Part shown: positions 1 through 64,000 of the stretch, one piece after another | Numbering within the stretch: the stretch's first letter is position 1 | How the letters are laid out: each line of letters starts with the position of its first letter | From: a virus | Taxonomy: Duplodnaviria; Caudoviricetes | Length of the DNA: 64,000 nt | Strand: one strand, 5' to 3' | Virus record (IMG/VR): IMGVR_UViG_3300024259_001623 | Made by a program: the position numbers and the translations under genes | Notes under the pieces: model-generated | Databases searched by the model: none | Seen by the model: only the letters and a program-made list of their open reading frames with translations | Told to the model about the DNA's origin: nothing

Positions 1-457
1 TATACCCCCAGCCTTTACCGCTATCATAAGCTATAGTATGTATATTTTTAAAAAAGTTATACATATTAAATTCTACATAGGTAAAGTTTTTGTTTCTTAA
101 TCTTTTTATGACATGCTTAATACCAGCACCTGTATATAGTTCATCAGCATCTAAAACCCAAATATAATCAGTATCTCCTGGCATTGCTTTTAGTGTCAAA
201 TTGCTCTGCTGAGTTTCATTTTTATAAAATGAGTCATTTTGTATTAAAACGACCTTATTATTTGGATCAGGAAATTGCTTTATAATATTTATGGTATTAT
301 CTTGTGATCTTGGAGTTTTCCATCTATGAGTATTACCCCATTTCGCTGTTGCTCCCTCGGCAATTATTATTTTATGTGCATAAGGATAAACACATTCTAA
401 ACATTCCCTTAAAAAATATTCTCCATTGCATACTGTCATACTAAAACAAATATTCAT
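1..457 (-). CDS. Glycosyltransferase family 2-like protein (partial, runs off window start; missing from ORF track)
   Basis: Read manually from ATG at 457: MNICFSMTVCNGEYFLRECLECVYPYAHKIIIAEGA...SQDNT...DYIWVLDADELY; GT-A N-terminus and DxD motif, no stop before base 1; ATG abuts the stop of 458..1405. Confidence 0.75.
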   Translation of the reverse strand, partial: MNICFSMTVCNGEYFLRECLECVYPYAHKIIIAEGATAKWGNTHRWKTPRSQDNTINIIKQFPDPNNKVVLIQNDSFYKNETQQSNLTLKAMPGDTDYIWVLDADELYTGAGIKHVIKRLRNKNFTYVEFNMYNFFKNIHTIAYDSGKGWGY

Positions 458-1405
458 TTATCTAACCTTATAAAATTTTCTCATTTCTGGATTTTTTCTA
501 AACAAACTCTTTATAATACTCGATTCTTCTGTTGAAGCCTCAAGTATCGCATTCATATAATCTCTACCGTCTACCGGCTGACCGCCCCATAAAGTAATTT
601 TATTACAGATATCTAACACATCGCTATTTATATCTGATATATCTACATTATCATATACGGAACTCTTAAAATAAGTCGCCCCATCTCGTCTTCTTTTAAC
701 AGGTGCATGAGGACGATCAAATCTTTTCATATATCTATGGTCATCAAAAACAGGATATCTAATAGGACAATCAAGAACTTTGGAAACGAACTTCCTATTT
801 CTCTTGCTGAAAAAGTATCTGACCAATAATCTTTGATCATCTCCCCATTTGAATTTATTTGTAGGAGAAACCAATTCATTATAGTCACTAGTTATAAGTC
901 TTCTATCTCTTAATAAGGCAGCATTAAATCCGCATAGACCTCCATATATGGGAATAGAATTATGATGAGGATGACATCTCATACTATGAACATGCATCTC
1001 TTCAGCTTGCTTAAAAAATCTAACACTTTGAACTTCTTTCTGTTCAGGGATAGAATCTATATCTCTACAAAAACAAAACTTGACTTTCTTGTACCATAAA
1101 GGCTTCAATCTCCACAGCATAGGCTTGGAGTCTTTATAACTATCATCTAATATTTTGATTTCTACTTTGTCTGTGCTTTCGGATATTTGCTGTAGAAAAT
1201 CGAATACAGGCTTAGTAATCATATTTTTATGTACAAAAAATTTAGAAACAGAATCTTTGAAGAATTCTGAATTAGCTATAATAATTATTGGAATATTATA
1301 CCAATATCTATAATTATCATTCCTTAAAGGATCATGCCTTCTTACAGATTTTGTCTTCTTTCCGTATAAAGAATATGCTATTACATTTTTTTCTTTAATT
1401 CCCAT
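458..1405 (-). CDS. Putative glycosyltransferase-like protein
   Basis: 315 aa; IAYSLYG start, LWRLKPL and FCRDIDS (DxD-like) motifs; lies within GT cluster. Confidence 0.45.
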   Translation of the reverse strand: MGIKEKNVIAYSLYGKKTKSVRRHDPLRNDNYRYWYNIPIIIIANSEFFKDSVSKFFVHKNMITKPVFDFLQQISESTDKVEIKILDDSYKDSKPMLWRLKPLWYKKVKFCFCRDIDSIPEQKEVQSVRFFKQAEEMHVHSMRCHPHHNSIPIYGGLCGFNAALLRDRRLITSDYNELVSPTNKFKWGDDQRLLVRYFFSKRNRKFVSKVLDCPIRYPVFDDHRYMKRFDRPHAPVKRRRDGATYFKSSVYDNVDISDINSDVLDICNKITLWGGQPVDGRDYMNAILEASTEESSIIKSLFRKNPEMRKFYKVR

Positions 1406-2070
1406 TCAAACCACCTATTAGGATGACCATTCTTTTTATAAATCGTCTTCTCCAGCCAAGTTCTACCTGTATCCTGAACTAACCTTGCATAAATATTTTT
1501 TCTTGGATAATGATAAGAACAAAATTGACTTTTACAAACTTCTCTTATTTTTTGTTCTGGATTATGTTGAGGCGAAATCTTTTTACATACGTTTCTTGCC
1601 CATTCAGCATCAAACAAAGAAGGAGTCAGGCAAATTCTAAAATCTTTAAATCCATATACTCTCAATGATACTCCTATAACCTCTGCACCTGCCGTACCAT
1701 GTATTCTGCCAGCCTTTGGCCCTCTATTAATTGAAAGATAATTCAATATATCTGATATCTCAAATTTTTTCATCATTTTCCAATCATCTTCCAAATGAAA
1801 CAACATCTTTCCTTTAGTTTGGCTCCAACACCATCTCAATGCATTAGAAAAATTAGCCTTTTCAGGGATGTTATAAATAACTTCTCCAAAAAACTCTTTT
1901 GCCACATTCACAACGTCCATTGGATCTTTATTATAAGGAACAGGATCTACATTTAAATATAATGTAGACTTTTTAAAATCCACATCAAGCATTTTTCGAT
2001 TAAAGCTCTTATATGTTCTTCTTAATAATTTAGGACGACAGACAGCAGTAGTTGTAAAATCTAAATTCAT
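1381..2070 (-). CDS. Putative GT-A fold glycosyltransferase
   Basis: TTTAVCRPKLLRRT start, FHLEDDW (DxD-like) motif, GT cluster context. Confidence 0.55.
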   Translation of the reverse strand: MNLDFTTTAVCRPKLLRRTYKSFNRKMLDVDFKKSTLYLNVDPVPYNKDPMDVVNVAKEFFGEVIYNIPEKANFSNALRWCWSQTKGKMLFHLEDDWKMMKKFEISDILNYLSINRGPKAGRIHGTAGAEVIGVSLRVYGFKDFRICLTPSLFDAEWARNVCKKISPQHNPEQKIREVCKSQFCSYHYPRKNIYARLVQDTGRTWLEKTIYKKNGHPNRWFEWELKKKM

Positions 2071-2930
2071 TTAAATATCCCCCATCGTTTAGTATCAATA
2101 GGTAAACAAATAATCTTTTTATTTTTATTTTTTCTATAGATAATTCTATTATTTTCTCTTAATTTCTCTGATAACCAATTTTTTTCATGCTTATGAGAGA
2201 TATGATATACAGTAAAATAACTATTAGGACGCAAAGTTCCTTTTTTGTAATATCTAAAAGCTCTTAAATTAAAATCCAAATCTTCTAATCCATGACCAAT
2301 GAATCGTTCATCAAATCCGCCCAATTTAAAGAAATCATCTTTGGGCATAGTAAAATGACTATTACCTAAAGCTTTTGTCCTATAAAATTCTGGATCGCTT
2401 CTCATATTAGAAGGTAAATCATTTAATTTGATTTCTTTTTTAGTATATCTCTCTAATGCCAACTTATGTCTATTAATATTTTTGCACAATATGGCATATA
2501 ATTCTTTTTTAGTAAGATTATTGCAATTCTTTTTTATTCTTTGAGATACTCTATCATTTACGAATCTAACCCTATGAGCCAATTTAGTTTTTGTACCATT
2601 TTTAAAAAAATCATCTACATGACCAAGAAAACCTGGCAAAACCATAGAATCTATGTCTAACATAGTTATTAAATTGCCAGAAGCCTTGGAAGCACAATGG
2701 TTTAAGGCTTTAGTCTTCCAGAATGGCCCTGCATATCTAACTTTCAAAACTTTTAAATTCATCTTGTCTTTATACAAGTTAAATATTTTATCTGAACCAT
2801 CTGTACTATTCAAATCTGTAACAATAACTTCATACTTAGCATTAGTTTCTTCGCCAGATAAATACAAACTTCTCAGAAAAGTTTTTAGACATGCTTTCCT
2901 ATTTCTATATGCAGAAATTATTGTGTTCAT
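2067..2930 (-). CDS. Glycosyltransferase family 2 with galactosyltransferase-like C-terminal motif
   Basis: IISAYRNR, EVIVTDLNSTD, KTKALN, MLDIDS (DxD), GGFDERFIGHGLEDLDF. Confidence 0.85.
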   Translation of the reverse strand: MNTIISAYRNRKACLKTFLRSLYLSGEETNAKYEVIVTDLNSTDGSDKIFNLYKDKMNLKVLKVRYAGPFWKTKALNHCASKASGNLITMLDIDSMVLPGFLGHVDDFFKNGTKTKLAHRVRFVNDRVSQRIKKNCNNLTKKELYAILCKNINRHKLALERYTKKEIKLNDLPSNMRSDPEFYRTKALGNSHFTMPKDDFFKLGGFDERFIGHGLEDLDFNLRAFRYYKKGTLRPNSYFTVYHISHKHEKNWLSEKLRENNRIIYRKNKNKKIICLPIDTKRWGIFK

Positions 2931-3841
2931 ATATATGAAATCGGAATTTTCAAGATAAAAAAAGAATCACATAATACTTGAGTTTTATAATTTTCTCTTA
3001 TAGCCAAAATATTACCATCTACATCATAAGTCTTCCTACAAGACTTTCCCAATGGCGAAAATATATTTTGCACATATACATGAGGAATCTTTTTCATCAT
3101 AGTATCTCTTATATAGAAAATTAAATCATCATCTGTAGATTTCCAATGATTGTTTTTATAGGCTGGGAATATCTTTAATAAATGAACAGGCGTATTTTTA
3201 TCATGATCACATATTATTTTAGTAATATCTTCTATATGTTCGTCATCTATAGACGTTGTAGTAATACCATTACTATTTGGATATATTGGAATACTAATTT
3301 CTACATGAGCATTGCTGTTTAATGCATGGATTATATTCTCTAATATCAATATGTAACTATAGCACAAATCATCATCTTCTATTCCGGCCACATCATGATA
3401 AGACTTTTTGCCCCCTTTCAAATCTATGTTAATAGCATCTGAATATTCACAGACATGATTCCAAAACTCTCTTTCTATAAAAGCATTAGTCTTCAAAAAG
3501 GTAAACATGCCAGCCTTCTTAGACATATCAAATAGATTTAATAAATATTCATAATAAACCGTTGGTTCATTATAAGTCATGCCCACTCCATCTACCTTAT
3601 TTTCGATAGCGATATCTACAATCTCTTTACATGATTTGAGATTTTTATTATCACCACCATGCTGACTTATTTTCCAATTTTGACAATAATTACATTTCAA
3701 AGAACATCCATATCCTCCAACAGAAAGAACTGAAGAATTAGGTCTAAAATGGTAGAAAGGTTTTTTCTCTATAGGATCAACAGACAGATTGCTTATGTCC
3801 ATAACTGGAGATATAGTATTGTCAATTATATGAGTTTTCAT
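2927..3841 (-). CDS. Radical SAM enzyme, AmmeMemoRadiSam / PflA-like family
   Basis: DPIEKKPFYHFRP, CxxxCxxC (CSLKCNYCQN), TYNEPT, IDLKG. Start moved to ATG 3841 (ATGA overlap with upstream stop) rather than 3859. Confidence 0.85.
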   Translation of the reverse strand: MKTHIIDNTISPVMDISNLSVDPIEKKPFYHFRPNSSVLSVGGYGCSLKCNYCQNWKISQHGGDNKNLKSCKEIVDIAIENKVDGVGMTYNEPTVYYEYLLNLFDMSKKAGMFTFLKTNAFIEREFWNHVCEYSDAINIDLKGGKKSYHDVAGIEDDDLCYSYILILENIIHALNSNAHVEISIPIYPNSNGITTTSIDDEHIEDITKIICDHDKNTPVHLLKIFPAYKNNHWKSTDDDLIFYIRDTMMKKIPHVYVQNIFSPLGKSCRKTYDVDGNILAIRENYKTQVLCDSFFILKIPISYI

Positions 3842-4629
3842 AAAACTCCCCATTCCCAACCTACATTCTTCGTTATAAAAGACACATCTGATTTCGAGCG
3901 TCTTTCTTCTTGTATCCTAATACGGCGATTATTCTTTTTATAATGCCTGAAAAATAATCTATTATATTTGTTCTTCTCTATCTGATGCCACTGATGCAAA
4001 ATAGATGTTTTGTCATCAATCCATTTTGTTTCCAAACCATCTGCACTAGCTCTCATCCAAATATCATAATCCATACCTGACCACATATTGAACGATTCAT
4101 CATATCCATGAACTTTATGAAACCAAGTAGTTCTCGCAAATTGACAAGAACCACAAGCTCGTAAATCCTCTAATAACTCTGATTCTTCTTTCAAATCGTC
4201 AAAAGAACTCATTCTGAAATTTATTAGATCGTGATCAGGTTTAGTCAAATGAACTCGACAAGAAAGCATACTCTTTTTGCTTCTTTCTTCCCATAAAACA
4301 GATATAAAATCTTTTTTGAAAATACTATCAACGTCTGTACACATAACATATTCTGTTCTACATTCTTTTATACCAGCGTTAAGGGCTTGTGGTTTATTCC
4401 ACATTCGACCATCTAATTCTTTATATATATGGGCAGCACCATATTTTTTGCATATCTTATGGACTTCTTGATATGAATCATCATTGCTCACGTCAACCAC
4501 AATAATATCAGGATATATATCACTATCTTGTTCTCTCAAAGAGTACAAGAAATTGTTCAATCTATATATCCCACGATTATAGATATTATGGATAAAACAA
4601 ACAACCGATAATCCATCCTTATACGTCAT
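3838..4629 (-). CDS. Glycosyltransferase family 2
   Basis: IIVVDVSND, WNKPQALNAG, CTDVD (DxD), GYDESFNMWSGMDYD. Confidence 0.85.
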   Translation of the reverse strand: MTYKDGLSVVCFIHNIYNRGIYRLNNFLYSLREQDSDIYPDIIVVDVSNDDSYQEVHKICKKYGAAHIYKELDGRMWNKPQALNAGIKECRTEYVMCTDVDSIFKKDFISVLWEERSKKSMLSCRVHLTKPDHDLINFRMSSFDDLKEESELLEDLRACGSCQFARTTWFHKVHGYDESFNMWSGMDYDIWMRASADGLETKWIDDKTSILHQWHQIEKNKYNRLFFRHYKKNNRRIRIQEERRSKSDVSFITKNVGWEWGVL

Positions 4630-4631
4630 AA

Positions 4632-5234
4632 TTAATCTGCACCAACCTCTTCTACTTCCTTGACTTCTTCTACTTCCTTACCATACTTATCTTCTTTCCA
4701 TCTCTCTCCTACAATGCATTTTCCGGAAAGATGATCTAATTCGTGCTGTATAACTCTTGCCTTAAAATGGAAATATTTTTGCTCTTCTTGCTTTTCCATC
4801 TTTTCATTCCAATAAGTGATCATGATCTCTGGATACCTGGCGACAGATGTGCTAAAACCGGGATAAGACAAACAACTTTCTTTCTTTCTCTGTTCAAACC
4901 CGCTATAAATATTAACATATGGGTTGATCATAACTGTATACTTGCCATTATTGTCAGGATCAATAACAATAACATTTTTTGTAACACCAATCTGATTAGC
5001 TGCCAAACCTACACCAGAAGGACTTGCATCTAAAACATTCTTCATATCCTTGATGAAGGATAAATCATCGCCGGGGCTTACCTTTTCACATTCTTCTGAT
5101 AAAATAGGATTATCATACTTTAAAATCTTCTTTCTAAGAGCAGTAATTCTAGCTACACGGCGTTGTCTATTTAAATTTTGCACCTTTTTTCTTTTATTGT
5201 CTCTGGTTTTCCCTCTCGGCTTCTTATTCGACAT
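4632..5234 (-). CDS. def: Peptide deformylase
   Basis: GVGLAANQIG, ESCLS (variant of EGCLS), QHELDHL metal motif. Confidence 0.93.
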   Translation of the reverse strand: MSNKKPRGKTRDNKRKKVQNLNRQRRVARITALRKKILKYDNPILSEECEKVSPGDDLSFIKDMKNVLDASPSGVGLAANQIGVTKNVIVIDPDNNGKYTVMINPYVNIYSGFEQRKKESCLSYPGFSTSVARYPEIMITYWNEKMEKQEEQKYFHFKARVIQHELDHLSGKCIVGERWKEDKYGKEVEEVKEVEEVGAD

Positions 5235-5243
5235 ACAAATCTC

Positions 5244-5642
5244 CTATCTAAATAATTTTAACTTTATCTTAATTGATCCATCTTCTTTAGTTTGAGTTTT
5301 ACCTAAAGAATATCGGCCAGCATTCTTTTTTACAAACTTAAAAACTTTATTTTTTGCGTATAATTGTTTCAACTTATTAAGTTTAAAAACTCCCTTATCA
5401 TATGCAGACAGGTGCATAATATACTTGCCGTCTACCTTTTCAAAACCAACATCATTACTGGCACTACCCACCTGCGATCTAGGAATCACAACATGAGCCT
5501 TTTGTTTTCTTTTATCCCCTTGGTATCCATACAGATTTACAGCATCTTGATGAACTTTAGGATTATACTTCATTTCTTTCAAAGCCTGTAAGAGGCAGTC
5601 CACATCATCCATTTCTATTTCTACAACATGAAATTCACTCAT
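5244..5642 (-). CDS. DUF1257 (Ycf35-like) protein
   Basis: MSEFHVVEIEMDD..LLQALKEM, LYGYQGD..Q.A.VVIPR, SNDVGFEK pattern. Confidence 0.75.
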   Translation of the reverse strand: MSEFHVVEIEMDDVDCLLQALKEMKYNPKVHQDAVNLYGYQGDKRKQKAHVVIPRSQVGSASNDVGFEKVDGKYIMHLSAYDKGVFKLNKLKQLYAKNKVFKFVKKNAGRYSLGKTQTKEDGSIKIKLKLFR

Positions 5643-5901
5643 CTGTTTCTCCTATCTTTCTTAATATCCAATGAGGAAGAATATTTAATCCCTCTGGCAC
5701 AATAACAGCTTTTTTATTACACCCTAAAACAACATCATCTTTTTTAGGCAAAGTAAAAACAAAAGTATGTTCATATCCATTTGGAGGATTCGGTATAAAA
5801 CCGGCCCCTTTACATGCAGGACAACCAAAAACATTAAAAGAACGATCAGATTCTCTAGATTCGATCTTGCCTTCGCCTTTACAAAAAGTACATTTTTCCA
5901 T
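5635..5901 (-). CDS. Small DnaJ-type zinc-finger protein
   Basis: Two CxxCxGxG repeats (CTFCKGEG, CPACKGAG). Confidence 0.6.
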   Translation of the reverse strand: MEKCTFCKGEGKIESRESDRSFNVFGCPACKGAGFIPNPPNGYEHTFVFTLPKKDDVVLGCNKKAVIVPEGLNILPHWILRKIGETDE

Positions 5902-5903
5902 TT

Positions 5904-6392
5904 TTACTCCCGGTTCATAACATATTCTATAAAATCATGAACAGCACCATGTCCACCGTCAAATAGAGCTATAAAGTTGCATTCGTCTTGTACATTACAA
6001 AGAGCGTCATTAGGGCAACCAGTTATCTTGCAACTCTCCATACACGCAAGATCATTTTCTGCATCTCCAATATACGCTACTTCGTCCCACTTTATTCCCT
6101 GTTCTTCCAAAAATTTCCCCAAAAACTTCTTTTTCTCCCCATGACAACCAGTTATTAAAAATAAATTATTCAGCAATTCTCTATAATAATATAGCCCTTT
6201 CACTTTTTCTTGGATAGCTCCATCAGCAGCAGAAGTTAAAATAAGAAACTTAAAACCTTCAGTCAACGCCTTTTGAATAGCATTGAAGTCTCTAGTATAA
6301 AAAGATTTAGACACAGTTCCAGCATCAGAAACGAGGTACATACCGTCAGTTAAAGTTCCATCAACATCAGTTACAATCAGTTTTATAGACAT
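5904..6392 (-). CDS. kdsC: KdsC/YrbI-family HAD phosphatase (sugar-acid 8/9-phosphate phosphatase)
   Basis: TDVDGTLTDG motif I, F.TRD, VAYIGD..ND, GGHGAV.DFIE. Confidence 0.88.
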   Translation of the reverse strand: MSIKLIVTDVDGTLTDGMYLVSDAGTVSKSFYTRDFNAIQKALTEGFKFLILTSAADGAIQEKVKGLYYYRELLNNLFLITGCHGEKKKFLGKFLEEQGIKWDEVAYIGDAENDLACMESCKITGCPNDALCNVQDECNFIALFDGGHGAVHDFIEYVMNRE

Positions 6393-6420
6393 ATTTTCTC
6401 TCCAAAATAGACTCTAATAA

Positions 6421-6449
6421 ATTATAGCAGCACAATTATTATATTGCAA
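6421..6449 (-). promoter_or_regulatory. Sigma70/sigmaA-type promoter driving kdsC and downstream leftward genes
   Basis: Minus strand TTGCAA (6449-6444), 17-nt spacer, TGcTATAAT extended -10 (6429-6421); the -35 lies inside the palindrome ATATTGCAATAT (6441-6452). Confidence 0.7.
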
Positions 6450-6481
6450 TATTATCCGATATTTAAAATAGGAGAACAATA

Positions 6482-7351
6482 ATGAGCAATAACTTCACAT
6501 TAATAGCAGAGATAGGATGCACTCATATTGGAAATATCGACAGAGCAAAAAAATTAGCTCTATTAGCCAAAGAAAACGGAGCAGATGTAGTAAAGTTACA
6601 AAAAAGAAATCCATATGAATCAGTCCCAAAATCTTTGTGGGATAAACCTCATCCCAACCAAATATTTTCATATGGAGATACATATTTACAACACAGAATA
6701 AACGTAGAATTAAATAAAGATGCACATATAGAGTTCAAAGAATACTGTAAAAGTATTAATATCAAATATGCAACTAGCGTATGGGATATGACATCTGCTA
6801 AAGAAATGGTTGAAATAGACCCAGCATTTATCAAAATACCTAGCGCATGTAATAATAACTATGATATGCTAAAATATCTATTTGATAACTATAATGGAAA
6901 AATACACATATCATTAGGAATGACAACCGAGGAAGAAAGAGAAGATATATTAAGACATGTATACTTTGATTTCAATAAAGTAGTCCTTTATCATTGCACA
7001 AGTGGATATCCAGTTCCTTTTGAACAATTATATATAAAAGAAATAGAAAAACTAAACACTCTACAAAGAGAAAATGTATTTTTCGGGATTGACAAACCAG
7101 GAGTAGGTTTCTCTAATCACGGTTTTGGCATAGCTATAGAAATTGCAGCCTATATGTTAGGAGCAAGATATTTTGAAAGACACTTCATTGATGATAGAAC
7201 CTTCAAACACACTGACGCAAGCTGTTCACTTGAGCCTCAAGGTCTACATAAATTATCTCGTAATTTACAAGCTTTAGAGAAAACTTTACAATTTAAACCA
7301 GAAACTATAGACAATATCGAAATGGAACAGAGAAAAAAACTAAGAACGTAG
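6482..7351 (+). CDS. neuB: N-acetylneuraminate/nonulosonate synthase family protein (NeuB-like, lacks C-terminal SAF domain)
   Basis: IAEIG, ADVVKLQ, KIPSA, HCTSGYP, GFSNH, ERHF, D.SCSLEP; AGGAG RBS upstream; only credible plus-strand gene. Confidence 0.9.
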   Translation: MSNNFTLIAEIGCTHIGNIDRAKKLALLAKENGADVVKLQKRNPYESVPKSLWDKPHPNQIFSYGDTYLQHRINVELNKDAHIEFKEYCKSINIKYATSVWDMTSAKEMVEIDPAFIKIPSACNNNYDMLKYLFDNYNGKIHISLGMTTEEEREDILRHVYFDFNKVVLYHCTSGYPVPFEQLYIKEIEKLNTLQRENVFFGIDKPGVGFSNHGFGIAIEIAAYMLGARYFERHFIDDRTFKHTDASCSLEPQGLHKLSRNLQALEKTLQFKPETIDNIEMEQRKKLRT

Positions 7352-7352
7352 A

Positions 7353-7613
7353 TTACCACATATCATATTCTGTAACATCAATAGTTTCTTTAGTATAATT
7401 ATGAGTAACTTTCAAAACCTGCCCTAAAGATGTACTAGTAAAAGAATAAGTTAAAGATCCTCCAATAGCTCCATAATAAGGAAGCCCACTTTCGGCAGAT
7501 TCTTTTTCTATAACAGAATGAGAATTTTTTTGTTTCTCTATAACAATCTCATCCTGTTTTTTCTCCCATTCTGTTATCTTTTTTAATTGTTCATCTGATA
7601 TTGAAAATTTCAT
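7353..7613 (-). CDS. Hypothetical protein (86 aa)
   Basis: ORF with YYGAIGGSLTYSF motif; converges on neuB with a 1-nt gap. Confidence 0.55.
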   Translation of the reverse strand: MKFSISDEQLKKITEWEKKQDEIVIEKQKNSHSVIEKESAESGLPYYGAIGGSLTYSFTSTSLGQVLKVTHNYTKETIDVTEYDMW

Positions 7614-7700
7614 AACTTAAACTTATCTCCCTTCTCTACAAAACCAATAAACCCATCATCTTTGGGTTTGACATCTGTTCCCTGATAAAGTTAATTTCAC
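7610..7700 (-). pseudogene. Small ORF of about 29 codons interrupted by one extra base
   Basis: AAGGAG RBS then GTG 7700; a +1 shift after codon 4 gives MKLT-YQGTDVKPKDDGFIGFVEKGDKFKL ending in an ATGA overlap with the next start. Confidence 0.3.
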
Positions 7701-7726
7701 TATATTACTCCTTCTTTTACTGTTAT

Positions 7727-7735
7727 ATTATACCA
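7727..7735 (-). promoter_or_regulatory. Extended -10 promoter (TGgTATAAT)
   Basis: Intergenic, upstream of an AAGGAG RBS; no clear -35. Confidence 0.4.
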
Positions 7736-7758
7736 GTCACATACTAGATTTGAAATAT

Positions 7759-8220
7759 CTATTTATATTCATCTGGAGGTCCAGACTTATCTTTATTATT
7801 TGGATCATAATCTTCTGGAGGATCATAATCATCTCTTGGGGGAAGAAAATCATCACCAGCTTCTTCTGATTCTTCCTCATCTTCTTCATAATCTTCATCA
7901 TTATTGAAATCATCATAATCATAAAAATCTTCATCTTCATCTACTTTAGATAAGAAAATATAATTTCTACCCATCCACAAAACTACTCCTATTTCTAAAT
8001 CTTTCTTATCCTCATCGTACTTTTGTTCTATTCGATCTATTTTTGTTTTTGTTTTACTACTATCAAGCCACTCAGTATAAACATATTCCTCATCAAAATC
8101 AAAATGTTTTAACTCTGGATTACCTGGTGAGGGATTATAAAATCTTAATACAAAATGTTTCCCGCTCAGAATTTCATAATCATCAACGCTATCTTTTTTC
8201 ATTTTATACCATATTTCCAA
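7759..8220 (-). CDS. Hypothetical protein with highly acidic C-terminal tail
   Basis: 153 aa; D/E-rich last 60 residues with DDYDPP/EDYDP repeats. Confidence 0.65.
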   Translation of the reverse strand: MEIWYKMKKDSVDDYEILSGKHFVLRFYNPSPGNPELKHFDFDEEYVYTEWLDSSKTKTKIDRIEQKYDEDKKDLEIGVVLWMGRNYIFLSKVDEDEDFYDYDDFNNDEDYEEDEEESEEAGDDFLPPRDDYDPPEDYDPNNKDKSGPPDEYK

Positions 8221-8926
8221 TTATTCTGCACACATTTCCAATAAGCAAAAAATCATTTAAATCATCAATCTGCAAAGATTGATATTTGTCTGTTTTATAA
8301 GTAGTAATTTTTCCACCTAATCTATTATTATCAGAAAATAAAATATTCTTATCTGTTATATATATATTACCATTATCAAACAATGCAAAATCTTTTGATT
8401 TCATCTCTTGCCTCATCGGTCTATCATAATAATATAGATTTGGGCAATGTGCAGAATCTTGGTTATCATCTTGATACCAGAAAAATGGAGAAGTTTTACT
8501 GACAGTTAACAGACTATCAGCTTTATCATCCATCATTTTCTCTAAACATCTATCTAATAAATTATTATATCTTATTGGAGAAGAAGCTTGTAGACATACG
8601 ACTATATCAACATCTAACCCAAGATGATTAACAGATTGTATCAAAACATCTTCGTTTTTGACAAGATCTCCATTCAATTCTTCTGGTCTATCAATAAAAT
8701 ATAAAGACTCATCATTGTTAGTAGCCTTATATTGCAGAAAATATTTTTTTACGCTGGGACAACAAGAGTTTACAACATTATAATCTACATATTTACTTTT
8801 GGATGCAGCTTCTACTGACCACAGGAAAACAGGCTTGCCTGCCAATGACTTGTAATTCTTCCCTGGCAGACCTTTACTATCTTTACGAGCCAGAGTTATC
8901 GCCATTATTTTTTTATTATTTATCAT
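8204..8926 (-). CDS. neuA: Acylneuraminate cytidylyltransferase (CMP-sialic acid synthetase)
   Basis: ITLARKDSKGLPGKN, RPEEL, LQASSPIR, DNGNIYI, QIDDLNDF. Confidence 0.9.
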   Translation of the reverse strand: MINNKKIMAITLARKDSKGLPGKNYKSLAGKPVFLWSVEAASKSKYVDYNVVNSCCPSVKKYFLQYKATNNDESLYFIDRPEELNGDLVKNEDVLIQSVNHLGLDVDIVVCLQASSPIRYNNLLDRCLEKMMDDKADSLLTVSKTSPFFWYQDDNQDSAHCPNLYYYDRPMRQEMKSKDFALFDNGNIYITDKNILFSDNNRLGGKITTYKTDKYQSLQIDDLNDFLLIGNVCRIIGNMV

Positions 8927-8928
8927 AT

Positions 8929-9873
8929 TTAAAAATCTAAAAATCTATATGTCTTATCGGTTTTAATATCATTTTCATCTTCTTTTTTATCGACGCTGAC
9001 GCATTTCTCAATACATTCTGAAATTGCATTTACGACTTCTATATCTACAACAGATGAGACTATGTTAAGATCATTATCGAGAAGCGTTTTCAAATTATTA
9101 CTCTCTGCTGTTTTTCCTATTTTTTCTAATAATAGACATACAGCAAGAATTAAAGCAGGTAAACATTTCCTTGTTCCGCCTTTTTTATATATATCATGTT
9201 GTTTTTCCAAATATTTTTTAAATTTATCAATATGCTCTTTATCAAAATGCTTTTTACCAAGATAATATTCATTAATACACTTAGTATAATACTCATTCAT
9301 GCTATCAATAACTACTGTCTTATTTGGAGTTTTTTTATTATATTCTTTTTCAATATCAGAAATCATAGCTGATCCTTCCTCAGGAGTCATAAAACCAACA
9401 TTAACGGCCTCAAAGATTTGTTTTTGTTGTTTTTTCTTTTCCATTTCCGTGTTATATTCACTTGCAGCTTTAAGATTAGTAAATATTTTTTGATCCTCTT
9501 CTGCTAATATTTCTTTAGCTATTGTGTCTGACAATTTTTTTGCTTTATCTAACAATTGACCATTAGGATGATGAAGCTCTTTATTACCTTGATGTTTATA
9601 AGGTTTAGATAACAATTTCTTTTTTTTATTTAATTTATCGTATTCATTTTTGTGATATGCTTCAACAGCACCAGGGGGGAATGGCTGAACATCCACCAAT
9701 TCATTTAGAATCTTTTTATGATTATAATTATTCCCAAAAGGATTCATTTTATCAAATGCATCTTTGTTTTTATCAAAGAATTTCATCCATTTTTCTTTTT
9801 CTTTATTTGATACTGTTTCTGCCATTTCAATCTCCATACAAATCAAAAACATCTTCATATTTTTGTTTTTCAA
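8929..9873 (-). CDS. Hypothetical protein (likely start about 9825)
   Basis: Long ORF; first codons overlap the upstream gene, MAETVS is the probable start; ends RFLDF. Confidence 0.6.
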   Translation of the reverse strand: MKNKNMKMFLICMEIEMAETVSNKEKEKWMKFFDKNKDAFDKMNPFGNNYNHKKILNELVDVQPFPPGAVEAYHKNEYDKLNKKKKLLSKPYKHQGNKELHHPNGQLLDKAKKLSDTIAKEILAEEDQKIFTNLKAASEYNTEMEKKKQQKQIFEAVNVGFMTPEEGSAMISDIEKEYNKKTPNKTVVIDSMNEYYTKCINEYYLGKKHFDKEHIDKFKKYLEKQHDIYKKGGTRKCLPALILAVCLLLEKIGKTAESNNLKTLLDNDLNIVSSVVDIEVVNAISECIEKCVSVDKKEDENDIKTDKTYRFLDF

Positions 9874-10564
9874 AGCATTCTAGTACTCCACCAGATACAT
9901 CTATTATATGTATATTTTGTTTTTTAGCTTGTTTAGAAACAGCCTCCCAATAATCTATAAAATCTAATCCATGTTTGTCTACAGCCTTACCATTTATTTT
10001 CTTTTTAACCGTAGTAAATATCCTTCGCCCGTCTGTTCTAAATGGCTTTCTCTCTCCAGGGAACTGCCAATAATATCTTTTATTATTAGTTAAACAACTA
10101 TCACATCCTAATAACACTATTGGATCGCATCCCATTATATAAGCCATATGCACAGCAGACCCCGTAGAGCTTCTTGCACCTATTATAGGGTCCGACGCCC
10201 TTTTTGTAAATATAAGCCCATCTGGGTTATACTCACGCTTCCTGTGGTCATACCAGAATTTGTGATCATACCAGATAACTCTGTCTTTATCTAGATGGTC
10301 AACAAAACTTTCCATCTTTTTTTTGTATAGCAAACATTTACATTTTAATTTAGGAAGGTCAATAGAATAATAACTCCAATTGCTAACATCCCAATCATCT
10401 GACAAAAAATAATCACAAAATGGGACTTTTACAAGGCCAGAATTAACAGCTATGGTAACATGATCTCTTAACAGTTCTGTATTTTGAAAATGCAGAGATG
10501 GGCCTGCTCCTACCAAGAAAGCCATCTTACCTTTATGTAAATCTTGTAAATCATTTAGTTCCAT
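9827..10564 (-). CDS. DUF115 / Maf-like (GT42-related) putative nonulosonate transferase
   Basis: AFLVGAGPSL, IAVNSG, SSTGSAVHMAYIMGCDPIVLLGCD, matching the GxGPSL...A..LG...IxLxGxD pattern. Confidence 0.75.
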   Translation of the reverse strand: MELNDLQDLHKGKMAFLVGAGPSLHFQNTELLRDHVTIAVNSGLVKVPFCDYFLSDDWDVSNWSYYSIDLPKLKCKCLLYKKKMESFVDHLDKDRVIWYDHKFWYDHRKREYNPDGLIFTKRASDPIIGARSSTGSAVHMAYIMGCDPIVLLGCDSCLTNNKRYYWQFPGERKPFRTDGRRIFTTVKKKINGKAVDKHGLDFIDYWEAVSKQAKKQNIHIIDVSGGVLECFEKQKYEDVFDLYGD

Positions 10565-11135
10565 TTGAAATCCTTACTCTCTTAGTATCTGTATGGTCTA
10601 TATCGCAAATATAATAATACAACAACTTATCAATCTTATTTTCAGTTTCAATGAACTTTCTTACTTTATCACCATATATAAGGTCTTCCCCTCTATCTCT
10701 TTTTGTAAAACCAGCCTTCAAAGCTATTTCTCTTTTAACAGGAGTAATATGGTTAGTACCTATATAGTAAGTATCTCCAGATTTTTTCCAATTATAGTCT
10801 TTACCCCAAATTATTTTATAATTTGTTTTCTTTTTCCTTATCATCCATAATCCACGAATAGAACAGCAATCAGGATTATCTTTTAAAGCTTCTAATATTA
10901 ATTCTACATAATCATCTTCTACCATGTCGTCATCATCTATATAAGCAACATAATCTCCAGTAGCTTTCTCTAATAGTCTTTGTCTCTTTTCTCCTACTGT
11001 TACAGCCCCATTATCAACATCTATTATTATTTCTACATCATCTGTCTTTTGTCTATCCAGCGTATCTAACAGATTCTGTAAACTATGCTTTCTCTTTTCT
11101 AGAGAACATATTAATATAGATAATTTAATGCTCAT
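10551..11135 (-). CDS. Glycosyltransferase family 2
   Basis: LSILICSL, VGEKRQRLLEKATGDYVAYIDDDD. Confidence 0.85.
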   Translation of the reverse strand: MSIKLSILICSLEKRKHSLQNLLDTLDRQKTDDVEIIIDVDNGAVTVGEKRQRLLEKATGDYVAYIDDDDMVEDDYVELILEALKDNPDCCSIRGLWMIRKKKTNYKIIWGKDYNWKKSGDTYYIGTNHITPVKREIALKAGFTKRDRGEDLIYGDKVRKFIETENKIDKLLYYYICDIDHTDTKRVRISNGTK

Positions 11136-11866
11136 AAATATTTTCCTATATCTTCAAAATCTATTTTCTCAAATGCAGTTACTTTACTTCTCTTACCAAC
11201 ATTGTATATTTTACAACCTTTACTTTCTGCGAAAATATTTAGTGCAGAAAAGGCTCCCTGGTTTATACCAAATACATATCTTTGTTCTACGAAACCTGGC
11301 CTTGGTTTATTAATTCTTCTAGGCCATTCTCTTCTTGGTCTGTATTCCCAAAAATATCTTCTCTCGCCCAGGAAATAATGATCGACGCCAACCAAAAAGA
11401 TTTTTTTACATCCCATCTGTATAGCCAAATCAACACAAGAAGGCGTAGAACTACAATACGATAAACCCTCCTCATTCTCATCTATAACATCCGGCTCAGT
11501 TTTCCTAGGCCAAAAAACATAAAAATCATCTGGGATTTGATCTCTATACTTTAACCAACTTGTACGTATAATTTTATTACTAGAACTATTCTTTACAGTT
11601 TCCCAATAAGTCCATTCCCTGACCATAGAATCATTAGTTACCCAATATCTATTATCTTTATCACCTTTGCTCCAGTTAAACAGCAATATACCAGAATTAG
11701 TTGTAATAGAAACATAATCTTTAACAAAACTCAAATTCTTTTTGTATAAAGATGTTCCTGCACCAAAAACAAAAGCAGTTTCCCCATCATGTTTTCCTAT
11801 TAATTCCGTATACTTTGTTAATCCAGTTCCATCTACTAGATCAGGACTTTCAATTACATTTTCCAT
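11132..11866 (-). CDS. DUF115 / Maf-like (GT42-related) putative nonulosonate transferase
   Basis: AFVFGAGTSL, ITTNSG, SSTPSCVDLAIQMGCKKIFLVGVDH; paralog of 9827..10564. Confidence 0.75.
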   Translation of the reverse strand: MENVIESPDLVDGTGLTKYTELIGKHDGETAFVFGAGTSLYKKNLSFVKDYVSITTNSGILLFNWSKGDKDNRYWVTNDSMVREWTYWETVKNSSSNKIIRTSWLKYRDQIPDDFYVFWPRKTEPDVIDENEEGLSYCSSTPSCVDLAIQMGCKKIFLVGVDHYFLGERRYFWEYRPRREWPRRINKPRPGFVEQRYVFGINQGAFSALNIFAESKGCKIYNVGKRSKVTAFEKIDFEDIGKYL

Positions 11867-11873
11867 TATAACC

Positions 11874-13790
11874 TCACTTTTCTACTTTAAAACCAGATTC
11901 AGTTAAAAATTGACTAGGAACGGCCTTAACATAATTCAAACCGCCCTTGCTTCTAATTTTTCTATATTTACAATAAGACATATTCAAATGCTTCTTTGCT
12001 CTCGTCATTCCTACATAACAGATTCTTCTTTCTTCTTCTATAGCCTCTGCTTTATCTTTATCGTCTATAGCTTCCAATAAAGGTCTGTAATGAGGTAAGA
12101 TATTATGTTCTACTCCGACCATAAAGACTATAGGGAACTCTAACCCCTTACAAGCATGTAAAGTCATCAAAGAAATAGAATCAATATCATTTTCTTTATC
12201 ACTAGCAGACATAAGAGATATATTCTGTAAATATGCTTCCAGATTCTTTTTTCTATCACCAAATTCCGTGGCATTATTTATCAACTCTAATACATTTCCT
12301 ATTCTTTCATCAGACTCGCCTTCTTTTTTCGCAGTCCTCTTGAGATATTCACAATATTCTGTTTTGCCTATAAGATAAGATAAGCATTTACCTGGACAAA
12401 TGGTAGAAAAATCTTTATCGAAGATCTCTGCTATCTTCTCTGCCGCTTTTATCACTGGTGTTCTATTTGATATCTCTCTGATATTTTTACAAACATCTAT
12501 GACGCTAATATTTTTTTCTTTAGCTGTTTTTTCGATATCTGAAAGACTTTTATTGCCTAATCCCTTGAACACAGAGGACATTCTATAAAATGCAACCATA
12601 TCTTTGTTATTTGAAGCGAATTTCATCATTGCCAAAGAATCTTTTATTTCTTTTCTACTAAAGAAATTTTGACCGCCAATAACTGTATATGGAATGCCTC
12701 TATTAGTGAATACTGTTTGAAGTTCCAAAGAAAGCTTATTAAGTCTATAAAGAATAGCTATATCAGAAAAATCCCATCCATACTCATCAACATATTTCCA
12801 AATTTTATCTGCTATTTCTTCAGCTTCTTTCCTGGAATCGAAACAAGAACTAACTCCGACAGGATCGCCACTAGGATTATTAGTAAAGAACTTATCAGCC
12901 ATATGAGAAGAATTATGTTTAATAAGCTTCTCTGCCCTGTTAACGATTTCTGGAGTCGATCTGTAATTTTGACCTAATGTAATCTTCTTACAGTCTTTAT
13001 GTTTTTTCAGGAAATCTAAAATATTCTCATATCTGGCATTTCGGAAACGATATACACTCTGAGATATATCACCAGTCAGCAATATATTAGAAGTATCTCC
13101 CCCGATCAAGTTAATAATTTCAAACTGAGCCAAATTAGTATCTTGTACTTCGTCTACTTGTATATATTTGAATAGATTTCTAACATGAGTCAGTGCATCA
13201 ATATTTTCCCTAAATATTTTAACAGTAAAATATAATAGACCTGAAAAATCTACCAAATTATTTTCTTTTAACTGGTCGAAATATTCTTTGACAATATCTT
13301 GATATAAAACATCATCAAAATCAGCTATTACATCTTCTACATCTAAAAGATCTTCTCTTAATTTATTAATTCTGCTGGTTATAAGGTTAATATCTACATT
13401 ATCTTTTTTCTTGTCTTTACCTAACTGTTTGATAATCTTGTCTATCAGGTCTTTTTGATCACCATCATCCATAATAGACATTTTAGTACTATAACCATAA
13501 TCATCGCCATAGACTCTTAGAATATTCGCACATAAAGAATGGAATGTTCCTACGTAGAAATCCACTTTATCTACTCCCAACCTAGAGCATATTCTTTCTT
13601 TCATCTCTTTTGCAGCTTTATTAGTAAAAGTTATGCATAGGAGGTTTTTTTGATCAACCCCTCTTGAGATAAGATTTGCTGTCCTTTCTACCAGTACAGA
13701 CGTTTTCCCGCTGCCTGGAACTGAAATTACCAAACAAGGACCATCGAAATGATTCACCGCTTCCACTTGTGCGTCATTAAACTTCATCAT
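11874..13790 (-). CDS. uvrD: UvrD/PcrA-family SF1 helicase
   Basis: PGSGKT, ITFTNKAA, GTFHSLC, VDEVQDTN, GDISQSVYRFR, QNYRST, ILYR, MTLHACKGLEFPIVF, EERRICYVGMTRAK. Confidence 0.95.
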   Translation of the reverse strand: MMKFNDAQVEAVNHFDGPCLVISVPGSGKTSVLVERTANLISRGVDQKNLLCITFTNKAAKEMKERICSRLGVDKVDFYVGTFHSLCANILRVYGDDYGYSTKMSIMDDGDQKDLIDKIIKQLGKDKKKDNVDINLITSRINKLREDLLDVEDVIADFDDVLYQDIVKEYFDQLKENNLVDFSGLLYFTVKIFRENIDALTHVRNLFKYIQVDEVQDTNLAQFEIINLIGGDTSNILLTGDISQSVYRFRNARYENILDFLKKHKDCKKITLGQNYRSTPEIVNRAEKLIKHNSSHMADKFFTNNPSGDPVGVSSCFDSRKEAEEIADKIWKYVDEYGWDFSDIAILYRLNKLSLELQTVFTNRGIPYTVIGGQNFFSRKEIKDSLAMMKFASNNKDMVAFYRMSSVFKGLGNKSLSDIEKTAKEKNISVIDVCKNIREISNRTPVIKAAEKIAEIFDKDFSTICPGKCLSYLIGKTEYCEYLKRTAKKEGESDERIGNVLELINNATEFGDRKKNLEAYLQNISLMSASDKENDIDSISLMTLHACKGLEFPIVFMVGVEHNILPHYRPLLEAIDDKDKAEAIEEERRICYVGMTRAKKHLNMSYCKYRKIRSKGGLNYVKAVPSQFLTESGFKVEK

Positions 13791-13814
13791 CTTCTGCTAC
13801 CTTTATAGAAAAAT

Positions 13815-14075
13815 TTAAGATACGACGTTCTTCAACTCTTGAGGATCAAACATGCCTATTTTTTCAAATAAAACTTTTCCTTTTTTGCTAATGACTTTTA
13901 CATGAGGAAGGTCATCTACATTATGCTCATCGCATATTTCTTCTTCTTCGTCATCTAAAGCATCTATAAGAAAAAACTTATCGTTTTCTTCTATTTCCAC
14001 ACCGGCTTCTTTTATATCAAATAGCAAAGTCATACATTTTTCACAATGCGGACTGCCAAAGAAATATATGTCCAT
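13815..14075 (-). CDS. Thioredoxin/glutaredoxin-like protein
   Basis: FFGSPHCEKC CxxC, VDDLPHV cis-Pro-like motif. Confidence 0.65.
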   Translation of the reverse strand: MDIYFFGSPHCEKCMTLLFDIKEAGVEIEENDKFFLIDALDDEEEEICDEHNVDDLPHVKVISKKGKVLFEKIGMFDPQELKNVVS

Positions 14076-14434
14076 TATTGCTCCTTTTCGCTCTCTGCCT
14101 TATTCATTTCTTGTATAGTCTCATCAAATGGATATTTATCCATCTCATTGCTCAATCTATGAATCTGGTCTGTAGTCATGTCTTCTATATTAGGCATTTC
14201 TTTGATAGCTCCTTCTATAATAAGATTAATTGTTTTGCCTTTTATTTCTTCGCAAAACTTTATCATATGCTCCGGAGTTATTTCTTGGGTTATACCTAAA
14301 GCTGTACCTAGATCACTGCCTCTCCACGCCAAAACTATTTCTTTGTCAGCTTCATCTTTAACGACCCATTCTACCAAATTATATTCTTCAGTATAATTTG
14401 TATCTATAATCGTTACTCTTCTTGGTTCTGCCAT
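14075..14434 (-). CDS. Hypothetical protein
   Basis: 119-aa ORF, coupled to neighbours. Confidence 0.6.
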   Translation of the reverse strand: MAEPRRVTIIDTNYTEEYNLVEWVVKDEADKEIVLAWRGSDLGTALGITQEITPEHMIKFCEEIKGKTINLIIEGAIKEMPNIEDMTTDQIHRLSNEMDKYPFDETIQEMNKAESEKEQ

Positions 14435-15177
14435 TACTGTCCTCCGAATGCCTTTTTCAATATATTAACAACAGTGTTAGCAACGATTTCCTTTTCATAA
14501 GGCTCTCCATGCAATCTAACATCAGTTAAATCCATCAATAGTTTATCATTTGCTATATATAATAATAAATGATCGTGGAATGTTCTATAAGAGCCTTCTA
14601 AATCATCATTGATATTTTCTTTAGGAACTCCCATTTCCTCTTCTATTTTATTTAATCTTGCCCACCATTTATCAGTCTTTTTAGTGGTCACTTCTTCATG
14701 GTTTGTTGTTTCTACTAGATCGCACTGTTCTCTAATCAGAACAAATGACAAATCATCTTTAAAATCCTCTCTAACTCTGGCTAGACTTTTGTTGAATTCT
14801 TCATCAGGTACAACTCCGTATACTCTACAATTATACGGCCTAGTCGAGTGAATTGAACATAATTTTTTTTCTTTATCAAAAAAGATACAACCTTTATTTA
14901 AGACCTTGCCAGAAAGGTAACTTCTTACTGCACGTTCTATAACTTTTATAACTTCATCCATTTCCCAATTGTTTAAGATATACTTCCAAGTGTTCAAAAA
15001 TTCTGAATACAATACTTGAGGATTTTGAAAATTACAGCACCAGCCATTACATCCACCATCTTTGTTTATATTCTCCATACACCCTTTAGTCGCAGGTATA
15101 TCTTTATAAACCTTATTAAGCTTCTTGAATATGCTATCAATATTTGTATCTGTAGAAAGATTTATTTTTTCGTACAT
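14434..15177 (-). CDS. YkgJ/UPF0153 cysteine-cluster protein (FliB-related family)
   Basis: C...CNGWCC, CIFF, CSIHSTRPYNCRVYG. Confidence 0.8.
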   Translation of the reverse strand: MYEKINLSTDTNIDSIFKKLNKVYKDIPATKGCMENINKDGGCNGWCCNFQNPQVLYSEFLNTWKYILNNWEMDEVIKVIERAVRSYLSGKVLNKGCIFFDKEKKLCSIHSTRPYNCRVYGVVPDEEFNKSLARVREDFKDDLSFVLIREQCDLVETTNHEEVTTKKTDKWWARLNKIEEEMGVPKENINDDLEGSYRTFHDHLLLYIANDKLLMDLTDVRLHGEPYEKEIVANTVVNILKKAFGGQ

Positions 15178-15797
15178 TAGAACTCCAATACATCATAATC
15201 TATTTCGCTTACTTCTGTATCAACTTCATTGATATCTAAATCTTCAATTTGATCAATTTTTTCAGCGATTTTTTTATCAAAAGATACGGTCAAAGATGTA
15301 GAATCATCTCCTTTTTTAACGCATTCAGGCACCGAGTCTTGAGAATCCCATTCTCCCAATATTCTATCTAATTCTTTCTTCACAATGGAGGGTTTCTCGA
15401 CAACAACATCTTTAAATTCATCCTCACTTAATTTATCTGCCAATTCGGCCAACAGTGCTTTTTCATCGTCAATAACCCATTTCCCCTTAGAGATTTTCTT
15501 ATTGACTCTGCCAACACCAGGAAAATTAAGAGATTTATGTTTGAATTTGACTAAGGTGTTTTTAATGATGTCCTTCAACTGATCTTTCTTGTCTTTCAAC
15601 TTGTCAATTTCATCAGTAATAGTAGCTGTTCTATCTTTTTTCAGTCTACCAAGAAAAGCTATTTTATCATCAAGACCTTTAATAAAAACCAACAAATCTT
15701 CTATTTCAACATCGTTGTCTAAAGAAATGCTTTCTTCTTCTGTCTCAAACAACTCAAAAATCTTTTTTTTATTAAATTGCATAACAATATACCTCAT
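15177..15797 (-). CDS. Gam/Gp157-like coiled-coil phage protein
   Basis: N-terminal coiled coil then KSLNFPGVGRV..K...W.IDDE..L, KPSIVKKEL. Confidence 0.55.
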   Translation of the reverse strand: MRYIVMQFNKKKIFELFETEEESISLDNDVEIEDLLVFIKGLDDKIAFLGRLKKDRTATITDEIDKLKDKKDQLKDIIKNTLVKFKHKSLNFPGVGRVNKKISKGKWVIDDEKALLAELADKLSEDEFKDVVVEKPSIVKKELDRILGEWDSQDSVPECVKKGDDSTSLTVSFDKKIAEKIDQIEDLDINEVDTEVSEIDYDVLEF

Positions 15798-15801
15798 TTA
15801 T

Positions 15802-15836
15802 ATATATAAAGCAGCCATCTATTAAGATTAGCTGCT
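15802..15836 (-). terminator. Putative intrinsic terminator downstream of spoVS
   Basis: Minus-strand hairpin AGCAGCU(A)AUCU-UAAU-AGAUGGCUGCU followed by UUAUAUAU. Confidence 0.5.
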
Positions 15837-15858
15837 CTATACATAACTGTGTTTTAAA

Positions 15859-16200
15859 TTATGATTTCTTTTCAATAACTTCTAAAACAATAGCAGTTCT
15901 ATCTTCGCCACCAGCAAATTCAACAGTTGTGAAACTTGGAGATAGAGCGAAATAAACGCCCTTCTTACTAGCTTCTCCTGATGCGATAATAGTAGCCTTA
16001 ATAGCGTTATTTAAAGCAGCAGCCCCAATACATCTTAGCTTGGCAGACCCATACTTTTGAAATACAACAGAAATGGCTTTTGCAAGACCCTTTACAAAAT
16101 CTTTTGCATCACTTTTATTGTCAAAATGGCCCTTAACAGCCAGAAAAGCAGGATCATCAGAATTTACGAACTTCGTTTTGTCATCTTTCGAGTTAGTCAT
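15859..16200 (-). CDS. spoVS: Stage V sporulation protein S family protein
   Basis: LAKAI...G.A.LRCIGAAALNNAIKA.IIA.G....P.FT.V...GEDRTAIVL matches SpoVS; AAGGAGG RBS at 16211-16217. Confidence 0.85.
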   Translation of the reverse strand: MTNSKDDKTKFVNSDDPAFLAVKGHFDNKSDAKDFVKGLAKAISVVFQKYGSAKLRCIGAAALNNAIKATIIASGEASKKGVYFALSPSFTTVEFAGGEDRTAIVLEVIEKKS

Positions 16201-16275
16201 TGTAATAGCCTCCTTGGTTACTAAATTATTGACTTCTAAATTACAATTAGTTTATCGTCATTTTCGTCTTATTAA

Positions 16276-17208
16276 TTATAATAAAATATCATAAAAATTC
16301 TTTCTTTTTTCATTTAACTTGGGATCATCCCATATCTTAGAATTATGACATATATTCTTGCAACCGCATTTTGAGCATTCATAATCATCTTTATTCAAAG
16401 GACGCGGCGGTGGCAATAATTTCAAATCTGTCATTTCATTCATAGATTTTGCCTGTCTTCTGATCAACTTAAATACAGTATCAGTATTTTTCTCGATTTT
16501 GTAAGCAGCAGTATCAGAATTATTTTTATTCTCATATATCAGCAAACCAAACTCAACAGGTAATAAATTAGCATAAATTGTCAACTGAACTCTGTAATCT
16601 AAGCTGGGACCGTGCTGCAAGATCTTTTTGAACTTAAAATCGTTACAAGTCTTCATATCAATAACAAAAGGATTTTTTGGCAACGACTCCATGCTAAAAG
16701 CTTTTGTGATATCCCCGAATCTATCTTCTTTCAATACAGAAAAATCTATAATCATATCAGCATGACCATAAAAATTCAATTCCTTGTCTACTACAGATAC
16801 TTCATTGTAATGGAATTTGTTACAATCACAACTTTCGCATCGTTCTGGTTTGAAACAGCCAAGAGGATCATCTTTTCCAAATATTTGCCCACATTTCAGA
16901 TTAGCACATTTCCAATATCCTCTAAGCACACCGATGGCCTCCATATACTTAGCCCATCTGTCATGCATATTATGGCCTTTATCGAATAAACGAAGTAACT
17001 TGCTTTCGTGACATTCTTCTTCGACTTGGATATATCCTCTTTCTGCATATCTTAGATACTGCATACATCTTAAACATTTTCCAAAAGCAGATGGATGATA
17101 TATCTCAAATCCTCTGGGAGGTCCATTAGAACTTCTCCATCTAAGAAAAGTATCAACTACTCCCATAACTGCTCTTATATCTGGTGTTACAAATGCTTCA
17201 TTACTCAT
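16276..17208 (-). CDS. Cas4-like PD-(D/E)XK exonuclease
   Basis: HPSAFGKC, G..MH, GHADMII, IDMKT, QLTIY, C-terminal CSKCGCKNIC; extra internal Cys cluster. Confidence 0.8.
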   Translation of the reverse strand: MSNEAFVTPDIRAVMGVVDTFLRWRSSNGPPRGFEIYHPSAFGKCLRCMQYLRYAERGYIQVEEECHESKLLRLFDKGHNMHDRWAKYMEAIGVLRGYWKCANLKCGQIFGKDDPLGCFKPERCESCDCNKFHYNEVSVVDKELNFYGHADMIIDFSVLKEDRFGDITKAFSMESLPKNPFVIDMKTCNDFKFKKILQHGPSLDYRVQLTIYANLLPVEFGLLIYENKNNSDTAAYKIEKNTDTVFKLIRRQAKSMNEMTDLKLLPPPRPLNKDDYECSKCGCKNICHNSKIWDDPKLNEKRKNFYDILL

Positions 17209-17948
17209 ATTAGTTCCTTAGTATTTTCTCTACATTTTCTTAAAAGTTCTATAAACGCTTGGCTTCCATTTTCATTGACAAAAACGTCTGGATCTTTTTT
17301 ATCTGGCATTATGACTGGTATTATATCAATTTGAAAAATATCAAATCTTCTTTCTTTAGCCATTTTAACAACTTTTGCTGCCGCTTTTTCACCAGCCATA
17401 TCTCCATCAAAAACCAAAAATATTTCTCTGCAATATCTACTTAACATTGCTATATGTGACATCTTTAAAGTACTACTCATTACACCCACAGTGAACCTAA
17501 ATCCGCTGGCCGAAAGATATTGTACATCAAACTCTCCTTCGACTACTATGGCTTTCTTTTTTTTCAGAATATGTTCTTTTGCAACATTTAATCCATATAA
17601 TATATTCGATTTAGGAAAGCTCTCATGAAAAAACTTCCTTTTTGCTCCATCTCTCCAATCTCTCGAAGACAACGCAACCAAATTGTCATATTGATCGTAT
17701 ATAGGAAGAACCATCCTTCCAGAAAACTCATGATTTACGCCATTTAAATTCATTACATGATCTGGCATATATCCTATATGAAAACGATCTTTAATAATCT
17801 CTATCTGATCATCAGTAAATCTTCTTTTATCAGATTTTAGATAAGCAATAGCTTCTGCACCCTCATCTTGCTCAATAACCTCTCTAGATAGGGCCAGAAC
17901 CTTCTCTCGCTCTATATCTGGTAATCTGTCTCGCCATAGCTTCTTCAT
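17205..17948 (-). CDS. dnaG: DnaG primase catalytic/TOPRIM domain (no zinc-binding domain)
   Basis: GRMVLPI.D, LYGLNVAK, IVVEGEFDV, VFDGDMAG, KDPDVFV; N-terminal CHC2 finger absent. Confidence 0.88.
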   Translation of the reverse strand: MKKLWRDRLPDIEREKVLALSREVIEQDEGAEAIAYLKSDKRRFTDDQIEIIKDRFHIGYMPDHVMNLNGVNHEFSGRMVLPIYDQYDNLVALSSRDWRDGAKRKFFHESFPKSNILYGLNVAKEHILKKKKAIVVEGEFDVQYLSASGFRFTVGVMSSTLKMSHIAMLSRYCREIFLVFDGDMAGEKAAAKVVKMAKERRFDIFQIDIIPVIMPDKKDPDVFVNENGSQAFIELLRKCRENTKELI

Positions 17949-17959
17949 ATTTATTTTTT

Positions 17960-19150
17960 CTAATTAGCCATCATGTCATCTTTATATTCTTCAACCACTT
18001 TTTCTTTTGTTACAGCTTTTTTCCCGTCATAATTTTCTTCAGCCCATTTAGAAATTTCAGGCGGGACAAAAAGACCTGTTTCTTGAGACTTGTCTATCAA
18101 CTCTCCGCACAATGCTTGTTGAAGATCATTGCTTTTGATATTTTCTATAAAAGCTTTCTTTCCTTCTACTTTAATATCATTCCACTTAAAAATTCCCTTT
18201 CTGACAGAGATAACCTTAATCTGTCTTCCATATGAGAACATAAGATCTTCAATATCTGGAAAATATGGCTCATAAAAGATAGGAATTTCGATACTCTCGA
18301 AAAATGGTTTCGCAAATCTATTCTTTCTAATGTATACTCTACTCTTTCTACCTATTAAACGTGGACCGCCATCTTCATCTTCTACCTCTATGTTAGCATC
18401 TTTACTATTCATCTTAGAAACTTGTATTCTTAATGAAGCATTATGCTTCAAACTTCTACCGCCAGGAGTTGTCTCAGGGTTACCGAACATAACTCCGATC
18501 TTTTCTCTTAACTGATTAATGAAAACAACTAACACTCCATACTTAGATGCATAATTGGCGATCTTGCCTAGATTCTCACTCATCAATTTAGCAATAATTC
18601 CTACAGTCGCCTTATCTGCTGACTTCTCCATTCTGGCCTTGGGGACCATATTAGCAACAGAGTCCAACACAATGACCTTTACGCCGCTCTTGCTCAAAGT
18701 CACAATGGCATCAAAAACATCTTCTGCATGAAAGACTACATCTTCATCTTCTGGATTAGACATATCAGAATAGAAGATAGTATCTCTGTCTGCACCATTA
18801 ATTTCAGCAAGATTATCTGAGAAACTATGCTCGGTATCAATCCATGCGCATTTATGACCCATCTTCTGTGCAAAACCAACTATTCTATATGCCAAAGATG
18901 ATTTTCCGCCACCCTCTTCCCCAAAAATTTCTACAATCTTGCCGAGAGGACATCCCAATGGTTCATTAGCATCATATCCCTCAACCGTTGACAAATCTAC
19001 ATCTTTAGGTAAAACTCCATGATGGATAGCAAAATCCAAATCAAAATGTCCAATAGGAACATTACCTGGAGAATTCGTGCTGGCACCAAGTCTAACAAAA
19101 CCTTTTAGGTTCTCTAGAATTATATCATCTGTACTCTTTTTCTTAGCCAT
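17960..19150 (-). CDS. recA: RecA recombinase
   Basis: IVEIFGEEGGGKSS, IDTEH, LDSVA, FINQLREKIGVMFGNPETTPGGRSLK, KNRFAKPF. Confidence 0.95.
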   Translation of the reverse strand: MAKKKSTDDIILENLKGFVRLGASTNSPGNVPIGHFDLDFAIHHGVLPKDVDLSTVEGYDANEPLGCPLGKIVEIFGEEGGGKSSLAYRIVGFAQKMGHKCAWIDTEHSFSDNLAEINGADRDTIFYSDMSNPEDEDVVFHAEDVFDAIVTLSKSGVKVIVLDSVANMVPKARMEKSADKATVGIIAKLMSENLGKIANYASKYGVLVVFINQLREKIGVMFGNPETTPGGRSLKHNASLRIQVSKMNSKDANIEVEDEDGGPRLIGRKSRVYIRKNRFAKPFFESIEIPIFYEPYFPDIEDLMFSYGRQIKVISVRKGIFKWNDIKVEGKKAFIENIKSNDLQQALCGELIDKSQETGLFVPPEISKWAEENYDGKKAVTKEKVVEEYKDDMMAN

Positions 19151-19162
19151 TTACAACTCCTT

Positions 19163-19714
19163 TTATATATCTATTGATGCTTTATATCCAAACAGTATCT
19201 CTTCTATTTTAGAAGGATCAGTAGCGACATAAATCTTTTTTAAATCATGTAATCCCTTAGACTTTATAAGTGATACATCTTCTTCTGTAAGACTGTGAGG
19301 CCCAACGAATGTAACCTTATATCGTTTATCTTTGCCAACACCTGAAACAGATATTTTAAATTCTGCTCCATTAGAACCACCTGGATTCCTACCAGTCTTC
19401 TCATAGAAAGTCTTAAAATTCTTAAAAATATATTCAGACTGTTCAAAAACTTTAATCTTATTATCTCTTCTATCTAAAACATTTATGGCGAATCTTAAAG
19501 TTGGTCTTATATTATGTGTAGTTGCCACAGGACAAGTATCTTCATCAAGACATACGGCACTTTTAAAGCTTGGGGAATATATAAAATATTTTTTAAAATA
19601 ATGCAATTTCCCCAACAACCTCATAGTAACAGATTCTCCATCTTTCAGGTAAAGAAATATATTATTATTACTATAACTATTACCTGTAGGTATATCACTC
19701 CATCCCATAGACAT
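19163..19714 (-). CDS. Phage single-stranded DNA-binding protein (gp32-like)
   Basis: LKDGESV.MRLL, CPV, RFAINVLDR....KVFE, G.GKDKRY.V; adjacent to recA. Confidence 0.6.
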   Translation of the reverse strand: MSMGWSDIPTGNSYSNNNIFLYLKDGESVTMRLLGKLHYFKKYFIYSPSFKSAVCLDEDTCPVATTHNIRPTLRFAINVLDRRDNKIKVFEQSEYIFKNFKTFYEKTGRNPGGSNGAEFKISVSGVGKDKRYKVTFVGPHSLTEEDVSLIKSKGLHDLKKIYVATDPSKIEEILFGYKASIDI

Positions 19715-19724
19715 CTTTATCTCC

Positions 19725-21023
19725 TTATAGCAAATCCCAGCTTGCTTCTTTTGCTGCCGACTCTAAATTAACATCTTTTACTTCTACTTCCGCTTTTACT
19801 TTTTCATTTGCCTTTTTGACAGAAGCAGTTAACTGGTCTAAAATATCAAACTCCTTCAACTCTTCTGGAATTTCTTTTTCTTCAACGACCTCAACTGATT
19901 TTTCTTCTATCTCGGCAACAATATCTTTCTCATGATCTTTTGGATTAAAATGGTTTTTAGTATTCACATCGCCCATCCTTTCAATATTTTTATTTGGAAG
20001 TGCAATTGTCAACTGTCTAGACAAAGTTTCATAAGCATTATCTAAGTTTTTAGACACGATTTCAGCAGAACGGTGTATCCCTTTAAGATCAGAGAAATAC
20101 AATCCAAAATCACTAAGATGTTCATATATAACACCTTCCTGTTTAACTGCTGGCTTTGCATATTCTACTCTAGCCAACAACCCTTTCAAAAACTCATATG
20201 CTGTTTCAAACTTGTAATACTGACTATTGCAATTCATTTGAATTTCTTTGACTCTATCTCTCCAAGCCTGTACCTCTTGCATCCTTTTATGGATTTGAGG
20301 CAAATCATATATAGGAACTGATACATCTACCTTTGCGTCAATCAACTCCTGAGTATACCGCTCAATAGGAATCATATCACTTTTCAAAACACGATTCAGG
20401 ATATTAGCCTTCTCCCTATAAAAAGAATCGAACTTAGGAGAAGGACTGGTGAGATTCCATTCATCTAAATTAACGATAGGTTCAATAGAACCTGTATGTC
20501 CATCTTCAGATACCTCTTCTAGATATTTTTCAGTGACCTCTTCTACAACATCAGAATTATCACCATCTTTTAGATCAATACACTCAATAGGTTTTCCATC
20601 CGTTTGAACCCATCCAACCTTTTCAGGATATTTTACTGCAACCTTCAGAGCATCACCTAATGCCTCAACATCATCTCTAATAGGGAAAGTCCCTGTAAGA
20701 ACTTCTTCCACAGGAGGCTCTTCTACAATCTCTTCCTGATTAGTCTCTTGTATAATGGTTGCAATATCATCGTCCATAGATACAGATTCTGTTAAAATAT
20801 TAGAAGGAACTTCTTCTACAGCATCTGCCTTTTCATCTTTTTTAACTTCAAGCTCTTTACCATCAACGGTGCCAACCATTTCTTTTACCATATTAACCTT
20901 GTCTTCAAAAGACTCCTTATTTTGAGCATCACTCAACTCTCCATAGATTTCATCATCTGATGAATGTTTTTCTTTTGGATTAATCCCAAAAATGTCTTTT
21001 ATTTTATCAATATCTTGTGCCAT
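19725..21023 (-). CDS. Hypothetical protein (acidic N-terminus, helical C-terminus)
   Basis: 432-aa ORF with RBS; no recognised motif. Confidence 0.65.
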   Translation of the reverse strand: MAQDIDKIKDIFGINPKEKHSSDDEIYGELSDAQNKESFEDKVNMVKEMVGTVDGKELEVKKDEKADAVEEVPSNILTESVSMDDDIATIIQETNQEEIVEEPPVEEVLTGTFPIRDDVEALGDALKVAVKYPEKVGWVQTDGKPIECIDLKDGDNSDVVEEVTEKYLEEVSEDGHTGSIEPIVNLDEWNLTSPSPKFDSFYREKANILNRVLKSDMIPIERYTQELIDAKVDVSVPIYDLPQIHKRMQEVQAWRDRVKEIQMNCNSQYYKFETAYEFLKGLLARVEYAKPAVKQEGVIYEHLSDFGLYFSDLKGIHRSAEIVSKNLDNAYETLSRQLTIALPNKNIERMGDVNTKNHFNPKDHEKDIVAEIEEKSVEVVEEKEIPEELKEFDILDQLTASVKKANEKVKAEVEVKDVNLESAAKEASWDLL

Positions 21024-21039
21024 AATACCATCCTATATT

Positions 21040-21417
21040 TTATATACCATCGAATATATCATTATCAACTGTAGCACCGCCACTATCATCCTTTTTAGGG
21101 TCTTTAGAGGCAAAAACTTTCTTCTCTCCCAAACCCAACTCATCACATGCAGTATTCAATGTTCTTTTTAATTCATTAGCAACATGAATAGATATAGCAT
21201 CCAATTTCTTTTGTCTTTCTTTCAGGTCAGTCCAGGTTATTTCTTCTTCTAGACTAACATCAACTTTAAGACCCTCGTATTTCGCCGTCCATATAGTTCT
21301 TTGCATACTTTTTCTTACTACAGTTGTTCTTTCTACAGTTGTGCTTATTTCACTCTTACCATCAGCAGACATTGTTACTGTAGTATTTCTTACTTCACCT
21401 TTTCCACCTTCAGACAT
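21040..21417 (-). CDS. Hypothetical protein
   Basis: 125-aa ORF with GGAG RBS. Confidence 0.6.
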   Translation of the reverse strand: MSEGGKGEVRNTTVTMSADGKSEISTTVERTTVVRKSMQRTIWTAKYEGLKVDVSLEEEITWTDLKERQKKLDAISIHVANELKRTLNTACDELGLGEKKVFASKDPKKDDSGGATVDNDIFDGI

Positions 21418-21428
21418 TATTATCTCCT

Positions 21429-23432
21429 TTAGAATAACGATTCTGGACCTACGCCTCTTTTAGCAGATGCTTTCATATCTTTTCTCAAAGATCCAAATTT
21501 ACTTGCTAACATTTCCGCGAAATCTTGTTTTTTAATTTTTTGACCTTTAGGTAATTTTTTATTAAGTTCTTTAAATTCATCATTAAAGAATCCTGCTTCT
21601 GCCAAAGACCTAATAGCTCCCAGGTCTACCTTGCTAGTATCTGTATTGAATGCTATATCTCTCAAATTATCATACGGAGCATTCTTAGCCAATTCTGTAG
21701 CTGTTTCAATTCCTACGCCTTCACATACAATACTAGGCATTATCTCTGTGAATTCTACTCCAGAGTTTCCGTCTTTCTTCTTAATTATCTTATATTCTAC
21801 TCCACAAGAATTCAATTTCTTAGGAAGAATTTTTATATCAAACTTTTTACAGTCTCTTTCTAATTCCTTAACCTTATCGTACTTCTTACGAGTACTTTCT
21901 ATATTCATATACGCACACATAAATTCATCAGTATAATTCGATTTCAAATATGCCGTCATATAAGAGTCATAAGCATAGCAACATGAGTGAGCCGCATTAA
22001 AACCATAAGCTGCGAATGGAGTAATAAACTTCTCCCAATAATCATCTGCTATTCTTTCAGGTAAGCCTCTTTCCACGGCACCTTTAATAAACAAACCTTT
22101 ATACTTATCAATAAGATTTTGTTTCTTCTTACCAATACCCTTAATTAATACATATCCATCCGTTTCAGAGAAACCTGCTAGTTCTTTACAAATTTGCATA
22201 ACCTGTTCTTGGAAAACTAACACTCCATAGGTCTTATCTAAAATATGCTTGACGTGCTTCTCGATAACTGGATGGAAAAAGTCTACTGTCTTAAAACCCT
22301 TTTTCCTAGCACAATATTCTGGAATCGAAACCATAGGCCCAGGTCTATATAGTGCAATAGCGGCCATAATATCATTAAAACAATCGACTTCGATTTCTTG
22401 TATAGTCTCTTGCATCCCTCTATTTTCACACTGGAAAATACCTGTCAGCTTACCGCTCTTATACAGATCAAAAGTATTCTTATCATCTAGAGGCAAATTT
22501 TTGATATCTATATCTATATCATAATTTTGTTTAACCATCTCGACTGTCTTTTTAATAACAGATAATGTACTGATAGCCAATATATCAAATTTTATAAGTC
22601 CCATACTCTCAAGGTCTTCATTTGGGAATTGAGTAGCAAAACCCTTATTAGAAGTTCTCAAAGGAGCAATCGTATGCAATGGAACATTAGAAATAACTAC
22701 ACCAGCAGCATGAACTCCAAAATTAGAAACAATACCTTCTATAAGTTTTGCATGATTTCTAAAACCTTTTTCCTCGAATTTATCTATATACGCTTTGAAA
22801 TCTGAACAATACTTATAAGCATCTTCGATAGTCTTTATTTTATGCTCAACGCCATCTTCATCGGCTACTTTAAGAATAGCTCCGATCTGTCTTGGCAAAG
22901 AAGCAACTATCTCAGATACTTTAGCTTCATTTTCGCTTTTATTCTCTTTGCTACCTTTGAAAAATGCATTTGCTACATCAAGTGCCTTACCGATTCTACG
23001 TATTGCAGATTTTAATTTAAGACCACCATAAGTTCCGATATTGCCGACATTTTCTCTACCGTATTTGTCAATAATATAGTCATATATTTCTTGTCTACGG
23101 AAATATTCAAAATCACTATCAATATCTGGGAAACCTGCTCTAGCGAATGCTCTTCTTTTGAGCAAAAATTCCCCATCAGGGAATTTAGCAGTCATTCCTA
23201 TATAATAAGCAGTAATACTGTTAATGGCATTGTTCTTGCCTTTTCTTTTATTCTTTTTCTTTTTCTTTTTTCTTCTTTCCCATGTGTCGTAGAATCCCTC
23301 TAATAGACTACGACCGTCAAGGCCGTCCTCTACTTCCATAAAATCTAATTCACTATCTATTTGTTTCAGTGCGCTTTCGTCAGCACCCTGAACCTCAGAA
23401 AGAATTTGTTTTCTAATTTCTTCTATTTGCAT
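21429..23432 (-). CDS. dnaE: DNA polymerase III alpha, catalytic half (palm/thumb/fingers/HhH; no PHP, no OB fold)
   Basis: PDIDSDF, HAAGVVI, KFDILAIST, GIFQCE, ALYRPGP, TYGVLVFQEQVMQI, YGFNAAHS. Confidence 0.93.
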   Translation of the reverse strand: MQIEEIRKQILSEVQGADESALKQIDSELDFMEVEDGLDGRSLLEGFYDTWERRKKKKKKNKRKGKNNAINSITAYYIGMTAKFPDGEFLLKRRAFARAGFPDIDSDFEYFRRQEIYDYIIDKYGRENVGNIGTYGGLKLKSAIRRIGKALDVANAFFKGSKENKSENEAKVSEIVASLPRQIGAILKVADEDGVEHKIKTIEDAYKYCSDFKAYIDKFEEKGFRNHAKLIEGIVSNFGVHAAGVVISNVPLHTIAPLRTSNKGFATQFPNEDLESMGLIKFDILAISTLSVIKKTVEMVKQNYDIDIDIKNLPLDDKNTFDLYKSGKLTGIFQCENRGMQETIQEIEVDCFNDIMAAIALYRPGPMVSIPEYCARKKGFKTVDFFHPVIEKHVKHILDKTYGVLVFQEQVMQICKELAGFSETDGYVLIKGIGKKKQNLIDKYKGLFIKGAVERGLPERIADDYWEKFITPFAAYGFNAAHSCCYAYDSYMTAYLKSNYTDEFMCAYMNIESTRKKYDKVKELERDCKKFDIKILPKKLNSCGVEYKIIKKKDGNSGVEFTEIMPSIVCEGVGIETATELAKNAPYDNLRDIAFNTDTSKVDLGAIRSLAEAGFFNDEFKELNKKLPKGQKIKKQDFAEMLASKFGSLRKDMKASAKRGVGPESLF

Positions 23433-23435
23433 ATT

Positions 23436-24008
23436 TTACCTTCTAGTATTTATTCTGGCATGTAGATCATTAGGTTTATCAATTATATGATCTACGATTC
23501 CCATTTTTAAAGCCTCTTTTGCAGTTATGTAAGAGTCTTTTGACATCAAATCTTTAATTTGTTTATTGCCCAAATTAGTATATTTTTTAATCAGACTTTC
23601 TAGTTGCTTTTGCAATTCTTTTGTTGCCTTGACTTCGTTATCCATCTCATGAATATTGCCATAAAAACCAGTGCTTACAGAATGCATCAAAACACAAGAA
23701 TTAGGAGTAATAAATCTCTTTCCTTTTGTTCCGCTCATAAGTATCATTTGAGCGGCACTCATAGCTTTTCCAACACAAATGGTAGCAACATCACATCTGC
23801 ACATTTTTATAGCATCATGTATAGCCAACAAACTGTAACATTCTCCACCATAAGAATCAATATACAAAAGTATATCTGACATAGGGCTTTCTTCTTCTAA
23901 ATCAATTAAACTCTGAACAACAGTTTTTACACTTTCTTCATCAATCTTGCCGTTTAAATGAATTATTCTCTTCTCTTTTGCTTCCTTAGCTGCTGTGGTC
24001 ATATTCAA
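23436..24008 (-). CDS. clpP: ClpP-like protease subunit
   Basis: YIDSYGG, CVGKAMSAA (catalytic Ser), LMH (His), EALKMGIVD. Confidence 0.9.
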   Translation of the reverse strand: MNMTTAAKEAKEKRIIHLNGKIDEESVKTVVQSLIDLEEESPMSDILLYIDSYGGECYSLLAIHDAIKMCRCDVATICVGKAMSAAQMILMSGTKGKRFITPNSCVLMHSVSTGFYGNIHEMDNEVKATKELQKQLESLIKKYTNLGNKQIKDLMSKDSYITAKEALKMGIVDHIIDKPNDLHARINTRR

Positions 24009-24023
24009 TATTCCTTTCTTAAC

Positions 24024-24419
24024 TTATGAAAATATTTCCCAGGGAAATTGTATCCAAGTGCCGTCATCAATTTTTTCTGCGTAAAAATCTGGTTTAATTT
24101 TACTAGATTCTCTATAAAACAAAGAAGCTGTTTTAAATCTTTTATGATAATTAGTTATAGTCGCTCCAGAATCCACAATGTCGTCAATTAAAATTGGCTT
24201 TACAGTATAATTGTCAATATTAGAGATATTATCATGAATATAAATATGATTATCACTAATATGACAAAGACATGTTGCAACAATAACGCCACCGCGAGGA
24301 ATACCCATAACACCACTACTTTCTTTTTTCATAACGTCAGAAAGTAAATATACCATATTATGAAAATAGTCCCAAGATATTTTTCGTACAGGCTGATCTT
24401 TCGCTCTCATCTTAGCCAT
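24024..24419 (-). CDS. Type I phosphoribosyltransferase (xanthine/hypoxanthine-guanine PRT-like)
   Basis: GIPRGG, LIDDIVDSGAT PRPP loop, PDFYA, WIQFPWE. Confidence 0.85.
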   Translation of the reverse strand: MAKMRAKDQPVRKISWDYFHNMVYLLSDVMKKESSGVMGIPRGGVIVATCLCHISDNHIYIHDNISNIDNYTVKPILIDDIVDSGATITNYHKRFKTASLFYRESSKIKPDFYAEKIDDGTWIQFPWEIFS

Positions 24420-24434
24420 ATTGTTCCTCCAATC

Positions 24435-27095
24435 TTAATAACGATCAACTCCGCCAAGGTCATCGTCAACTTCTCTTTCTTCATCTATATCATTATCAAA
24501 AACATCCACTGATACATCTTCATCTTCATCATCAAAGAAATCAGAATCTTTTATGAAGTATTTCGTGTCAAATCCCAAGAACCTTTCCCAGATAAGGTCA
24601 TAATCCAGAGGATCGACTCCATAACATATATCTAAACAATGCAATAGAACGCTTGCATAACCTGAATTATGAACTACAAAAGAAGATGTTAAATAATTAG
24701 ATTCATTTTCTACAGTCAAATCATAAACTTCTTTTATATTTTCAACTTCTGCTATACTTCTAACTTTTAATAATATCCCATTATCAACCTGTTTATACGT
24801 AAATTTTTTATTGTTTTCTATATAGATAGTTTTTGGAGAAACGATAACATAACTATTTTTTGCATTTCTAAATGCTTCTCTTTTATCGATTCTTTCATAC
24901 AAACTCAAAGAAGAAGGCACACCAATTTTTCTATAAATATATCTGATTTGATTAGCCAACTTTTTAGAAACTGTTGTATAACTCAACTTATATTTACTTA
25001 ATGATCCATCTCCATCATGCAACCCAATTAATAAAGATTTTATTTTTTCATAATTATTTTCTTTTATAAATAGCTCTGGTATATATTTAGAAGAAGCGCA
25101 AAAATTATAATCTTTAAACATTTTTTTAAATAATGCATATATGAATTTACTTTTTATATATACCTGAATTAAATTTTTGCTTACATGTTTGTTTATGTAT
25201 ATACTAAAATTATATTTATCAAAATAATTTATAATCTTGTATATTTGATCTTCTTCATTACTATTAAAAGCGAATGCTATATAACTCTTATCTCTTCGTG
25301 TAATCCAGCCATCAGATATAAACTTACCTACAACATAAAAAAAATCATCATCAAATGATATATATCTATCATGCACTAAATCACTCAATATATTCTTTTT
25401 ATTCATAGGATTTAATCTCATAGAATGAACTTGATGTTTATCACATACCATATCACTATTATTTTGAAATTCACCAAAATCTATAAATTTGTTATTATTC
25501 TGCTTAAAATTCTCTTTGACATAAGGGACAAAAACCCAATCTCCAACTTCTAAATCTTTTGCATTAATCCAGCACATATGATTACCTGTTGGATCTTTAT
25601 ATCTTTTCATGCGTTTTTTACAAGAATCACTATATTTCTCCCATCCATCTGGTCTTACTAGTTTTTCAACCAAGATTTTATGATCTTTGGTAACAGTTAC
25701 CCCACACGAATCTCCATAATAACATTTGATATTTAAAAGCGTTTCATCTTTAATATTATATTTATGTTTTTTCACAACTTTTTGTTTTTTACCGCTTAAA
25801 GATATAACATTATCTCCTTCCTTAATATCTTTAATTTTTTTTGTTTCCCCCTCTCCCATTACAATACCAACATCACCTGACAAACATCCTCTACCTGGAC
25901 CTGTCAAAATATCAGAATCATTTGCAAATTTCATTATATCTTCTTCGATCAGAAAATATGTTGCAAAATCATATCCATTATTTTCCCAAGCGACTCTAAC
26001 ATCTTTCAACTCTTTTTTCAACGTTGCTACGTGGTCAGGACTTTTATCCCATCCTCTTTTCTTCATACCATCCATAGCTTTTTTCTTCATATATTCGTAT
26101 GAGCCTTCAAACTCTCCCATATCCGCATATTCTTTTGGTATCTCTATATTAGGCAATCTCATACCGCCAAATAGATTCTTGGTTATATCTTCTGTATCTA
26201 TTCGGTCTGACAAAGCAACAGTGTTCCTTAAACATTCTGGAGAAAATCTAAATATCTTTGCCATTTCCTCTGCACTTTTAAGATAGAACTCTTCATACGG
26301 ATGCTTTAAATGCTTTGGATTTGTGATACAATTAGATGTTGACATGCACATAAGAACTTCATGAGATTTTGCGTGTTCTTTTAAAAGATAATGACAATCA
26401 TTTGTCGCTATGACTGGAATGTCCATTTCTTTTCCTAGCTTGAAAATCTCTGGAAGAATAAGAGCTTCTTTATCTATACCATGATACATTGCCTCAAGGA
26501 AAAAATCTTCTCCAAAAATATCTTTTAATATACCGCAAATATCTTTTGCACTATCATATCTATCATAAAGAAGATTAGCATTGATTGCACTAGATAAGCA
26601 AGCGCTGCCTATGATTAAGCCCTCAGAATGCTTCTCTAACAGTTCTAAATCTATTCTAGGGGTGAAATAGAATCCATCAACCCAAGACTTCTCAGACAGA
26701 GTACACAGGTTCTCATACCCTTTATAGTTTTTCGCCCATATATTTAAATGCCTATTACCCTTCTGCCCATCAGGCTGATCGTCTTTGCTTTTATATTCCA
26801 TCTTTCTAGATAAATATACTTCACATCCCAAAATGGGCTTAATTGGTTTATATGGAATGTCATCTCCGTTCTTATCTTTAGTAGCAGAGCATTCTTTGAT
26901 AAACTTGATCCAAGAACCTATAGTTCCATGATCTGTTATAGCCAATGCCGGAAATTCCATTTCCCTTGCCTTTAAGACCAGCTTCTTTAGCTGAGACAAT
27001 CCATCAAACTGGCTAAATTCAGAATGACAATGTGCGTGAACAAAATCACTGTTTTTGAACTTCATATTTTTCCTTCTATGTTTGTTACTGTTCAA
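24435..27095 (-). CDS. dnaE: DNA polymerase III alpha, N-terminal half (PHP domain), intein-containing; probable start 27065
   Basis: HAHCHSEFS, ITDHG, GCEVY, TNDCHY, GPGRG-[intein]-SG, VDPLDYDLIWERFL then acidic tail; lacks PDxD. Confidence 0.92.
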   Translation of the reverse strand: MNSNKHRRKNMKFKNSDFVHAHCHSEFSQFDGLSQLKKLVLKAREMEFPALAITDHGTIGSWIKFIKECSATKDKNGDDIPYKPIKPILGCEVYLSRKMEYKSKDDQPDGQKGNRHLNIWAKNYKGYENLCTLSEKSWVDGFYFTPRIDLELLEKHSEGLIIGSACLSSAINANLLYDRYDSAKDICGILKDIFGEDFFLEAMYHGIDKEALILPEIFKLGKEMDIPVIATNDCHYLLKEHAKSHEVLMCMSTSNCITNPKHLKHPYEEFYLKSAEEMAKIFRFSPECLRNTVALSDRIDTEDITKNLFGGMRLPNIEIPKEYADMGEFEGSYEYMKKKAMDGMKKRGWDKSPDHVATLKKELKDVRVAWENNGYDFATYFLIEEDIMKFANDSDILTGPGRGCLSGDVGIVMGEGETKKIKDIKEGDNVISLSGKKQKVVKKHKYNIKDETLLNIKCYYGDSCGVTVTKDHKILVEKLVRPDGWEKYSDSCKKRMKRYKDPTGNHMCWINAKDLEVGDWVFVPYVKENFKQNNNKFIDFGEFQNNSDMVCDKHQVHSMRLNPMNKKNILSDLVHDRYISFDDDFFYVVGKFISDGWITRRDKSYIAFAFNSNEEDQIYKIINYFDKYNFSIYINKHVSKNLIQVYIKSKFIYALFKKMFKDYNFCASSKYIPELFIKENNYEKIKSLLIGLHDGDGSLSKYKLSYTTVSKKLANQIRYIYRKIGVPSSLSLYERIDKREAFRNAKNSYVIVSPKTIYIENNKKFTYKQVDNGILLKVRSIAEVENIKEVYDLTVENESNYLTSSFVVHNSGYASVLLHCLDICYGVDPLDYDLIWERFLGFDTKYFIKDSDFFDDEDEDVSVDVFDNDIDEEREVDDDLGGVDRY
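24666..25886 (-). mobile_element. Contiguous intein (407 aa) with in-frame LAGLIDADG endonuclease in dnaE N-half
   Basis: Starts CLSGD after GPGRG, block B VTKDH, LAGLIDADG-like GKFISDG and GLHDGDG, ends FVVHN with Ser+1. Confidence 0.93.
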
Positions 27096-27435
27096 TATCT
27101 AAAAATGCATGCTTAGATATTTTGTCTTTTCCTGCAACGATATTATGTTTTGATGTGGTTAGTATGATAGATACTATATCATCTATATCTATACCTTTTT
27201 CATTGCTTGATGCTGATTTAAAAAATATTATTATATCTATAGAATGTTCTTCTACTTTTTTAATACGAACTTTGTCATATCTTTTTATATGATCATTTTT
27301 CGCATCTCTGTATTCTATAGTAATATCTGTACTAGCTTTTCTAATATTATTTAAAAGATCTATTATGACCTCTTCATCATGCAGATCATCTTCAGATACA
27401 GTTTTTGTTACTATTTGTTTTCTTATATATATCAT
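27085..27435 (-). CDS. Hypothetical protein
   Basis: 116-aa ORF in operon. Confidence 0.6.
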   Translation of the reverse strand: MIYIRKQIVTKTVSEDDLHDEEVIIDLLNNIRKASTDITIEYRDAKNDHIKRYDKVRIKKVEEHSIDIIIFFKSASSNEKGIDIDDIVSIILTTSKHNIVAGKDKISKHAFLDIEQ

Positions 27436-27438
27436 AGT

Positions 27439-27708
27439 TTAATTATGTTTTGTAGGGTCATATCTTTCTCTATGACCATCTCTGAATTTTACGTATTTGG
27501 GATTACACTTTTTGACATAATCCCCGTCTAGCTCGAAAGACTCTTTTTCTTTGGCCGCTTTTCCGAAATATCCTACGCTACCACTGATTTTAACCCTCTT
27601 ACATTTTGTTCCATCTTCTAAGACATACGGTTTATTTCTATCTTTTATAGGTCTTAATTTCTCAAATATTTCCTCAGTTTCTGGATGGACATACTCATAT
27701 ATAGGCAT
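27439..27708 (-). CDS. FmdB-like zinc-ribbon protein (first CxxC lost)
   Basis: MPIYEY start typical of FmdB family; HPET replaces CxxC. Confidence 0.55.
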   Translation of the reverse strand: MPIYEYVHPETEEIFEKLRPIKDRNKPYVLEDGTKCKRVKISGSVGYFGKAAKEKESFELDGDYVKKCNPKYVKFRDGHRERYDPTKHN

Positions 27709-27719
27709 TACAATTCCTT

Positions 27720-28502
27720 TTAAAACAAATCTAAAAACTTATGAGACTTTTCTTCACATACAACTTCATCATCACTATCAGAATAGATTGCTATTAGCTC
27801 CATCGCTTTATCAAAACTTGTTTGTTTAATCTCTTCAAATATAGTCTTTTTAAATCTTCCTAATATTTTATTTTGTCTTTTTATACTATACGTGGAAAAT
27901 TCTTTTAAATCATATTCATTTTGCAATAAGATTTTTTTAATCACCTTTTTATTATCTGCTATACTTACAAAGAATGGCAGAAAGTTATTGTTTACAATAT
28001 CTTCATCTGACATCCCTTTGCTTCTGAGGTATCCTATTGAATTACCATAAGCAAATTCTTCTTCTACTTCTACACTACTTTTCCTAACTCCTTCACAATC
28101 ACATACATAATGCAATAATTCATGAACTAAAACTTCATCAATTTCTATTTTTGCAGTAATGCTATATTTTTTTGAACTACCATGATCCAGACTAGACAAG
28201 ACTACAGTTTTCATAACCTTTTCAAAAAATCCGCCTACACCTTTATACCCCAGCCTGGACAAAAACTTTTGATTACAATGATAAACAACTACAGATTTTA
28301 CATCCTCTTTAGGATATAGATTATCAACATAGTCAAAAGCCTCTTTATGCTGAGGATATTTTATAATTACAGTATCATCATGATTTTTTATCTTATCTAT
28401 ATTTTCCTTAATAGTTTCACAATTTATTTTATACTGTTTTGCTCTAGCATTATAAAATTTTGCCATTTGACCATAGGTAGGTCTTCTTGTAGGTCTTCTC
28501 AT
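27720..28502 (-). CDS. Putative zincin-like metalloprotease
   Basis: VLVHELLHY (HExxH) followed by EEEFAY. Confidence 0.6.
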   Translation of the reverse strand: MRRPTRRPTYGQMAKFYNARAKQYKINCETIKENIDKIKNHDDTVIIKYPQHKEAFDYVDNLYPKEDVKSVVVYHCNQKFLSRLGYKGVGGFFEKVMKTVVLSSLDHGSSKKYSITAKIEIDEVLVHELLHYVCDCEGVRKSSVEVEEEFAYGNSIGYLRSKGMSDEDIVNNNFLPFFVSIADNKKVIKKILLQNEYDLKEFSTYSIKRQNKILGRFKKTIFEEIKQTSFDKAMELIAIYSDSDDEVVCEEKSHKFLDLF

Positions 28503-28762
28503 TCATCTTCTCCTGTTTCTTCATCTATCTCTTCATCTACTACTTTTTTGGAATATCCATCTACGCATTGAACAACGCAATAAGGTTCCGAATAACGTAC
28601 ATAAACTCTATGTTTTTCTATTATACCTAAAATACTTACAGATCTTATTTCTATAGGGTTTGTACAATCATCGGTCCCACATGAATCACACATGGAATCC
28701 ACAAAACCATTCTGGTTAAACATTAATTTTGATAATGGACAAACTTGACAATTATATTCCAA
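28499..28762 (-). CDS. Small Cys-rich hypothetical protein
   Basis: CQVC, CDSC, C..C, acidic tail. Confidence 0.55.
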   Translation of the reverse strand: MEYNCQVCPLSKLMFNQNGFVDSMCDSCGTDDCTNPIEIRSVSILGIIEKHRVYVRYSEPYCVVQCVDGYSKKVVDEEIDEETGEDE

Positions 28763-28764
28763 AA

Positions 28765-29316
28765 TTATACCCTCGTAACAGGTTTACCAGGTTTTTTAGT
28801 TTTTTCAACAACTGGTCTTTCAACGACGGTTTCTTCTACATCTGTATCTTCTTCTTGAACTGTTTCTTCTACATCTTCTTCAACAAGACCTTCATCTTCG
28901 TCGCCAATATCAGAATCAAAACTCTGGAACCCTTCTTCATCAGTTTCAAGAGGTTGTATTACCTCTATCTGAGAAGCAGGATTGCCACCAGCTTCGTTCT
29001 TTATATCTTCCACAACATTAGGAATAGGCAATTTAGAACTATGAGCATGTTGACGGCCACGAGGCTCCGGAATCTCATGAGCAACAACTATCTCTTTCTT
29101 TATTTCTCGACCGGGGATGACACCCTTTTCGATCAAAAAATCAGATATTTCTACGAACATATCCGCCGGAAGATCTAAATATTCCACACCGTCAGATGAC
29201 ACAGATATAGTTAATCCATGTGTCTCTGTATTATGGAATCTTACAAAATATGTAAAGTTATCATTATTATATGTAAAATCCATTGTAACTTTAGAATTTG
29301 CATAATCTATAGTCAT
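28765..29316 (-). CDS. Hypothetical protein with acidic low-complexity C-terminus
   Basis: 183-aa ORF in operon. Confidence 0.6.
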   Translation of the reverse strand: MTIDYANSKVTMDFTYNNDNFTYFVRFHNTETHGLTISVSSDGVEYLDLPADMFVEISDFLIEKGVIPGREIKKEIVVAHEIPEPRGRQHAHSSKLPIPNVVEDIKNEAGGNPASQIEVIQPLETDEEGFQSFDSDIGDEDEGLVEEDVEETVQEEDTDVEETVVERPVVEKTKKPGKPVTRV

Positions 29317-29546
29317 TTTTTGTCTCCTTTTCCACTTCTTATTTTTTTAATTATTATTTTTTCAATTATTGTTTTTCTTAACTCTTGCATGAGTAATTTG
29401 TTCTTTTTTACTAAACCTAGCTCGGAGTCCGGTTCTATAAAATTCAAACAATTACGACATATACGACCATATAAGTTACCACATTCATCTTTATCGTCAG
29501 ATAAACTCATAGGAGAATTATATCCGCATTTAGGGCACTTTCTCAT
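29313..29546 (-). CDS. Small zinc-ribbon protein
   Basis: CPKC...CRNC. Confidence 0.55.
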   Translation of the reverse strand: MRKCPKCGYNSPMSLSDDKDECGNLYGRICRNCLNFIEPDSELGLVKKNKLLMQELRKTIIEKIIIKKIRSGKGDKK

Positions 29547-29557
29547 AAAAACTCTTA

Positions 29558-29989
29558 TTAAATAATATCGTAATCGAAATCTTCCCTTTCGCCAAAAATC
29601 TTATCTAAAAACTCTGAATCTATTATCCAAGTATCCCAAAAATGCTTCCAAAAGTCCACATTCTCTCTCGCCAAATCTGGAAAAGGCTTTGGTCTATTCC
29701 ATCCTACCGATTGCGACCATGAAGATATAGCTCTAACATCTGGATTATAAAAAGCATCACCCTGAGTAGATGGATTAAACTCCATTATGTATATATCTCC
29801 ATTGGCATAAAAATGTAACAACATTTTAGATGATCCAAATGAACTCGTAATGGTAACACCTGATTCCAGCATCCAAGAGTCTTTAGCAAAAAGATCTTCA
29901 TTCATCAAATCTCTAGTTTGATCAAAAACTCCCTCTGTCTCTATCAGAGTTAAATCATCAAACTCAATTTCGAATTCGGTTTCTGTCAT
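29558..29989 (-). CDS. Hypothetical protein
   Basis: 143-aa ORF, coupled to upstream stop. Confidence 0.6.
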   Translation of the reverse strand: MTETEFEIEFDDLTLIETEGVFDQTRDLMNEDLFAKDSWMLESGVTITSSFGSSKMLLHFYANGDIYIMEFNPSTQGDAFYNPDVRAISSWSQSVGWNRPKPFPDLARENVDFWKHFWDTWIIDSEFLDKIFGEREDFDYDII

Positions 29990-30885
29990 TAAAATAAACT
30001 CTCTTCTTTTTCTTGTAATGAATTTTTCTTATTCTTAGCTAATCTATCAGATCTAGGAACATACTCATCTTCTACTATTTTACAATTATCATATTCTTCT
30101 ATTCTATTCCTAGCAAAATCGCAATAATCCTCGTCACAATCTATTCCTATATATTTCCTGCCATACTTGTTGGCAACATATAGAGTAGTGCCAGAACCAG
30201 AAAACATATCCAAAACAGTATCTTCTCGATACGAAAATAACTTAACAACTCTTTTGGCAAGTTCTTCGGGGAAAGGAACCGGATGCCCACCAAGCTTTCT
30301 AGTTTCAGGACGGACAAACCAAGTACTAAATGTCCAATCATTAAACTCCTTAATAGTCATATCGGATAATTCTGAATCACCTTCTAATTTATATTTGTCT
30401 TTAGAAAAAACATATATAAATTCATGCGTACTTCTCATTATAGGGAATGAGCATGAATCAAATGATCCCCACGCTGTCTTTTTGCCAGCAGCATCTTGCT
30501 TATACCAGACTATTTCAGCGAAAGGCAGCATTCCTATTTCTTCCATCTGATTAGACAAATATTTTCCTATAAATCTAAAATATTCTTTGTCTTTGTCGTT
30601 TTGTCTATTAGTAATTGTAGCCATATTAATAGCTAGTCTACCGCCAGACCTTAATACTCTTTTACTTTCTATCCATATTTTTTTTAGCCAATCCATATAA
30701 TCTGACCAAGGCATATCATCTTTATAAGAGCCGTAATCAATTTTCAGATTATATACCGGCGAGGTAAAAATAAGAGATACACAATTATCTGGCATTTTTT
30801 TTAAAACATTCAGATTGTCATCACAAATAATCTTATTTTCAAATTCTTTTACATCCATCACATTTTTTCCTATTAAAATGAACAT
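29989..30885 (-). CDS. Beta-class N4-C/N6-A DNA methyltransferase (probable start 30858)
   Basis: FTSPVYN catalytic motif precedes HPVPFP and VLDMFSGSGTT SAM-binding motif. Confidence 0.9.
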   Translation of the reverse strand: MFILIGKNVMDVKEFENKIICDDNLNVLKKMPDNCVSLIFTSPVYNLKIDYGSYKDDMPWSDYMDWLKKIWIESKRVLRSGGRLAINMATITNRQNDKDKEYFRFIGKYLSNQMEEIGMLPFAEIVWYKQDAAGKKTAWGSFDSCSFPIMRSTHEFIYVFSKDKYKLEGDSELSDMTIKEFNDWTFSTWFVRPETRKLGGHPVPFPEELAKRVVKLFSYREDTVLDMFSGSGTTLYVANKYGRKYIGIDCDEDYCDFARNRIEEYDNCKIVEDEYVPRSDRLAKNKKNSLQEKEESLF

Positions 30886-31759
30886 TTTTCATAATCTTAC
30901 CACAAACACAACATTGTTTATCACGACTCAAATTGTTTTGATAACATTGTATACTCTTTAAGGCTAAATATTTCTTCCTTCCCAAAGCAAAATAACTATT
31001 ATCGTACATCTTTTTAAAACAATGAAAAGCATAAATACTGTTAATGCCCAATGTGCCATTAACATTTGATTTGCAATTATAATTAATGGAATAATGAGTA
31101 CATTTAATTTTTTTCTCCAAAATAGATAAAACTTTTTTAAGAAATTTTTCATGCCCAACAATATTAAAACCAATTATTTTAGAGCTATCTCGCGGGGGTT
31201 TAATGCTTCCATCTCCGTCAACGTAGCCTCTTAAAAAATGCCAAAAATATCGATCAGGGATATTAGGCAAATCAAAGTCCCAAGTTTTCCTGTGGCAAAT
31301 ACCTCTATTCATCAAAGACCGGACGAATTCACCAGAATAAACACAAAAGACATAGCAATTAGAATTCTTTTCTTTTTTAATTTCAAAATTCGATTCTAAC
31401 TCATCTTTTAAAAAATCTAACAATTCATAATCTATAGATTTAATTGTGAATTCGTACTTATGAGGTCGGATACAACCATCGGCGGATATATATCCTAATA
31501 AATAAGCCATATTTATAGACCATTTATTAAAATATTGTTTATTAACGTAATTTATTCTTTTGGGATTTTTTCCATTTCTTCCTTTAATAGGAATATTATT
31601 TCTTTTTATTGCATAGCGAATTGCGCTAGCAGTACAATTATATTTTTTAGCAATCTCTGTACTTGCCATATTCTTCAAAATATACATATCATATAATTCT
31701 TGTTTTGTCGCTTTTATTTTAGACATTTTTATCTCCCCTGTAATATTCTGGAGAAACAA
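30839..31759 (-). mobile_element. Free-standing LAGLIDADG homing endonuclease with N-terminal HTH (probable start 31726)
   Basis: AYLLGYISADG and FLRGYVDGDG; N-terminal STEIAKKYNCT. Confidence 0.88.
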
Positions 31760-31809
31760 AAATATCCTTTATATATTTTACCATTTTGCCCCAAAACAAT
31801 AAATTTGTA

Positions 31810-32508
31810 TTACTCATTTTCTTCCCATAAATATATTTCTTTATTAATTCCTTCGCATACAGCAATACTACTTCTATCTAATTTAATGTCTCGTACATTA
31901 ATTCCCCAAAATTTTCTTTCTACTTCTACAGAAGAGGATAAACCTAGATTAATATTATATGTCTCATCCAAATCCATTTTGGGGTTATTTAAAATATCAA
32001 AAGTACCTATAGACCCAGAATACCTTACTGTTCTGAAATCTTCAGAAACAGCTTTTAATGTAAAACGAGTAACATTCTCACTTGGTATAATAATGTCATC
32101 ATCGGATTGAACATCAACAATTATATTTGCATATGGAACTAGATAACTATAAAGTGTATCATGCTCATTTCGACATCTTGACAATAACTTACTACATGCG
32201 GCCTCATTAGCATCAACATAAATACTGCACTTCAAAGCCTCTCCAGCAGAAACGTCAATAGCAAATTCTTTTACAACTATGTTATTATATATATAGCCCT
32301 TATCTTTGTCTACAAGATAAGAATCAAACAATATAGTATTATCCCTCAAAGAATCAAATATATAAGAGAAATAATCAAAAGACATTATATCGTCTACATT
32401 TCTTGAAACCGGATAAAACTCTATAAGAATATTATATGAACCCTTTGTATCTTTTTCCATATATTCTATTTTATTTAATGGTAAAAGAGACTTACCTATT
32501 TTTAACAT
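31810..32508 (-). CDS. Hypothetical protein
   Basis: 232-aa ORF with RBS. Confidence 0.6.
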   Translation of the reverse strand: MLKIGKSLLPLNKIEYMEKDTKGSYNILIEFYPVSRNVDDIMSFDYFSYIFDSLRDNTILFDSYLVDKDKGYIYNNIVVKEFAIDVSAGEALKCSIYVDANEAACSKLLSRCRNEHDTLYSYLVPYANIIVDVQSDDDIIIPSENVTRFTLKAVSEDFRTVRYSGSIGTFDILNNPKMDLDETYNINLGLSSSVEVERKFWGINVRDIKLDRSSIAVCEGINKEIYLWEENE

Positions 32509-32517
32509 GTTATTCTC

Positions 32518-33165
32518 CTATACCAAATCAGCCGTTTTTTCCATACATCTTTTTTCCCACATTGCATATCTCAAAATAAAAGGAGACTGTCCGATACTCT
32601 CATCTCCATCAAGTATAAATTCATATATCTTACACAATGAGTCTATATTTTCAGATAATATCAACTTATCAATTTCTTGATAAAGTTTATCTAAAAATAT
32701 TGCTTCTTCATCGTCAAATTCTACTCTTTCTAAATAATTATATCCCAATAAACTAACTTCCAATGATATATCATACATCATATCTGATGCATTTTTCATT
32801 GATTCTTCTTCTGATTCTTTCCTAATCTTCCCAATTATAAAATTCAATTCATCATTTTTATTGATATCTAAATCGCCACCAAAAAACTTAACAGACTGAT
32901 GCCAAGGAATATTTTTTAGTTGAGCGTTCAGAGATACTACATCTCCACTTCTCTTACAACCAAAGCAATAAAAATTATCATATTCCCCTGAATCATATAC
33001 TGCTAAAGAAGGATTATTATCATTATGATCAGGGAACGGACAGACATACATATATTTGCCCTTATATTGATATTCATAATTAATTCCTTCAGAAGATAAA
33101 AAATTCACTATCTTATTGGTAGATCTTATATTCTCTATGACATATTGACTTATTTTTTCAGACAC
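32518..33165 (-). CDS. Stand-alone DnaG CHC2 zinc-binding domain protein
   Basis: CPFPDHNDNNPSL..Y....FYCFGCKRSGDVV..; no TOPRIM. Confidence 0.88.
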   Translation of the reverse strand: MSEKISQYVIENIRSTNKIVNFLSSEGINYEYQYKGKYMYVCPFPDHNDNNPSLAVYDSGEYDNFYCFGCKRSGDVVSLNAQLKNIPWHQSVKFFGGDLDINKNDELNFIIGKIRKESEEESMKNASDMMYDISLEVSLLGYNYLERVEFDDEEAIFLDKLYQEIDKLILSENIDSLCKIYEFILDGDESIGQSPFILRYAMWEKRCMEKTADLV

Positions 33166-33167
33166 AA

Positions 33168-34718
33168 CTACACTCCCAACAATTCTTCAAAAGCATCTTT
33201 CTGAGTTTTTGTGATACCGGCTGCATCATCCTGGCTATCTATATCATCTATATCACTTTGAAAATCCAAATCCATATTATCAGAATCGTTGATTTTTTCC
33301 ATAATATTTTCTTGATTACCAGTATAGAAATTATCACTTATACTTTGTATCAAACTAATGTCTGGTCTTACTTCTAAAGTAGCTCTAGTAGAATTGTTAG
33401 CAAACATTTTCTTGCCGTATCTAGATTTGATGCAAAAGAAATTAATCCTTTTGCCTGGCTGCTGGGGGTCTTCCATCTGAACATACATAGCATCTGAATC
33501 AGCAGAATACTCGTGAGAACCTCGTATGTCTTCCGAATAGAACGCAGTCTTATTAGCCCCACTTCTTCTGATTCTCTTTAGAGCCTCTCTACCTATCTGA
33601 GCGCCAGAGACAACAGAGAAACCTTCTTCATGGACCGCTCCAGGCTTTCCCATCGTTCTCAAACCTTTCAGCATTTGACCGATTTCTAAATCATTTCTTC
33701 CTTTATTCCTGTCACTATCTGGAACTAAATTAGCTATATAATCAATAACTACCATGCTAGGCTTGAATACATCTACATGCTTTTCTATTTCTTTTCTAAT
33801 AACAGAAACTGGAACTTGATCATCAGCTTCCATAATAAAAAACTTACTTCCAGTTTCGGCCTCTTTATCTTTCAAATACTGGCTGAATCCTTTGACCTTT
33901 TCAAGTTCATCTTTATCTAAAAGAGTAGGATGCTCTAACTTATTAAAAGGTATCTGCAACTCTCTCGACATAAACTTCTGGAACATCTTTTCTCTAGGCA
34001 TTTCTAATGGAACATATAAAACATCTTTGCCTCCCTTGCTCCATACATTAGCTGCGACATTAAGCATAATTGTAGACTTATATCCTCCTACATCGCCGCA
34101 GAACAGCACCAGAGAACCAGGTGTAAAACCAACAACTAATGTTTCATCTATTTCTTTGATGAAACATTTAATATTAGTCTCATCTTCACCTTTTTCTAAA
34201 CGTTCAACAAATTTCTCATAATAAGTAGGAGAATAATCTGTTACAGATTCGTAAAATATTTCTTTTTTCTTTTCTGTATCAACAACAAGAGAACTCAATT
34301 TGTCCTCTAATTGTTTAGAAGCGAAAACGCTACCTTTTGCAGATACAGTCTTTTGATAATTTTCTATATACTCTACAGTCTGATCAGCGATATAAGATTC
34401 TACAATCTTGCTGCTTAATTCAGGAAAATCATCTCTACTAGTATTTAACGTATTAATATTATTATACAAATATTCTTGAGCCTGTATCTCCATTTTGGAA
34501 GATAAATACTTATGAAGAAAACTCACAAACGTCTTTCTAGTTAACAAAACGTCATTATTAAATGCATATATAACAGCATTTAATATCATCTGATGAGAAC
34601 TATCAAAATATTCTTCTTTTAAAGCACTTCCAGCCCAGTCCGAAACCAAATCTTTGTATTTTATAAGCAAACTTATAAAATCTCTTTCTATTTTAATTTT
34701 TTCTTTTTTTGATATCAT
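33168..34718 (-). CDS. dnaB: DnaB-like replicative helicase
   Basis: GFTPGSL.LFCGDVGGYKST, LEM, VVIDYI, GAQIGRE, KSRYG. Confidence 0.8.
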   Translation of the reverse strand: MISKKEKIKIERDFISLLIKYKDLVSDWAGSALKEEYFDSSHQMILNAVIYAFNNDVLLTRKTFVSFLHKYLSSKMEIQAQEYLYNNINTLNTSRDDFPELSSKIVESYIADQTVEYIENYQKTVSAKGSVFASKQLEDKLSSLVVDTEKKKEIFYESVTDYSPTYYEKFVERLEKGEDETNIKCFIKEIDETLVVGFTPGSLVLFCGDVGGYKSTIMLNVAANVWSKGGKDVLYVPLEMPREKMFQKFMSRELQIPFNKLEHPTLLDKDELEKVKGFSQYLKDKEAETGSKFFIMEADDQVPVSVIRKEIEKHVDVFKPSMVVIDYIANLVPDSDRNKGRNDLEIGQMLKGLRTMGKPGAVHEEGFSVVSGAQIGREALKRIRRSGANKTAFYSEDIRGSHEYSADSDAMYVQMEDPQQPGKRINFFCIKSRYGKKMFANNSTRATLEVRPDISLIQSISDNFYTGNQENIMEKINDSDNMDLDFQSDIDDIDSQDDAAGITKTQKDAFEELLGV

Positions 34719-34721
34719 ATA

Positions 34722-35495
34722 TTATAACTCTATAAAACATGTCCTAGAAGAACCAATCACTTTTGTTATAGCTAAACCTAAATCATCTTCGCTTTGTTTT
34801 TGTTTAACATTAAATCTAAAAACAAAAATAGTTGGCAATCCATCTCTAATTCTTTCTATGAAAAATGGATTCATCATTTCACGCTTCCATCTTGTACTGG
34901 AATAAGGAATATCTTCTACAACGAGCCAATCTGCCGATCTTATATCAGATAACTCAGATTCCTCTTGTTTCCGTACCATGTCTTCCAATATAGCATATTC
35001 AATCCAATCATATGTTTGAGCCAAATCTAAACCATTATTAACTCTACTCTTTATAGCTTCTTTCATAATTAGAGAAGCACAAAAAGTTTTTCCCTTTTGC
35101 TCAAACGACTTCACTTTAGGATATATGACAACGTTATCACAGTTGCTTTTTCTCTTATTGATTATAGACACATTATCCAATTCTTTTTGATCCATAGAAT
35201 TGATTTTGTCTAAAGGAATATTCCCCCAGCAATATTTGACTATTTCTTTTTTAGCCGCGACCGCGACTTTAGGCTCTAGCACCTGCAAATTATGTTCTGA
35301 TAATCCATCAAAATCTTTTATGGAGAATTTATAATAAGGTTCAGGTATCACAGCCCTCAAGTATGCTTGAGTCTCTGCAACCAAAGAGCAGATATATCTC
35401 TCTTCATCGGAACATGAATTTATGTCTTTTACTCCGAAAAATTTATATGCAAATATATCTTCTAATTTTGTTTTAAGATCGTTTATGTTTTTCAT
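34722..35495 (-). CDS. DnaC/DnaI/IstB-like helicase loader (divergent)
   Basis: QKGKTFCA Walker A, DWLVVEDIP Walker B, R...GLPTIF; immediately upstream of dnaB. Confidence 0.6.
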   Translation of the reverse strand: MKNINDLKTKLEDIFAYKFFGVKDINSCSDEERYICSLVAETQAYLRAVIPEPYYKFSIKDFDGLSEHNLQVLEPKVAVAAKKEIVKYCWGNIPLDKINSMDQKELDNVSIINKRKSNCDNVVIYPKVKSFEQKGKTFCASLIMKEAIKSRVNNGLDLAQTYDWIEYAILEDMVRKQEESELSDIRSADWLVVEDIPYSSTRWKREMMNPFFIERIRDGLPTIFVFRFNVKQKQSEDDLGLAITKVIGSSRTCFIEL

Positions 35496-35496
35496 A

Positions 35497-36591
35497 TTAA
35501 ATATCTATGCCTATCTCTCCACTTTTCCCGACTTTGGTATCATCTCCATTTGCAGGGACACATCTATCTGTTGCCCAATCTCTCATTTCATCGAAATCTT
35601 CTTTTCTCATTGCATACAATGGCTTAAAAGTACCAGCAGCAGTTACAAGATCTTCTGTTTTAATCTCTCTTGCATTATCTCCAAAAGCCTCAAACATGGC
35701 AGTAATGATGCATTTTTCTATTTCCGCACCGCTATAATTTTCTGTAACAGAAGATAATTTGCCAAGATTAAAATCTTTAGGCTTTCTGTTATATCTTCTC
35801 AACAATACTTCAAAAATCTCTCTTCTTTCTTTTGGATTAGGAAGATCAACAAAGAACGTTTCATCAAATCTGCCTGCTCTCATAAATTCTGGGGGGATAG
35901 CCTCATGATCATTTGCAGTACAGAACATAAAGACTGGTGCGGTTTTTTCTTGCATCCAAGTCAAGAACGTTGACACTACTCTACTCGTCGTTCCGCCATC
36001 AGTCTGTCCACTCGATTTTGCTCCAGCTAATCCCTTTTCAATTTCATCACACCATAAAACACAAGGTGCAATCGCTTCTGCTAATTTGATAGCATTTCTG
36101 GAAGCTTCTTCTGATTCTCCTACGTAAGAACCAAACAACTTGCCAAAATCCAATCTCAATAAAGGCATCTGATATAAATCTGCAACAACCTTAGCACATA
36201 AAGACTTTCCCGTATTATGAGAAACAATTCCATTAGAGTAATACTTATGACTTTCGCTTAAAACCTCCAAGTCATAAGTATTATACTTTTCAGATAAAAA
36301 TTCCTTAGTAACAATTTCCACAAATCCATTATCTGTTTCTACCAAATCCTCATTAACAGATAATTGTTCTAAAGACTGCCATCCATTTTTTGTATTAACA
36401 CAATGATCACTGGAGCATTTTAAAACTCTACCATCAGATAATGTCAAACAATAACACTCCTTATTACCCTTATTTACCAAACTACCTATTTTTTGCCACC
36501 CATCAGGCGTATCTATTTCGAACTCGCCTTCTTCTTGAGAAAGTTTAAAAAAATCCTCAATCGCCATTTCTTGTTCGTCATAAAGTTCCAT
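35497..36591 (-). CDS. Ycf46-like AAA ATPase C-terminal fragment fused to C-intein
   Basis: 126-aa intein C-part ending SHN, then TGKSL, GSYVGESE, LWCDEIEK, TAN, RAGRFDE. Confidence 0.92.
   Translation of the reverse strand: MELYDEQEMAIEDFFKLSQEEGEFEIDTPDGWQKIGSLVNKGNKECYCLTLSDGRVLKCSSDHCVNTKNGWQSLEQLSVNEDLVETDNGFVEIVTKEFLSEKYNTYDLEVLSESHKYYSNGIVSHNTGKSLCAKVVADLYQMPLLRLDFGKLFGSYVGESEEASRNAIKLAEAIAPCVLWCDEIEKGLAGAKSSGQTDGGTTSRVVSTFLTWMQEKTAPVFMFCTANDHEAIPPEFMRAGRFDETFFVDLPNPKERREIFEVLLRRYNRKPKDFNLGKLSSVTENYSGAEIEKCIITAMFEAFGDNAREIKTEDLVTAAGTFKPLYAMRKEDFDEMRDWATDRCVPANGDDTKVGKSGEIGIDI
36214..36591 (-). mobile_element. Split intein C-fragment (126 aa, Thr+1)
   Basis: IDTPDGW, block B CSSDH, block F TYDLEV, block G NGIVSHN followed by T. 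Confidence 0.9.
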
Positions 36592-36595
36592 TTTT

Positions 36596-37528
36596 TTACT
36601 CCTTCAATAAAAATTCCTTAATAAACACATCATCCCACTTTTTTATGAACTTAATTTTCCCATCAAGATATAAACCCTTCAGTTGTTCAGGAGGCATAAT
36701 TTTTACATCAATAATTCGATATTCCATATCATTATCTTTACAAAAAATTTTAGCAGCCTCAACCTTTCTTCTATTATTATCTGTAAACATTAATTTTTTA
36801 GGTTTTATTTCTAATAGCAAACTCTCTTCAATTATAAAATCTGGTCTATATGTTCTACTTCTACCTTTAAAATCTATATATGGAATATTTATTGCCCCCT
36901 CAGCACTTCTCCATTTCAAATTATTTTTTTCAATTACATTAATCATATATGACAACTCACGTAATGATCTAAAATACCAATTATTATACCATCCAGACCA
37001 CCCCCCTCCAGAACCTTTAGGAGAAGGCTTGCCATACATGGGATTATTTTTTCCAGACATTTTTTTAGACTTTATTTCTGCTATCTCTTTTTTTCTATTA
37101 TCTGCATAATTTTTTCCATATTTTGCAACCCAAATATCATATACACTTTTTCCATACATAGGATTATTCTTACCAGAAGTTACATTTGACATTGTTTCCC
37201 TAAAACTGTCTTTTTGTGTATAAGACCTATCCAAACTCTTTAATTTATCTATTGTCTCTCTTGTATGTCTTTTTCCATAAAAAGGATTATTTTCCCCCAT
37301 ATATTTCTTTTTATGTCTATCTGATAATGCATTATACTGTTTTTTCCCCTCATCCGTTAATGCGTACAACTTAAGAGAACAAGACAAACAGGGCTTATTA
37401 CTTCTTATCGCTCTTCTTTTTCCCTTTTCTGTTGTATATGATATCACCTTTTTACACTTAGGACACTCTCTTGTAAACTTTTTTTCCATAGCGATAGTCT
37501 CTCCTATTGGGCATTCCTGGAATCGCAC
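36596..37528 (-). mobile_element. Free-standing homing endonuclease: NUMOD3 repeats plus PD-(D/E)XK (TnsA-N-like) domain; probable start 37489
   Basis: GENNPFYGKRH, GKNNPMYGK twice, FRS..E, YRPDFII...LEIKP; AGGAG RBS before ATG 37489. Confidence 0.82.
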
Positions 37529-37532
37529 TATT

Positions 37533-38549
37533 CTATTTCTTATATATTTTTAATTTTCCTTTATTAGAAATTTTTCTTACTTTTATTTTTGTTTCAGGAA
37601 AAACACAACCAGGCATCCCAATTGTCATAACTCCTTTAGGAAAAGGCAACCCATATTTAGAAGCTTCAGAACTGAATCCAACCTTTCTTCTTTCTAGCCA
37701 AGTCATCATATTTTTAAGACCACCGACATCCTTGACAGAGAATTTAGGTTCAAAGAACTCTAAAATACCTTTCTTCCTGATAGTCTGCTGCTTTTCTTTC
37801 AAAATACAATTTATATCAAACTTATTGTGAACAACAATGGATTTAGAAAATGCCATTTGAGCATCTACCAGTGTCAATCCATTAGCAGCCTTTACAATTT
37901 CATCTTCATTTTTCTTAGTCTCTTTAGGAAGATTAGGCAACTTATTTTGAGACTGTATTGCATTAACCAATGACCACAAAGCATTTTTTATCTCATTCTC
38001 GTTAGGATATGGAAAATCCAAAACTGATACTATATCTTCTGTAGCAGGCGTAGTAACAAAGAATGGACCTGTCATAACAACATGAGTCATAGACTCAATA
38101 TCAGCAAACGCCTTCAATCTTCTTTCCAAATCCGGTGGAGCATCATCTAAATACCTATGAAAATCTAAAAGGATATATATATTACCAGAAATCCCTTCGT
38201 CTCTGAAATTCTTTATATTAGCTTCATCCTGCTTGGCACTAGATATAATATGTTCAAGAGCGACCAAGGGATCAGTCAAATCCTCAGAAACTCCAACAGC
38301 TTCCTTTTCTGTTATAAGATCCAATAACCCGTTATAGCAATCCCATATAAAAACTTTATAACCTCTTACGGCAGCAAGATGCCTGAAATAAACTTTCAAT
38401 CTCTGCTCTTCCACGCAGGTCAGATAAACCAAAGGAGCGCGACTTCTTAATAGAGCAAGAATATCATTAGTAAAATCTTCTGTTGCCATTGAGTCTAAAG
38501 CTTTTTGATGCTCTTGATCCAACGTTGATGCTTCTTTTTTCTTAGCCAT
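37533..38549 (-). CDS. Ycf46-like AAA ATPase N-terminal fragment fused to 24-aa N-intein
   Basis: LLRSRAPLVY..C.EE.R, ILLDFH, DVGGLKN...WL, PKGVMTIGMPG then CVFPET. Confidence 0.9.
   Translation of the reverse strand: MAKKKEASTLDQEHQKALDSMATEDFTNDILALLRSRAPLVYLTCVEEQRLKVYFRHLAAVRGYKVFIWDCYNGLLDLITEKEAVGVSEDLTDPLVALEHIISSAKQDEANIKNFRDEGISGNIYILLDFHRYLDDAPPDLERRLKAFADIESMTHVVMTGPFFVTTPATEDIVSVLDFPYPNENEIKNALWSLVNAIQSQNKLPNLPKETKKNEDEIVKAANGLTLVDAQMAFSKSIVVHNKFDINCILKEKQQTIRKKGILEFFEPKFSVKDVGGLKNMMTWLERRKVGFSSEASKYGLPFPKGVMTIGMPGCVFPETKIKVRKISNKGKLKIYKK
37536..37607 (-). mobile_element. Split intein N-fragment (24 aa)
   Basis: CVFPETKIKVRKISNKGKLKIYKK: block A start directly after Walker A residues GMPG. 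Confidence 0.85.
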
Positions 38550-38584
38550 GAAAAATCTCCATTTCTTCTTCTATAAAAAATTTA

Positions 38585-39109
38585 TTAAGTCTTAGACACG
38601 TTAGGCAACAACACAGTAGAGATCGTAGAACCTGACATAGAAGGAGCGCTCCATGTGGCGATCTCCGAAAACGGGCTAACAAACTCCTTGAACCTAACCA
38701 TAGCTTCGTCCGACATACTTCTATTTCTTCCCTTTAGTCTCAAAACATACAAAACTTTGTATCCCTTGTCTAGGAATTGTCTTGCCTTTTTATTTTTGAC
38801 TTGCAAATCATGATCGCTTATATTCAAGCCATTAGAAGAGCCATGACCAATGCGTATTTCTTTAGTAACGCTGACATGATGATTCTTTTTTTTGTTTTTC
38901 CCTTCTTTGTACTTCATCTTGCCATAATCAATAATTTTGCATACTGGATTACTTCTATCTTGAGAAAATTGAACTAAATTCAACCCCTCTTCCTCAGCCA
39001 TATTGATAGCGACTTGCTTATCGACTATACCAACATTTTCTCCACTAGACGAAATCAATCTTACGGATTTGCTTTCGATCTGATAATCCACCTTCTTGTT
39101 TTGGACCAT
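38585..39109 (-). CDS. infC: Translation initiation factor IF-3
   Basis: VRLI...G..VG......A...A....L.LV......PVCKIIDYGK.KY, KEIRI, ISDHDL..K...ARQFL.KG.KV, KGR. Confidence 0.92.
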   Translation of the reverse strand: MVQNKKVDYQIESKSVRLISSSGENVGIVDKQVAINMAEEEGLNLVQFSQDRSNPVCKIIDYGKMKYKEGKNKKKNHHVSVTKEIRIGHGSSNGLNISDHDLQVKNKKARQFLDKGYKVLYVLRLKGRNRSMSDEAMVRFKEFVSPFSEIATWSAPSMSGSTISTVLLPNVSKT

Positions 39110-39111
39110 TT

Positions 39112-40038
39112 CTAATTAACTCTCCTTATTTTCCAATTTGGAAATTCATTAAACTTTATTTCTTCGTTAAAACTAAAATCAATACCACACTTTGTCTCAA
39201 AAAACATTTTGAATTCTTTAATATCCTTAAAAACGAAATCACTAGGATATTCAAAATTATTATTAATATCCAAAATATCGTTTAGCACCTTACTTTCTTT
39301 ATTATATATGTCCAACAACGCACATGAAACTTTTTTAAATGCATTTTCTTTAGACATATTTTTTTCCATCATAAAAAAGTTGACTGGAATAATTACGCCA
39401 AAATTCAAAACTAAACTATTAACACTCAAAAGATAAAAATCTTCTACATCAGACAGAGAGACATATACATCTTTTTCTTTTTGAATCTCCTGCTGGTCTT
39501 CGCTAAATTTATCTTTAACATTAGTTTGCTTAACGCTTGCTTTATAATTGTAAGATGATATAAAAGAATCTATAGGACTATATTCTCTCATGTCTCTCAA
39601 CCAAAATTTTGACTTTCTTTCTAAAACATAATAGTCTAACCAATTATTATAGAAATAATCGATATAATCTTTAAGAACGATATTATCACAAAATCCAAAA
39701 TACTCTCTTATAGATTCTTTAATATTACCTAAATATGTAACAACTAAAGTAGATTTCATATCCCAAATTCTGTGATACTTCTCTTTGAATTCACCAGACA
39801 TATATATTGTGAAATCTCTTTGGTTCCAATTTAACAAACTGTCTTTTTTTATAACCCATTGACTCTTGGGAGCTACATATATGTCTTCCCAAGAACTTTT
39901 ACTATTCTCTATTATCTCAACTTCCTGAGATTCAATTTGTTTAAGTCTATTATCCTTTTTATTATTACCAGTTTCAGTTTTCTTTATAGCACTAGATATA
40001 ATAGATTCAACATTCATATTTTTATTCTTCCTTTTCAT
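39112..40038 (-). CDS. Hypothetical protein
   Basis: 308-aa ORF in replication operon; no recognised motif. Confidence 0.65.
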   Translation of the reverse strand: MKRKNKNMNVESIISSAIKKTETGNNKKDNRLKQIESQEVEIIENSKSSWEDIYVAPKSQWVIKKDSLLNWNQRDFTIYMSGEFKEKYHRIWDMKSTLVVTYLGNIKESIREYFGFCDNIVLKDYIDYFYNNWLDYYVLERKSKFWLRDMREYSPIDSFISSYNYKASVKQTNVKDKFSEDQQEIQKEKDVYVSLSDVEDFYLLSVNSLVLNFGVIIPVNFFMMEKNMSKENAFKKVSCALLDIYNKESKVLNDILDINNNFEYPSDFVFKDIKEFKMFFETKCGIDFSFNEEIKFNEFPNWKIRRVN

Positions 40039-40039
40039 T

Positions 40040-41119
40040 CTAATAAGATATTATCAAGAACTCCTTACCAATAGGATTCTTTCTATATTTATACTTGTAA
40101 CCTATGTCAGTTACCTTTACTGTTTTTTTGAAATCTTTTACGATTTTTTTTATTACATCTATACTCTCCCAGCTAGAATCATTATAACTTATTACCCAAC
40201 AAGGTAGATACGATAATCTATCGAGTAGGTCTACAAAATTATTTTTATAATCAGATTTGTTAACAAACTTTTTACTATCTATTTGTCTGTTTTTAGGACA
40301 TGCAAATTCTTCAAAAAAATTATACATATCGTGATAATCACTTTGACTCCCCCCATATGGAGGATCAATATAAACTAAATCCGCTTGAGGTTTTATCTTA
40401 TCTAAAAATTCTATAACATCCAAATTATACGCTTTAGATTTTTCAGATATAACAAAATCATTCTCATTAAAATCAGGCCAAATCATCTTATGCAGATTCA
40501 TAGATTCGCCCCTATTCCTCTTATGGTTTAATCTATGATCTAAGTCTGCAAGAACTTGACCTCTATTAAGACGACCTCCCAGAAAACATCTATCCATTAT
40601 GAATAACTGTATACTTATCATCGCCATACAATATCCGATATCATCTTTATCAGATTCAAATATACTCAAAGCATTTTGTTTAAAATTGTTTAATTCTTCT
40701 GCTTCATCTTGCGTAAATCTATTTATAAATTTTTGACTTATAAATCCATCAGCATTGTTTTTATTATGTATTAAATATTTTCTATCTTCATCGTTCAATA
40801 CATATGAATTGTTTTCAACAAAACATTTTGCGTAGAGAAAGGAACTGTAAAGAATATCATTTGAGATAACTTCTTTTCCAAGAATTTTCATAACCATAGA
40901 AAAGGATGCGCTACCGCTAAAAATATCTAAAACAGAATCAAATTTAATGCCTTCTTTCTTGATTTCTCTGATTATATAATTTAATATTTTTCTCTTATTA
41001 CCTATGTACGGATTTTTAATTCCGTTAATTCTATCACATGCATAATCCAATTGAGATTCAAAAGTTCTTTCACATGATCCGGTATCAAAATTTATTTCTT
41101 CTGGACAAGAAAATTTCAT
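40040..41119 (-). CDS. D12/Dam-like N6-adenine DNA methyltransferase
   Basis: PYIGNKRK, LDIFSGSA, YIDPPY, ISYN. Confidence 0.9.
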   Translation of the reverse strand: MKFSCPEEINFDTGSCERTFESQLDYACDRINGIKNPYIGNKRKILNYIIREIKKEGIKFDSVLDIFSGSASFSMVMKILGKEVISNDILYSSFLYAKCFVENNSYVLNDEDRKYLIHNKNNADGFISQKFINRFTQDEAEELNNFKQNALSIFESDKDDIGYCMAMISIQLFIMDRCFLGGRLNRGQVLADLDHRLNHKRNRGESMNLHKMIWPDFNENDFVISEKSKAYNLDVIEFLDKIKPQADLVYIDPPYGGSQSDYHDMYNFFEEFACPKNRQIDSKKFVNKSDYKNNFVDLLDRLSYLPCWVISYNDSSWESIDVIKKIVKDFKKTVKVTDIGYKYKYRKNPIGKEFLIISY

Positions 41120-41121
41120 TT

Positions 41122-43878
41122 TTATTCTTCTTGTAATTCTTTGATATTAAACTGAGGTTCAGTCTTGTAAATTCTTTTACGAGTATCAGAATGCTTTGTA
41201 AGATATTCACAGTGGTCCTTGAAATCTATAACCAGAGCAGATTCCTTTTTGTAATCGCCGCTCGTAAATGGCCTGAGAACTCGCCCAACCCTCTGTAAGG
41301 CCCTCGTTTTGCTTTTACCACCGCCAGCTAGTATTAACGTGTCTAGGGGCCTACAATCGACTCCTTCATCGAATATAGAGGTAGCTATAGTTATCGCAGC
41401 ATCCCTATCTCTATTTCTCATCTTAGATAGATGGGCTTTTCGCTGCTTCCCAGAATGGACTCCATGCAAAAATGTACTTCCATCTATCATTTCACTTAAT
41501 AAATTACCATGATTAACTTGCTGGCATAATATCAAAATATTTTTACCATTTTCTTCAAAAGATTTAGCCATATTGGCAATATATTCATTTCTAACAGAAT
41601 TTTCTACTATTCCCTGTTTATAATAAGACTGGTAATTAAACAACTTACCAGGCATCCCTTTTCTAATAGGAACAAAATAAATATCGGGCTTGACGAGATA
41701 ACCTCTTTCGATCAAAAAAGAAGCTGATACATTTGCTATTTCTCTTCCGAAACAGGCATCGATTAATATATCATCTCCCTTGTCTCGCATAGGAGTCGCT
41801 GACATACCATACCTATATCTTGCATTACTAGAATAATCAGATATAACTTGACATGTATCTGATGCCCAATGCTGACAATTATGAACTAAAATATCATTAG
41901 CAAAAAAACAATGAGTGTCTTCAACTGTTATGTCATAAACATTATCTGATCCGCAATCTTCGATACTACTTATGCCAACGTAATTTGTATTCCATGTGTT
42001 TAGAGATGTGGTCTTTAACAACTCCGTAGATATTTCCTCTTGCTTCTTTCGATATATACAAGACATAATATTTTTTTTTGTATTTATGGATTGTTGATTT
42101 TCCATATTTGGCATTAAACCAATCAGCGCACAATTCGACTTCTGGTAAAGAAAATCCTTCTGTATGTAATCGTAGGCTATTATGAGTTGCTGAACCATCA
42201 TCTCCGATCCACCAAGCCAAGCCAACAGGTCCGATGAGATCAAGCCACTCTTTATTGACTCGTTTTTTACCATCTTTATATACAATCTTATAAATTCCAG
42301 AAAAACATGACGAACAAGGTGTATAACAAGAAATTGTGGTATCTCCATACCCGCCATTCGGGGATATATAATATTTAGGAGATAATCTGTCAAGAAAATC
42401 TGCCTTATACTTTGCCCAACCTTCTTGACATAACCCATGATTGTACACCAATCTTGGAGTTTTACTTCTTTGTGAAGGAAATGATAAACAAGAATCTCCC
42501 AAAAGTGTGCCAAAAATTGCTTGTGATTCTTTTTTAAGTAATGACAATCCCCACAAGTTATTCCTTTTATCATGTCCATAAATGTATTTTCTGTATTTTT
42601 TTGCCCCTTTATTTTTAATAAATGATTCCAATGATGTATATTTTGGCCGCACTTTTCCTCCGCAGCCGCATTTACATTTCGGAGCATTCTCGACAAACTC
42701 TTGGAAAACTTTTTTCCAATCCTCATTAGATCTTTTTCTGATTTGATGACCGAGGATATACTTTGGGTATCTACTCGGGCTTCGACCAAAGACTTCAATT
42801 TTTCCTCCGCAACCACATCTGCACATGACAAAATCTTGTCTGTTTTTTTTATGTCTCCTGCTTGAACCCATCCTTTCTGCGTTTTTATTAAATGATTTTT
42901 TGTACATTTTATATATCTACCTGAATCTAATACTATTTTAATAATAGAGTGTCTACCCTTATACATAAAATTAGTTATTTTCTTCCATACAACACTAGTT
43001 CCATCAAAACTAAGTATATCCTCTCCAATAAAATTAGAAAGTTCTGACATTTTTTTTCTACCACTTCTTGTGACAACTATAGAATCACCAGTTATGCATT
43101 CATCAGCAATGAATCCCTTTGAAGACATAATAATATCTAAAATGTCTTTACGCCTTTCAGATAAAATATTCTTCTCTGCTTTACTAATTTTCTTTGTTTT
43201 ATCTTCTTCGTCAAATCTGACGTATTTTTTACCACAAGCCAAAACAGCAGTTTGGATTGTCATAATAGTTATATCTTGAACATCAAATTTTCCACCACCG
43301 ACTATACCAACCTTAATAGGAATATTATTATAACGCAAAAACTTTTCAAACTCTTCTTTTGTTTGAGTTAAAAGATCTACAGATGGCACATAAAAAATAA
43401 ATGGAGATATTCCTAGTTCTGCAATAAGACCAGCAGCAATAGAAGTTTTTCCACCACCAGTGGCTACTTTGATAATGCCCCTTTGCATTTTAGAAGCTTG
43501 ATGTATAATAGTCTGCTGATAGTCTCTTGTTTCAAAATCATTAGACATATTCAATGATATATTTTTTGCTACAGGTTCTCTCTCATCGAATATGTCAAAT
43601 GGAACAGAATTTTTTACAAAATGATCTCTAGCTTTATTAAAAAGACCAGTTGGGAAATGCGTTCCATCCTTTTTTATTGCACATTTACAATATTTTTTGC
43701 AATAACAAAGGGTAGACTCTATGCCGTCCCATTTTGCATCGGAGCCTCTGACTTGAAAAATGGCCCCTTCTGGACGGTATCCTAAAAGTTTTCTCAAACC
43801 CTGATAAACATCAGAATCTAATCTTCCCTGAATATAAGTCTTTGTATTGGTTACTAATAATTTTATTTTATTTTTCAT
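41122..43878 (-). CDS. SF2 DExH helicase (UvsW/XPB/RadD-like), intein-containing
   Basis: RDYQ, ATGGGKT, ADE-[intein]-CQH, SATP, ATSIFDEGVD, QRVGRVLR. Confidence 0.92.
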   Translation of the reverse strand: MKNKIKLLVTNTKTYIQGRLDSDVYQGLRKLLGYRPEGAIFQVRGSDAKWDGIESTLCYCKKYCKCAIKKDGTHFPTGLFNKARDHFVKNSVPFDIFDEREPVAKNISLNMSNDFETRDYQQTIIHQASKMQRGIIKVATGGGKTSIAAGLIAELGISPFIFYVPSVDLLTQTKEEFEKFLRYNNIPIKVGIVGGGKFDVQDITIMTIQTAVLACGKKYVRFDEEDKTKKISKAEKNILSERRKDILDIIMSSKGFIADECITGDSIVVTRSGRKKMSELSNFIGEDILSFDGTSVVWKKITNFMYKGRHSIIKIVLDSGRYIKCTKNHLIKTQKGWVQAGDIKKTDKILSCADVVAEEKLKSLVEARVDTQSISSVIKSEKDLMRIGKKFSKSLSRMLRNVNAAAEEKCGQNIHHWNHLLKIKGQKNTENTFMDMIKGITCGDCHYLKKNHKQFLAHFWEILVYHFLHKEVKLQDWCTIMGYVKKVGQSIRQIFLTDYLLNIIYPRMAGMEIPQFLVIHLVRHVFLEFIRLYIKMVKNESIKSGLISSDLLAWLGGSEMMVQQLIIAYDYIQKDFLYQKSNCALIGLMPNMENQQSINTKKNIMSCIYRKKQEEISTELLKTTSLNTWNTNYVGISSIEDCGSDNVYDITVEDTHCFFANDILVHNCQHWASDTCQVISDYSSNARYRYGMSATPMRDKGDDILIDACFGREIANVSASFLIERGYLVKPDIYFVPIRKGMPGKLFNYQSYYKQGIVENSVRNEYIANMAKSFEENGKNILILCQQVNHGNLLSEMIDGSTFLHGVHSGKQRKAHLSKMRNRDRDAAITIATSIFDEGVDCRPLDTLILAGGGKSKTRALQRVGRVLRPFTSGDYKKESALVIDFKDHCEYLTKHSDTRKRIYKTEPQFNIKELQEE
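41878..43098 (-). mobile_element. Intein (407 aa) inserted in helicase motif II
   Basis: CITGDS start, block B KCTKNH, block F VYDITVED, block G NDILVHN, Cys+1; central about 290 aa has no endonuclease motifs in this frame. Confidence 0.92.
41966..42907 (-). mobile_element. LAGLIDADG homing endonuclease nested in an alternative frame inside the helicase intein
   Basis: Same strand, -1 frame; CxCGCG twice, IFGTLLGDSCL, L.P.GLAWWIGDDGS, LHTEGFS. Confidence 0.88.
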
Positions 43879-44147
43879 AAACTAGCTTTTGGTATTTCTT
43901 CTTTAACTTTTCTTAGTTTCTTCTTTTGTTTCCACATTTTTTTGATAGCAGATGCAGTATCGCTATTATCTGGATCATTAAAAATAGTGACCCCTTGCTC
44001 ATTATTATCTCTATTGACGAATCCTGGTTGATCTCCAACATCACCTGGAGTCCCCCTATTCGTTTGGTTAAAAGACATTTTTATAAAACTATCAGTCCGC
44101 AGTACTTTCATTAACTTTTGAATCCCCGTATTTAACCATTTTTTCAC
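43875..44147 (-). CDS. Hypothetical protein
   Basis: Short ORF; true start probably downstream of the overlap with 44092..44325. Confidence 0.45.
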   Translation of the reverse strand: MKKWLNTGIQKLMKVLRTDSFIKMSFNQTNRGTPGDVGDQPGFVNRDNNEQGVTIFNDPDNSDTASAIKKMWKQKKKLRKVKEEIPKASL

Positions 44148-44325
44148 TAGATGAATTCTTTTCTTCTGTTTCTTCTAACATTGACGCAAGATACCCTAGT
44201 TTTTGGTATACGCCAAGAATCTTATTATAAGCTAGGGTCACTTTGCCATTATTCATTAAATTCATAGCACCTTTAACTTTGATCATTGTTTTTATGAGTT
44301 GTTCTCTTACGATTTTTTCTTCCAT
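44092..44325 (-). CDS. Hypothetical protein
   Basis: 77-aa ORF with GGAG RBS. Confidence 0.55.
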   Translation of the reverse strand: MEEKIVREQLIKTMIKVKGAMNLMNNGKVTLAYNKILGVYQKLGYLASMLEETEEKNSSSEKMVKYGDSKVNESTAD

Positions 44326-44338
44326 TTTTCATCTCCTT

Positions 44339-45430
44339 TTACCAAACTCTATCGGAACTAAGGTTTTTTTCTATTAGCTTAATATCTTCAGGCTTAGTCT
44401 CTTCAGATCTAACTCTTAATAAAGCTTCATATGTAAGACCTTCTCTTCCTTTTTCTTTTCTTTTCTTTTCGATTTTATCCCATAAAGCCTTATGAATAGG
44501 CTCCAATGCTGTATACGTACTCCAATCAGACCCTCTAACAGGCTCAAGTAGCCTTTCTATAACGCCCAAGAACCACCATGTTGAATTTAATCCATCTGAA
44601 AAAGCAGACGAATTGCCCAATTGTTCGCGTTGTGCCGTTTTTGTGTCAGATATCGTTTTTTCAATATCATTACTAATTCCAGCTATGTATTCCAATATAA
44701 CCACAAAATCTTCATATTCTTCATCTTTATCATTGAAACATAACTTAGCTGCTCCAAGCAACTTTTCTCTAGCATTAGATTCTAAAACCGATTTCAAAAC
44801 ATCTTTACAATTCAGACCATGAATCTCAATACCACTTTTGACTAAACAAGCCATTTTACAAGGCTTATATGACACATCTGCATTCAAAAATATAACTTGA
44901 TCTTCCCTATAAATATCATCATTAGAATCATCAATCACATCATCAACAACTAAAGAGGTATCTACATAGGGAGAATTATATAATACAATTTCATAATTAG
45001 TGAAAGTGATATCATTTAAAGGACAAATTATATCATTCAAAATTATCCATAACATCGGATACTGATATATTCTCTGTATAACAGGCTTTTCCAATTTTTC
45101 TAGAACAACATCACTTCCATATAGAACATTTCTCAAAAAATTAGCTATAGAAACCAAAACTTCTACCTTTTGGTTATCATTTACGAAAACTTCTGTTCCA
45201 CAAATCAAATTAAAATTATTTAAATAGACACTTACGATATTATATACAGATTCAGGCATATTTTCAGTCTTTTTGCAAATAATTTTTCCGTCCTCAAATT
45301 TAGATTCTTCCATGTTTAAATCTGTTTGATTGCAGAATCGAACTTCTAAATCTACAAAAGGACATTCAACGGCGTTACATGCTGCCTGTAATATACTTGT
45401 AGCTAAACTAAAATCACTTACTTTATACAT
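44339..45430 (-). CDS. Hypothetical protein
   Basis: 363-aa ORF; no recognised motif. Confidence 0.65.
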   Translation of the reverse strand: MYKVSDFSLATSILQAACNAVECPFVDLEVRFCNQTDLNMEESKFEDGKIICKKTENMPESVYNIVSVYLNNFNLICGTEVFVNDNQKVEVLVSIANFLRNVLYGSDVVLEKLEKPVIQRIYQYPMLWIILNDIICPLNDITFTNYEIVLYNSPYVDTSLVVDDVIDDSNDDIYREDQVIFLNADVSYKPCKMACLVKSGIEIHGLNCKDVLKSVLESNAREKLLGAAKLCFNDKDEEYEDFVVILEYIAGISNDIEKTISDTKTAQREQLGNSSAFSDGLNSTWWFLGVIERLLEPVRGSDWSTYTALEPIHKALWDKIEKKRKEKGREGLTYEALLRVRSEETKPEDIKLIEKNLSSDRVW

Positions 45431-45918
45431 TATGATTCTCTTTTACCCCTATTTTGTAAATATTCTTTTCTGCCATCTCTTTTATATTGCTCTATTGTTT
45501 CTGTAGAAAAACCCATAGCAGTCAATAAATCATCACCAGAAGAACATTTTTTCAAGAAATCTTTCATTTCTAGGACTTCTGCGTCTTGTATTTTACTTTT
45601 TGTAGCTTTTTTATTTGCCCTGCCAGTTTTTTTACTAGTTTTGTCATTCCTTTCTCCATCAGGACCAGTATATTCATCTAACATACTCATAACAAAATCT
45701 TCAACTGTCATAAAATCTAATTCGACAAATACTCTATTTTCGCATTTTTCGCAATCATATTCAAAAAAGAATACACTTTTATCTTTATATTTTGTACTCA
45801 TTCTAATACCTACACCTACTACTCTATCCCTTACCATAGTAACGGTACAATGAGGACAACTATACTTTTCTATACTTTGTTTAAGCCAATCTGGGATTTC
45901 TACCATAATAATCTCCAA
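45430..45918 (-). CDS. Zinc-ribbon-containing hypothetical protein
   Basis: CPHC...CEKC. Confidence 0.6.
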   Translation of the reverse strand: MEIIMVEIPDWLKQSIEKYSCPHCTVTMVRDRVVGVGIRMSTKYKDKSVFFFEYDCEKCENRVFVELDFMTVEDFVMSMLDEYTGPDGERNDKTSKKTGRANKKATKSKIQDAEVLEMKDFLKKCSSGDDLLTAMGFSTETIEQYKRDGRKEYLQNRGKRES

Positions 45919-45956
45919 TATATAAATACTAATTAATAATAAAAAATCCTTGGCGA

Positions 45957-47168
45957 TTATCTATCATGATCAAGATCTAAATTGTACGACCAAGTTATAC
46001 CTCTATTATCGTGTATACCGAAGATTTTCTGTTCTGCCTTAGAGCTACTCTGTAAATTCTTCAAAGCATATATGTCTGGACCAACAAAAGACCCATTTAT
46101 CAACAATCTACCATGATTAGTAGTTAATTCAGCAGCAGCATGGAAATGTGCAGATAATGTATAATCAGGGATAGTCTTGATAATACCGATCATCTTTTGC
46201 TCATAATTTTGCAAACCCTTGACAGGTAACACTCCACCTTTAACATCTTCGCCATGAACAACCAAGAAATTATGATTTCTAATATTTGCTAATATCCACC
46301 AAGTCTTAGGAACAACGAACTTAACTCTAGGATTATCTTTAAAACGAGCTTCTAAGAACTTATAACACAAGAAGTCCCAATTAACGTATTCTTTTTCATA
46401 GCCGATAGCTGCTGCTCTACCATGATTACCCATAACTCCATAAAAAGTTATTTCATCGAATAACCCCAACCAATAGTAAATGACATCAGAAAAAGCTTCA
46501 AAGCCTTCTATCATCTGATCATAAATAGGCATATTAATGTATACTGGCGACCAATTACCTGCTCTATTCATGCCAGCAACAATATCTCCAAGAGAGAAAA
46601 TATGCAATTTATCTATTTTATACAACTGAGAATGCAATTCGACTATTTCTTCAGTAGCCTTTTTGACATTATTGATCCGAGTCTTGAATACATCTACATT
46701 ATACTCGCTCAAGCCTCCAGTCTCTTCTAGAGTATGATGGTGACCAATATGCATATCGCTTAACATAAGCCCTACATCTTCTCCACCAGAACTATGCTTT
46801 TTCGATCTTACTGTTCTTTTGTATACTGGTTTCTTAACTCTTGGCAAAGCGTCTACTGCCAAAGCAATTTTATCAGCAATAATTTCAGTCTTAAATTTTT
46901 GACTTTTCATTTGCGTTTCGTGTGTCTTAACCAATCTCTTCAAATATTGCTGCTTGAGATTATTCTTCATTCTGTCTTTCAAGGAATCGAAGAACTCTGT
47001 GTTACTCCATACTGTTGTCTGATACTTTTTCTCACAAGCCCTTACTGTTCTCTTCAATTCAGTGGCTATGATCTTATATGGAATTCCATCTTCCCTAGCG
47101 GCATACAAATAACCCATCTCGTCTTGTGTCCATGCTCTGCTAAGAATGTTATCTTTCTTTTTTGACAT
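45957..47168 (-). CDS. Calcineurin-like metallophosphoesterase with N-terminal Myb/HTH-like domain
   Basis: WTQDE...L....G.PYKIIATELKRT; SDMHIG, LGDIV, GNHGR, VVHGE, SAHFH. Confidence 0.8.
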   Translation of the reverse strand: MSKKKDNILSRAWTQDEMGYLYAAREDGIPYKIIATELKRTVRACEKKYQTTVWSNTEFFDSLKDRMKNNLKQQYLKRLVKTHETQMKSQKFKTEIIADKIALAVDALPRVKKPVYKRTVRSKKHSSGGEDVGLMLSDMHIGHHHTLEETGGLSEYNVDVFKTRINNVKKATEEIVELHSQLYKIDKLHIFSLGDIVAGMNRAGNWSPVYINMPIYDQMIEGFEAFSDVIYYWLGLFDEITFYGVMGNHGRAAAIGYEKEYVNWDFLCYKFLEARFKDNPRVKFVVPKTWWILANIRNHNFLVVHGEDVKGGVLPVKGLQNYEQKMIGIIKTIPDYTLSAHFHAAAELTTNHGRLLINGSFVGPDIYALKNLQSSSKAEQKIFGIHDNRGITWSYNLDLDHDR

Positions 47169-47170
47169 AA

Positions 47171-48286
47171 TTAATTTCCTTTTGAAAAAATTCTATTATA
47201 CTTATTTAATACAGAATCGAAGCAAAAACTTTCTTGAATCATTTTTCTTCCTTTTATACCCAATTCTTTTTTCAACTCTTCATCAAAAATAATTTTTTTA
47301 ATACTATTGCTAAAATCATTTTCTACTTTCTTAGTATATACGATATTGTCATCAGCATCCTTGTTTTCTGCTTTAATACATATACCTCCTTCAAGGTCTG
47401 GAGTATTGCCTACATTCAAAGAAACCCAAGGCAATCCCGCATTCATAGATTCTAAAACGACCAACGGAGCAACTTCTTTTTTAGAGGGAAAAACGAAAAC
47501 ATCAGAATCTAAAAAAGCTCCCACAGTATGCTCTCTTGGGATGTCACAAAGAACTTTATACTTGAACGGAACGTTTTTCAGCTTCATGACAAATTGATTT
47601 TTTATAACTTGAGAAAATGCAAAACCTTTCAGAGATGAGATAAATATCGCTGTAAAATCTTTGAACTCCGAATAGATATTATTTAATATAGGAATAATAT
47701 TGTCCTGGCCCTTACCTGGGAAAAAATTAGAAACACATAATAATATTTTACTTGTTTCTATATTATAAAATTTTCTAAAATCAAACTTACAATTCTCAAA
47801 CTCTGAGTCGTCTACGCTATTAGGTATTACTGTAAAAGGTATTTTATACCTCTTGCACATTAAAGAATCTTGATATTTTTCTGAATGAGTTATAACATTA
47901 AATGATTCAGTTTTGGACAAAAAGGAATTGAACAATGATCTGTTTCTGATCATATTATTCATTCCAACTAGCGCAATACTCTTACCGCAATCCAAACTAT
48001 TAGAAAATTTTACTACTTCCTTCCAATATGAAAACAAGTCTCCATAAACAAATAAATGATCAGGAGATTGTGTTTGCACCTGATTTATAAATCCTCTGCC
48101 AGAAGGACTTAAAGGTATGATCTTAACCCCGTTATGGATTAACTCTTTTTTCTTAACAGATTTGCTTAGGACAACACATTCATGACCGTACTGATTATGT
48201 AATCCTTCCGAAACTTGTTGTACTACCTTTTCTGATCCGCCGACATTTGGATAAGAATTATTTACTGCGAAAAATATTTTCGACAT
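47171..48286 (-). CDS. Glycosyltransferase family 4 (GT-B)
   Basis: YPNVGGSEKV, LCVSNFFPGKG, FVFPSKKEVAPLVVLESM.AGLP. Confidence 0.9.
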   Translation of the reverse strand: MSKIFFAVNNSYPNVGGSEKVVQQVSEGLHNQYGHECVVLSKSVKKKELIHNGVKIIPLSPSGRGFINQVQTQSPDHLFVYGDLFSYWKEVVKFSNSLDCGKSIALVGMNNMIRNRSLFNSFLSKTESFNVITHSEKYQDSLMCKRYKIPFTVIPNSVDDSEFENCKFDFRKFYNIETSKILLCVSNFFPGKGQDNIIPILNNIYSEFKDFTAIFISSLKGFAFSQVIKNQFVMKLKNVPFKYKVLCDIPREHTVGAFLDSDVFVFPSKKEVAPLVVLESMNAGLPWVSLNVGNTPDLEGGICIKAENKDADDNIVYTKKVENDFSNSIKKIIFDEELKKELGIKGRKMIQESFCFDSVLNKYNRIFSKGN

Positions 48287-48287
48287 A

Positions 48288-49115
48288 TTACCTCTCTTGT
48301 AAAGAACTAAATACTTCTAAGTGCTTCTGCCTCATCACTGGTAACCTTTTCCCTTTCCACTTTTCCCGAAATTTAAAAAGACTACTTAATAATATTTTAT
48401 GTTTTTTATTCGAATCTATCTGGCCGAGTGTTCTATGAGGCATGTGAACTATTTTTGCCTTAATATTCCATCCTATCTTAAAACCACTTTCCACAGATCT
48501 TAAACAAAAATCTGGATCTTCAAAATATGCTGGACTAAATCTTGTATCGAACATCCCAATCTCGTCAGTAACTTCTCTCTTTATAACCATTCCTCCACAA
48601 CCTACATAATGGAAAAATTGATTGAGTCTTTTGATATGTAATACTGGCATAAAAGAATCACTTAACTGCCAAGCCTCTACCCCAACAAGATCATATCCCT
48701 GGTCTAAAACAGCTAAATGATGTTCTAGCCAACCTTCACCTACAAATTGGTCATTATCCAAAAACATTAATTTTTCGCATGGAGGCTCTTCGCCATTAAT
48801 GAAATTACTAACATCAAAACCTAAATTTCTTCCCTCTATGACTCCAAGATTTGTGTTGGATAATATCAGAACTCCATTTTCAACTACTTCATCAAAAGTT
48901 TTTTGCAAAAACTTCCGAGTCCCATCAGAAGAACCATTATCAACCCAAATTAATCTAACATTATCATGGGGGGTATTCAAAAGGAAAAACTTCAAAAAAT
49001 CTTTGCTTGTTTCCAGCCCGTTAAAAGATAAAACTATCACATCTAATGAACAAGATGAAAAATCTTCTTTAGTCTTCCAAATCTCACAATTTTTATAGTC
49101 TGTTTCTCGTATCAT
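48288..49115 (-). CDS. Glycosyltransferase family 2
   Basis: VIVLSFN, VDNGSSDGT, NLGV..GRN, FLDND, GMFD.RF....FEDPDFC. Confidence 0.9.
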   Translation of the reverse strand: MIRETDYKNCEIWKTKEDFSSCSLDVIVLSFNGLETSKDFLKFFLLNTPHDNVRLIWVDNGSSDGTRKFLQKTFDEVVENGVLILSNTNLGVIEGRNLGFDVSNFINGEEPPCEKLMFLDNDQFVGEGWLEHHLAVLDQGYDLVGVEAWQLSDSFMPVLHIKRLNQFFHYVGCGGMVIKREVTDEIGMFDTRFSPAYFEDPDFCLRSVESGFKIGWNIKAKIVHMPHRTLGQIDSNKKHKILLSSLFKFREKWKGKRLPVMRQKHLEVFSSLQER

Positions 49116-49130
49116 GTTCTATATCATATT

Positions 49131-49139
49131 ATTATATCA
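49131..49139 (-). promoter_or_regulatory. Extended -10 promoter (TGaTATAAT) at the structural/glycosylation module boundary
   Basis: Lies in the 38-nt gap between the 2430-aa gene stop and the GT2 start; -35 weak. Confidence 0.45.
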
Positions 49140-49153
49140 TTCACTTTGTAACA

Positions 49154-52100
49154 TCAAGTATTATTTTTATTATACATGAAACCGACATTATTGACAGTGA
49201 TATCCTGTCCAGAATTGTAATTAGATGTTTTAATCCCAACGTTATATGTAGTAGGATTGGTGATTTCTATTCTCAAATCATCCCGCTTAGACTCAGCAAA
49301 AATTACGACCCCATCTCTAGGACGCAATACATATTCAGATGAAGATATAGCAACATCGCTTGAGTCCCTTACAACAACAGTTGAATCCTCATCCCAGCCA
49401 CTATTAGATGTCTTATACATGAAATCATCTACTCTAATCAGTGGCTCTATTTTTGTGTCTAATATTTCTCCATTTCTTATAGGAATAATTATTTTTCCAC
49501 CCTTATCCCTATCTGGCTTAGAGTCTCTGTTATAATCATTCCAATTATGAGAATGAGCAGTAGACGCGCCCACATTCAAATCGCTAGTATCAAAAGAATC
49601 TATATTAGATCCTGTTGATATAACTATTTGTTGTACAGTTCTATCAATAGTCTCTTTATTCAAGAATATAAAATCTTCTTTAACGCCAGTGTAATCTATA
49701 GTCATACTAATAATTTTTGGAACATTTGGAGAAGGAACATCTTCATATCCTTCAGCATCAGAAATACTTATTCCGCTAGTAAGCTCCATATCAAATTTGA
49801 TATATCTTGCCAAAATATCTCCGAACAACGCTTCATATTCTGGTTCAAATTTATCAGTAAAATTAGAATAATTATAACCATCCTCACTGACTGCGATTCT
49901 CCATTGTCCATTTGTATTTGCCGGTAATTCAAAACTAACAATAACAGAATTCAAATTAACGATCTCGGATAAATCTAAAACATATTCAGCACTACCATAT
50001 CCTAATCCGCCCTTAACGTGTCCAGCCATATTGCCAACATCTCTATCTTCAAAATCATCGACAGCAATAGTAAAAGCTTGTCCTCCAGTTCCATTAGATA
50101 TCAGATTCAATTCTGAATGTCTAGTTTCTTCTTCTAAAATAGAATCTATAGCGATATCATGAACAGACATATTAGCGATAACTACAGGAGAAACAGCCTC
50201 ATCTATGCCATTAACGTACATAATAGCATCTGCCAAAGTCTCTACAGAACCATTTGGTTCATGATCAGCAAAAACAAAATTAGTTTTTCCTATAGAATCA
50301 TATAATGTATCCGAAAGTATTTTAGATCCGAATATCAAAGCATCGTATAGTGGAGAAGCTCCTAAGAAACTCTTAGTAGCGACTTCATTGTCTATAATAT
50401 CTATTGCAGAACTTGCAGACACCAAACCTGTATCTGTTAAATCCTCAATAGATGTTAGCCACAATTCATTCCCTATACAATCTATACTAGATGCTGGCTC
50501 TTGATACAAAAAATCAGAGATTATCTGGAATTCTGTATCATCAGCCAATATACCCAACCCTTCTATCAGCATATTAGAATTTATATTTACGCAACTAGAA
50601 GTATCTATATCAATCTGCTCAAATTCTTCTACAACATTAACAAAGTTTTTGCCGTAATACAAATCATCCATTACGGTTGCTTCTATAACGATTTTATACC
50701 TGATGTCATCCTCTAACTCATGAAAAGCAATATTATCAATAACAGTTGTAATTATATCATCTGCCCTAGGATACAACTGAGCAAATCCTTTTCCATCAAC
50801 TGTTGTAATTGTATCGTTAACAAACAAAACAACATTTTGAGAGATATTTCTTTGTATTAATGGAACAGAAACTCCTGTAGCATCAGCAAATTGCAAATAT
50901 CCTTTGACTCCAACTAATATATCACCAGAAGGAGAATCTCCATTATCGTCTGTCAAATCAATTTCTACTTCTATATTATTTTTACCATCCAAAATCATAT
51001 CATCAGACGCAATAGATGCAACTACACTCAAAAAACTCTTCCCTTTGCCGCTTTCTATTCCGCCGATGACATAAAGACCATCATTTGCCCCATCGTTCAC
51101 CACAGCGGCACCTGAGCCGTTCCTTCCTTGCTCTAAATCGACTAACCCAGTGTAAGTAAAAGCTCTTGCAGCCTCAGCGGCTGAAAAATCTACACTTTCA
51201 AAAGTTTTCAAATTACCAGACTTATCGTTCGACCCACCAACAACATACATTATATTATTAAATGACGTATATGCTGATTTATATTTCAACTCTGGGATAT
51301 CATCAAACAAATTATTTGCTTCAGTCAATAACCCTGAAACAACATTATACTTATAGGCACTAGATAAATAATCTAATTGATTATTTTCTTCAAAGGTTCC
51401 ATTAAGAGCGTATATAATATTTCCTTTTATAAATGAGCAAGGACACAATCTATAATATATACTTGTATCAATAGCATCTATTGCATCAGTGTATGACCAA
51501 GAATCGCCAGATATATTATATGACAAAATTCTATCATTATAAACAAAACTCAATCCGTCAGATGCTATTTTTCTTATACCGCTTAATATATAAACATTAC
51601 CAGTAGACGATATATATTCTGCTGATCCATATGCATTACCATACCCATCAGAAGATACCCCAGAGCCTATCTGAGGCATATCTTCTAATTCCGTCCATGT
51701 ATCAGCAACAGTATCATATTTTTCTACTTTTCTACTTACTACCAAAGCATTATCATTTGAATTATATTCTATACCGCCAAAAACATATATATCAGTTCCG
51801 ACAACTACAGAAGATGTTCCGAATCTTGCTGTATTCATATTTTCTAGGCTTAACCAAGCATCAGTTACAGGATTATAAACTTCTGTACTCTTTAGAACTA
51901 CATTTCCATTTATGCCGCCCATAGCATAGATTTTATCAGCGACAGCCTCGATAGAAAAATACCCTCTACCTGTTGTCATATCAGCAACATCTGTCCAAGT
52001 AACTCCACCTATTACATGTTTACTATTTTTGGCACTAAAGAAAGTAGATGTTCCAACAGAATCTTCAGCATCATTAGTCAATCGAATACAAAAAGTTTTT

Positions 52101-55100
52101 GTATCATTAGAGAGTGCATAATCTACAGTTAAGGTTATTAAAGCATCAAATGTCGTTGATTGAGGAATAGGATCTAAGACTATCGTTGCATAACTCCTTA
52201 CCACGCCTTCATCTATAGCGTCATCGACATCATTATCAACATTAAGAGTTGCATCTTGAACTTTAATTGCATCATTATATATATTAGTAACGCTTACTTG
52301 AACTTCAGTTCCATTCAATATAGGATATCCAGCGCTAGAGACATCAAATAGTATATTATTTTCTGATACTCCATCTATAACAATATTATCTACTCTGTTA
52401 TTATCAACAGTCTTTTCCCATATTCTTATCTCTAAAGGTTCTTGAGGTATAATGACGGTAGGAACTATGGCATTTGAAACATTTCCTCCGCCAGTTATAT
52501 TAATGCCCTTACCGTCGAATACAGAAGTTATAGATGCAGACACAGTAATTTCATTTTCATATTTTACAATTTTACTTTCTGCGCAAAAACATTCATTAGA
52601 AGGTTCTTCAAACCCTGTTGATCTTTGTCCGGCAATATCTTTACCTAGTCTGAAATACACTTCAGTAGAATCGCCATCATCTAAACTAACAAAAGCAGAT
52701 CCATAATCTATATTTGCACTAGATATATCTAAGATAAGTTCTCCGGTATATGGATCAACTTGTTCAATCACATCTCCCCAAATAATTTCTAATTCTTCCT
52801 CATCAGATGTTATATTAACAACCTGTCCTGGCAGAAGTTCATATATAGTCTTACCCAAACTGGTCATGCAACTTCTGAAACAAGATGAATATGCAGTTGC
52901 AGAAGTACTAGCGTCATGACTTATTAAAGCTTTAACATAAAATCTACCATCGGTATATAGCGTTTGTTTTACGTTGTCGAATTCCATTAACAAATGAGAA
53001 CCAGCAGACTCTTGCCCATCGAATCCAACCGGGACCATATTCATTACTCTACTGGAAGTAACAGACATCCCATCATATAAAACTGATGCTTGCAATAAAT
53101 GAGATTCGTATAAAATATTTCCATCATTATCGTATCCCTGGAACTCTACCCCTGAAACTGGTCCTACAAAAACATTATCAGATATACCATTTGTTATATA
53201 TGAATATACACCGTCTGGCATTGCTATATCATCATCTGAGTATATAATTCTCTGAGGATAGGAATTACTTTGTTTTATTAACTCCCATTTAACTATAGTA
53301 TTATCATCTGGATATTCCCTTTTAGATACATTATCAGGGTCATCCGGGTCTATAACGAAAACATTCGCCATCTGTTCAGCTACATTAACTCCATTTGCTA
53401 TAGGAGCATTTGATAATAACTCTATTTTTAATGTGCTATCAAAAACAACCAAAAACTTTTTGACTAAAGATACTCCAAACATAGACACTTTGGCATACAT
53501 CAAAATATTTTGTGGAACAGATGGAGGATCAATAGATACATCAAAAACATTTGCATCTATACTTCCAGATGCATTTCCCAATTCATCTAAAAGATCTATT
53601 TGAGTACTTTTATTCTCAGTAGCAACCAGAAGACTATCATTTAAAGCAGACTTTTCAGCTTCTGAACTATCGCATAAATCCTTATCAGTATTGTATAAAG
53701 CTATCTGTATATTACTAAAGTTTCTATTGTAATTATTCTTGTAAGACATTATCAATCTAGATACGAAATTTTCTGACGCATTTATATAAGTGCCATCATA
53801 CGTTTTTATTGATAATGGAGAATTGTCATCCAACACAGAAATAGCATTATTGCATTTTATCTCAACCGTCTTTTTATCTCTATTAGTAATATCAAAATCT
53901 AATGGATTATCTAATATTACTTCAACCTCTTGAGGATGATACTCAAACACGTTTGTAACATAGTCGCCATTACTATCTATTTCGCTATTTACATCAGGAA
54001 CAAATATCTTCATCTGTATAGTGAATTTAAGCCGTTTAATATTTTTAAGTAACTCTAGGACAGAACCGCTAGAAAATCTTACTGTAAGTACTCCATTATT
54101 AACACCATCTTCTATATTAGTTAAAACAAAATTATATAATTCATCATCAGAAGGAACAGTTATACTTGTTTCATCATTAAAAACATCTTCTGCTGCATCA
54201 TCAGCTATTGTAGACTCTACAGTTATTGTGGAGTCTACCTGTAAATCTTCTGCCAATAGGTTGTCAAATTCGTCCAATAATTTAGAATAAACAATAATAT
54301 CATCATCGAAATAACCTGTTATTCTTCTAGGATTTGGGATAGTGTTCCAAGAGATATTGGCAGAAGTACCATTTAATATTTCATAAGATAGGTTTTCTAT
54401 CTTTCTTAAAGGAATACCATCGTCATTCAAATCTCTTTCTGGAGTACCAGCAACATTGGCGACATTAGAAATTCTATTATATCTATCAATAGTAAAAACA
54501 GAATAATAATAAGAATCTCCATTTTGCAGTCTTCTATGTACAAAATTGGTTTCATCAGCATTCCCATCAAAAACTTTTGTTCCTGCAAAATTGTCATCTT
54601 CGGTAATCGGGAAAGATTCATTAGACATATAAACTAAAATTCTTTCTGCCAATCCATTTAAATTACTTAATGTCCATGAGATATAATTTTTTTCATTACC
54701 CTCTCTGAGAACAACATTAGATGGGCCAGGAATATCATCAACAGAAACAGGCAACGACTGACGATTCTTACTATCAATATCTTCCATCAATAATGGAACA
54801 TTAATAGAATCATTAATATTATTATAAAAATCAGATGAGTTATTGGCAAACATCCTGAAATTATAACTATTATTTAATATAAAGTCTTCTCTATAAGTGG
54901 TATAAAAATTACCAGCAGATATTACTGCTTCATATATAATAGATCCATCATCTTCATTACCGGGAATACTAAAATCATTTTTGACTATTCTAGCTGTTCC
55001 ACCAATTGAATCTGAGGTAGCAGGCACAGAATATTTCAATATCGCAAGTCTATCTCCGTTATCCGTGACTGAATTATTGAATTGTTCTAAAATATAAGTA

Positions 55101-56446
55101 CTACTCCTAATACTTTTATGTACACTTACTTCTGTCATTTCACCAGCAAATTGATCGACTACCCCAAGTCTGTCAAAACCTATATCCAAAAACATATCTG
55201 CTGGCGTATAAATTTTACCAATTGAGGAAGTACCTGAGGAAATCCCATTTACAAAAAACTCTACATTGACATTAGCCGAATCTGAATAATCCATTGTAAT
55301 AGCTACATGATTCCATTCATTTTCTGTTATAACGCCAGCATCAGATGCAACAAGGGTAGGAGTAGACAAGAACACAGAACCAGAGGCTACAATAACAGCA
55401 TAATCCCTTACAGCCACACCACTTCTCGCTATAACAGTAGCAGTAATAGAATTATCATATGGCTTAATCCAAAACATTAATGTCATAGTTTGATTTTCTA
55501 ACAATTCAAAATTCCTATTGGCAATAGCTGTAGATGCTGTTGTATGTATCCCATCAAACCTCAAACCAGATCGTCCAACAGGAGTTTCATTCTCTGTTAG
55601 CCATACAGGATTAACATCAGATAATGTTAAATCGTCGGTAGCATTCATATCATAAAGAGTATTTTCTGTACCCTCATCGAGATGCCACGCCCCCTCTACA
55701 TTACTATCAACTCTAACAGATGAACCATTAAGAGTTTCCCCGCTAAATGTTTTAATACCAGTAGGAGCATCACCGCTTTGAGGAGAAACTATAACTTGAA
55801 CTGGATCGCTAAAATGATAATTAGAATCAAAAGTATATATAGAATAATAATATGTTGTATTAACTACAAGCTCATTATCATAAACTTTCTTGGCAACTCC
55901 ATCATAAACCAACTCTCCGTCTATTGGGCTATCAGAAAAGCTACCTTCTTTTCTTAAAACTCTGATACCATAAAAATCATCATCTCTGTCCACAAAATCA
56001 TCAACCAAATAAATAGAATCTGTATTAAATGTATGAGATAATGGATTATTTTCCAATAAAGCTGCCCCTACAGAAATAGATACTTTTTTACCTCCATATG
56101 TCAATACATTATATTCTACCAACCCCGGATATGTAGCGGATATTCTTCTTATCAGTCTCTTAGCTATTTCCAAATCTAATTCGTCTTTATCATTCCATGA
56201 CATACTTCCGCTTCTATCAAAAACCAAATTGACAATCCTATCATCCAATTTTAATTTTATATCTTCTCCACCAAAATTGTCATTTATCTTTTGTGTATTA
56301 TATAAAGTAAGATTCGCATCCGAAAAAGAATTCACGAACAACGACTGGTCAGTTGGAGCCGGTATCGAAATCTCTCCATAACCTGACTGGCTATTATCGC
56401 TAAAAATCTTTAAAGCATGCTGTTTATTAAAATCTACTGTCCACAT
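49154..56446 (-). CDS. Giant (2430 aa) virion-type protein: vWA, FN3-like, LamG, Ig-like and Kelch domains
   Basis: VFDRSGSM (MIDAS), LamG (WHLDE, FWIKP, WNHVAIT), Kelch repeats (IYAMGG, IYVFGG, LYVIGG), C-terminal SPLYDAL...TGG. Confidence 0.75.
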   Translation of the reverse strand: MWTVDFNKQHALKIFSDNSQSGYGEISIPAPTDQSLFVNSFSDANLTLYNTQKINDNFGGEDIKLKLDDRIVNLVFDRSGSMSWNDKDELDLEIAKRLIRRISATYPGLVEYNVLTYGGKKVSISVGAALLENNPLSHTFNTDSIYLVDDFVDRDDDFYGIRVLRKEGSFSDSPIDGELVYDGVAKKVYDNELVVNTTYYYSIYTFDSNYHFSDPVQVIVSPQSGDAPTGIKTFSGETLNGSSVRVDSNVEGAWHLDEGTENTLYDMNATDDLTLSDVNPVWLTENETPVGRSGLRFDGIHTTASTAIANRNFELLENQTMTLMFWIKPYDNSITATVIARSGVAVRDYAVIVASGSVFLSTPTLVASDAGVITENEWNHVAITMDYSDSANVNVEFFVNGISSGTSSIGKIYTPADMFLDIGFDRLGVVDQFAGEMTEVSVHKSIRSSTYILEQFNNSVTDNGDRLAILKYSVPATSDSIGGTARIVKNDFSIPGNEDDGSIIYEAVISAGNFYTTYREDFILNNSYNFRMFANNSSDFYNNINDSINVPLLMEDIDSKNRQSLPVSVDDIPGPSNVVLREGNEKNYISWTLSNLNGLAERILVYMSNESFPITEDDNFAGTKVFDGNADETNFVHRRLQNGDSYYYSVFTIDRYNRISNVANVAGTPERDLNDDGIPLRKIENLSYEILNGTSANISWNTIPNPRRITGYFDDDIIVYSKLLDEFDNLLAEDLQVDSTITVESTIADDAAEDVFNDETSITVPSDDELYNFVLTNIEDGVNNGVLTVRFSSGSVLELLKNIKRLKFTIQMKIFVPDVNSEIDSNGDYVTNVFEYHPQEVEVILDNPLDFDITNRDKKTVEIKCNNAISVLDDNSPLSIKTYDGTYINASENFVSRLIMSYKNNYNRNFSNIQIALYNTDKDLCDSSEAEKSALNDSLLVATENKSTQIDLLDELGNASGSIDANVFDVSIDPPSVPQNILMYAKVSMFGVSLVKKFLVVFDSTLKIELLSNAPIANGVNVAEQMANVFVIDPDDPDNVSKREYPDDNTIVKWELIKQSNSYPQRIIYSDDDIAMPDGVYSYITNGISDNVFVGPVSGVEFQGYDNDGNILYESHLLQASVLYDGMSVTSSRVMNMVPVGFDGQESAGSHLLMEFDNVKQTLYTDGRFYVKALISHDASTSATAYSSCFRSCMTSLGKTIYELLPGQVVNITSDEEELEIIWGDVIEQVDPYTGELILDISSANIDYGSAFVSLDDGDSTEVYFRLGKDIAGQRSTGFEEPSNECFCAESKIVKYENEITVSASITSVFDGKGINITGGGNVSNAIVPTVIIPQEPLEIRIWEKTVDNNRVDNIVIDGVSENNILFDVSSAGYPILNGTEVQVSVTNIYNDAIKVQDATLNVDNDVDDAIDEGVVRSYATIVLDPIPQSTTFDALITLTVDYALSNDTKTFCIRLTNDAEDSVGTSTFFSAKNSKHVIGGVTWTDVADMTTGRGYFSIEAVADKIYAMGGINGNVVLKSTEVYNPVTDAWLSLENMNTARFGTSSVVVGTDIYVFGGIEYNSNDNALVVSRKVEKYDTVADTWTELEDMPQIGSGVSSDGYGNAYGSAEYISSTGNVYILSGIRKIASDGLSFVYNDRILSYNISGDSWSYTDAIDAIDTSIYYRLCPCSFIKGNIIYALNGTFEENNQLDYLSSAYKYNVVSGLLTEANNLFDDIPELKYKSAYTSFNNIMYVVGGSNDKSGNLKTFESVDFSAAEAARAFTYTGLVDLEQGRNGSGAAVVNDGANDGLYVIGGIESGKGKSFLSVVASIASDDMILDGKNNIEVEIDLTDDNGDSPSGDILVGVKGYLQFADATGVSVPLIQRNISQNVVLFVNDTITTVDGKGFAQLYPRADDIITTVIDNIAFHELEDDIRYKIVIEATVMDDLYYGKNFVNVVEEFEQIDIDTSSCVNINSNMLIEGLGILADDTEFQIISDFLYQEPASSIDCIGNELWLTSIEDLTDTGLVSASSAIDIIDNEVATKSFLGASPLYDALIFGSKILSDTLYDSIGKTNFVFADHEPNGSVETLADAIMYVNGIDEAVSPVVIANMSVHDIAIDSILEEETRHSELNLISNGTGGQAFTIAVDDFEDRDVGNMAGHVKGGLGYGSAEYVLDLSEIVNLNSVIVSFELPANTNGQWRIAVSEDGYNYSNFTDKFEPEYEALFGDILARYIKFDMELTSGISISDAEGYEDVPSPNVPKIISMTIDYTGVKEDFIFLNKETIDRTVQQIVISTGSNIDSFDTSDLNVGASTAHSHNWNDYNRDSKPDRDKGGKIIIPIRNGEILDTKIEPLIRVDDFMYKTSNSGWDEDSTVVVRDSSDVAISSSEYVLRPRDGVVIFAESKRDDLRIEITNPTTYNVGIKTSNYNSGQDITVNNVGFMYNKNNT

Positions 56447-56463
56447 GTTGATTTCCCAGAATA

Positions 56464-57327
56464 TTATTCATTTATAGCTGAAGGTTCTGAAGTATAACCA
56501 TCAGCGTTACTATCAAAGTTTTCCCATACTAAAAAATTATCATCATCGCTACCAGATGAAGATAAAACTATCGCAAAAGAGTCATCATAAGTTATACTGA
56601 CTCCATCATCAATTGGATTTAAATCAAAATTATACCAATCGCTTTGCTTCATATTCTCTCTAGTAGTTTTGAAATCATGTATATATAACGGAGTTGTTGG
56701 CTGATAATCAACGTTAATGTTGTATAAGCCAACATGGGCCGTTATATAAGGAGCATCAGTAAATATCTTAGCGCTGGCTCCAACTGGAGCAACAACAGGA
56801 TCAATAGCGACCTGATCTAACAAGGCATCAGTCGTTCCAATTCGTATTCCCAAATCATGTTCATTACTATCAGCAAGATTAATGCTTAACGGTCCAATCC
56901 ATTCCCAGACCCCACCAGCAGCAGCAAAAGGCCCATTTAAGGCCACGGCATCATCTATCAATATTTGATAATCTATATTGCCCGCAGCTAATTTGTTTAC
57001 TCTTAAATAAACGTCATGGTTCCCGCTATCCTTAACTGGGAATTCTATTATAGAAAAATTAGTTATAGCACCTGGAGCGGCATATACAGCAGATGGTACT
57101 ACTACATATCCTGATCCGCTGTATCCAGAAACGGTATCGCTTACAAATATATTATTTGTAAAAAGAGATACCGCATAAAAATTATTAGCATCAATAATAT
57201 TTTCTTGCGATAAATCAAAAAAATCCGTTTTGTCTGGGTTATTCACTAATAATTTCAAAGAGGCTTTTGTTGGAACAAAATTCCCGTTTACACTAAAAAC
57301 TTGTGCTAATTTACTTGTTCTTCTCAT
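56464..57327 (-). CDS. Putative virion protein with carbohydrate-binding-like beta-sandwich
   Basis: 287 aa; G..DVYLRV...WEW......L...EH.L.IR....LDQV.I pattern. Confidence 0.5.
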   Translation of the reverse strand: MRRTSKLAQVFSVNGNFVPTKASLKLLVNNPDKTDFFDLSQENIIDANNFYAVSLFTNNIFVSDTVSGYSGSGYVVVPSAVYAAPGAITNFSIIEFPVKDSGNHDVYLRVNKLAAGNIDYQILIDDAVALNGPFAAAGGVWEWIGPLSINLADSNEHDLGIRIGTTDALLDQVAIDPVVAPVGASAKIFTDAPYITAHVGLYNINVDYQPTTPLYIHDFKTTRENMKQSDWYNFDLNPIDDGVSITYDDSFAIVLSSSGSDDDNFLVWENFDSNADGYTSEPSAINE

Positions 57328-57332
57328 TTATA

Positions 57333-60300
57333 TTAAATTTCCTTTCCGTTACTTATTTTTATCGGGTCAGACTCCGAAGAAACTTTCAATAAACCATATC
57401 CAAAAGCCCATATATCGTTATCAACATATAATCCTTTATGTATAGTTGTTAAACCAGTGCTTGTCGCAGAAAAAGTCGATCCGTCCGTAGTAGTATAATA
57501 ACTACCATTATTCGCAAACGCCACAAAGCTTATTCCATCGCTTTTTAATGCAACGCTATTAACCACTAAAAGTTCTGATGCTGTTAGATTACCTAAAACA
57601 TCAACCACAGAAGTTTGAGCATTTCCGCTTGGGAACGTCGTATTATCATATCTCAGACCAGTATTGGAACCCATAGCAATATTAACTTTATATTTAACCA
57701 TATCATTAATCTGATCATTTAATAAACCGCTGCTGTTCCAGACAAATCCATCTAAACTGTATTTCAATTCATCATTATCTACTACATACAATAAATTAGT
57801 TGATAACATATTTGTAACATCAGAAGTAGACAAGACCAAGTGCCATTCCCTTCTGTCAGATTCTTTATAAAATATACCATCATCAGTAGAAACAACCAGG
57901 TTCCCCTTGAATGTATCTATCTTATTAATATCGCCAGTTATACCTCTTATAATAATTCTCTCCCAATTCGACAAATCTTGTGTCTTATATATATTACTTC
58001 TCGTTACAATATAGACATCATCATCATCAATTAAAATATTATTTACCGTGGAATTATTAGCATCAGCGTCAAAAACGACATTAGACAAAGAGAAATCATC
58101 TTTATCCATAGAAACCAAACCATCCAAATGAGCTATCAAAACAACGCCTTCGTCATCAAAATATTTGGCATCTAGAACATAATCAACATTGATATAATCT
58201 CCAATGATAGATTTCTCTTCTATATAATCTACAGTAGAATTTAAAGTATCATACCAATTAGAATCTGTAGAAATTATATATTTTGAATTAACGGGAGTAG
58301 TAAGATCAACTCCACATTCATCCACATTGTTCTCTTGCTCGTCTGGATATGTTTCTTCCAAAAATATTCCCATATTGACTATATTAGATTGTTGTACCTC
58401 GGACAATGCTGTAGACAAACCAGAATCTATTATTTCAAAGACATCATCTTCTAATTCTTCATGAGTAAATATTCCACCATGTCTTATAGAAGTACCTTCC
58501 AAAGTTATTGAGATTACATCATATTTATCAAAATTATTTTCAAACACAAATATCCCGCTTGAAGCATCTATAAATGTAACCTCATTCTTACTAGACTCAA
58601 ATACAGAGATACTAGGAGAAACAGCAGGAATCATTTCGACCAAATCATATTCGCTTGAACTAAAATCTTCTCCTACAGTAGAAGCCAAAAATCTATCATA
58701 ATCAATAATTTTATAATCAACACTATCTATCTGAGCGTCAACAAAAAATCTTACTTTTTTGTATCTTTGAGCATAGACTTTATAAAAATCATCTACTATA
58801 TCTCCGACTACATCATATATTGTTTCATCGCCAGTTAATATTTCTGTTCCGGCAATAACATTTTGCAATCTCAATAAATCAACACCGTAATCAGCTATAT
58901 ATCCATTGGCTCTACTCAAATTAGAATTATCTTCTGTAAAATCATCAAAAGAAACACTTGAAAGAGACTCTTCTACCGCAGATGTAGTTGCTCCTATATT
59001 ATCATAATAACTCGCATAGTTCCTTTTGAATCCTATTACTGAATCATATTTTTGATCGAACCATGTTGTATTTTTGATTTTATATAACATATATTGATTA
59101 GCAACAGAGACTATAGAGCTATCATCTATTCTAATATCAAAAGATACTGAATTATTAGGAATTGAATAATACGCTCCAATTTCTCTTCTATTTTTATCAA
59201 CATAGATTGAGGGAGTTATTACACTACTCTCTTCAAAAACTTTCGTTACGTTATTTAAATTGCTTACTCCAGAAGAAAATTGATTATCGCTTCCAATGTA
59301 TATATTACTTCCTATAACATTTAATGATGTGGCTATATTAATGCCCCTATTAGAATTATCATCAGGAACTCCAACTTCATCAAACGATATAGCAGAACTC
59401 GTTTTTATATCATCGCTTGATATATGTATTCCATTATCTGTAGCAACCATAAGTCTATCAGTTCCGCCATCATCAAATATAACAAATCTTCTAGCCTCAT
59501 TACAATTAAGAGATGCTACCATTGTATATTCAGAATCAGTATTCAACTTTCTCCATATATTACATTCTGCTAACGCGAAAATATAAAATCCATCTACAAT
59601 AAACTGGTGTATAGGATTTTTCTCTACATATTCATCTATAGCTTCCCAAACCGTTTCTCCATCATCCAACTGGAATAGTCCTATTTCCGTGCTAACAATA
59701 ACATTATTGAATCTAACCAACATACCAAAACAATTTGACGAGATTCCAGACATCAATCTTGTTTGAGTAAAAGCAGGAAATTCATTCAAAGTAGCAAAAG
59801 AAATTTCATAAACACCTATATCTGTGCTTATATATATAGTTCCATCTGATTTCTCTGCTATATCTCTACATACTGAAACTCCTCTAATGCCTTCTATCTT
59901 ACTCCATGTGATTCCATTCTTACTTGTATAAACAAAACCAAAACCTAAAGCAAAATAACTATCAGATACAGAAGAGTAATACAATTTATGAACGACTCCA
60001 TCTGTCTCAAGAGCTAAATTCCAACTAGCTCCACTGTTAGTAGAATACATTATACCCTTACTCGTAGCTGCGACTAGAGGAGGAGTAACGTCTATCCCTG
60101 GGAAATATCCTAATGGGAAATAGTTAGGAGGAAAAACTCCTATAGTAAAATATCCAGATGTCAGAACTTCTGCTGGAGTGCTGGAAACATACAAGAATCC
60201 TGGAGGGAAATAGTTAGGAGGAAAATAGCCAGAAGCAAAATACTGATTTACAGCCGAATCTCCAGAAACCGTAGTTACATCATAAAAAGTAATAGAAGAT

Positions 60301-63284
60301 CCAATAGTTTCCGAATTATCGCTATTCAAATTTTGATCAATCTCAAAAACATATCCATCCTGAGTAGACATAGGTAGTTGTATTGGAACTAATTCTTCTT
60401 CTTTTCTCCCAGAATGGTCTATATCTGGTAAAGAACGGGTGTCTGCTTCAGATGTACCAGCTATCGATGGGAATATCTCACCTATTTTATATTTTGATAA
60501 AGTATTCTGTACTTCAGCTAAACCAACACATTCCAAAGAGATATTGGAAGATGGAGTAGGAGAAGCAAAAATGATTCTTCTATTCAAAACATCTACTTCA
60601 AAAAAGATATTAGACCTTTCTCCATCTATATAAGCTATATAAGATGTTGCCCCAGCAAAATCTTCAAGCAAATTTACGTATATAGTATTATCTGTTGTAT
60701 ACCAAGTATCAATAATAATATTTTCGCTTAAATCTATTCTCTTATCTATAGTATTAGATAAAGTTATAGATAGATCGCTATCATCTACTATTCCATCTCC
60801 ATTGTAATCATTTTCTTCAGATGTTTTACTCAAAAAGTTATCCAAAACTCTTTGAACTCTGTAATTATCAACTCCAGCAGTCCTAACATGCTCATGATCA
60901 TCTATGGCAGTCTGCAAAAAGTCATCTGCAACTTTTCCTAATTCTCCTATATCAGTAGACAAATCTGTGAAAGTAAAACTGTTGGTCGTTGGCTGAATTT
61001 TACCAAGTACTATAGAATCTATAGGTGGATTGTCAGTACTCAAAGATGAAACCAATCTAGCCTCATTTCTATATTTTCTTACCATATAATAGTATCTTGT
61101 GTTATTGACTAATAATACATTTCTATCTATGAAAGAAGTTTCATCTTTGTCAGCACTCCCTACTTTTTCCCAAGAATATTTATTACCAGTAGATCTGTAT
61201 ATTTCATATCCATCAAATGAATCATTCGCAGATTCCCAGGAAATTGCAGTATTATATGTTCCATCATTTGTAACAGAAATAGCCCCCATATCAACAAAAG
61301 TATTCAGATCATTAGCGGGATAAGACTGTACAGGGAGCGCTCTAATCAAAGGATAACTCAAAAAACCATCATCAGTAGGATTCAAAGACTCTTTACCATA
61401 TATGTCAACAGTAGTGATAAAATAAGAATATCCTTGTCCGTTCTCAACTGTATAATCTACATATGTTTCATTAGAAGCGTCTATTGTATCTATAAGTGTA
61501 AAATCAGATGCAGCATATCCAAATCTTTTGAAATTAGCTCTCCAAATTTTAAAACTACTGGACGTTCTTTTGTTTACATCTTCCCATCCCAAGAAAATCT
61601 GCTTATCACCATTCATGGCAAATTGTTTTTTAGGAGCGCTCAAAATATCCGTAGATTGAGACCCTGTATTAACCGACAAACTAGTAGAAGAACTTGTAAG
61701 TCCTTCGCCATCAACCGCTTTAACGCTGACAGTATATTTTGTGCTAAAAAACAAAGGTGCGGCAAAAGTGTAAGAACTTTTTCTACCATAATTAGAATCA
61801 GTTAACACATTAGTCGTTATATCTGTTGTCAAATCTTTTGTTGTAACAGTTATTAAGTTGTGATCAAAAGTACTAGAAGAATTAGACCATGTTATTAACA
61901 AATCATTGTCTCTAGCAGAAAACGATAACATATTAGATATAGGACTAGGATTAACAAAATTTGTAGTTTTGATAGAAAACACAATACCAGTATTAGTATT
62001 GTCATTTTCATCTACAGCTTGTACTTTTACAATATAATTTGTTCTAGGAGATATACCTCTGACAGAACCTGATATGCTATATGTTTCTATACTTTTTGAA
62101 AAAGATCCAGATATATTTTCATTTACAAAAACTTCTATAGGATCAGATGATAAATTACCATTTTCTACTATTGTAATCAAAAATTTATCAGCAACAGGTA
62201 AATAAACGCCTATTCCTTCGTCCCAAGATATATTCAACGATATACCTTCATCATTATTTATACTTTGAGACTCAGTTACCTGTAAATTATCAACTTCAGG
62301 CGGTCCTAAATTATTTATAGGAGATATATTAGTTATATAGCCGGAAGAAAGAACTCCATTATCACTAACAGAATATATAGTGGCTTGATACAATATTCCA
62401 TTACTTAAAGATTCAAACACAACTTGATTAGAAGTAGTATTCTTCGTATCAACAGCAGCGACTACGCTTTCATCATCTCCTAACTCGCTCAATGATACTC
62501 TGAAAGATGCAATATTATTAAAATCAGGAGTTTCCCAAGCGAATTGAACAAATCCATTACCGGCAAAAGACATAATGCTATTTGGATTAGGTGGAGGAGT
62601 CAAATTCAGCGGAGTTGTATCTGTAACAACTGCTGATGGATTACTTATATTCCCACTCAAATCTACAGACCGAATTCTATAAAAATACGCTGTATTTTCC
62701 GCTACAGAATCATCATCATATAAAGCAGTCGTTGTTGTAGTAAGATTTGTATAAGAAACGCCATCCGGACTTCTCTGAACTATATAATGCGAAAAATCTA
62801 CTTCTGCATTCTCATCCCATATCAACGATACATTTCCAAAAGATATCGAATCAATACTAGGATTGATAGGAATAGCTGGAGCAGATGTATCAGTATTCAA
62901 AATACTAGCCCTGTCAGAAAAAGCACTAAAACTAGCTATGTAATTTCTTTTTCTTTGCATATACAGATAAACTGTCTGCCCGCAATTTAATTCGATCTCT
63001 AATTCACCGAAAGTTCTCACATAGAATCTATCTATAAACCCTGCTCCGGACAGAACTCTTACAGTAAACGTGCTGTCAGACCCACAAGATACTACAGGGC
63101 CAGCAGATGAGCCTGAGCTTTCATCTAAGACGCTCCATCCTTCTACAATTCCATTTCCTACCAAGTCTGATAAAAAAGCAAGCTGATTATCTACGATTTT
63201 AAATCTTCTTCTATCTTCAGAAGAAGAATATGCGTCGCCGGCATAAAAAGCAGCTAATCCATATTTTTTAGTATATAAAGGCAT
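57333..63284 (-). CDS. Giant (1983 aa) virion-type protein: FN3 repeats and beta-propeller-like C-terminus
   Basis: Several FN3-like units (L.W......YIVQRS, YFYRIRSVD..GN), S.N.G.SW / S.DG..W BNR-like repeats. Confidence 0.75.
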   Translation of the reverse strand: MPLYTKKYGLAAFYAGDAYSSSEDRRRFKIVDNQLAFLSDLVGNGIVEGWSVLDESSGSSAGPVVSCGSDSTFTVRVLSGAGFIDRFYVRTFGELEIELNCGQTVYLYMQRKRNYIASFSAFSDRASILNTDTSAPAIPINPSIDSISFGNVSLIWDENAEVDFSHYIVQRSPDGVSYTNLTTTTTALYDDDSVAENTAYFYRIRSVDLSGNISNPSAVVTDTTPLNLTPPPNPNSIMSFAGNGFVQFAWETPDFNNIASFRVSLSELGDDESVVAAVDTKNTTSNQVVFESLSNGILYQATIYSVSDNGVLSSGYITNISPINNLGPPEVDNLQVTESQSINNDEGISLNISWDEGIGVYLPVADKFLITIVENGNLSSDPIEVFVNENISGSFSKSIETYSISGSVRGISPRTNYIVKVQAVDENDNTNTGIVFSIKTTNFVNPSPISNMLSFSARDNDLLITWSNSSSTFDHNLITVTTKDLTTDITTNVLTDSNYGRKSSYTFAAPLFFSTKYTVSVKAVDGEGLTSSSTSLSVNTGSQSTDILSAPKKQFAMNGDKQIFLGWEDVNKRTSSSFKIWRANFKRFGYAASDFTLIDTIDASNETYVDYTVENGQGYSYFITTVDIYGKESLNPTDDGFLSYPLIRALPVQSYPANDLNTFVDMGAISVTNDGTYNTAISWESANDSFDGYEIYRSTGNKYSWEKVGSADKDETSFIDRNVLLVNNTRYYYMVRKYRNEARLVSSLSTDNPPIDSIVLGKIQPTTNSFTFTDLSTDIGELGKVADDFLQTAIDDHEHVRTAGVDNYRVQRVLDNFLSKTSEENDYNGDGIVDDSDLSITLSNTIDKRIDLSENIIIDTWYTTDNTIYVNLLEDFAGATSYIAYIDGERSNIFFEVDVLNRRIIFASPTPSSNISLECVGLAEVQNTLSKYKIGEIFPSIAGTSEADTRSLPDIDHSGRKEEELVPIQLPMSTQDGYVFEIDQNLNSDNSETIGSSITFYDVTTVSGDSAVNQYFASGYFPPNYFPPGFLYVSSTPAEVLTSGYFTIGVFPPNYFPLGYFPGIDVTPPLVAATSKGIMYSTNSGASWNLALETDGVVHKLYYSSVSDSYFALGFGFVYTSKNGITWSKIEGIRGVSVCRDIAEKSDGTIYISTDIGVYEISFATLNEFPAFTQTRLMSGISSNCFGMLVRFNNVIVSTEIGLFQLDDGETVWEAIDEYVEKNPIHQFIVDGFYIFALAECNIWRKLNTDSEYTMVASLNCNEARRFVIFDDGGTDRLMVATDNGIHISSDDIKTSSAISFDEVGVPDDNSNRGINIATSLNVIGSNIYIGSDNQFSSGVSNLNNVTKVFEESSVITPSIYVDKNRREIGAYYSIPNNSVSFDIRIDDSSIVSVANQYMLYKIKNTTWFDQKYDSVIGFKRNYASYYDNIGATTSAVEESLSSVSFDDFTEDNSNLSRANGYIADYGVDLLRLQNVIAGTEILTGDETIYDVVGDIVDDFYKVYAQRYKKVRFFVDAQIDSVDYKIIDYDRFLASTVGEDFSSSEYDLVEMIPAVSPSISVFESSKNEVTFIDASSGIFVFENNFDKYDVISITLEGTSIRHGGIFTHEELEDDVFEIIDSGLSTALSEVQQSNIVNMGIFLEETYPDEQENNVDECGVDLTTPVNSKYIISTDSNWYDTLNSTVDYIEEKSIIGDYINVDYVLDAKYFDDEGVVLIAHLDGLVSMDKDDFSLSNVVFDADANNSTVNNILIDDDDVYIVTRSNIYKTQDLSNWERIIIRGITGDINKIDTFKGNLVVSTDDGIFYKESDRREWHLVLSTSDVTNMLSTNLLYVVDNDELKYSLDGFVWNSSGLLNDQINDMVKYKVNIAMGSNTGLRYDNTTFPSGNAQTSVVDVLGNLTASELLVVNSVALKSDGISFVAFANNGSYYTTTDGSTFSATSTGLTTIHKGLYVDNDIWAFGYGLLKVSSESDPIKISNGKEI
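60115..60225. repeat. 21-bp exact direct repeat, 90 bp apart, encoding FPPNYFP
   Basis: gggaaatagttaggaggaaaa at 60115-60135 and 60205-60225. Confidence 0.85.
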
Positions 63285-63293
63285 TCATATATC

Positions 63294-64000
63294 CTATATA
63301 TTTAATTGCATTTTAGAGTTATTTTCCATTTCAAACATAAAAGCTAGATTCTTGATCTGAGGCAAATATCCATATTGATTGCAGAAACCACTTCCCTGAG
63401 TAGTCAAAAAAGTGAATCCTGATTCTTCATTAGTAAAAGTTGTCCCATCCCATACATCTATTATTACATAGTATACCTTGAATGGAACAAATACAGACAA
63501 GTCTGGATAATATGAAACAATAACAGATTGACTAGGATTAACAGTATATCCACAATCAAGAATAGGATCAACATCATTTATAAGCCAATTATTCTGATCA
63601 TTTTGGCTAAAAGCTGTATAAAATAAATCTGTAGTACCAGCGTCATTGTACCATCTTACTCTAAAATGAACATCAACTGCCGCAACAGATTCATTAATAA
63701 AATTAAAATCAATTATATCTTCAAAAGAAGCATCATATGGATCAAAAGGATTAATGCTACTATTATGAATTAATTTTGCTCCAACTCTAAGATTTTCTTC
63801 TACAGCATTTACAATATTAACCTTATCTATATCTATTACATCATAATCATCAAAATCAACAGAATTAGTAGTATTTACTCCCCAAATTATTTGAGAGCCA
63901 GCCGGTATAGACTGGTTAGCAGTCAAAATTATCCTATTAGCTTTATCATTCAAAGAGAAGTTATCAGTGAAAAAATAAGTTGTATTTGTATTAGTAGGCA
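63294..64000 (-). CDS. Putative virion protein (partial; frame open to window end)
   Basis: ORF-track start at 63953 is a TTG, but the frame continues without a stop to base 64000. Confidence 0.65.
   Translation of the reverse strand, partial: PTNTNTTYFFTDNFSLNDKANRIILTANQSIPAGSQIIWGVNTTNSVDFDDYDVIDIDKVNIVNAVEENLRVGAKLIHNSSINPFDPYDASFEDIIDFNFINESVAAVDVHFRVRWYNDAGTTDLFYTAFSQNDQNNWLINDVDPILDCGYTVNPSQSVIVSYYPDLSVFVPFKVYYVIIDVWDGTTFTNEESGFTFLTTQGSGFCNQYGYLPQIKNLAFMFEMENNSKMQLNI

Follow-up and report, generated by a model that had tools for sequence, protein, structure and literature searches.

The segment from position 5904 to 11866 of the 64-kb window (the whole stretch of DNA that was analysed) coincides exactly with ORF boundaries and contains every gene that an earlier note on this DNA had named: a NeuB-like synthase, a KdsC-type phosphatase, a NeuA-type CMP-synthetase and transferases (Table 1). 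The transferases, which that note had counted as two, number three, comprising two Maf-like paralogues and a small GT2 enzyme. The domain E-values lie far beyond chance, and so does the recurrence of this gene set among related phages. The DNA comes from a marine jumbo phage which, judged by sequence, has its own enzymes for making, activating and transferring what appears to be a sialic-acid-like sugar, as does an entire clade of related phages.

Table 1. Features of the predicted nonulosonate module and of the adjoining part of the glycan island.
Feature	Position	Strand	Basis
Three GT2 genes (2-457, 2067-2930, 3838-4629), radical SAM gene (2927-3859) and two ORFs without assigned function; adjoining island part	2-4629	-	
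YrbI/KdsC-family HAD (type C0) phosphatase, 162 aa	5904-6392	-	NCBIfam profiles, PDB matches
Divergent intergenic region between phosphatase and synthase starts, 89 bp	6393-6481	.	AGGAGA Shine-Dalgarno, sequence read
SAF-less NeuB-family synthase, 289 aa	6482-7351	+	Pfam NeuB, TIGR03569
ORF without assigned function, 86 aa, phrog_26220	7353-7613	-	PHROG match
Very acidic ORF without assigned function, 147-153 aa, 49 D+E	7759-8220	-	
CMP-nonulosonate synthetase (CMAS/NeuA type), 240 aa	8204-8926	-	CTP_transf_3, PDB matches
Lys/Glu-rich ORF without assigned function, 298-314 aa	8929-9873	-	
Minimal Maf-like (MptE-like/DUF115) transferase 1, 245 aa	9827-10564	-	Pfam, PHROG, structure
Small GT-A (GT2-like) glycosyltransferase, 194 aa	10551-11135	-	Pfam, PHROG
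Minimal Maf-like transferase 2, 244 aa	11132-11866	-	Pfam, PHROG, paralogue of transferase 1

The synthase is the sole plus-strand gene of the segment, and its Shine-Dalgarno sequence lies 6 nt upstream of the ATG. Promoter-like hexamers exist in the divergent intergenic region but are not enriched relative to shuffled sequences. The 86-aa and the acidic ORFs have no counterpart in related phage loci, and the former probably lies outside the pathway because of this absence. The Lys/Glu-rich ORF gave no family match, the related phage loci hold no homologue of it, and its translation probably begins at an internal ATG around 9825-9837.

The module within its phage setting

Rather than the self-contained cluster described earlier, the module forms one end of a ~33-kb glycan island encoding 42 proteins, which extends ~21 kb past the window start (upstream part read in L011 and L014). 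The island also encodes an aldolase-KdsB fusion, which is a second CMP-ulosonate enzyme, and a GT9 glycosyltransferase. Its only SDR is RmlB-like (272 bits vs 104 for LegB and 30 for PseB), and further glycosyltransferase genes directly adjoin giant Kelch/LamG/FN3 fibre-like genes. Genes for UvrD, primase, UvsX, DNA polymerase and DnaB, a phage replication region, flank the module, and the stretch was detected in at least 14 seawater metagenome runs.

Three related jumbo-phage contigs also carry the phosphatase, the synthase, the CMP-synthetase and one or more Maf-like genes. The phosphatase adjoins the synthase and is divergently transcribed both in the window and in three related phage loci (L006, L009 and L010). 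The NeuBs of the phage clade (26 sequences) form a single monophyletic group (SH-aLRT 99, in a tree without the characterised Kdn-9-P synthases BT1714 and that of P. parvum) and share 55-79% identity, which together point to long vertical inheritance; conservation of the module in this monophyletic jumbo-phage clade is demonstrated. It is extremely improbable that the cluster is cellular DNA, either brought in by mis-assembly or captured recently as a host island, with no bearing on phage biology. The closest NeuBs of cellular origin show 45-52% identity and some relatives are filed in MAGs, yet the module forms one co-oriented block of uniform GC (~32%) with phage genes on both sides. Moreover, the identical locus was independently assembled in ENA, JGI and Logan contigs, module and flanks keep their synteny in related phage contigs, and the divergence within the phage clade is deep. 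No PHROG family matches the phage NeuB, and only three records in a collection of 50,697 phage records hold any homologue, all below 32% identity. In our literature search, no published work described a Kdn or sialic acid 9-phosphate route that is encoded by a phage or virus and comes with Maf-type transferases.

Predicted enzymes of nonulosonate synthesis

The synthase matches Pfam NeuB (1.3e-52) and TIGR03569 (6.7e-45), and its AF2 model (pLDDT 90.3) contains a complete NeuB TIM barrel and C-terminal helices, with NeuB 1xuu (TMq 0.81) and the short Leptospira NeuB 6ncs as PDB neighbours; the domain scan detected no SAF domain. The best Swiss-Prot neighbours are the human, mouse and fly N-acetylneuraminate-9-phosphate synthases (E 1e-23, TM 0.87, 30-31% identity), and these animal enzymes outrank LegI, NeuB and PseI among the reviewed neighbours. 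The closest relative among reviewed proteins, human NANS, makes both Neu5Ac-9-P and Kdn-9-P. Ten catalytic or metal-binding residues (E10, K38, Q40, K118, S121, S211, H213, E232, H234 and D245) agree with those of N. meningitidis NeuB and do not vary within the clade. Cys123 occupies the position of the proposed catalytic Glu134 of the meningococcal enzyme, and Ser174 replaces its Asn184; in an alignment of 26 phage-clade NeuBs, Ser174 is invariant and Cys123 is the majority residue. SAF-less NeuBs have been reported to group with those of environmental Streptomyces and Brevibacterium (PMC8208679). We predict that the phage enzyme joins PEP to a hexose 6-phosphate, forming a nonulosonate 9-phosphate (Kdn-9-P).

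The CMP-synthetase (Pfam CTP_transf_3, 8.4e-12) has as its top PDB sequence matches the P. parvum CMP-Kdn synthetase 9t4z (1.1e-14) and then mouse CMAS 1qwj (7.7e-14), and a profile of the module CMAS scored 245.7 bits on the Kdn-specific PpNeuA, 217.7 on the mouse enzyme and 152.4 on that of N. meningitidis. R202 aligns with PpNeuA Arg196 (chain R214), Q113 with Gln110 and Y189 with Tyr183. Arginine occupies this gate-keeper column in all four phage copies and in 44 of 44 fused cellular enzymes, while the column holds Ile in a Neu5Ac-type Moritella neuABC control and Leu in mouse CMAS. An R196L substitution turns PpNeuA from Kdn to Neu5Ac, and the gate-keeper arginine is confined to Kdn-specific enzymes; an exception to the rule is trout CMAS, which has Leu yet prefers Kdn (PMC12934254). 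Kdn-only producers include Streptomyces albus and a Brevibacterium sp. (PMC12934254).

None of the neuC, pse or leg genes that the earlier note had suggested looking for was found in the window and ~24 kb upstream, together ~88 kb out of a genome that measures at least 434 kb. By tblastn, a NeuC reference had no match in these sequences or in the phage loci. Pfam matches of the island over the same range included no DegT/aminotransferase and no acetyltransferase, and no PseB/LegB-type dehydratase was found there. These observations bear on whether the same three-enzyme logic might instead yield Neu5Ac or a different 5-N-acylated nonulosonate (Leg, Pse or a derivative) from a host amino-sugar precursor such as ManNAc-6-P, which we regard as unlikely. 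Such a product would fit the NCBIfam ranking of the synthase (NeuB/NnaB nearest with 153.6 bits, then PseI), the annotation of its nearest reviewed relatives as Neu5Ac-9-P synthases, the label of PHROG 4603 (alpha-2,3-sialyltransferase), which both Maf-like transferases match, and the sugars that characterised Maf enzymes are reported to transfer (Pse, Leg or Neu5Ac); the partial coverage of the genome also leaves room for it. Against it, Arg202 is predicted to clash with an N-acetyl group at C5, the precursor genes listed above are missing from the window and ~24 kb upstream, and NeuC is also missing (tblastn) beside 78 of 80 cellular homologues. In addition, in N. meningitidis NeuB the N-acetyl group is contacted by Arg314 of the SAF domain, which the phage synthase lacks. 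Arg314 has been reported as the sole conserved catalytic residue of that domain (PMC8208679).

The NCBIfam scores of the phosphatase are 73.7 bits for KdsC (1.4e-20), 72.6 for KDN-9-P phosphatase (4.1e-20) and 69.1 for the YrbI subfamily (3.9e-19), all under the curated cut-offs and the first two far under, and its PDB matches are led by the KDO8P phosphatase 4hgn (2e-13), with the KDN9P phosphatase 3e81 at 2.4e-11. The HAD motifs are intact (D9/D11, T53, the Lys cluster 87-89 and G109-D110-x-x-N113-D114). The BT1713 specificity markers E56 and K67 are replaced by Ala55 and Gly66, and the protein carries an insertion common to its phage relatives. By sequence it is best described as a divergent YrbI member with equal KdsC and KDN9PP scores, and it is predicted to dephosphorylate a nonulosonate 9-phosphate.

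A Kdo-type product (Kdo itself, or an as yet undescribed ulosonate of 8 or 9 carbons made from another sugar phosphate), with a phosphatase of the Kdo-8-P type, would agree with the marginally higher KdsC score, the best PDB match and the loss of the KDN9PP markers, as well as with the two synthase substitutions at residues described for NeuB and the KdsB-like enzyme and GT9 of the island. We consider it very doubtful: the synthase is of the NeuB family and not of the KdsA/DAHP-synthase family, the cytidylyltransferase is of CMAS type (55-58 bits on CMP-Kdn and CMP-Neu5Ac synthetase structures vs ~29 bits for NCBIfam KdsB models), the separate aldolase-KdsB fusion already covers Kdo-like activation, and no KdsA was seen in the island.

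Cellular genomes demonstrate the linkage of the three activities. Among 80 cellular loci that share this short NeuB, a CMAS adjoins in 73 and a YrbI phosphatase in 55, and the two are a single fused ORF in 44. Of seven fusion phosphatase domains scanned, six had the KDN-9-P phosphatase equivalog as best NCBIfam match, three of them at or above cut-off, while in L092 the KdsC score was slightly higher; two stand-alone phosphatases from such loci also matched this equivalog best, one above cut-off. The phosphatase part of the module profile had BT1713 as its best PDB match.

Together, these data lead us to favour, on balance, a module that makes a nonulosonic acid via the 9-phosphate route and then activates and transfers it; this acid would most probably be Kdn (3-deoxy-D-glycero-D-galacto-nonulosonic acid). 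The SAF-less synthase would join PEP and host mannose-6-phosphate into Kdn-9-P, the divergently transcribed YrbI-type phosphatase would take off the 9-phosphate, and the cytidylyltransferase, which is of CMAS type and has the Kdn gate-keeper arginine, would form CMP-Kdn. The identities, folds and catalytic residues of these genes are established; mannose-6-phosphate as substrate, Kdn as product and the assignment of this phosphatase to this synthase are what we infer from them. The earlier proposal of a 9-phosphate route to Kdn from a host hexose phosphate stands in part. The gate-keeper arginine, the 9-phosphate synthases among the neighbours, the cellular KDN-9-P phosphatase fusions and the lack of NeuC, Pse and Leg genes in the sequence covered speak for it, whereas the Kdn interpretation is only partly supported because the phosphatase is divergent, with an equal KdsC score and without the BT1713 residues, and the enzyme activities are predicted.

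Transferases and the probable acceptor

Transferase 1 matches Pfam MptE-like (2.6e-8, slightly below the gathering threshold) and phrog_4603 (5.6e-12), and transferase 2 matches the same families (2e-7 and 7e-9); the two are paralogues with 25% identity (E 1e-17). The AF2 model of transferase 1 (pLDDT 96.6) retrieved the Maf glycosyltransferase 5mu5 as best Foldseek match (E 6.4e-7, TMq 0.58), followed by MptE HPPK and then the sialyltransferases ST8SiaIII and CstII, and the protein carries a GAGPSL motif. Homologues occur in related phage loci for both transferase 1 (53% identity in L006, 47% in L007) and transferase 2 (46% in L006, 41% in L009). The small GT2 enzyme (Pfam Glycos_transf_2, 1.6e-9; phrog_14775, 1.6e-33, full length) is not kept in these loci. 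Transferase 1 is predicted to be a CMP-nonulosonate-dependent glycosyltransferase, and one or both Maf-like enzymes, with their sialyltransferase-like CMP-sugar fold, would attach the sugar to an acceptor, most likely in the cytoplasm, as Maf enzymes do with flagellin.

No clear transmembrane segment was found in any of the 42 island proteins (the Lys/Glu-rich ORF product has one right at threshold), nor was a flippase, a polymerase or a polyprenol-phosphate priming enzyme found among them. Because the island proteins all appear soluble and these export functions are missing, a cytoplasmic acceptor is favoured, and we infer that phage structural proteins are most likely O-glycosylated before assembly. 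The earlier note had proposed that the sugar serves to coat virions or to mask host receptors. Modification of host surface glycans by phages is well known, and with the same chemistry the acceptor might be a host envelope glycoconjugate (LPS, capsule or receptor), capped so as to stop superinfection or the trapping of progeny on debris. We view this as possible, if somewhat unlikely. It would accord with the surface-polysaccharide setting of the cellular homologues (Wzx, ABC transporters, pyruvyl transferases and Wzz) and with the island GT9, a member of the family of LPS-core heptosyltransferases. The Maf-type fold of the dedicated transferases, together with the lack of membrane or export proteins (including a priming phosphoglycosyltransferase) among the 42, instead favours a protein acceptor in the cytoplasm, where characterised Maf enzymes are reported to act on proteins; the glycosyltransferase genes directly beside the giant fibre-like genes also argue against host-surface remodelling.

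Comparison with known systems

The module closely follows the Kdn pathways described for Bacteroides thetaiotaomicron (BT1714 synthase, BT1713 phosphatase and CMP-Kdn synthetase) and Prymnesium parvum (a Kdn-9-P synthetase plus PpNeuA) (PMC6200933), which it resembles in logic and in enzyme families: a NeuB-family synthase, a type C0 YrbI HAD phosphatase, a CMAS with a gate-keeper Arg, no NeuC, and a start from a central metabolite. Unlike these, the phage module is virus-encoded and has dedicated Maf-like transferases, and its phosphatase is divergent, stand-alone and without the Glu56/Lys67 of BT1713. The animal pathway (NANS, NANP and CMAS with a C-terminal phosphatase-like domain) provides the closest reviewed synthase relative and the second-best PDB match of the cytidylyltransferase, and the CMAS-YrbI phosphatase fusion of the cellular homologues mirrors the vertebrate CMAS architecture (3ewi). 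However, the phage synthase lacks the SAF/antifreeze-like domain, the gate-keeper is Arg and not Leu, phosphatase and CMAS are separate genes, and there is no GNE epimerase/kinase.

The phage transferases share with the Maf flagellin O-glycosyltransferases (Magnetospirillum 5mu5, Aeromonas and Clostridium) the central MptE-like/DUF115 domain with its sialyltransferase-like fold, the G-x-G-P/T-S motif and the linkage to a CMP-nonulosonate pathway, but at ~245 aa, as opposed to ~630 aa, they lack the Maf N- and C-terminal domains; the acceptor must also differ because the phage has no flagellin. The neuABC clusters (Moritella viscosa neuA-neuB-neuC and N. meningitidis siaABC) have a NeuB-family synthase and a CMAS-type synthetase in common with the phage, but encode NeuC and an SAF-bearing NeuB of ~347 aa (~27% identity between the Moritella and phage NeuBs), have no phosphatase, and carry a hydrophobic gate-keeper (Ile in Moritella).

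The Kdo genes of the giant virus CroV and the fibril glycans of Mimivirus are examples of virus-encoded sugar pathways. Glycosylation of mycobacteriophage capsids and tails is a further case, cited in PMC12619734. Like the phage module, these systems place nucleotide-sugar synthesis and glycosyltransferases on a viral genome, presumably in the service of the particle.

Gene content and genomic setting of the module

ORF calls and family searches over window positions 5904-11866 bore out the location and gene list of the earlier note, which had read this stretch as a KDN-like pathway running by the 9-phosphate route. Ten ORFs lie here, nine of them on the minus strand, and six were identified by family searches. 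The two transferases named in that note are present, but the transferase genes total three when the GT2 is included. ORFs 7353-7613, 7759-8220 and 8929-9873 were set aside as pathway parts, having neither family matches nor homologues in related phage loci. A promoter and terminator scan of the locus showed no enrichment over shuffles, and we therefore claim no operon structure.

Identified genes of the nonulosonate module (window positions)
Gene product	Coordinates	Strand	Basis
HAD phosphatase, YrbI/KdsC type, 162 aa	5904-6392	-	family searches
NeuB-family synthase, 289 aa	6482-7351	+ (sole plus-strand gene)	Pfam, 1.3e-52
CTP_transf_3 cytidylyltransferase, 240 aa	8204-8926	-	family searches
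MptE-like/DUF115 protein, first of two	9827-10564	-	family searches
GT2, 194 aa	10551-11135	-	family searches
MptE-like/DUF115 protein, second of two	11132-11866	-	family searches

The module is followed by genes for UvrD, thioredoxin, SpoVS, primase, UvsX, a two-piece DNA polymerase, DnaB and helicases. Before it lie further GT2 genes and genes for a radical SAM enzyme, a peptide deformylase and a DUF1257 protein, and the GC content stays uniform, at about 32%. Seawater contigs from independent assemblies, up to 434 kb long, carry the same proteins, and a sequencing-run search placed the stretch in at least 14 seawater metagenome runs, all matching runs being DNA. A near-identity DNA search of a phage collection gave no match, and PHROGs holds no family for the phage NeuB. 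Between the glycosyltransferase block and the module (2927-5901), the radical SAM enzyme, peptide deformylase and DUF1257 protein are accompanied by an 88-aa CxxC zinc-ribbon protein, and the first three also occur near NeuB in the related phage loci L007, L009 and L010 (35-59% identity). The two polymerase ORFs (21429-23432 and 24435-27095, with small ORFs in between) match different parts of one PHROG, phrog_405 positions 439-939 and 31-406 respectively, and represent either a split polymerase or one broken by an insertion.

Among the related phage loci, L006, L007 and L009 each have the CMP-synthetase plus one or more Maf-like genes, with the flanking replication genes also conserved in L006 and L009. 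The phosphatase gene adjoins NeuB in divergent orientation in the window, L006, L009 and L010; in L007 it lies two genes away, with a methyltransferase gene between. The 26 NeuBs of the phage group share 55-79% identity and fall into a single clade (SH-aLRT 99) within the family of short NeuBs, those that lack the SAF domain, which points to a probable single old acquisition followed by long retention. Three of the relatives are filed in cellular MAGs: L006 (SDBU01000027.1 of GCA_004196255.1), which is clearly a jumbo-phage contig by its UvrD, SpoVS and primase synteny; L038, a 3-kb contig under an Aenigmatarchaeota MAG that is sister to the phage clade; and P0117, labelled 'archaeon'. All three look like phage contigs binned into MAGs.

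Enzymes of the predicted Kdn pathway

The synthase scored 179.1 bits against Pfam NeuB (PF03102; cut-off 22.1), and its AF2 model (pLDDT 90.3), a TIM barrel carrying two helices at the C-terminus, superposes on NeuB 1xuu (TMq 0.81); the structure search also matched the short Leptospira protein 6ncs. Nine of the 11 N. meningitidis NeuB residues compared (E25, K53, K129, S132, S213, H215, E234, H236, D247, E134 and N184) are kept, as E10, K38, K118, S121, S211, H213, E232, H234 and D245, and these are invariant in the phage clade. Gln40 is likewise kept as a metal/PEP ligand and is invariant across the alignment of 26 relatives. The two exceptions in the window synthase are Glu134, aligned with Cys123, and Asn184, aligned with Ser174; cysteine is the commonest residue of the 26-sequence phage-clade alignment at the position of this proposed catalytic glutamate. 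Pfam and the AF2 model revealed no SAF/antifreeze-like domain, the protein stopping at residue 289. Canonical NeuB, PseI, LegI and NANS, the animal 9-phosphate synthase, all carry this domain, whereas it is missing from the window synthase and from the solved short NeuB 6ncs; an environmental SAF-less NeuB group is already known (PMC8208679).

Scores far under the NCBIfam cut-offs for NeuB_NnaB (TIGR03569, 153.6 against 399.65) and PseI (TIGR03586, 100.7 against 340.25) mean that the synthase should not be filed as a Neu5Ac or Pse synthase. The NeuB tree was built without human NANS, the P. parvum synthase and BT1714, the B. thetaiotaomicron Kdn-9-P synthase, and a fold search of Swiss-Prot models was used instead. 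The best neighbours there were human and mouse NANS (E 1e-23, TM 0.87, 30-31% identity), with fly NANS fifth, so that the animal 9-phosphate synthases ranked above LegI, NeuB and PseI. In this comparison, which covers neither BT1714 nor the P. parvum enzyme, the modelled synthase is nearer to characterised 9-phosphate synthases than to enzymes using non-phosphorylated substrates. A Bacteroidaceae short-NeuB homologue used as query returned no B. thetaiotaomicron entry among the 120 matches listed. In the same phage-clade alignment, a long basic loop after strand 2 (residues 41-72, QKRNPxE...KPHPNQ...HR) is strongly conserved; it is a candidate phosphate-binding element comparable with the alpha2-beta2 loop of human NANS, which favours the phosphorylated reaction (PMC8208679).

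The phosphatase is a cap-less type C0 HAD protein whose alignment spans the full length of KdsC and of BT1713, the Kdn-9-P phosphatase of B. thetaiotaomicron, and its HAD motifs I-IV are intact (DxDGT, T53, Lys 87-89, GDxxND). Its profile scores lie below the curated cut-offs: 72.6 bits against the KDN-9-P phosphatase NF058599 (cut-off 180), level with KdsC at 73.7, and 69.1 bits against the YrbI subfamily TIGR01670 (cut-off 106.95). We take Glu56 and Lys67 of BT1713 to be specificity residues, a presumption drawn from two mutant PDB chains, 4hgq and 4hgr, and from the BT1713 literature. They correspond to Ala55 and Gly66 in the window phosphatase and are absent too from four related phage enzymes, which share with it an insertion and the KdsC-level score; both residues are present in the phosphatase domains of cellular fusion proteins. 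The assignment of the phage phosphatase to the pathway is a prediction from the adjacency of its gene to that of the synthase.

The CMP-synthetase found its best PDB sequence match in PpNeuA (9t4z), the Kdn-specific enzyme of Prymnesium parvum, followed by mouse CMAS. In PpNeuA, Arg196 is the Kdn gate-keeper, and R196L shifts preference to Neu5Ac; arginine at this position is found only in Kdn-specific enzymes, and leucine is common in Neu5Ac enzymes (PMC12934254). Numbering in the 9t4z chain exceeds that of the paper by 18, an offset that holds for Leu164, Lys165, Tyr183 and Arg196. Pairwise and profile alignments both placed R202 of the window enzyme in the Arg196 column, with Q113 matching Gln110 and Y189 matching Tyr183. 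Arginine occupies the gate-keeper column in all four phage enzymes and in 44 of 44 cellular fused enzymes; the NeuA of Moritella viscosa, encoded in a canonical neuA-neuB-neuC cluster, has isoleucine and mouse CMAS leucine. By this residue, the window enzyme is a predicted CMP-Kdn synthetase of the PpNeuA type.

A scan of species-representative genomes recovered this short NeuB, at 45-52% identity, in 80 loci, mostly in Bacteroidota with many other phyla, archaea included, and with polysaccharide genes as neighbours. A CMAS homologue stands beside NeuB in 73 of the 80 and a YrbI phosphatase, mostly fused to CMAS, in 55; in 44 loci the two are joined in one ORF, roughly 385 aa long and immediately downstream of NeuB, a fusion confirmed in the one case submitted to a Pfam domain check. 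The KDN-9-P phosphatase equivalog was the best NCBIfam match for six of seven fusions scanned (160-192 bits), the seventh scoring slightly higher as KdsC; three fusions and one stand-alone phosphatase lie at or above the 180-bit cut-off. The phosphatase part of the profile has the characterised BT1713 as its best PDB match, and 78 of the 80 loci contain no true NeuC. Together, linkage, equivalog scores and the near-absence of NeuC indicate that the triad of short NeuB, CMAS and phosphatase is a widespread cellular module of Kdn type, of which the phage module is a split, divergent version. Chitinophagales loci (including L043, L045, L064, L081 and L087) form a variant in which an unfused CMP-synthetase, with methionine at the gate-keeper column, comes after the short NeuB; where examined, it has a stand-alone KDN9PP-type phosphatase (L043 and L064), with KdsA in nine loci. 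This variant may make a different nonulosonate or have relaxed specificity.

The earlier note had also called for a search for neuC, pse or leg genes. Across the roughly 88 kb inspected of a genome of at least 434 kb, we found no NeuC, LegG or PseG homologue, aminotransferase or acetyltransferase, and no Epimerase_2 was found in two IMG/VR relatives, both of them fragments. The only SDR in the neighbouring glycan genes is RmlB-like (a 4,6-dehydratase; TIGR01181 272 bits, against 104 for LegB and 30 for PseB); with the missing homologues, this led us to reject a Pse/Leg route for the DNA inspected. The phage very probably encodes a CMP-nonulosonate pathway. Kdn made by the 9-phosphate route is the best-supported product, and we consider it a reasonably probable one.

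Transferases, glycan island and candidate acceptors

PDB sequence searches with the two Maf-like proteins returned only noise and were uninformative, so structure prediction was needed. The two are paralogues. The first has a Pfam MptE-like score of 34.2 bits against a cut-off of 34.6, and its AF2 model (pLDDT 96.6) had as its top Foldseek match the flagellin glycosyltransferase Maf (5mu5, E 6.4e-7), followed by archaeal MptE, ST8SiaIII and CstII. As in Maf, the phage transferases have an MptE-like/DUF115 central domain with a sialyltransferase-like fold; unlike the 632-aa Maf, they are 245 and 244 aa long and lack the three-domain architecture of about 600 aa (TMt 0.25). At about 245 aa, they match the Maf core, the outer domains being absent.

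The module forms one end of a glycan island of about 33 kb and 42 proteins. Contigs of the same genome extend it upstream by about 21 kb, with many GT1, GT2 and GT4 genes, four or five sulfotransferase-like genes, several SAM methyltransferases, the SDR, a GT9, one more MptE-like gene (the third) and a fusion of 594 aa; the part inside the window (2-4629) includes the radical SAM enzyme. In this fusion a DRE-TIM (HMGL-like) aldolase domain is linked to a CMP-Kdo synthetase of KdsB type (281.6 bits against NF009905, exceeding the cut-off), the best PDB matches being the putative aldolase 3dxi (2.9e-45) and KdsB 1gq9 (4.6e-38). This second CMP-ulosonate enzyme lies in the region L014:17326-20855 of a contig of the same genome, some 17-21 kb ahead of the window start, with the third MptE-like gene preceding it and the GT9 following. 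The fusion could open a way to a Kdo-like sugar through a pyruvate aldolase, with no phosphatase required.

All 42 island proteins lack a clear transmembrane segment; in the product of 8929-9873 a single segment sits just at threshold. Neither an exporter nor a priming enzyme was seen among the 42. Maf enzymes are described as cytoplasmic O-glycosyltransferases that attach nonulosonic acids to flagellin Ser/Thr residues; the phage DNA inspected showed no flagellin. The Maf fold, together with the lack of an export or lipid-carrier gene, favours as acceptor a protein made during infection, with virion proteins as the leading guess. Elsewhere in the window (47171-63284), a GT4 (47171-48286) and a GT2 (48288-49115) adjoin two giant proteins, one of 2430 aa with Kelch repeats and a LamG/ConA-like domain and one of 1983 aa with an FN3 domain and 20% Ser+Thr. 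The arrangement resembles fibre or adhesin genes that come with dedicated glycosyltransferases, a circumstantial fit to virion glycosylation.

A proposed virion glycan and its counterparts

Tentatively, and at somewhat less than even chances, we propose that a marine jumbo-phage lineage builds a complex sulfated, methylated acidic glycan wholly in the host cytoplasm, caps it with phage-made Kdn and, through minimal O-glycosyltransferases of Maf type, attaches it to the fibre or capsid proteins of its own virions. If so, a widespread ocean clade would spend host PEP, mannose-6-phosphate and CTP on a negatively charged cap that could alter virion adhesion to particles, mucus, grazers and non-host cells, as well as virion stability in seawater. 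The compact soluble enzymes, namely the SAF-less synthase, the stand-alone phosphatase, the Kdn-type CMP-synthetase and the 245-aa Maf core, are candidates for making CMP-Kdn and for protein O-glycosylation. The analysis also offers a testable label, Kdn-9-P synthase, for the 'N-acetylneuraminate synthase family proteins', a very large unnamed family spread over Bacteroidota and many further phyla.

Sialic-acid-like sugars are best known from cell surfaces, where they control recognition. Literature searches found no published description of a phage-encoded nonulosonate or Kdn pathway, and no report of a bacterial virus that makes and transfers its own sialic-acid-like sugar. The 'moraphage' jumbo-phage paper, with genomes only up to 307 kb, describes core glycosyltransferases and no sialic acid genes; the Kdn route itself is already known (PMC6200933, PMC12934254). 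Should the glycan-coat reading be true, a virion with a sialic-acid-like coat would be a phage counterpart both of giant-virus fibril glycosylation and of cellular sialylation.

Follow-up and report, generated by a model that had tools for sequence, protein, structure and literature searches.

The phage DNA analyzed here very probably encodes a replicative C-family polymerase made as two chains: a full-size, PHP-proofreading DnaE without an OB domain, whose halves would assemble non-covalently around a composite active site and would have arisen by duplication followed by fission. To our knowledge, it is rare for a replicative polymerase to be built from more than one catalytic chain.

Gene layout and position of the break

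The window (the whole 64,000-nucleotide stretch that was analyzed) contains the following genes and motifs of the polymerase locus:

24435..27065, minus strand: dnaE N-half, PHP domain and N-terminal palm subdomain with an intein inside (Pfam PHP, E 4e-41; DNA_pol3_alpha, profile positions 1-69)
25887..27065, minus strand: N-extein, comprising the PHP exonuclease domain (all nine metal ligands intact) and palm copy 1 as far as the invariant GRG (aa 401-403)
24531..24665, minus strand: folded part of the C-extein (aa 811-855), with S+1, GS-helix, ERFLGF helix and FIKDSDFF segment (Pfam profile positions 66-100)
24024..24419, minus strand: PRTase-like gene between the halves (phrog_8995, E 1.7e-13; Pfam Pribosyltran, 24 bits, below cutoff)
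23436..24008, minus strand: clpP, between the halves (Pfam CLP_protease, E 2e-47)
21429..23432, minus strand: dnaE C-half, putative palm copy 2, catalytic strands, thumb, fingers and HhH (Pfam DNA_pol3_alpha, profile positions 67-260; DNA_pol3_finger, E 3e-51)
23112..23129, minus strand: PDIDSD (aa 102-107), first two catalytic aspartates, invariant columns in the C-half alignment A2
22584-22592, minus strand: KFD (aa 281-283), third catalytic aspartate, D283

Both dnaE halves are co-oriented and lie 1 kb apart, each with its own ribosome-binding site and stop codon, so they are not encoded as a single polypeptide, and neither ORF contains a frameshift or an internal stop. The likely true start of the N-half is the ATG at 27065, which has the ribosome-binding site AGAAGGA ahead of it and gives 876 aa, with the ORF open back to a TTG at 27095. 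As stated in a preliminary description of this DNA, the C-half lies two genes downstream, past the PRTase-like gene and clpP. No convincing terminator, group I intron or other Rfam family was found between these four genes, which probably form one operon with a ribosome-binding site for each. Downstream, a conserved 432-aa gene (19725-21023) was considered as a beta-clamp and rejected, with no Pfam or PHROG match; its N-terminal region is long, acidic and poorly conserved, and it has a single conserved C-terminal block.

Pfam matches to PHP, DNA_pol3_alpha and DNA_pol3_finger, and a weak match to HHH_6, are spread across the two halves and make up the domain set of a DnaE-type polymerase. In PHP domains, a trinuclear zinc centre is held by nine residues (PMC5636811; also PMC3919608). 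All nine are present in the N-half (H22, H24, D31, H56, E92, H116, C166, D233, and H235) and conserved in 121 sequences, which bears out the earlier impression of an intact metal site; PHP exonuclease activity of the N-half is predicted from its sequence. Changing D23 and D226 of Mtb DnaE1 abolishes its exonuclease; judging from the order of the ligands, these aspartates probably correspond to D31 and D233 in the window. The nucleotidyltransferase motifs are all present as well, on two polypeptides. The N-half has GRG|S (401-403, plus S811 after splicing), with GRG invariant in 121/121 N-halves, and the C-half has the carboxylates (D103/D105 or D105/D107 in PDIDSD, and D283 in KFD), which are invariant in the alignments and had all been assigned to this half before. 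Across the relatives, little or no variation is seen at the nine PHP ligands, PDIDxDF and KFD.

The cut therefore falls inside the palm, with the invariant GRGS nucleotide-binding motif on the N-half and the catalytic PDIDSD/KFD aspartates on the C-half. The preliminary description was right about the split into two genes but had set it between PHP and polymerase. The Pfam profile PF07733 is divided over the halves, and its positions ~66-100 are matched by both. When the fused relative P0014 was compared with Taq Pol III alpha using phmmer, a 117-aa insert appeared between ERFL and the DxD strand, and the spacing from GRG to PDxDxD is ~145 aa in the window's DnaE family versus a canonical 41 aa. 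In the P0014 model this insert is helical, and the split point corresponds to a linker at 431-450 with a pLDDT of 71. With GRGS on one half and the aspartates on the other, a composite active site is to be expected, and the N-half would be more than the separable proofreading subunit that had been proposed. Since it also holds the invariant GRGS half of the active site, neither half should polymerise alone.

The AF2 model of fused P0014 reached a pLDDT of 92.8 and TM scores of 0.68-0.73 against the DnaE structures of Mtb, Taq and E. coli (7PU7, 2HPI, 2HNH). It was folded from alignment A7 (trimmed rows); three others that combined fused forms with halves (A1, A4, and A5) were excluded as misaligned around the insert. 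In P0014 numbering, the GRGS serine (S811 in the window) is S390, and N68 of copy 2 is N506. In addition to the fold, the nine zinc ligands and the catalytic triad are shared with M. tuberculosis DnaE1 and T. aquaticus Pol III alpha (PMC5636811, PMC3919608). However, a DnaE1-type enzyme is a single chain that has one palm N-subdomain plus an OB and a C-terminal tau-binding domain, whereas the window's family is without the OB and C-terminal domains. The OB domain had already been called missing: it gave no Pfam match, and helices follow the HhH at the end of the fused model, so the OB and tau-binding domains of bacterial DnaE1 were not found. The family proteins end ~60 aa past the HhH, and other phage C-family polymerases likewise lack the OB and C-terminal domains (PMC3201878).

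Inheritance of the split and an intein in the GRG|S loop

The split is inherited: more than 100 syntenic relatives have an N-half of ~470 aa and a C-half of ~655 aa, and a few are fused. The relatives comprised more than 100 C-halves (48-62% identity; 108 sequences in alignment A2) and 120 N-halves (54-71% identity; 422-494 aa), on contigs of up to 505 kb. The source phage is itself huge (~434 kb) and uncultured. Among INPHARED phages, a nucleotide search with the region returned nothing, and a protein search returned only relatives with <33% identity. Fused dnaE genes are found in loci L005 and L008, and adjacent or overlapping halves in L003 and L007. clpP lies between the halves in L001 and L006, and is present in all three of the closest relatives (L001, L002, and L006); in the window the PRTase-like gene, which was absent from the relatives examined (L001, L003, L006, and L007), accompanies it.

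Foreign genes between the halves, together with a low-complexity poly-K run in the C-half, could point to a pseudogene or an assembly artefact, i.e., a dnaE gene broken by the insertion of clpP and PRTase and now decaying. We regard this as exceedingly improbable. The survey of related phages that had been proposed as a check revealed the same break, with intact motifs and separate ribosome-binding sites, in over 100 independently sampled relatives; furthermore, the N-half stop follows a terminal motif common to 75 relatives, and the ORFs are uninterrupted. The arrangement is real and common to more than 100 related phages, and a similar split is already known for a smaller phage polymerase (see below). 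In the tree, each fused form is a single tip with split forms as its sisters. Monophyly of the fused forms was rejected by the AU test (dlnL 532, p 0.00056) for a group chosen after the tree had been seen. The tree shows that fission or fusion has recurred at the split site.

The N-half is itself interrupted by a further element:

24666..25886, minus strand: complete intein of 407 aa (aa 404-810), carrying a LAGLIDADG homing endonuclease and located at GPGRG|S (Pfam Intein_splicing, LAGLIDADG_3, Hint)

It has C404 as C1, a TxxH motif (TKDH), the junction VVHN|S811 (HN810|S+1) and two LAGLIDADG motifs (FISDGW and LHDGDGS), and it lies within a conserved host motif. Splicing is predicted, and the mature spliced N-half would be 469 aa. 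An intein with 36% identity (E 8e-70) occupies the identical site in the fused relative P0245. The GC content is 25.3% in the intein versus 35.5-36% in the exteins, and the intein ends 76 residues ahead of the N-half stop. The preliminary description had reported no split intein and no intein motifs at the ends, which holds for the gene ends, but the complete internal intein had been overlooked. Similarly, the N-half does continue to ...VDPLDYDLIWERFL, as had been described, but only past these 407 residues.

At the break itself, no split-intein parts were found: the N-half ends in ...DDLGGVDRY, the C-half starts with MQIEEIRKQ, and neither gave an intein Pfam match. At least eight insertion sites make the dnaE family a hot spot for inteins, and in locus L009 another part of dnaE shows a true fractured-gene arrangement; the classical cyanobacterial site is intact in the window (YGFNAAHS) and intein-occupied in relatives. 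The hot spot and the L009 arrangement would be in line with the extra segments at the break point being decayed halves of a former split intein, now serving as a docking module only. Such an origin is nevertheless very unlikely, as the insert is alpha-helical and not an all-beta HINT fold, its best structural matches are DnaE palm subdomains, with no intein among the matches listed, neither the C-half head nor the fused insert gives a Hint/intein Pfam signal, and fused relatives retain the insert as an ordinary in-frame domain.

The palm duplicate and the modelled complex

Three further segments flank the break:

23133..23432, minus strand: C-half head (aa 1-100), putative degenerate duplicate of the N-terminal palm subdomain without the GS motif; invariant N68 and INSxTAY helix
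23235-23279, minus strand: poly-K run in the C-half head, only in the window phage
24438..24530, minus strand: acidic C-terminal tail of the N-half (aa 856-886), ending in LGGVDRY, a terminal motif absent from fused relatives

The first ~90-100 aa of the C-half were modelled as a helical domain, and the isolated insert folded confidently alone. Compared with 48,161 PDB chains, its best five matches were C-family polymerases without exception, each aligned over the N-terminal palm subdomain (Z scores 7.5-5.9). The top match was 5LEW 312-410 (Z 7.5, rmsd 3.8, 85 residues aligned), 5FKU 284-390 had a Z of 6.4, and the next unrelated chain a Z of 4.5. The tool warns that, in so small a helical domain, a Z of 7.5 can still reflect a common arrangement, and the structural case for a duplicate is that all top matches are the same subdomain of the same family. 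With Foldseek, the isolated insert matched nothing in the PDB at E <= 0.001, and DnaE again headed the non-significant rows. At the sequence level, the similarity between copy 1 and copy 2 was collinear and not significant (hhalign E 0.12-0.16), and copy 2 alone had no Pfam match; an HMM of the canonical GS-helix matched 107 of the 108 C-halves in one register, with a median of 2.0 bits versus a shuffled 99th percentile of 0.84. The claim that the C-half starts with a degenerate copy of the junction thus has good structural support and weak sequence support, and the modelled head is likely to be a structural duplicate of the N-terminal palm subdomain.

The G[GS] motif is the defining feature of Pol-beta-type nucleotidyltransferases. 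Copy 2 has GKNN where copy 1 has GRGS, and has its own invariant residues N68, N71, and S72. The GS motif is indeed absent from copy 2, as had been noted, but the poly-K run described as replacing the GxGRGS loop is phage-specific, and relatives have GKxGxKN. We infer that the active site uses copy 1 rather than copy 2. P0242, nested in the clade and insert-less, retains copy 1 only and has lost the duplicate. Since fused relatives, including the earliest-branching P0246, already have both copies, the duplication preceded the split or was independent of it. This, together with the palm-like structure of the head, agrees with the duplication then fission proposed before.

A multimer prediction, likewise suggested at the outset, was made for the window's own chains and gave an ipSAE of 0.87, compared to 0.31 for the best control; the calibration mark, reached by 58/80 solved complexes and 2/110 mismatched pairs, is roughly valid here, own alignments having been used. 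Contact agreement among runs was at least 84%, and partner pLDDT at least 85. In the model, N-half residues 396-403 and 811-814 are set against C-half strand 101-109, and C-extein residues 811-855 (which include the counterpart of strand 421-424 of the fused model) form an interface touching the C-half. The score may stem from solved single-chain DnaE structures that the model has learned. The modelled complex supports an assembly of the halves, and the two-subunit polymerase of the preliminary description gains from its passing the controls, from the intact motifs in more than 100 syntenic relatives and from the fused and split sister tips.

Alternatively, the halves could work apart, with the C-half as a self-sufficient polymerase using copy 2 and the N-half as a free PHP exonuclease or phosphoesterase. 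Copy 2 is contiguous with the catalytic strand like a canonical subdomain, its N68, N71, and S72 are invariant, the insert folds on its own, and 1 kb of other genes separates the halves in the window. However, copy 2 is without a G[GS] motif, and the GRG that is invariant in every N-half must have some function. Sister tips of the tree switch between fused and split forms, it is copy 1 that insert-less P0242 retains, and the complex model places the N-half loop against the catalytic strand. Taken together, independent function of the halves seems quite unlikely.

Acidic-basic pairing had been suggested as a possible basis for the non-covalent assembly that is preferred here. The N-half is acidic at its end, as described (net charge -16 from RFLGF to the end), and the terminal motif of the tail is kept in about two-thirds of the split relatives listed. 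The pairing gained no support: the poly-K run is confined to this phage, N-half tails and C-half heads were not complementary in charge in 23 contig-matched pairs, and 19/120 N-halves have no tail. Among the confidently placed contacts in the model are residues 54 and 65-66 of the poly-K run (52-66), but neither the rest of that run nor the acidic tail (856-886); this is neutral on whether they bind. In the window and nine related loci, the GGVDRY end motif was found in N-halves only and in no other protein.

In the history we propose, the N-terminal nucleotide-binding palm subdomain would first have been tandemly duplicated in an ancestor. GRGS would then have been kept by copy 1 and lost by copy 2, which stayed joined to the catalytic DxD strand, and the gene would finally have broken in the flexible linker between the copies. 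The products would be an N-half with PHP and copy 1, and a C-half with copy 2, catalytic sheet, thumb, fingers, and HhH. The N-half would first have to splice out the LAGLIDADG intein from its GRG|S loop, and the 469-aa product would then dock on the C-half through PHP-palm/thumb contacts, copy 1-copy 2 contacts and a short inter-chain beta ladder (GFDTKY with RRAFA). A more speculative extension, which we think unlikely as a whole, would make the GS-less copy 2 a stand-in that keeps the C-half folded but dead until the N-half GRGS arrives. Since the GRG|S loop is exactly where the intein lies, the active site would become complete only upon splicing, replication would need splicing and then docking, and the acidic GGVDRY tail would be a latch or a partner-recruiting peptide.

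Comparison with known split polymerases

Wu, Hu and Liu are said to have described, in 1998, a cyanobacterial split DnaE with a naturally split DnaE intein. The split cyanobacterial enzyme is also the subject of Caspi et al. 2003, as cited in PMC3919608. As in the window, two dnaE genes give one polymerase; however, the cyanobacterial parts are joined covalently by trans-splicing at Y|CFN in the fingers, whereas the window's break is in the palm, has no intein parts and would be bridged non-covalently. Fractured genes (Dassa, London, Stoddard, Pietrokovski 2009, PMC2677866) are likewise phage or metagenomic replication genes in separately translated pieces with other genes between them, but they are rejoined by split inteins flanking a homing endonuclease gene, and the window's break has neither.

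The closest parallel is the split minimal DNA polymerase III alpha of group 2.2 jumbo phages (Iyer, Anantharaman, Krishnan, Burroughs, Aravind 2021, Viruses 13:63, PMC7824862). According to excerpts of that account, an intein-free C-family module is divided into an N-terminal NTP-binding protein and a C-terminal Mg2+-/DNA-binding protein, predicted to form one enzyme, with the same functional boundary as here. The excerpts describe a stripped-down core without PHP, encoded by distant genes beside a family B polymerase (none was found among the window ORFs scanned). The window enzyme, in contrast, is full-size and PHP-bearing, and its neighbouring halves lie in a replication module and have fused relatives; its break is beside a tandem duplicate of the NTP-binding subdomain, and the excerpts mention no duplication. 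The window DnaE would work like the group 2.2 enzyme but does not belong to that group, given its PHP domain and the distance of 1 kb between its halves. The literature searched contained no account of a PHP-bearing DnaE that is split and has a duplicated palm segment.

A clade of very large phages thus has its nucleotide-binding motif and catalytic aspartates on different proteins and has toggled between fused and split forms several times. The palm duplicate by the break suggests how fission of a catalytic domain can be tolerated, with a complete folding unit in each product, and P0014 versus P0174 plus P0011 offers a natural comparison of fused and split enzymes. Annotation can easily mistake such halves for pseudogenes or label them simply as a 'PHP domain protein'. 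The dnaE family may also supply inteins with new insertion sites, including at PHP metal ligands.

A last feature lies at the end of the C-half:

21432..21470, minus strand: C-half C-terminal tip, RGVGPESLF here, family consensus KKGVxSxDLF (A2)

The last block of the fused model, which includes this tip, has a pLDDT of 50, and the tip is conserved and probably disordered. By analogy with the E. coli QADMF motif (comparison from PMC3201878), it may be a sliding-clamp-binding peptide.

The dnaE genes of the window and their spread

All genes in the dnaE stretch of the window lie on the minus strand, and the two parts of the DnaE-type C-family polymerase, the N-half and the C-half, flank two other genes:

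24435-27095, minus, dnaE N-half ORF, 886 aa
24438-24530, minus, acidic stretch and ...DDLGGVDRY at the extreme C-terminus of the N-half, also in most of the related N-halves (P0122-P0241)
24024-24419, minus, PRTase-like gene between the dnaE halves, 131 aa (phrog_8995, E 1.7e-13)
23436-24008, minus, clpP, between the dnaE halves (Pfam, E 2e-47)
21429-23432, minus, dnaE C-half, 667 aa
23235-23279, minus, poly-K run ERRKKKKKKNKRKGK of the C-half, encoded by A-rich low-complexity DNA (AGAAGAAAAAAGAAAAAGAAAAAGAAT...)

The gaps across the four genes are 15, 15 and 3 nt, each has its own Shine-Dalgarno sequence, and no convincing terminator, intron or other Rfam family was found between them; the four are probably co-transcribed. 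Since an AGAAGGA ribosome-binding site stands just before an ATG at 27065, a start that agrees with the N-termini of relatives, the N-half product is probably 876 aa.

A complete intein, overlooked in the preliminary description, occupies residues 404-810 of the N-half (junctions GPGRG|CLSGDV...VVHN|SGYASV), with C1, block B TKDH, HN followed by Ser+1, two LAGLIDADG motifs and Pfam matches to Intein_splicing, LAGLIDADG_3 and Hint. P0245, a relative with the palm fused, has an intein at this GRG|S site too, and the window's intein is 36% identical to it from end to end (E 8e-70). The GC content of the window's intein is 25.3%, compared to 35.5-36% in the flanking exteins. The predicted spliced N-half would be 469 aa, a size like that of intein-free relatives (422-494 aa). 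The ends of both dnaE genes lack intein motifs, as had been stated. To read the junction between the halves as a relic of an intein does not suit this family.

Searches with the C-half returned >100 proteins (~655 aa, 48-62% identity) from many samples, on contigs of up to 505 kb, and those with the N-extein gave 120 matches, 422-494 aa in size. The conserved gene order is DnaB, DnaG zinc ribbon, methylases, N-half, C-half, three small or unknown genes, RecA, Toprim primase and UvrD, within which the dnaE arrangement forms a graded series.

Arrangement of dnaE in fetched related loci (L-numbers) and the window
L005, L008: single fused dnaE gene, verified under table 11
L003: halves separated by 14 nt
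L007 (NCBI GCA_040384165.1, 377-kb contig; phage recoded TAG=Q): halves overlap by 35 nt
L001, L002, L006 (closest relatives of the window): clpP separates the halves
Window: PRTase-like gene and clpP separate the halves, only here in the series

The occurrence of the split in >100 relatives, together with this series, rules out that the split is an artefact of assembly or a product of recent decay; the split dnaE is real and conserved, and probably functional. L007 belongs to the window's own subclade and translates only when TAG is read as Gln, and stop-codon recoding is thus present within this phage group.

A cut within the palm and a probable duplicated subdomain

The Pfam DNA_pol3_alpha profile is divided between the halves, with positions 2-98 in the intein-free N-half P0122 and 65/67-260 in the C-half. 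When P0014 (1106 aa), a fused relative with both halves in one gene, was compared to Taq Pol III alpha using phmmer, residues 362-420 corresponded to Taq 398-455 (...GPGRGS...ERFLN) and 538-1053 to Taq 458-943 (RVSMPDIDTDF...), so that 117 extra residues follow the ERFL helix and precede the catalytic DxD strand. GRG and PDxDxD are 41 residues apart in canonical enzymes and about 145 in the window's family. Because the profile is divided, the insert precedes the DxD strand and this distance is enlarged, these alignments place the dnaE break within the palm. The N-half carries GRGS, the motif with which Pol-beta-type nucleotidyltransferases bind nucleotides, and the C-half carries PDIDSD and KFD. 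The earlier idea of a separable proofreading subunit is unsupported, as the N-half also holds this palm motif. All nine zinc ligands of the PHP domain, which comprise five His, three Asp/Glu and one Cys (PMC5636811, PMC3919608), are present in the window (H22, H24, D31, H56, E92, H116, C166, D233 and H235) and kept across 121 N-halves.

Every insert-bearing fused relative has both the N-terminal palm subdomain (copy 1) and the insert (copy 2, the head of the C-half). Similarity between them is faint in sequence: hhalign gave 64 collinear columns (E 0.12), and copy 2 alone had no match in Pfam. A canonical GS-helix HMM built from 108 insert-less DnaEs matched 107/108 C-halves in the same register (median 2.0 bits, compared to 0.84 for the shuffled 99th percentile). 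In an AF2 model of P0014 from a checked alignment (pLDDT 92.8, pTM 0.89; TM 0.68-0.73 to Mtb, Taq and E. coli DnaE), the insert forms helices at 447-457, 463-478, 487-497 and 511-515, and the sole soft stretch (blocks 431-450, pLDDT 71) is the cut site of split relatives. Folded by itself, the insert was predicted confidently over residues 31-115, and this model was compared exhaustively with 48,161 PDB chains. The top five matches were all C-family polymerases, each aligned on the N-terminal palm subdomain, which normally precedes the catalytic strand.

Top PDB matches of the isolated insert
5LEW, 312-410: Z 7.5, rmsd 3.8, 85 residues aligned
5FKU, 284-390: Z 6.4
5M1S: Z 6.0
7PU7: Z 5.9
9QPC: Z 5.9

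The sixth chain was an unrelated protein (Z 4.5). While Z of 5.9-7.5 alone is modest for a helical domain, all top matches fall on one subdomain of a single polymerase family, and we therefore interpret the modelled insert as a nucleotide-binding palm subdomain that was duplicated in tandem and has degenerated, losing the GS motif (GKNN where copy 1 has GRGS). These structural matches uphold the duplication followed by fission proposed in the preliminary description, whose evolutionary inference was largely right and whose observations were partly so.

On a catalytic-core tree of 141 rows, 116 of them split, the fused, insert-bearing P0246 is the earliest branch of the clade, and each of the remaining fused forms is a lone tip whose sister is split (P0014 + P0011 and P0071 + P0038, support 100 each). 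An AU test rejected monophyly of the fused forms (dlnL 532, p 0.00056), a group named after the tree was seen. With fused tips thus scattered, fission or fusion at the boundary between the halves has happened at least six times. P0242 (994 aa) is a fused form without the insert that retains copy 1 (...WERFLAF RTAEDG KRVFARPGFPDID...). Its locus is syntenic and it branches within the insert-bearing relatives, indicating that copy 2 is dispensable and copy 1 enough.

Predicted assembly of the halves and the charged tails

A multimer prediction, as proposed in the preliminary description, was run with the window's own chains (N-extein 11-403, C-extein 811-886, C-half 1-500) and gave an ipSAE of 0.87, compared to 0.31 for the best control; the calibration mark is reached by 58/80 solved complexes and 2/110 mismatched pairs, counts that are only rough here given custom alignments and a job unlike the calibration set. 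Three runs had at least 84% of contacts in common, with partner pLDDT of at least 85. Because DnaE has been solved as one chain, the score may mirror likeness to those structures and not be independent evidence. The modelled interface includes 396-403 and 811-855 of the N-half and 32-54, 65-70, 92-98 and 101-109 of the C-half, a pattern that fits contact of copy 1 with both the catalytic strand and copy 2, as well as a short ladder pairing GFDTKY with RRAFA across the halves (strands 421-424 and 533-536 in the P0014 model).

It had also been suggested that acidic-basic pairing possibly holds the halves together. An exact GGxDRY ending follows the acidic stretch in 75/120 N-halves and variants of it occur in about 7; about 20 have an acidic tail without the motif, and 19 short ones stop directly after SDFGF. 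Fused relatives lack the acidic tail, and GGVDRY is carried by no other protein of the window or of nine related loci. Across 23 contig-matched pairs, the net charge of the C-half head (-7 to +6) was unrelated to the N-half tail. The poly-K run, where relatives read GKxGxKN, looks like a slippage expansion within a surface loop. As 19/120 N-halves are tailless, head charge is unrelated and the poly-K run is the window's own expansion, charge pairing is not a family property.

The tip of the C-half (21432-21470) is conserved and modelled at low confidence; its family consensus is KKGVxSxDLF (108-sequence C-half alignment), and it resembles the internal clamp-binding pentapeptide QADMF of E. coli alpha. 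No sliding-clamp gene was identified within the window. The gene at 19725-21023, two genes downstream of the C-half, is conserved and syntenic in L001, L003, L005 and L006; its product was rejected as a beta clamp, given that its N-terminal region is long, acidic and poorly conserved, that it has a single conserved C-terminal block and that it has no match in Pfam or PHROG.

Other split polymerases, inteins and splits

In cyanobacteria, the split DnaE relies on a split intein, and its break lies at a different site from the palm cut. A split of the C-family core at the window's functional boundary is already known from group 2.2 jumbo phages, in a different enzyme and context: Iyer et al. (2021, PMC7824862) described a minimal PHP-less Pol III alpha core divided into an NTP-binding and a Mg/DNA-binding protein, with genes far apart. 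Weinheimer and Aylward (2022, PMC9123017) note that PF07733 marks the largest group of marine jumbo phages and do not mention a split. In the limited collection of literature searched, we found no description of a PHP-bearing split DnaE or a duplicated palm subdomain.

The family is a hot spot for inteins, which occur in contiguous or split form at the classical cyanobacterial site and several others, at least eight insertion sites in all (P0259, P0276, P0294, P0373, P0021, P0252, P0121, P0005, P0006 and others). Three of these sites coincide exactly with PHP metal-ligand motifs (G|CE, SA|C and ND|CH), and the N-half P0276 has two inteins. P0245 (L009:5001-11123), in addition to its GRG|S intein, shows the classical fractured-gene arrangement at Y|GFN, in which the main dnaE, ending in a putative split-intein N fragment, is followed by a free-standing LAGLIDADG gene and a 229-aa C-terminal dnaE piece. 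An SF2 helicase of the window (ResIII/Helicase_C, 41122-43878) also contains an intein (Pfam Intein_splicing, E 1e-16), and the replication module holds several. Finally, DnaG primase appears to be a candidate split protein (17205-17948 and about 32518-33165); in L001 and L003 a Zn_ribbon_DnaG gene adjoins DnaB on the upstream side of dnaE, and DNAG_N/Toprim is encoded by a gene of its own downstream of RecA.

What the first reader, a model, noticed from the sequence alone, without database searches (positions are those of the whole stretch)
35497..38549. Atypically split trans-splicing intein reconstitutes the Walker A of a Ycf46-like AAA ATPase
The N-gene ends GMPG|CVFPETKIKVRKISNKGKLKIYKK* (24-aa, strongly basic IntN). 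The C-gene begins with a 126-aa IntC whose start is acidic (MELYDEQEMAIEDFF...EEGEFE) and ends SHN|TGKS. Splicing restores GMPGTGKS and a 552-aa ATPase. Very short IntN fragments are rare (AceL-TerL type), and Thr+1 and an AAA host are unusual. This is a candidate new protein-ligation tool and a possible post-translational switch.
Basis: partly seen in the sequence, partly recalled or inferred. Interest (0 to 1): 0.86.

Follow-up and report, generated by a model that had tools for sequence, protein, structure and literature searches.

The report
Lopsided split intein in phage ATPase
A marine phage encodes an ATPase as two genes, cut inside its ATP-binding loop by a self-splicing protein element split into a 24-residue and a 126-residue piece, with a selfish nuclease gene between them; the element is real and useful to protein chemists, but its kind is known and turns out to be common in metagenomes.

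Summary
The N-gene (37533-38549, minus strand) ends GMPG|C plus a 24-aa basic IntN. The C-gene (35497-36591) starts with a 126-aa IntC ending SHN|TGKS. Joining the exteins gives a 552-aa Ycf46-like AAA ATPase that aligns without gaps to intein-free homologues.

This finding's text left out the third part. A 297-aa free-standing homing endonuclease gene (zinc ribbon, three NUMOD3 motifs, TnsA-like PD-(D/E)xK nuclease) fills the gap. The locus is therefore a "fractured gene" in the sense of Dassa et al. 2009.

The closest characterised relative is VidaL, not AceL-TerL. The split lies before helix alpha-1 (S1 type). All catalytic residues are conserved across 53 related C-halves and 14 N-halves, and a complex model supports docking (0.63; best control 0.02).

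Relatives show the nuclease gene present, decayed or absent, and two copies in which the intein is one chain.

Thr+1 and an ATPase host are not unusual. A profile search finds hundreds of related inteins, many split the same way in P-loops. This scan has also reported several such inteins on other DNA.

Verdict: a real, probably active atypically split intein, and a new member of a known kind. I found no evidence for a regulatory switch.

The parts
37608..38549 (-). N-extein: residues 1-314 of the AAA ATPase (N-terminal domain and the first half of Walker A, ...GMPG)
   Evidence: ORF. phrog_8638 positions 16-316. tblastn coordinates. Gapless alignment of the spliced product to intein-free P0054.
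37536..37607 (-). IntN: 24 codons (CVFPETKIKVRKISNKGKLKIYKK), followed by the stop TAG at 37533-37535
   Evidence: Cys1 is invariant and the TKI.IKKIS.EGK pattern is conserved in 14 N-halves of 24-26 aa. Residues 317-338 dock on IntC in the complex model. It forms a beta-hairpin in the AF2 model of the fused relative L039.
37490..37532 (-). 43-nt spacer with the Shine-Dalgarno AGGAG (37501-37505) of the endonuclease gene
   Evidence: Read from the sequence. In relatives L001, L002, L003 and L018 the matching spacer folds into a hairpin that sequesters the SD and start codon (z -3.0 to -4.8). In the window itself it does not (z -0.33).
36596..37489 (-). Free-standing homing endonuclease gene, 297 aa from ATG 37489 (an upstream GTG at 37528 would give 310 aa). 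Domains: N-terminal CxxC...CxxC zinc ribbon, three NUMOD3 motifs, C-terminal PD-(D/E)xK nuclease.
   Evidence: Pfam NUMOD3 4.1e-13 and Tn7_TnsA-like_N 8.5e-8. phrog_15427 endonuclease. D217, E227 and K229 are invariant in the A5 alignment (five full homologues plus the L039 remnant). Only the NUMOD3 region matches SegC/I-TevI-type homing endonucleases of cultured phages. The AF2 model's best PDB matches are weak and to TnsA.
36599..36604 (-). Shine-Dalgarno AAGGAG of the C-gene, embedded in the last two codons (K-E) of the endonuclease gene, 7 nt upstream of the IntC ATG
   Evidence: Read from the sequence.
36214..36591 (-). IntC: 126 codons. Acidic N-terminus, helix alpha-1 (IEDFFKL), block B (S60-x-x-H63), block F (D107), block G (S124-H125-N126).
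   Evidence: phmmer against PDB: VidaL 6vgv 1.5e-12, then gp41-1, Npu DnaB and CatC. Pfam Intein_splicing 5.1e-6, which is below the gathering score. Invariant catalytic columns in 35 homologues.
35497..36213 (-). C-extein: 238 codons plus stop. It starts with Thr+1 of TGKS (rest of Walker A), then Walker B, the AAA core and the lid.
   Evidence: Pfam AAA 2.8e-23 and AAA_lid_3 8.4e-8. phrog_8638 positions 315-544.

Best explanation
This is a fractured gene. A phage Ycf46-like AAA ATPase gene is interrupted in its Walker A codons by a class-1 intein of the VidaL clade. That intein is itself broken, in the loop between its first beta-hairpin and helix alpha-1, by a free-standing homing endonuclease gene.

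**Inferred mechanism.**
- The three genes are probably transcribed together. Each has its own ribosome-binding site.
- The basic 24-aa IntN tail of the N-half docks as a beta-hairpin onto the acidic N-terminal part of the 126-aa IntC.
- Docking completes the HINT fold. Cys1, the block B Ser/His, the block F Asp, His125-Asn126 and Thr+1 then carry out standard protein splicing.
- The result is a covalent 552-aa ATPase with an intact GMPGTGKS loop.
- Splicing is needed for function, because a P-loop cannot work across two chains.

The endonuclease is a selfish passenger. It most likely spreads the element to alleles that lack it.

**Shown:** the anatomy, homology, residue conservation, recurrence in independent samples and predicted docking. 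**Inferred:** splicing activity, co-transcription and homing.
For: - Exteins fit one family end to end.
- The IntC is homologous to solved inteins, with VidaL the best match.
- Cys1, S60, H63, D107, S124, H125 and N126 are invariant, and +1 is always C, T or S, across 35-53 C-halves and 14 N-halves at 41-65% identity.
- Charge complementarity holds across the family: IntN 0 to +10, IntC first 30 aa -1 to -11.
- Complex model: ipSAE 0.63, best of 3 controls 0.02. This mark was reached by 51 of 78 solved complexes and 2 of 108 mismatched pairs. Run agreement is at least 66% and partner pLDDT at least 51. A pass may partly reflect memory of solved split inteins.
- AF2 model of the naturally fused relative L039: pLDDT 81.8, with the IntN hairpin docked. 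Its Foldseek top hit is VidaL at E 1.5e-9, TM 0.85.
- The same synteny recurs in IMG/VR loci L001-L005, L018 and L029: IF3, N-half, [endonuclease], C-half, a 257-aa gene, DnaB.
- The arrangement is present in independent assemblies and runs.
- No Rfam family, and so no intron, in the region.
Against: - No biochemical or proteomic evidence of splicing exists for this or any family member.
- Pfam's intein model scores below its gathering cut-off on the IntC alone (26.8 against 35.8 bits).
- No RNA run holding the locus was found, so expression is untested.
- IntN residues 3-4 (F-P) differ from the family consensus (L-G), though these positions vary within the family.
- The complex test can pass from resemblance to solved split inteins.
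Confidence: 0.85

Rival explanations
1. The intein fragments no longer splice. The two halves only associate non-covalently through the intein remnants, as in the fragmented NrdA of phage Aeh1, or the gene is simply dead.
For: Such a case is documented for a homing-endonuclease-fractured RNR gene (abstract of PMC3045599, listed). No splicing data exist here. One relative (L039) has GIPR instead of GxPG at the -1 side, which may mark decay.
Against: Every catalytic residue is kept in the window and is invariant across dozens of diverged homologues, which non-splicing remnants would not need. The break lies inside the P-loop itself, which cannot bind ATP as two chains. Both exteins are well conserved (59-65% identity to intein-free homologues).
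Confidence: 0.07
2. Splicing is conditional and serves the phage as a post-translational switch of ATPase activity.
For: Conditional protein splicing is documented for other P-loop inteins (RadA, PMC4513877; mycobacterial DnaB, PMC6195587, PMC7360933). A nearly invariant Cys59 sits next to block B and aligns with a Cys in VidaL. It could in principle form a redox-sensitive disulfide with Cys1. This is an inference only.
Against: Nothing in the locus points to regulation. Close homologues work without any intein (P0054, P0055). The element shows the gain and decay pattern of a selfish homing element. The same intein clade sits in many unrelated P-loop proteins.
Confidence: 0.1
3. It is an artefact, or the join is made at the RNA level: an assembly error, a group I/II intron carrying the endonuclease ORF, or translational bypass joining the two ORFs.
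For: Endonuclease ORFs of the same general kind do occur in group I introns (PMC2677866).
Against: The identical arrangement is in contigs from several independent assemblies and runs, with single contigs spanning both junctions. There is no Rfam hit at E<=1. The sequences flanking the endonuclease gene encode conserved intein blocks under protein-level constraint. Homologous loci with the endonuclease gene absent or decayed (L004, L029) are still split by a stop codon and a new start.
Confidence: 0.02

Closest known systems
VidaL split intein (PDB 6vgv/6vgw; natural IntN 16 aa; cited in PMC13014065)
   Same: It is the best sequence match of the IntC (E 1.5e-12, aligned from IntC residue 5 to the end). 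It is also the best structural match of the fused relative's model (E 1.5e-9, TM 0.85). Both are Cys1-dependent. Both are split before helix alpha-1 (S1 position), leaving a short IntN and an IntC of about 125 aa. The crystallised VidaL chain ends SH-A-SGK, which is a P-loop-like C-extein.
   Different: The IntN is 24 aa rather than 16, with a longer and strongly basic hairpin. The host protein and the +1 residue differ (Thr here, Ser in the solved chain). The sequences are clearly diverged; Foldseek gives 21% identity for the relative's model. VidaL is biochemically characterised and this intein is not.
Fractured genes of Dassa, London, Stoddard, Schueler-Furman & Pietrokovski 2009 (PMC2677866)
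   Same: A phage gene is split into two co-oriented ORFs by a split intein with a free-standing homing endonuclease gene between the halves. Hairpins lie upstream of the endonuclease gene (seen in relatives). Variants without the endonuclease also occur.
   Different: In that study every locus except the terminase was broken at the canonical endonuclease-domain site; here the break is near the N-terminus. The endonucleases there were GIY-YIG or Vsr-like. Here the nuclease is a NUMOD3 plus TnsA-like PD-(D/E)xK protein. This AAA ATPase is not named as a host in the passages I read: the terms 'ATPase' and 'AAA' have 0 occurrences in that paper.
AceL-TerL / GOS-TerL / Cat atypically split terminase inteins
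   Same: They are natural split inteins with short IntN (25-37 aa) and long IntC (about 104 aa), found in phage genes from metagenomes. CatC is a weaker PDB hit (5.6e-5).
   Different: They are split after helix alpha-1 (S2 position, PMC13014065), so alpha-1 belongs to IntN. Here alpha-1 (IEDFFKL) is in IntC. The host is the terminase, not an AAA ATPase.
PolB16 OarG intein (PMC10189870)
   Same: S1-type natural atypical split with a short IntN (15 aa).
   Different: It is cysteine-less (Ser1/Ser+1), its host is PolB, its IntC is 168 aa, and it is a far weaker structural match (8cpo, rank 45).

Membership tests
Class-1 intein (HINT splicing domain) | Nucleophile (Cys/Ser) as the first intein residue, directly after the N-extein | tested here: met
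   Cys315 follows GMPG. It is invariant in 14 N-halves.
Class-1 intein (HINT splicing domain) | Block B T/S-x-x-H, block F Asp, block G penultimate His plus terminal Asn, and a +1 Cys/Ser/Thr | tested here: met
   S60, H63, D107, S124, H125 and N126 are invariant in 35 sequences. +1 is C in 27, T in 24 and S in 2. The window has Thr.
Class-1 intein (HINT splicing domain) | HINT fold | tested here: met
   phmmer of the window's IntC hits 26 solved intein chains. The AF2 model of the fused relative L039 (pLDDT 81.8) has 60 PDB matches at E<=0.001, and the top-ranked ones are inteins or HINT domains. The window's own pair was modelled only as a complex.
Class-1 intein (HINT splicing domain) | Removal of the element restores a contiguous, conserved host protein | tested here: met
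   A 552-aa product, with a gapless 543-residue alignment to intein-free P0054. Fits phrog_8638.
Class-1 intein (HINT splicing domain) | Demonstrated protein splicing | not testable with these tools
   Needs expression and SDS-PAGE/MS.
Naturally split intein in a fractured gene (Dassa 2009) | Two separate co-oriented ORFs carrying the intein halves, with a free-standing homing endonuclease ORF between them | tested here: met
   Stop TAG after IntN, the endonuclease ORF 36596-37489, and the IntC's own ATG and SD. The same layout occurs in L001-L003, L005 and L018.
Atypically split intein, S1 type (VidaL, PolB16) | Short IntN (15-37 aa in known natural cases), with the break after the first beta-hairpin and before helix alpha-1 | tested here: met
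   The IntN is 24 aa. In the AF2 model of L039 the IntN forms strands 12-19 and 26-29, and the IntC part starts before helix 63-71. The IntC aligns to VidaL from its residue 5. Site nomenclature from PMC13014065.
Atypically split intein, S2 type (AceL-TerL, GOS-TerL) | Break after helix alpha-1, so that alpha-1 lies in IntN | tested here: not met
   Helix alpha-1 is encoded in the C-gene (IntC residues about 9-17).
Ycf46-like AAA ATPase (host protein) | An N-terminal domain of about 280 aa plus one classical AAA module and lid; resemblance to proteins named Ycf46 | tested here: met
   Pfam AAA and AAA_lid_3. For the intein-free homologue P0054, the ESM Atlas nearest clusters are named ycf46 (feature score 0.99; structure TM 0.83-0.85 over about 500 residues). 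There is no curated Ycf46 model, and NCBIfam gives only sub-threshold PAN/CDC48/FtsH hits. Function is unknown.
PD-(D/E)xK homing endonuclease with NUMOD3 DNA-binding motifs (middle ORF) | NUMOD3 motifs plus a restriction-endonuclease-like core with a D...E-x-K catalytic triad | tested here: met
   Pfam NUMOD3 4.1e-13 and TnsA-like_N 8.5e-8. D217, E227 and K229 are invariant. The fold matches are weak, with TnsA best at probability 0.98, E 0.027. Cleavage activity and target were not tested.
Vsr-like (EDxHD, I-Bth0305I) homing endonucleases of fractured genes | Vsr-type catalytic core | tested here: inconclusive
   I-Bth0305I (3r3p) and Vsr (1vsr) appear only at ranks 35-47 with E>0.5. No sequence hit in PDB. 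The motif here is the classical D...ExK, not the Vsr His-based site.

The most novel reading that the evidence does not exclude
This intein family records a full life cycle of a homing endonuclease gene at a non-canonical place inside an intein. The stages seen are invasion (window, L001-L003, L018), decay to a 3' remnant (L029), near-clean loss with the intein left split (L004), and re-fusion of the two halves into one chain through an in-frame remnant or linker (L039, P0186). If so, intein splitting would be reversible in nature.

The family also offers 50 or more natural variants of a peptide-sized (24-aa), strongly charged IntN that accept Cys, Thr or Ser at +1. Some of these could be fast ligation tools orthogonal to VidaL and Cat.
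Probability: 0.3. Interest if true: 0.6.

Novelty: new member of a known kind. Interest (0 to 1): 0.4.

Why it matters
**Practical value.** Natural split inteins with an N-piece short enough for peptide synthesis are prized for protein semisynthesis. Only four natural families are named as characterised in the papers read here: AceL TerL, GOS TerL, VidaL and PolB16 (PMC13014065). This locus adds a well-conserved fifth candidate, with native Thr+1 and dozens of natural variants to screen.

**Biological value.** The locus and its relatives show plainly how a free-standing nuclease gene can break an intein at an unusual place. They also show that such lopsided inteins are common in the P-loops of phage ATPases, even though the literature calls them rare. 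No new mechanism is involved.

Tried and rejected
- **AceL-TerL type:** rejected. Helix alpha-1 is in IntC, and VidaL is the far better match.
- **Cis inteins of L030/L073:** these GC-rich phages have a 280-aa intein with an HNH domain at the same GPPG|..|TGKS site. I considered them as ancestors of the split form. They share only weak block F/G similarity (E 0.014-0.06), so I treat them as a different intein lineage at the same site.
- **IntN tails in alignments:** two MAFFT runs that included the short N-half tails misplaced them and were discarded. The structure was predicted from an alignment without them.
- **IntN alone against PDB:** no hit.
- **Rfam scan of the region:** nothing.
- **Whole genome:** not held for this window.
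- **Promoter and terminator scan:** not above chance, 15 against 15.5 and 2 against 1.4.
- **Regulatory hairpin upstream of the endonuclease gene:** significant in four relatives but not in the window.
- **HEG-less variants in the same population:** laying contigs of four runs gave no joints. Contigs drop rare variants, so this is not evidence of absence.
- **Papers not held:** the Burton 2020, Bachmann 2015 and Stevens 2018 look-ups found no held paper. VidaL's host gene therefore stays unverified.
- **Endonuclease fold search in PDB:** only weak PD-(D/E)xK matches.
Full report
**1. What is in the sequence**

Three tightly packed ORFs lie on the minus strand.
- The N-gene (37533-38549, 338 aa) ends ...GVMTIGMPG followed by CVFPETKIKVRKISNKGKLKIYKK and a TAG stop.
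- After a 43-nt spacer comes an ORF of 297 aa from ATG 37489. An upstream GTG at 37528 would give 310 aa. Homologues start MEK(K/E)F, and an AGGAG precedes the ATG.
- Four bases after its stop comes the C-gene (35497-36591, 364 aa). It starts MELYDEQEMAIEDFF..., and residues 124-130 read SHN-TGKS.
- The C-gene's Shine-Dalgarno AAGGAG lies in the last two codons of the middle ORF.

**2. The two outer genes are halves of one protein**

- PHROG family phrog_8638 (568 positions) matches the N-gene on positions 16-316 and the C-gene on 315-544.
- In cultured phages, such as the mycobacteriophage Corndog cluster and Rhodobacter phages, the homologue is a single gene annotated AAA-ATPase.
- Metagenomes hold many intein-free homologues of 550-555 aa whose Walker A reads GxxG[C/T/A..]GKS.
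- The conceptual spliced product aligns with P0054 at 64.6% identity over 543 residues without a gap.
- The host is a classical AAA module plus lid behind an N-terminal domain of about 280 aa.
- For P0054 the ESM Atlas returns clusters named 'ycf46', with feature score 0.99 and structure TM 0.83-0.85. The label 'Ycf46-like' therefore holds.
- The function remains unknown. NCBIfam gives only sub-threshold PAN/CDC48/FtsH-type hits.
- The gene sits among replication genes: a phage IF3 homologue upstream, and a 257-aa gene, DnaB and a DnaG zinc-finger gene downstream.

**3. The intervening pieces are an intein**

- The IntC hits 26 solved intein chains. VidaL is best (6vgv, E 1.5e-12, aligned from IntC residue 5 to the end), followed by gp41-1, Npu DnaB and the consensus atypical CatC.
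- In an alignment of 35 homologous C-halves (49-65% identity to the window's), the invariant columns include S60 and H63 (block B), D107 (block F) and S124-H125-N126 (block G).
- The +1 residue is Cys in 27, Thr in 24 and Ser in 2 of 53.
- Fourteen N-halves end in a 24-26-aa tail with invariant Cys1 and the pattern CV...TKI.IKKIS.EGK..I.
- Charge complementarity is a family property. IntN net charge runs from 0 to +10, and the first 30 IntC residues run from -1 to -11.

Two models support docking.
- A two-chain model of IntC(1-140) with N-gene(300-338) scored ipSAE 0.63, against 0.02 for the best of three controls. That mark was reached by 51 of 78 solved complexes and 2 of 108 mismatched pairs. 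The runs agree in at least 66% of contacts, and the partner pLDDT is at least 51.
- In that model IntN residues 317-338 pair with IntC residues 1-15, 21-27 and 34-42. Split inteins have been solved, so part of this pass may be memory. It shows likeness, not proof of binding.
- An AF2 model of a naturally fused relative (L039; pLDDT 81.8) shows the IntN as a beta-hairpin (strands 12-19 and 26-29) docked on the HINT core. The IntC portion begins just before helix alpha-1. Its best PDB match is VidaL (E 1.5e-9, TM 0.85).

By the nomenclature quoted in PMC13014065 this is an S1-type split, like VidaL and PolB16. It is not the S2 type of AceL-TerL and GOS-TerL, where alpha-1 belongs to IntN.

**4. 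The middle ORF explains the split**

It is a free-standing homing-endonuclease-type gene.
- It has an N-terminal CxxC...CxxC zinc ribbon and three NUMOD3 motifs (Pfam 4.1e-13).
- It has a C-terminal TnsA-like PD-(D/E)xK nuclease (Pfam 8.5e-8), with D217, E227 and K229 invariant in the A5 alignment of five full homologues plus the L039 remnant.
- Only the NUMOD3 part resembles SegC/I-TevI-type endonucleases of cultured phages.
- The modelled nuclease domain gives only weak PDB matches, TnsA best.

The locus is thus a 'fractured gene' as defined by Dassa et al. 2009 (PMC2677866). It differs in two ways. The break is not at the canonical endonuclease-domain site; in that paper only the terminase locus broke elsewhere. 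The nuclease is neither GIY-YIG nor clearly Vsr-like.

**5. Relatives show the element in several states**

- *Endonuclease gene present:* the window, L001, L002, L003/L005 and L018.
- *Still split, spacer is a remnant:* L029. Its 141-nt spacer is a remnant of the endonuclease gene's 3' end (tblastn E 7.5e-5).
- *Still split, short spacer:* L004. It has a 52-nt spacer whose last 12 bases before the IntC ATG equal those before the endonuclease ATG of L002.
- *One chain:* in L039, IntN, a 23-aa in-frame remnant of the nuclease core (YSPDFIVDGKVLVEVKPK against YRPDFIIEESLLLEIKPK) and IntC form a single ORF.
- *One chain, another host:* P0186, from another AAA host, has IntN, a 15-aa linker and IntC, with the internal Met kept.
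- *Fused endonuclease:* in P0185 and P0179 the endonuclease is fused in frame to the IntC.

Caveat on L039: it is a single contig, and its Walker A reads GIPR, which may mark decay or an error.

Four of the endonuclease-bearing relatives have a strong hairpin that buries the endonuclease's SD and start codon (z -3.0 to -4.8). The window's copy does not (z -0.33).

The same host family has a second intein site just before Walker B (APC|...HN|CILWIDE). It is occupied by mini, maxi or canonically split inteins in L018, L022, L029, L032, L039 and L062 and in several metagenome proteins.

**6. Artefact and RNA-level alternatives**

- The identical C-half protein was read on 16 contigs from JGI, ENA and Logan seawater assemblies. 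The 8 places shown have the same gene order as far as each contig reaches.
- In two further runs, single contigs of 2523 nt and 1457 nt span both junctions without a difference, and no joints were seen.
- Rfam finds no intron or other RNA family.
- The flanks of the middle ORF are conserved as protein.
- No RNA run holding the locus was found, so expression is untested.

**7. How unusual is it?**

The papers read here name four characterised natural families with short IntN: AceL TerL at 25 aa, GOS TerL at 37, VidaL at 16 and PolB16 at 15 (PMC13014065, PMC10189870, PMC11766414). None of the papers I could search reports this AAA ATPase as a host.

- Cys1/Thr+1 occurs in about 12% of inteins (PMC11766414).
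- About 70% of inteins sit in ATP-binding proteins, and the P-loop is a classic site that includes AAA+ hosts such as MCM, RFC and Lon (PMC4760082, PMC5050341).

A profile of the IntC searched against 1.84 billion representatives found 5122 proteins at E<=1e-3 and 709 at E<=1e-10. Of the best 150:
- 46 carry the full IntC at their very N-terminus, that is, split in the same way;
- 34 of those continue with [C/S/T]GK[S/T] in hosts of many lengths;
- 40 more carry a shorter N-terminal match;
- 64 have it internally.

This scan has also reported several atypically split P-loop inteins on other DNA: another AAA+ ATPase, gp46, UvsX, UvsW, Mre11-Rad50 and ClpC. I did not check those reports. The kind is therefore rare in the literature but common in phage metagenomes.

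**8. Verdict**

This is a real and most likely active atypically split intein in a fractured phage gene. It is a new member of a known kind, with VidaL as the closest characterised relative. Its value is practical and illustrative: a peptide-sized IntN, native Thr+1, many natural variants, and a clear series of endonuclease gain, decay and possible re-fusion. It is not conceptual. I found no evidence for a regulatory switch. The only lead is the nearly invariant Cys59 next to block B, which aligns with a Cys in VidaL.

Noticed in passing
window 41122-43878 (-) and nested ORF 41966-42907 (-): A 918-aa SF2 helicase (ResIII/DEAD, Helicase_C) carries a cis intein (Pfam Intein_splicing, residues 273-667). 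A 313-aa ORF in another frame inside it matches LAGLIDADG_2 (4.7e-27). This agrees with a first-stage note about an out-of-frame endonuclease. How it is expressed was not studied.
   Followed up: partly
window 24435-27095 (-) and 21429-23432 (-): The upstream DnaE ORF (886 aa) has PHP, the start of DNA_pol3_alpha, then Hint, LAGLIDADG_3 and Intein_splicing hits up to residue 810. So it does contain an intein. The downstream ORF carries the rest of DNA_pol3_alpha and the finger domain. A first-stage note called this split 'with no split intein'. That should be rechecked.
   Followed up: partly
L001:4027-4110, L002:4080-4140, L003:4060-4125, L018:3815-3885: Upstream of the endonuclease gene, four related loci have a strong hairpin that pairs the region just after the N-gene stop with the endonuclease's SD and start codon (z -3.0 to -4.8). 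It looks like translational repression of the selfish gene. The window's own spacer has lost it (z -0.33).
   Followed up: partly
L039:1929-5618: In one relative the Walker A intein is fused into a single chain through a 23-aa in-frame remnant of the nuclease core. A second intein at the Walker B site appears broken at the canonical place, with a 295-aa Cys-rich ORF between its halves. That ORF has an HNH-like C-terminus by eye and no Pfam hit. The Walker A reads GIPR, so the gene may be decaying.
   Followed up: partly
L018, L022, L029, L032, L062; proteins P0006, P0022, P0024, P0032, P0037, P0048: The same ATPase family has a second intein insertion site directly before Walker B (APC|...HN|CILWIDE). 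It is filled by mini-inteins of about 165 aa or by larger inteins of 430-450 aa. Some genes carry both inteins.
   Followed up: partly
proteins P0185, P0179 (metagenome representatives): The TnsA-like/NUMOD3 endonuclease runs in frame, with no stop, into an IntC of this family followed by another AAA-type extein. This is a half-integrated state, or possibly a gene-calling artefact.
   Followed up: no
L030:2374-4914, L073:3294-5861: GC-rich phage contigs carry a 280-aa cis intein with an HNH_3 domain at exactly the same GPPG|..|TGKS site of the homologous ATPase. It is only weakly similar to the split intein, so the site has been invaded by at least two intein lineages.
   Followed up: partly
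window 38585-39109 (-): The phage encodes a full translation initiation factor IF3 homologue (IF3_N 2.5e-23, IF3_C 8.4e-14) directly upstream of the fractured ATPase. The neighbourhood is conserved in related loci.
   Followed up: no
IntC residue 59 (window about 36415-36417): A Cys directly before the block B Ser is at least 90% conserved in the family and aligns with a Cys in VidaL. Its role (structural, or a redox partner of Cys1) is unknown.
   Followed up: no

Follow-up and report, generated by a model that had tools for sequence, protein, structure and literature searches.

Canonical bifunctional inteins, for example PI-SceI and PI-PfuI, carry a LAGLIDADG endonuclease domain in frame with the splicing domain. 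Endonucleases that lie out of the intein frame have also been described, and citing papers attribute them to Gorbalenya 1998. The closest case is the cyanobacterial DnaX intein in the gene for DNA polymerase III gamma/tau, in which a LAGLIDADG endonuclease is out of frame with its host (Phillips, DeSimone & Gogarten 2026, bioRxiv 10.64898/2026.09.14.751524); according to that paper the source of the endonuclease could not be found, and relatives in phage helicases go unmentioned there. Non-canonical inteins with similar layouts have been described from actinobacteriophages, with the proposal that they originate when a free-standing endonuclease invades an intein (Gosselin, Arsenault & Gogarten 2025, bioRxiv 10.1101/2025.01.02.630785). 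Two further arrangements are related: fractured genes, in which a free-standing endonuclease separates the halves of a split intein (Dassa et al. 2009, PMC2677866), and ShiLan, an HNH insertion carried out of frame by phage methylases (Arsenault et al. 2025, PMC11855218).

We analysed a 64,000-nucleotide stretch of DNA (the window) from a marine megaphage, or giant phage, with a GC content of 32%. A first-pass annotation made from the sequence alone had placed an intein in a helicase gene of this window at 41878-43098, with a homing endonuclease hidden in another frame, and the intein coordinates match ours exactly (Table 1). We conclude that the locus is very probably a non-canonical ("DnaX-type") intein placed within the DExH box of an SF2 helicase of this megaphage, with an overlapped endonuclease as a separate gene.

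Table 1. Features of the helicase intein locus, given as positions in the window.
Feature	Coordinates	Strand	Basis
Helicase precursor ORF, 918 aa, SF2 (ResIII + Helicase_C), intein inside	41122..43878	(-)	ORF, Pfam
N-extein, 260 aa, C-terminal end is Walker B / motif II ...FIADE	43099..43878	(-)	
C-extein, 251 aa plus stop, first residues CQHW	41122..41877	(-)	
Predicted class 1 intein, 407 aa; Cys1, block B T66-x-x-H69, His406-Asn407, Cys+1	41878..43098	(-)	Pfam, alignment, AF2 model
N-terminal splicing (Hint) half, intein residues 1-94; host frame selected at protein level	42817..43098	(-)	codon-phase diversity, pLDDT 90-97
Host-frame "filler", intein residues ~95-369; stop-free, no protein conservation, no confident fold	41992..42816	(-)	shuffling, codon diversity, pLDDT, dN/dS
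C-terminal splicing half (blocks F and G), intein residues 370-407	41878..41991	(-)	alignment, pLDDT ~95
Predicted homing endonuclease ORF, -1 frame, 313 aa; TAG stop at 41966-41968	41966..42907	(-)	ORF, Pfam, alignment, model
Candidate start M1; ATG from host codons AAA-TGT at block B Cys	42905..42907	(-)	start conservation
Candidate start M2; ATG from host codons GGA-TGG (Gly76-Trp77)	42869..42871	(-)	start conservation
A8 run; host frame A_AAA_AAA, a -1 slippery heptamer into the endonuclease frame; not conserved in relatives	42843..42850	(-)	

Pfam places ResIII, Helicase_C and Intein_splicing (residues 273-667) in the precursor ORF, the last scoring 61 bits against a cut-off of 35.8. The intein spans residues 261-667 and interrupts the helicase DExH box (ADE|C...VHN|CQH), and the spliced helicase would by arithmetic be 918 - 407 = 511 aa long. 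Normal splicing blocks had been read at both intein ends, and this holds: C1, T66, H69, D389, H406 and N407 are invariant in 36 aligned sequences, and in the AF2 intein model the Hint halves (residues 1-93 and 370-407) are all-beta with pLDDT 90-97. These catalytic residues, together with the modelled Hint beta-fold, mark the element as a class 1 intein. Protein splicing would be expected from the conserved residues, the intact replication helicase gene and the homologous DnaX intein, splicing of which was reportedly demonstrated earlier. The intein would splice in cis, since the host frame is continuous; a stop after IntN with a separate start before IntC occurs only in three relatives (L002, L003, L168). 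Searched by blastn against cultured phages, the helicase gene gave only 66-nt matches between its block F/G region and NrdA genes.

In the host frame of the 918-aa ORF, Pfam detects no LAGLIDADG match, and the layout is not the canonical in-frame one. The match lies instead in the -1 frame, where a complete CxCGCG-LAGLIDADG endonuclease ending just before block F had been proposed: LAGLIDADG_2 (PF03161) aligns to the 313-aa ORF with 95.4 bits (cut-off 25, E 4.7e-27), and the stop codon falls at intein residue ~377, directly ahead of block F. Two CxCGCG...GH modules are followed by a double-motif LAGLIDADG_2 core (D138, D236/D237). The ends of the LAGLIDADG helices with their acidic residues, GTLLGD138 and WIGD236D237G, do not vary among 32 sequences, nor does either Cys3-His module among relatives. 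The endonuclease model has a pLDDT of 87, and its best Foldseek match is I-WcaI (6x1j, E 7e-15, TM(target) 0.74), with I-SceI at E ~1e-12. PHROGs assigned the endonuclease to no family. By profile, catalytic residues and predicted fold, the -1-frame protein is an I-SceI-like monomeric LAGLIDADG_2 homing endonuclease.

The central intein residues had been described as off-frame text, and the host-frame filler has the properties of such text. Its pLDDT is below 50 over residues 95-368 (24-40) in the AF2 intein model, its second codon positions are near saturation (diversity 0.6-0.7), and comparison across homologs by NG86, a check that the first-pass annotation had suggested, gave an apparent dN/dS of 1.0-4.9 for the filler against 0.08-0.27, purifying selection, for the endonuclease frame. 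At endonuclease residues ~25-36, the boundary between splicing domain and endonuclease, the most variable codon position ceases to be that of the host frame and becomes that of the endonuclease frame. Stop avoidance, for which a codon-shuffle test had also been suggested, is evident: within-gene synonymous-codon shuffling left a mean of 6.7 and a minimum of 2 stops in the helicase frame, where 0 are observed, and none of the 500 shuffles reached 0. The third frame served as a control, with 28 stops observed against 27.5 expected. Among 40 unique loci (GC 0.29-0.60) the host frame has 0 stops in all 40 and the third frame 7-41, and the host frame of the cultured Xanthomonas phage FoX3 is likewise stop-free across the endonuclease. 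In free-standing relatives, the corresponding frame is broken by 10-27 stops in ~190 codons. The double coding is genuine, and selection acts on it. The proposal that both frames are selected is true in a limited sense, since only the endonuclease frame is selected as protein; the filler is unselected as protein and selected only against stop codons, being kept stop-free since any stop within it would abolish the helicase.

Several other readings of these frames were weighed. An in-frame intein-endonuclease might have been shifted by two compensating homopolymer errors, at the A8 run (Table 1) and at a second run, A9 (42071-42079), which lie close to both frame boundaries. However, four independent seawater runs gave identical contigs, with 0 substitutions and 0 indels, both A-runs included; the frame relation is common to about 40 diverged loci, most of them without A-runs; and two such errors fail to account for 0 stops in ~280 host-frame codons. 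Sequencing or assembly error was rejected on the identical contigs, the ~40 loci with the same frames and the shuffle test, and we give this reading practically no weight. A different possibility is that the -1-frame ORF is a decaying, unexpressed relic and the helicase frame alone matters, as might be suggested by two relatives (L100 and L112) in which the endonuclease frame has a stop and the host frame is open, and by mini-intein alleles without endonuclease that are known among the relatives. The dN/dS of the endonuclease frame, the invariant LAGLIDADG aspartates and Cys3-His modules, the confident model and an ORF intact here and in about 38 of 40 relatives make this very unlikely. It is more improbable still that the filler is a selected functional polypeptide, such as a splicing regulator: the host frame is open in all relatives and the AF2 model contains a few low-confidence helices, but a natural allele lacks the entire stretch, and the near-saturated second positions, the dN/dS of at least 1 and the low pLDDT all speak against selection for a protein.

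The endonuclease is probably translated by internal initiation at a conserved ATG, at 42907 or 42871. In counts that ignore shared ancestry, the host codon preceding M1 ends in A in 26/36 loci, with a variable amino acid, and M2 has GGA in 25/36 loci, compared to 38% at three control glycines. A Shine-Dalgarno core is absent at all three candidate ATGs, M1-M3, and likewise in 19 of the 47 phage genes (40%), the helicase included. None of the RNA runs searched contains the helicase-intein stretch. Translation could alternatively involve -1 frameshifting or transcriptional slippage at A_AAA_AAA, a heptamer that lies 27 nt ahead of the CxCGCG motif and in the host frame fits X_XXY_YYZ perfectly. 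The product would be an N-extein-IntN-endonuclease fusion; a natural relative, P0123 (locus L168), encodes such a fusion in one frame. We consider this unlikely, as most of the 40 loci lack a slippery heptamer or homopolymer at the site, a search of these loci found no conserved -1 frameshift site, and in-frame start codons are conserved instead.

With internal initiation as the preferred reading, we propose that ribosomes would read the helicase frame through the whole intein, that is, a ~94-aa Hint half, ~275 filler codons and a 38-aa Hint half, and that protein splicing would then remove 407 residues to release the 511-aa helicase. With the register moved one base back, ~0.85 kb of this DNA would act as a separate endonuclease gene. 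By cleaving DE|C(V)QH alleles that lack the intein, its product may drive homing of the entire element; related helicases do include intein-free alleles (ADE-V/C-QH) and mini-intein alleles. The first-pass annotation had likewise pictured an excised intein that carries filler and a separately translated endonuclease, which agrees with the stop-free, unselected filler and with purifying selection on the -1 frame.

The helicase intein reveals no new principle. It does show cleanly, with statistical support from AT-rich DNA, that an intein can carry ~275 codons of meaningless stop-free text. Intein engineering can profit from this, as can gene callers, whose only label for such loci is "helicase". 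The related forms bring contiguous, split and endonuclease-less arrangements side by side and connect the DnaX intein of cyanobacteria, long a puzzle, with a large family carried by phages, and Xanthomonas phage FoX3 offers a cultured system for testing expression of the overlapped endonuclease.

Compared to the known systems, the design differs from both in-frame intein endonucleases and fractured genes, as had been claimed, in that the endonuclease is in the -1 frame within a single 918-aa ORF. Canonical inteins share with it a Hint domain and a LAGLIDADG nuclease at the same loop; theirs is LAGLIDADG_3 fused in frame, whereas the helicase intein has a separate LAGLIDADG_2, I-SceI-type polypeptide. 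In fractured genes, too, an independent endonuclease gene separates two intein halves within a phage replication gene, although those of Dassa et al. (PMC2677866) are GIY-YIG and Vsr-like rather than LAGLIDADG. Pectobacterium phage Amona and Escherichia phage AN_ECEAS have fractured relatives of the helicase intein that retain the same -1 endonuclease frame. In the actinobacteriophage inteins the endonuclease is likewise outside the extein/intein frame and the host frame is open, but the hosts are TerL, DNA polymerase, capsid and ThyX genes of GC-rich phages and the endonucleases are of three sorts: EndoVII-like in frame 3 of the sense strand, and LAGLIDADG or Vsr-like on the antisense strand. 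No helicase with a sense-strand LAGLIDADG_2 is among the cases given by Gosselin et al. ShiLan resembles the helicase intein in that an endonuclease is hidden in another frame of an insertion that is stop-free in the host frame. Its nuclease is HNH, not LAGLIDADG, and the insert stays in the protein because it has no splicing domain.

The DnaX intein is closest. With an open host frame, frame-specific selection and DnaX homology, the helicase intein is a non-canonical intein of the DnaX type, and its double coding belongs to the kind already described there. The first-pass annotation knew of no standard description, but descriptions exist in the work attributed to Gorbalenya 1998 by citing papers, in Gosselin 2025 and in Phillips 2026. 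The Hint halves of the Nostocales DnaX and helicase inteins are 34% identical (IntN BLASTP 3e-16), and the endonuclease is matched across residues 1-309 by 13 Nostocales dnaX loci (31-34% identity), whose host frame is +1. Both elements sit directly between the Walker B DE and the following C-H (DE|CH), and both have CxCGCG modules within the full-length endonuclease match, the same frame relation (host = endonuclease frame +1), a filler of low-confidence fold and purifying selection on the endonuclease frame. They differ in host, a clamp-loader gene (dnaX) as opposed to the DExH box of a phage SF2 helicase, and in the 32% GC of the marine megaphage, in which stop avoidance is statistically demonstrable. 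A FastTree phylogeny, midpoint-rooted and thus giving no direction of host switching, nests a Nostoc row within the endonuclease clade, the nearest outgroups of which are in-frame inteins. What is new is the grouping of DnaX elements with those of phage helicases in a single clade, which also includes endonuclease-less or split derivatives. A tentative extension, to which we assign slightly less than even chances, is that the -1 layout arose once and spread among P-loop NTPase genes, namely phage SF2 helicase genes and the dnaX gene of cyanobacteria, that have the DE|CH Walker B context in common. The phage pool would then be the missing source of the DnaX endonuclease, and three kinds of derivative would descend directly from this layout: the naturally split, or fractured, helicase inteins of Pectobacterium and E. 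coli phages in culture, a split form in which IntN and the endonuclease are fused, and mini-inteins bearing an MCxCGC|MxYK scar. If this single origin is correct, the family would be a natural series leading from contiguous inteins to split inteins.

The helicase precursor carries an Intein_splicing domain (residues 273-667) between ResIII/DEAD and Helicase_C, and an ORF overlapping it in the -1 frame has a Pfam match to LAGLIDADG_2 (PF03161, 4.7e-27). In the host frame, that is, the helicase/intein frame, a Pfam search of the 918-aa ORF matched no endonuclease family. Because the junctions fall at FIADE↓CITGDS...ILVHN↓CQHW, the intein lies inside helicase motif II (DExH), and the helicase left after the predicted splicing would be 511 aa. 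The first-pass annotation had placed an endonuclease in the -1 frame, ending before block F, within an intein whose coordinates, length and spliced product agree exactly with those computed here. Short matches to the splicing blocks were also observed. Block F/G (~41875-41940) shows ~82% nucleotide identity over 66 nt to NrdA genes of cultured and uncultured phages, e.g. Yersinia phage TG1 (KP202158.1 138495-138560), and blocks B and G match other contigs from the same seawater samples. These block B, F and G matches suggest related inteins in other genes.

Coordinates of the dual-coded intein and related features in the window and in Xanthomonas phage FoX3
Feature	Size	Coordinates	Strand	Basis or relation
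Helicase precursor ORF	918 aa	41122-43878	minus	ORF and Pfam
Intein	407 aa, Cys261 to Asn667	41878-43098	minus	
Endonuclease ORF	313 aa	41966-42907	minus	-1 frame of helicase ORF bases
Endonuclease stop		41966-41968		~ten codons upstream of intein block F
M1, candidate ATG start		42905-42907	minus	
M2, candidate ATG start		42869-42871	minus	
FoX3 helicase gene		MT161383.1 26902-29268		endonuclease ORF at locus 2339-3136

An open host frame across the endonuclease could arise by chance or from compensating sequencing errors. The GC content of the window is 31-35%. When synonymous codons were permuted within the endonuclease gene, with protein and codon usage kept, none of 500 shuffles matched the 0 helicase-frame stops observed (mean 6.7 expected, minimum 2), while the control third frame held 28 stops against 27.5 expected. 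Over ~190 codons, the corresponding frame of free-standing endonuclease relatives is interrupted by 10-27 stops. The stretch is covered by contigs of four seawater runs from different samples with no substitutions and no indels; a single contig extends over 41708-43558, and contigs cover each of the two A-runs. Taken together, the identical independent contigs, the shuffle result and the stops in free-standing relatives exclude compensating errors, and the stop avoidance predicted by the first-pass annotation is borne out.

When the precursor and the endonuclease were used as queries, many relatives were recovered, among them 40 non-identical loci whose endonucleases are 37-56% identical to that of the window and whose GC lies between 0.29 and 0.60. 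In all 40, relative to the endonuclease, both intein halves are read in the +1 frame, and this host frame runs across the endonuclease without a stop, compared with 7-41 stops in the remaining frame; the insertion site, xDE↓C...HN↓C(H/Q)(H/R/S), is common to all. Two loci (L100 and L112) have one stop within the endonuclease frame and a stop-free host frame, and their endonucleases are possibly starting to decay. The same arrangement occurs in a cultured phage, Xanthomonas phage FoX3, within its annotated 788-aa "putative DNA helicase" gp40, where a 266-aa LAGLIDADG ORF in the -1 frame is absent from the annotation. FoX3 is a usable experimental system for the dual-coded intein.

In the 40-locus codon alignment, the host frame owns the most variable codon position over the first ~24 endonuclease codons, which overlap block B, and the selected phase moves to the endonuclease frame at endonuclease residues ~25-36 (NRQDFVMCRCGC). 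Beyond this switch, diversity is 0.6-0.7 at third positions of the endonuclease codons (second positions in the host frame). Among closer pairs, Nei-Gojobori dN/dS was 0.08-0.27 for the endonuclease reading and 1.0-4.9 for the host-frame reading. Given the phase flip and this contrast, selection in the overlap acts on the endonuclease at the protein level and on the host-frame text only against stops. The earlier proposal that both frames are selected therefore stands for the endonuclease, and for the filler only as regards stops.

AlphaFold2 models from a 36-sequence alignment placed the Hint halves of the intein (residues 1-93 and 370-407) at pLDDT 90-97 and residues 95-368 at 24-40. The endonuclease model has a mean pLDDT of 87, with disorder only at residues 1-18, the splicing-domain overlap, and its best structural matches are I-WcaI (E 7e-15) and I-SceI. 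Catalytic residues are invariant in both the intein and endonuclease alignments. The N-terminal region of the endonuclease contains two CxCGCG...GH modules that could be zinc-binding; they match no named family in the profile libraries searched.

The endonuclease is probably made by internal initiation at M1 or M2, two conserved in-frame start positions that are both formed out of host codons. M1 is ATG in 25/32 aligned loci, and M2 is ATG in 27, GTG in 4, TTG in 4 and CTG in 2. The host codon for Gly76, which contributes to M2, is GGA in 25/36 loci; at three further conserved glycines GGA makes up 38%. For M1, the codon preceding Cys65 ends in A in 26/36 loci with a variable amino acid. These are raw counts that ignore relatedness among loci, and they suggest selection for internal initiation. 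No clear Shine-Dalgarno core was found at the internal starts, an absence that is uninformative in this phage. A slippery A_AAA_AAA heptamer lies upstream of the endonuclease core in the window; across the 40 loci, most relatives have no heptamer or homopolymer at the equivalent place.

Several alleles depart from this layout. Host-frame stops number 13 in Pectobacterium phage Amona and 10 in Escherichia phage AN_ECEAS; both encode an N part with IntN (the N-terminal Hint half), a -1-frame LAGLIDADG gene, and a C part with IntC (the C-terminal half), the two outer ORFs sharing a frame. By the definition of Dassa et al. 2009 (PMC2677866) they are fractured genes, and they probably represent naturally split inteins that descend from the dual-coded layout. 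Annotation treats their pieces as unrelated, naming them "hypothetical protein", "homing endonuclease" and "DNA helicase". In the split version of the relative P0123 (L168-L170, locus 3001-5538; on 14 contigs), N-extein, IntN and endonuclease form a single 547-aa ORF, followed by a stop, 12 nt, and a separate same-frame IntC/C-extein ORF. The close helicase relative P0004 (L189, ~1560-1610) has a ~136-aa mini-intein whose -1 frame retains MCQCGC directly joined to MRYKI, a scar indicating that the endonuclease was deleted internally. Intein-free alleles are common among helicase relatives. A second intein occurs elsewhere in the same helicase at L006, L093, L094 and L100 (host ORFs 1369-1406 aa; P0002, P0006), with an in-frame LAGLIDADG_3 match in P0002 and none recorded for P0006; P0015 has an intein of this sort at its SAT motif and an empty DExH site (ADE-V-QHW).

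A FastTree of 119 endonuclease cores, midpoint-rooted so that the direction of change is not established, brings all 44 -1-frame rows together in a single clade (SH-like support 95), which also takes in both fractured phage genes and one fused form. Its closest outgroups are conventional in-frame inteins of ligase-like and clamp-loader genes. Dual coding of a second kind was seen in related LAGLIDADG_2 genes on viral contigs (L018, L021-L024, L028, L029, L031-L033), with 0 stops in the +2 frame vs 9-27 in the +1 frame. In these genes the +2 frame belongs to an intein-containing host ORF of ~1000 aa; large terminases and a Hel308-like helicase carrying HHH_5 are among the hosts, and the rows are polyphyletic, at 2-3 separate places in the tree.

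Out-of-frame endonucleases have been described in actinophage inteins, in another frame or on the opposite strand (Gosselin et al. 2025, bioRxiv 10.1101/2025.01.02.630785; see also Gorbalenya 1998, as cited there), and, as a LAGLIDADG enzyme, in the "+2 ORF" of the cyanobacterial DnaX intein, with low-confidence in-frame filler, low dN/dS in the endonuclease frame and an endonuclease whose source could not be found (Phillips et al. 2026, bioRxiv 10.64898/2026.09.14.751524). Our genome search with the endonuclease alignment recovered Nostocales loci with a DnaX host ORF (Pfam DNA_pol3_delta2, DNA_pol3_gamma3) and a 430-aa intein with junctions YVIDE↓C...VHN↓CHMLS. The host genes differ, an SF2 helicase in the window and DnaX in Nostocales, but these distinct P-loop NTPases are interrupted at an equivalent DE↓CH position. 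The frame relation is the same, the endonucleases are 31-34% identical over full length, and the IntN halves are 34% identical; by these sequence relationships, we assign the window's element to the DnaX-type intein family. The mechanism in the first-pass annotation was essentially right, given the stop-free, unselected filler and protein-level selection on the -1-frame endonuclease, but its claim of a new design fails, as the layout was already described in these two studies and the DnaX element is homologous. What is added is modest: kinship to the DnaX intein, abundance in phages, and the derived forms.
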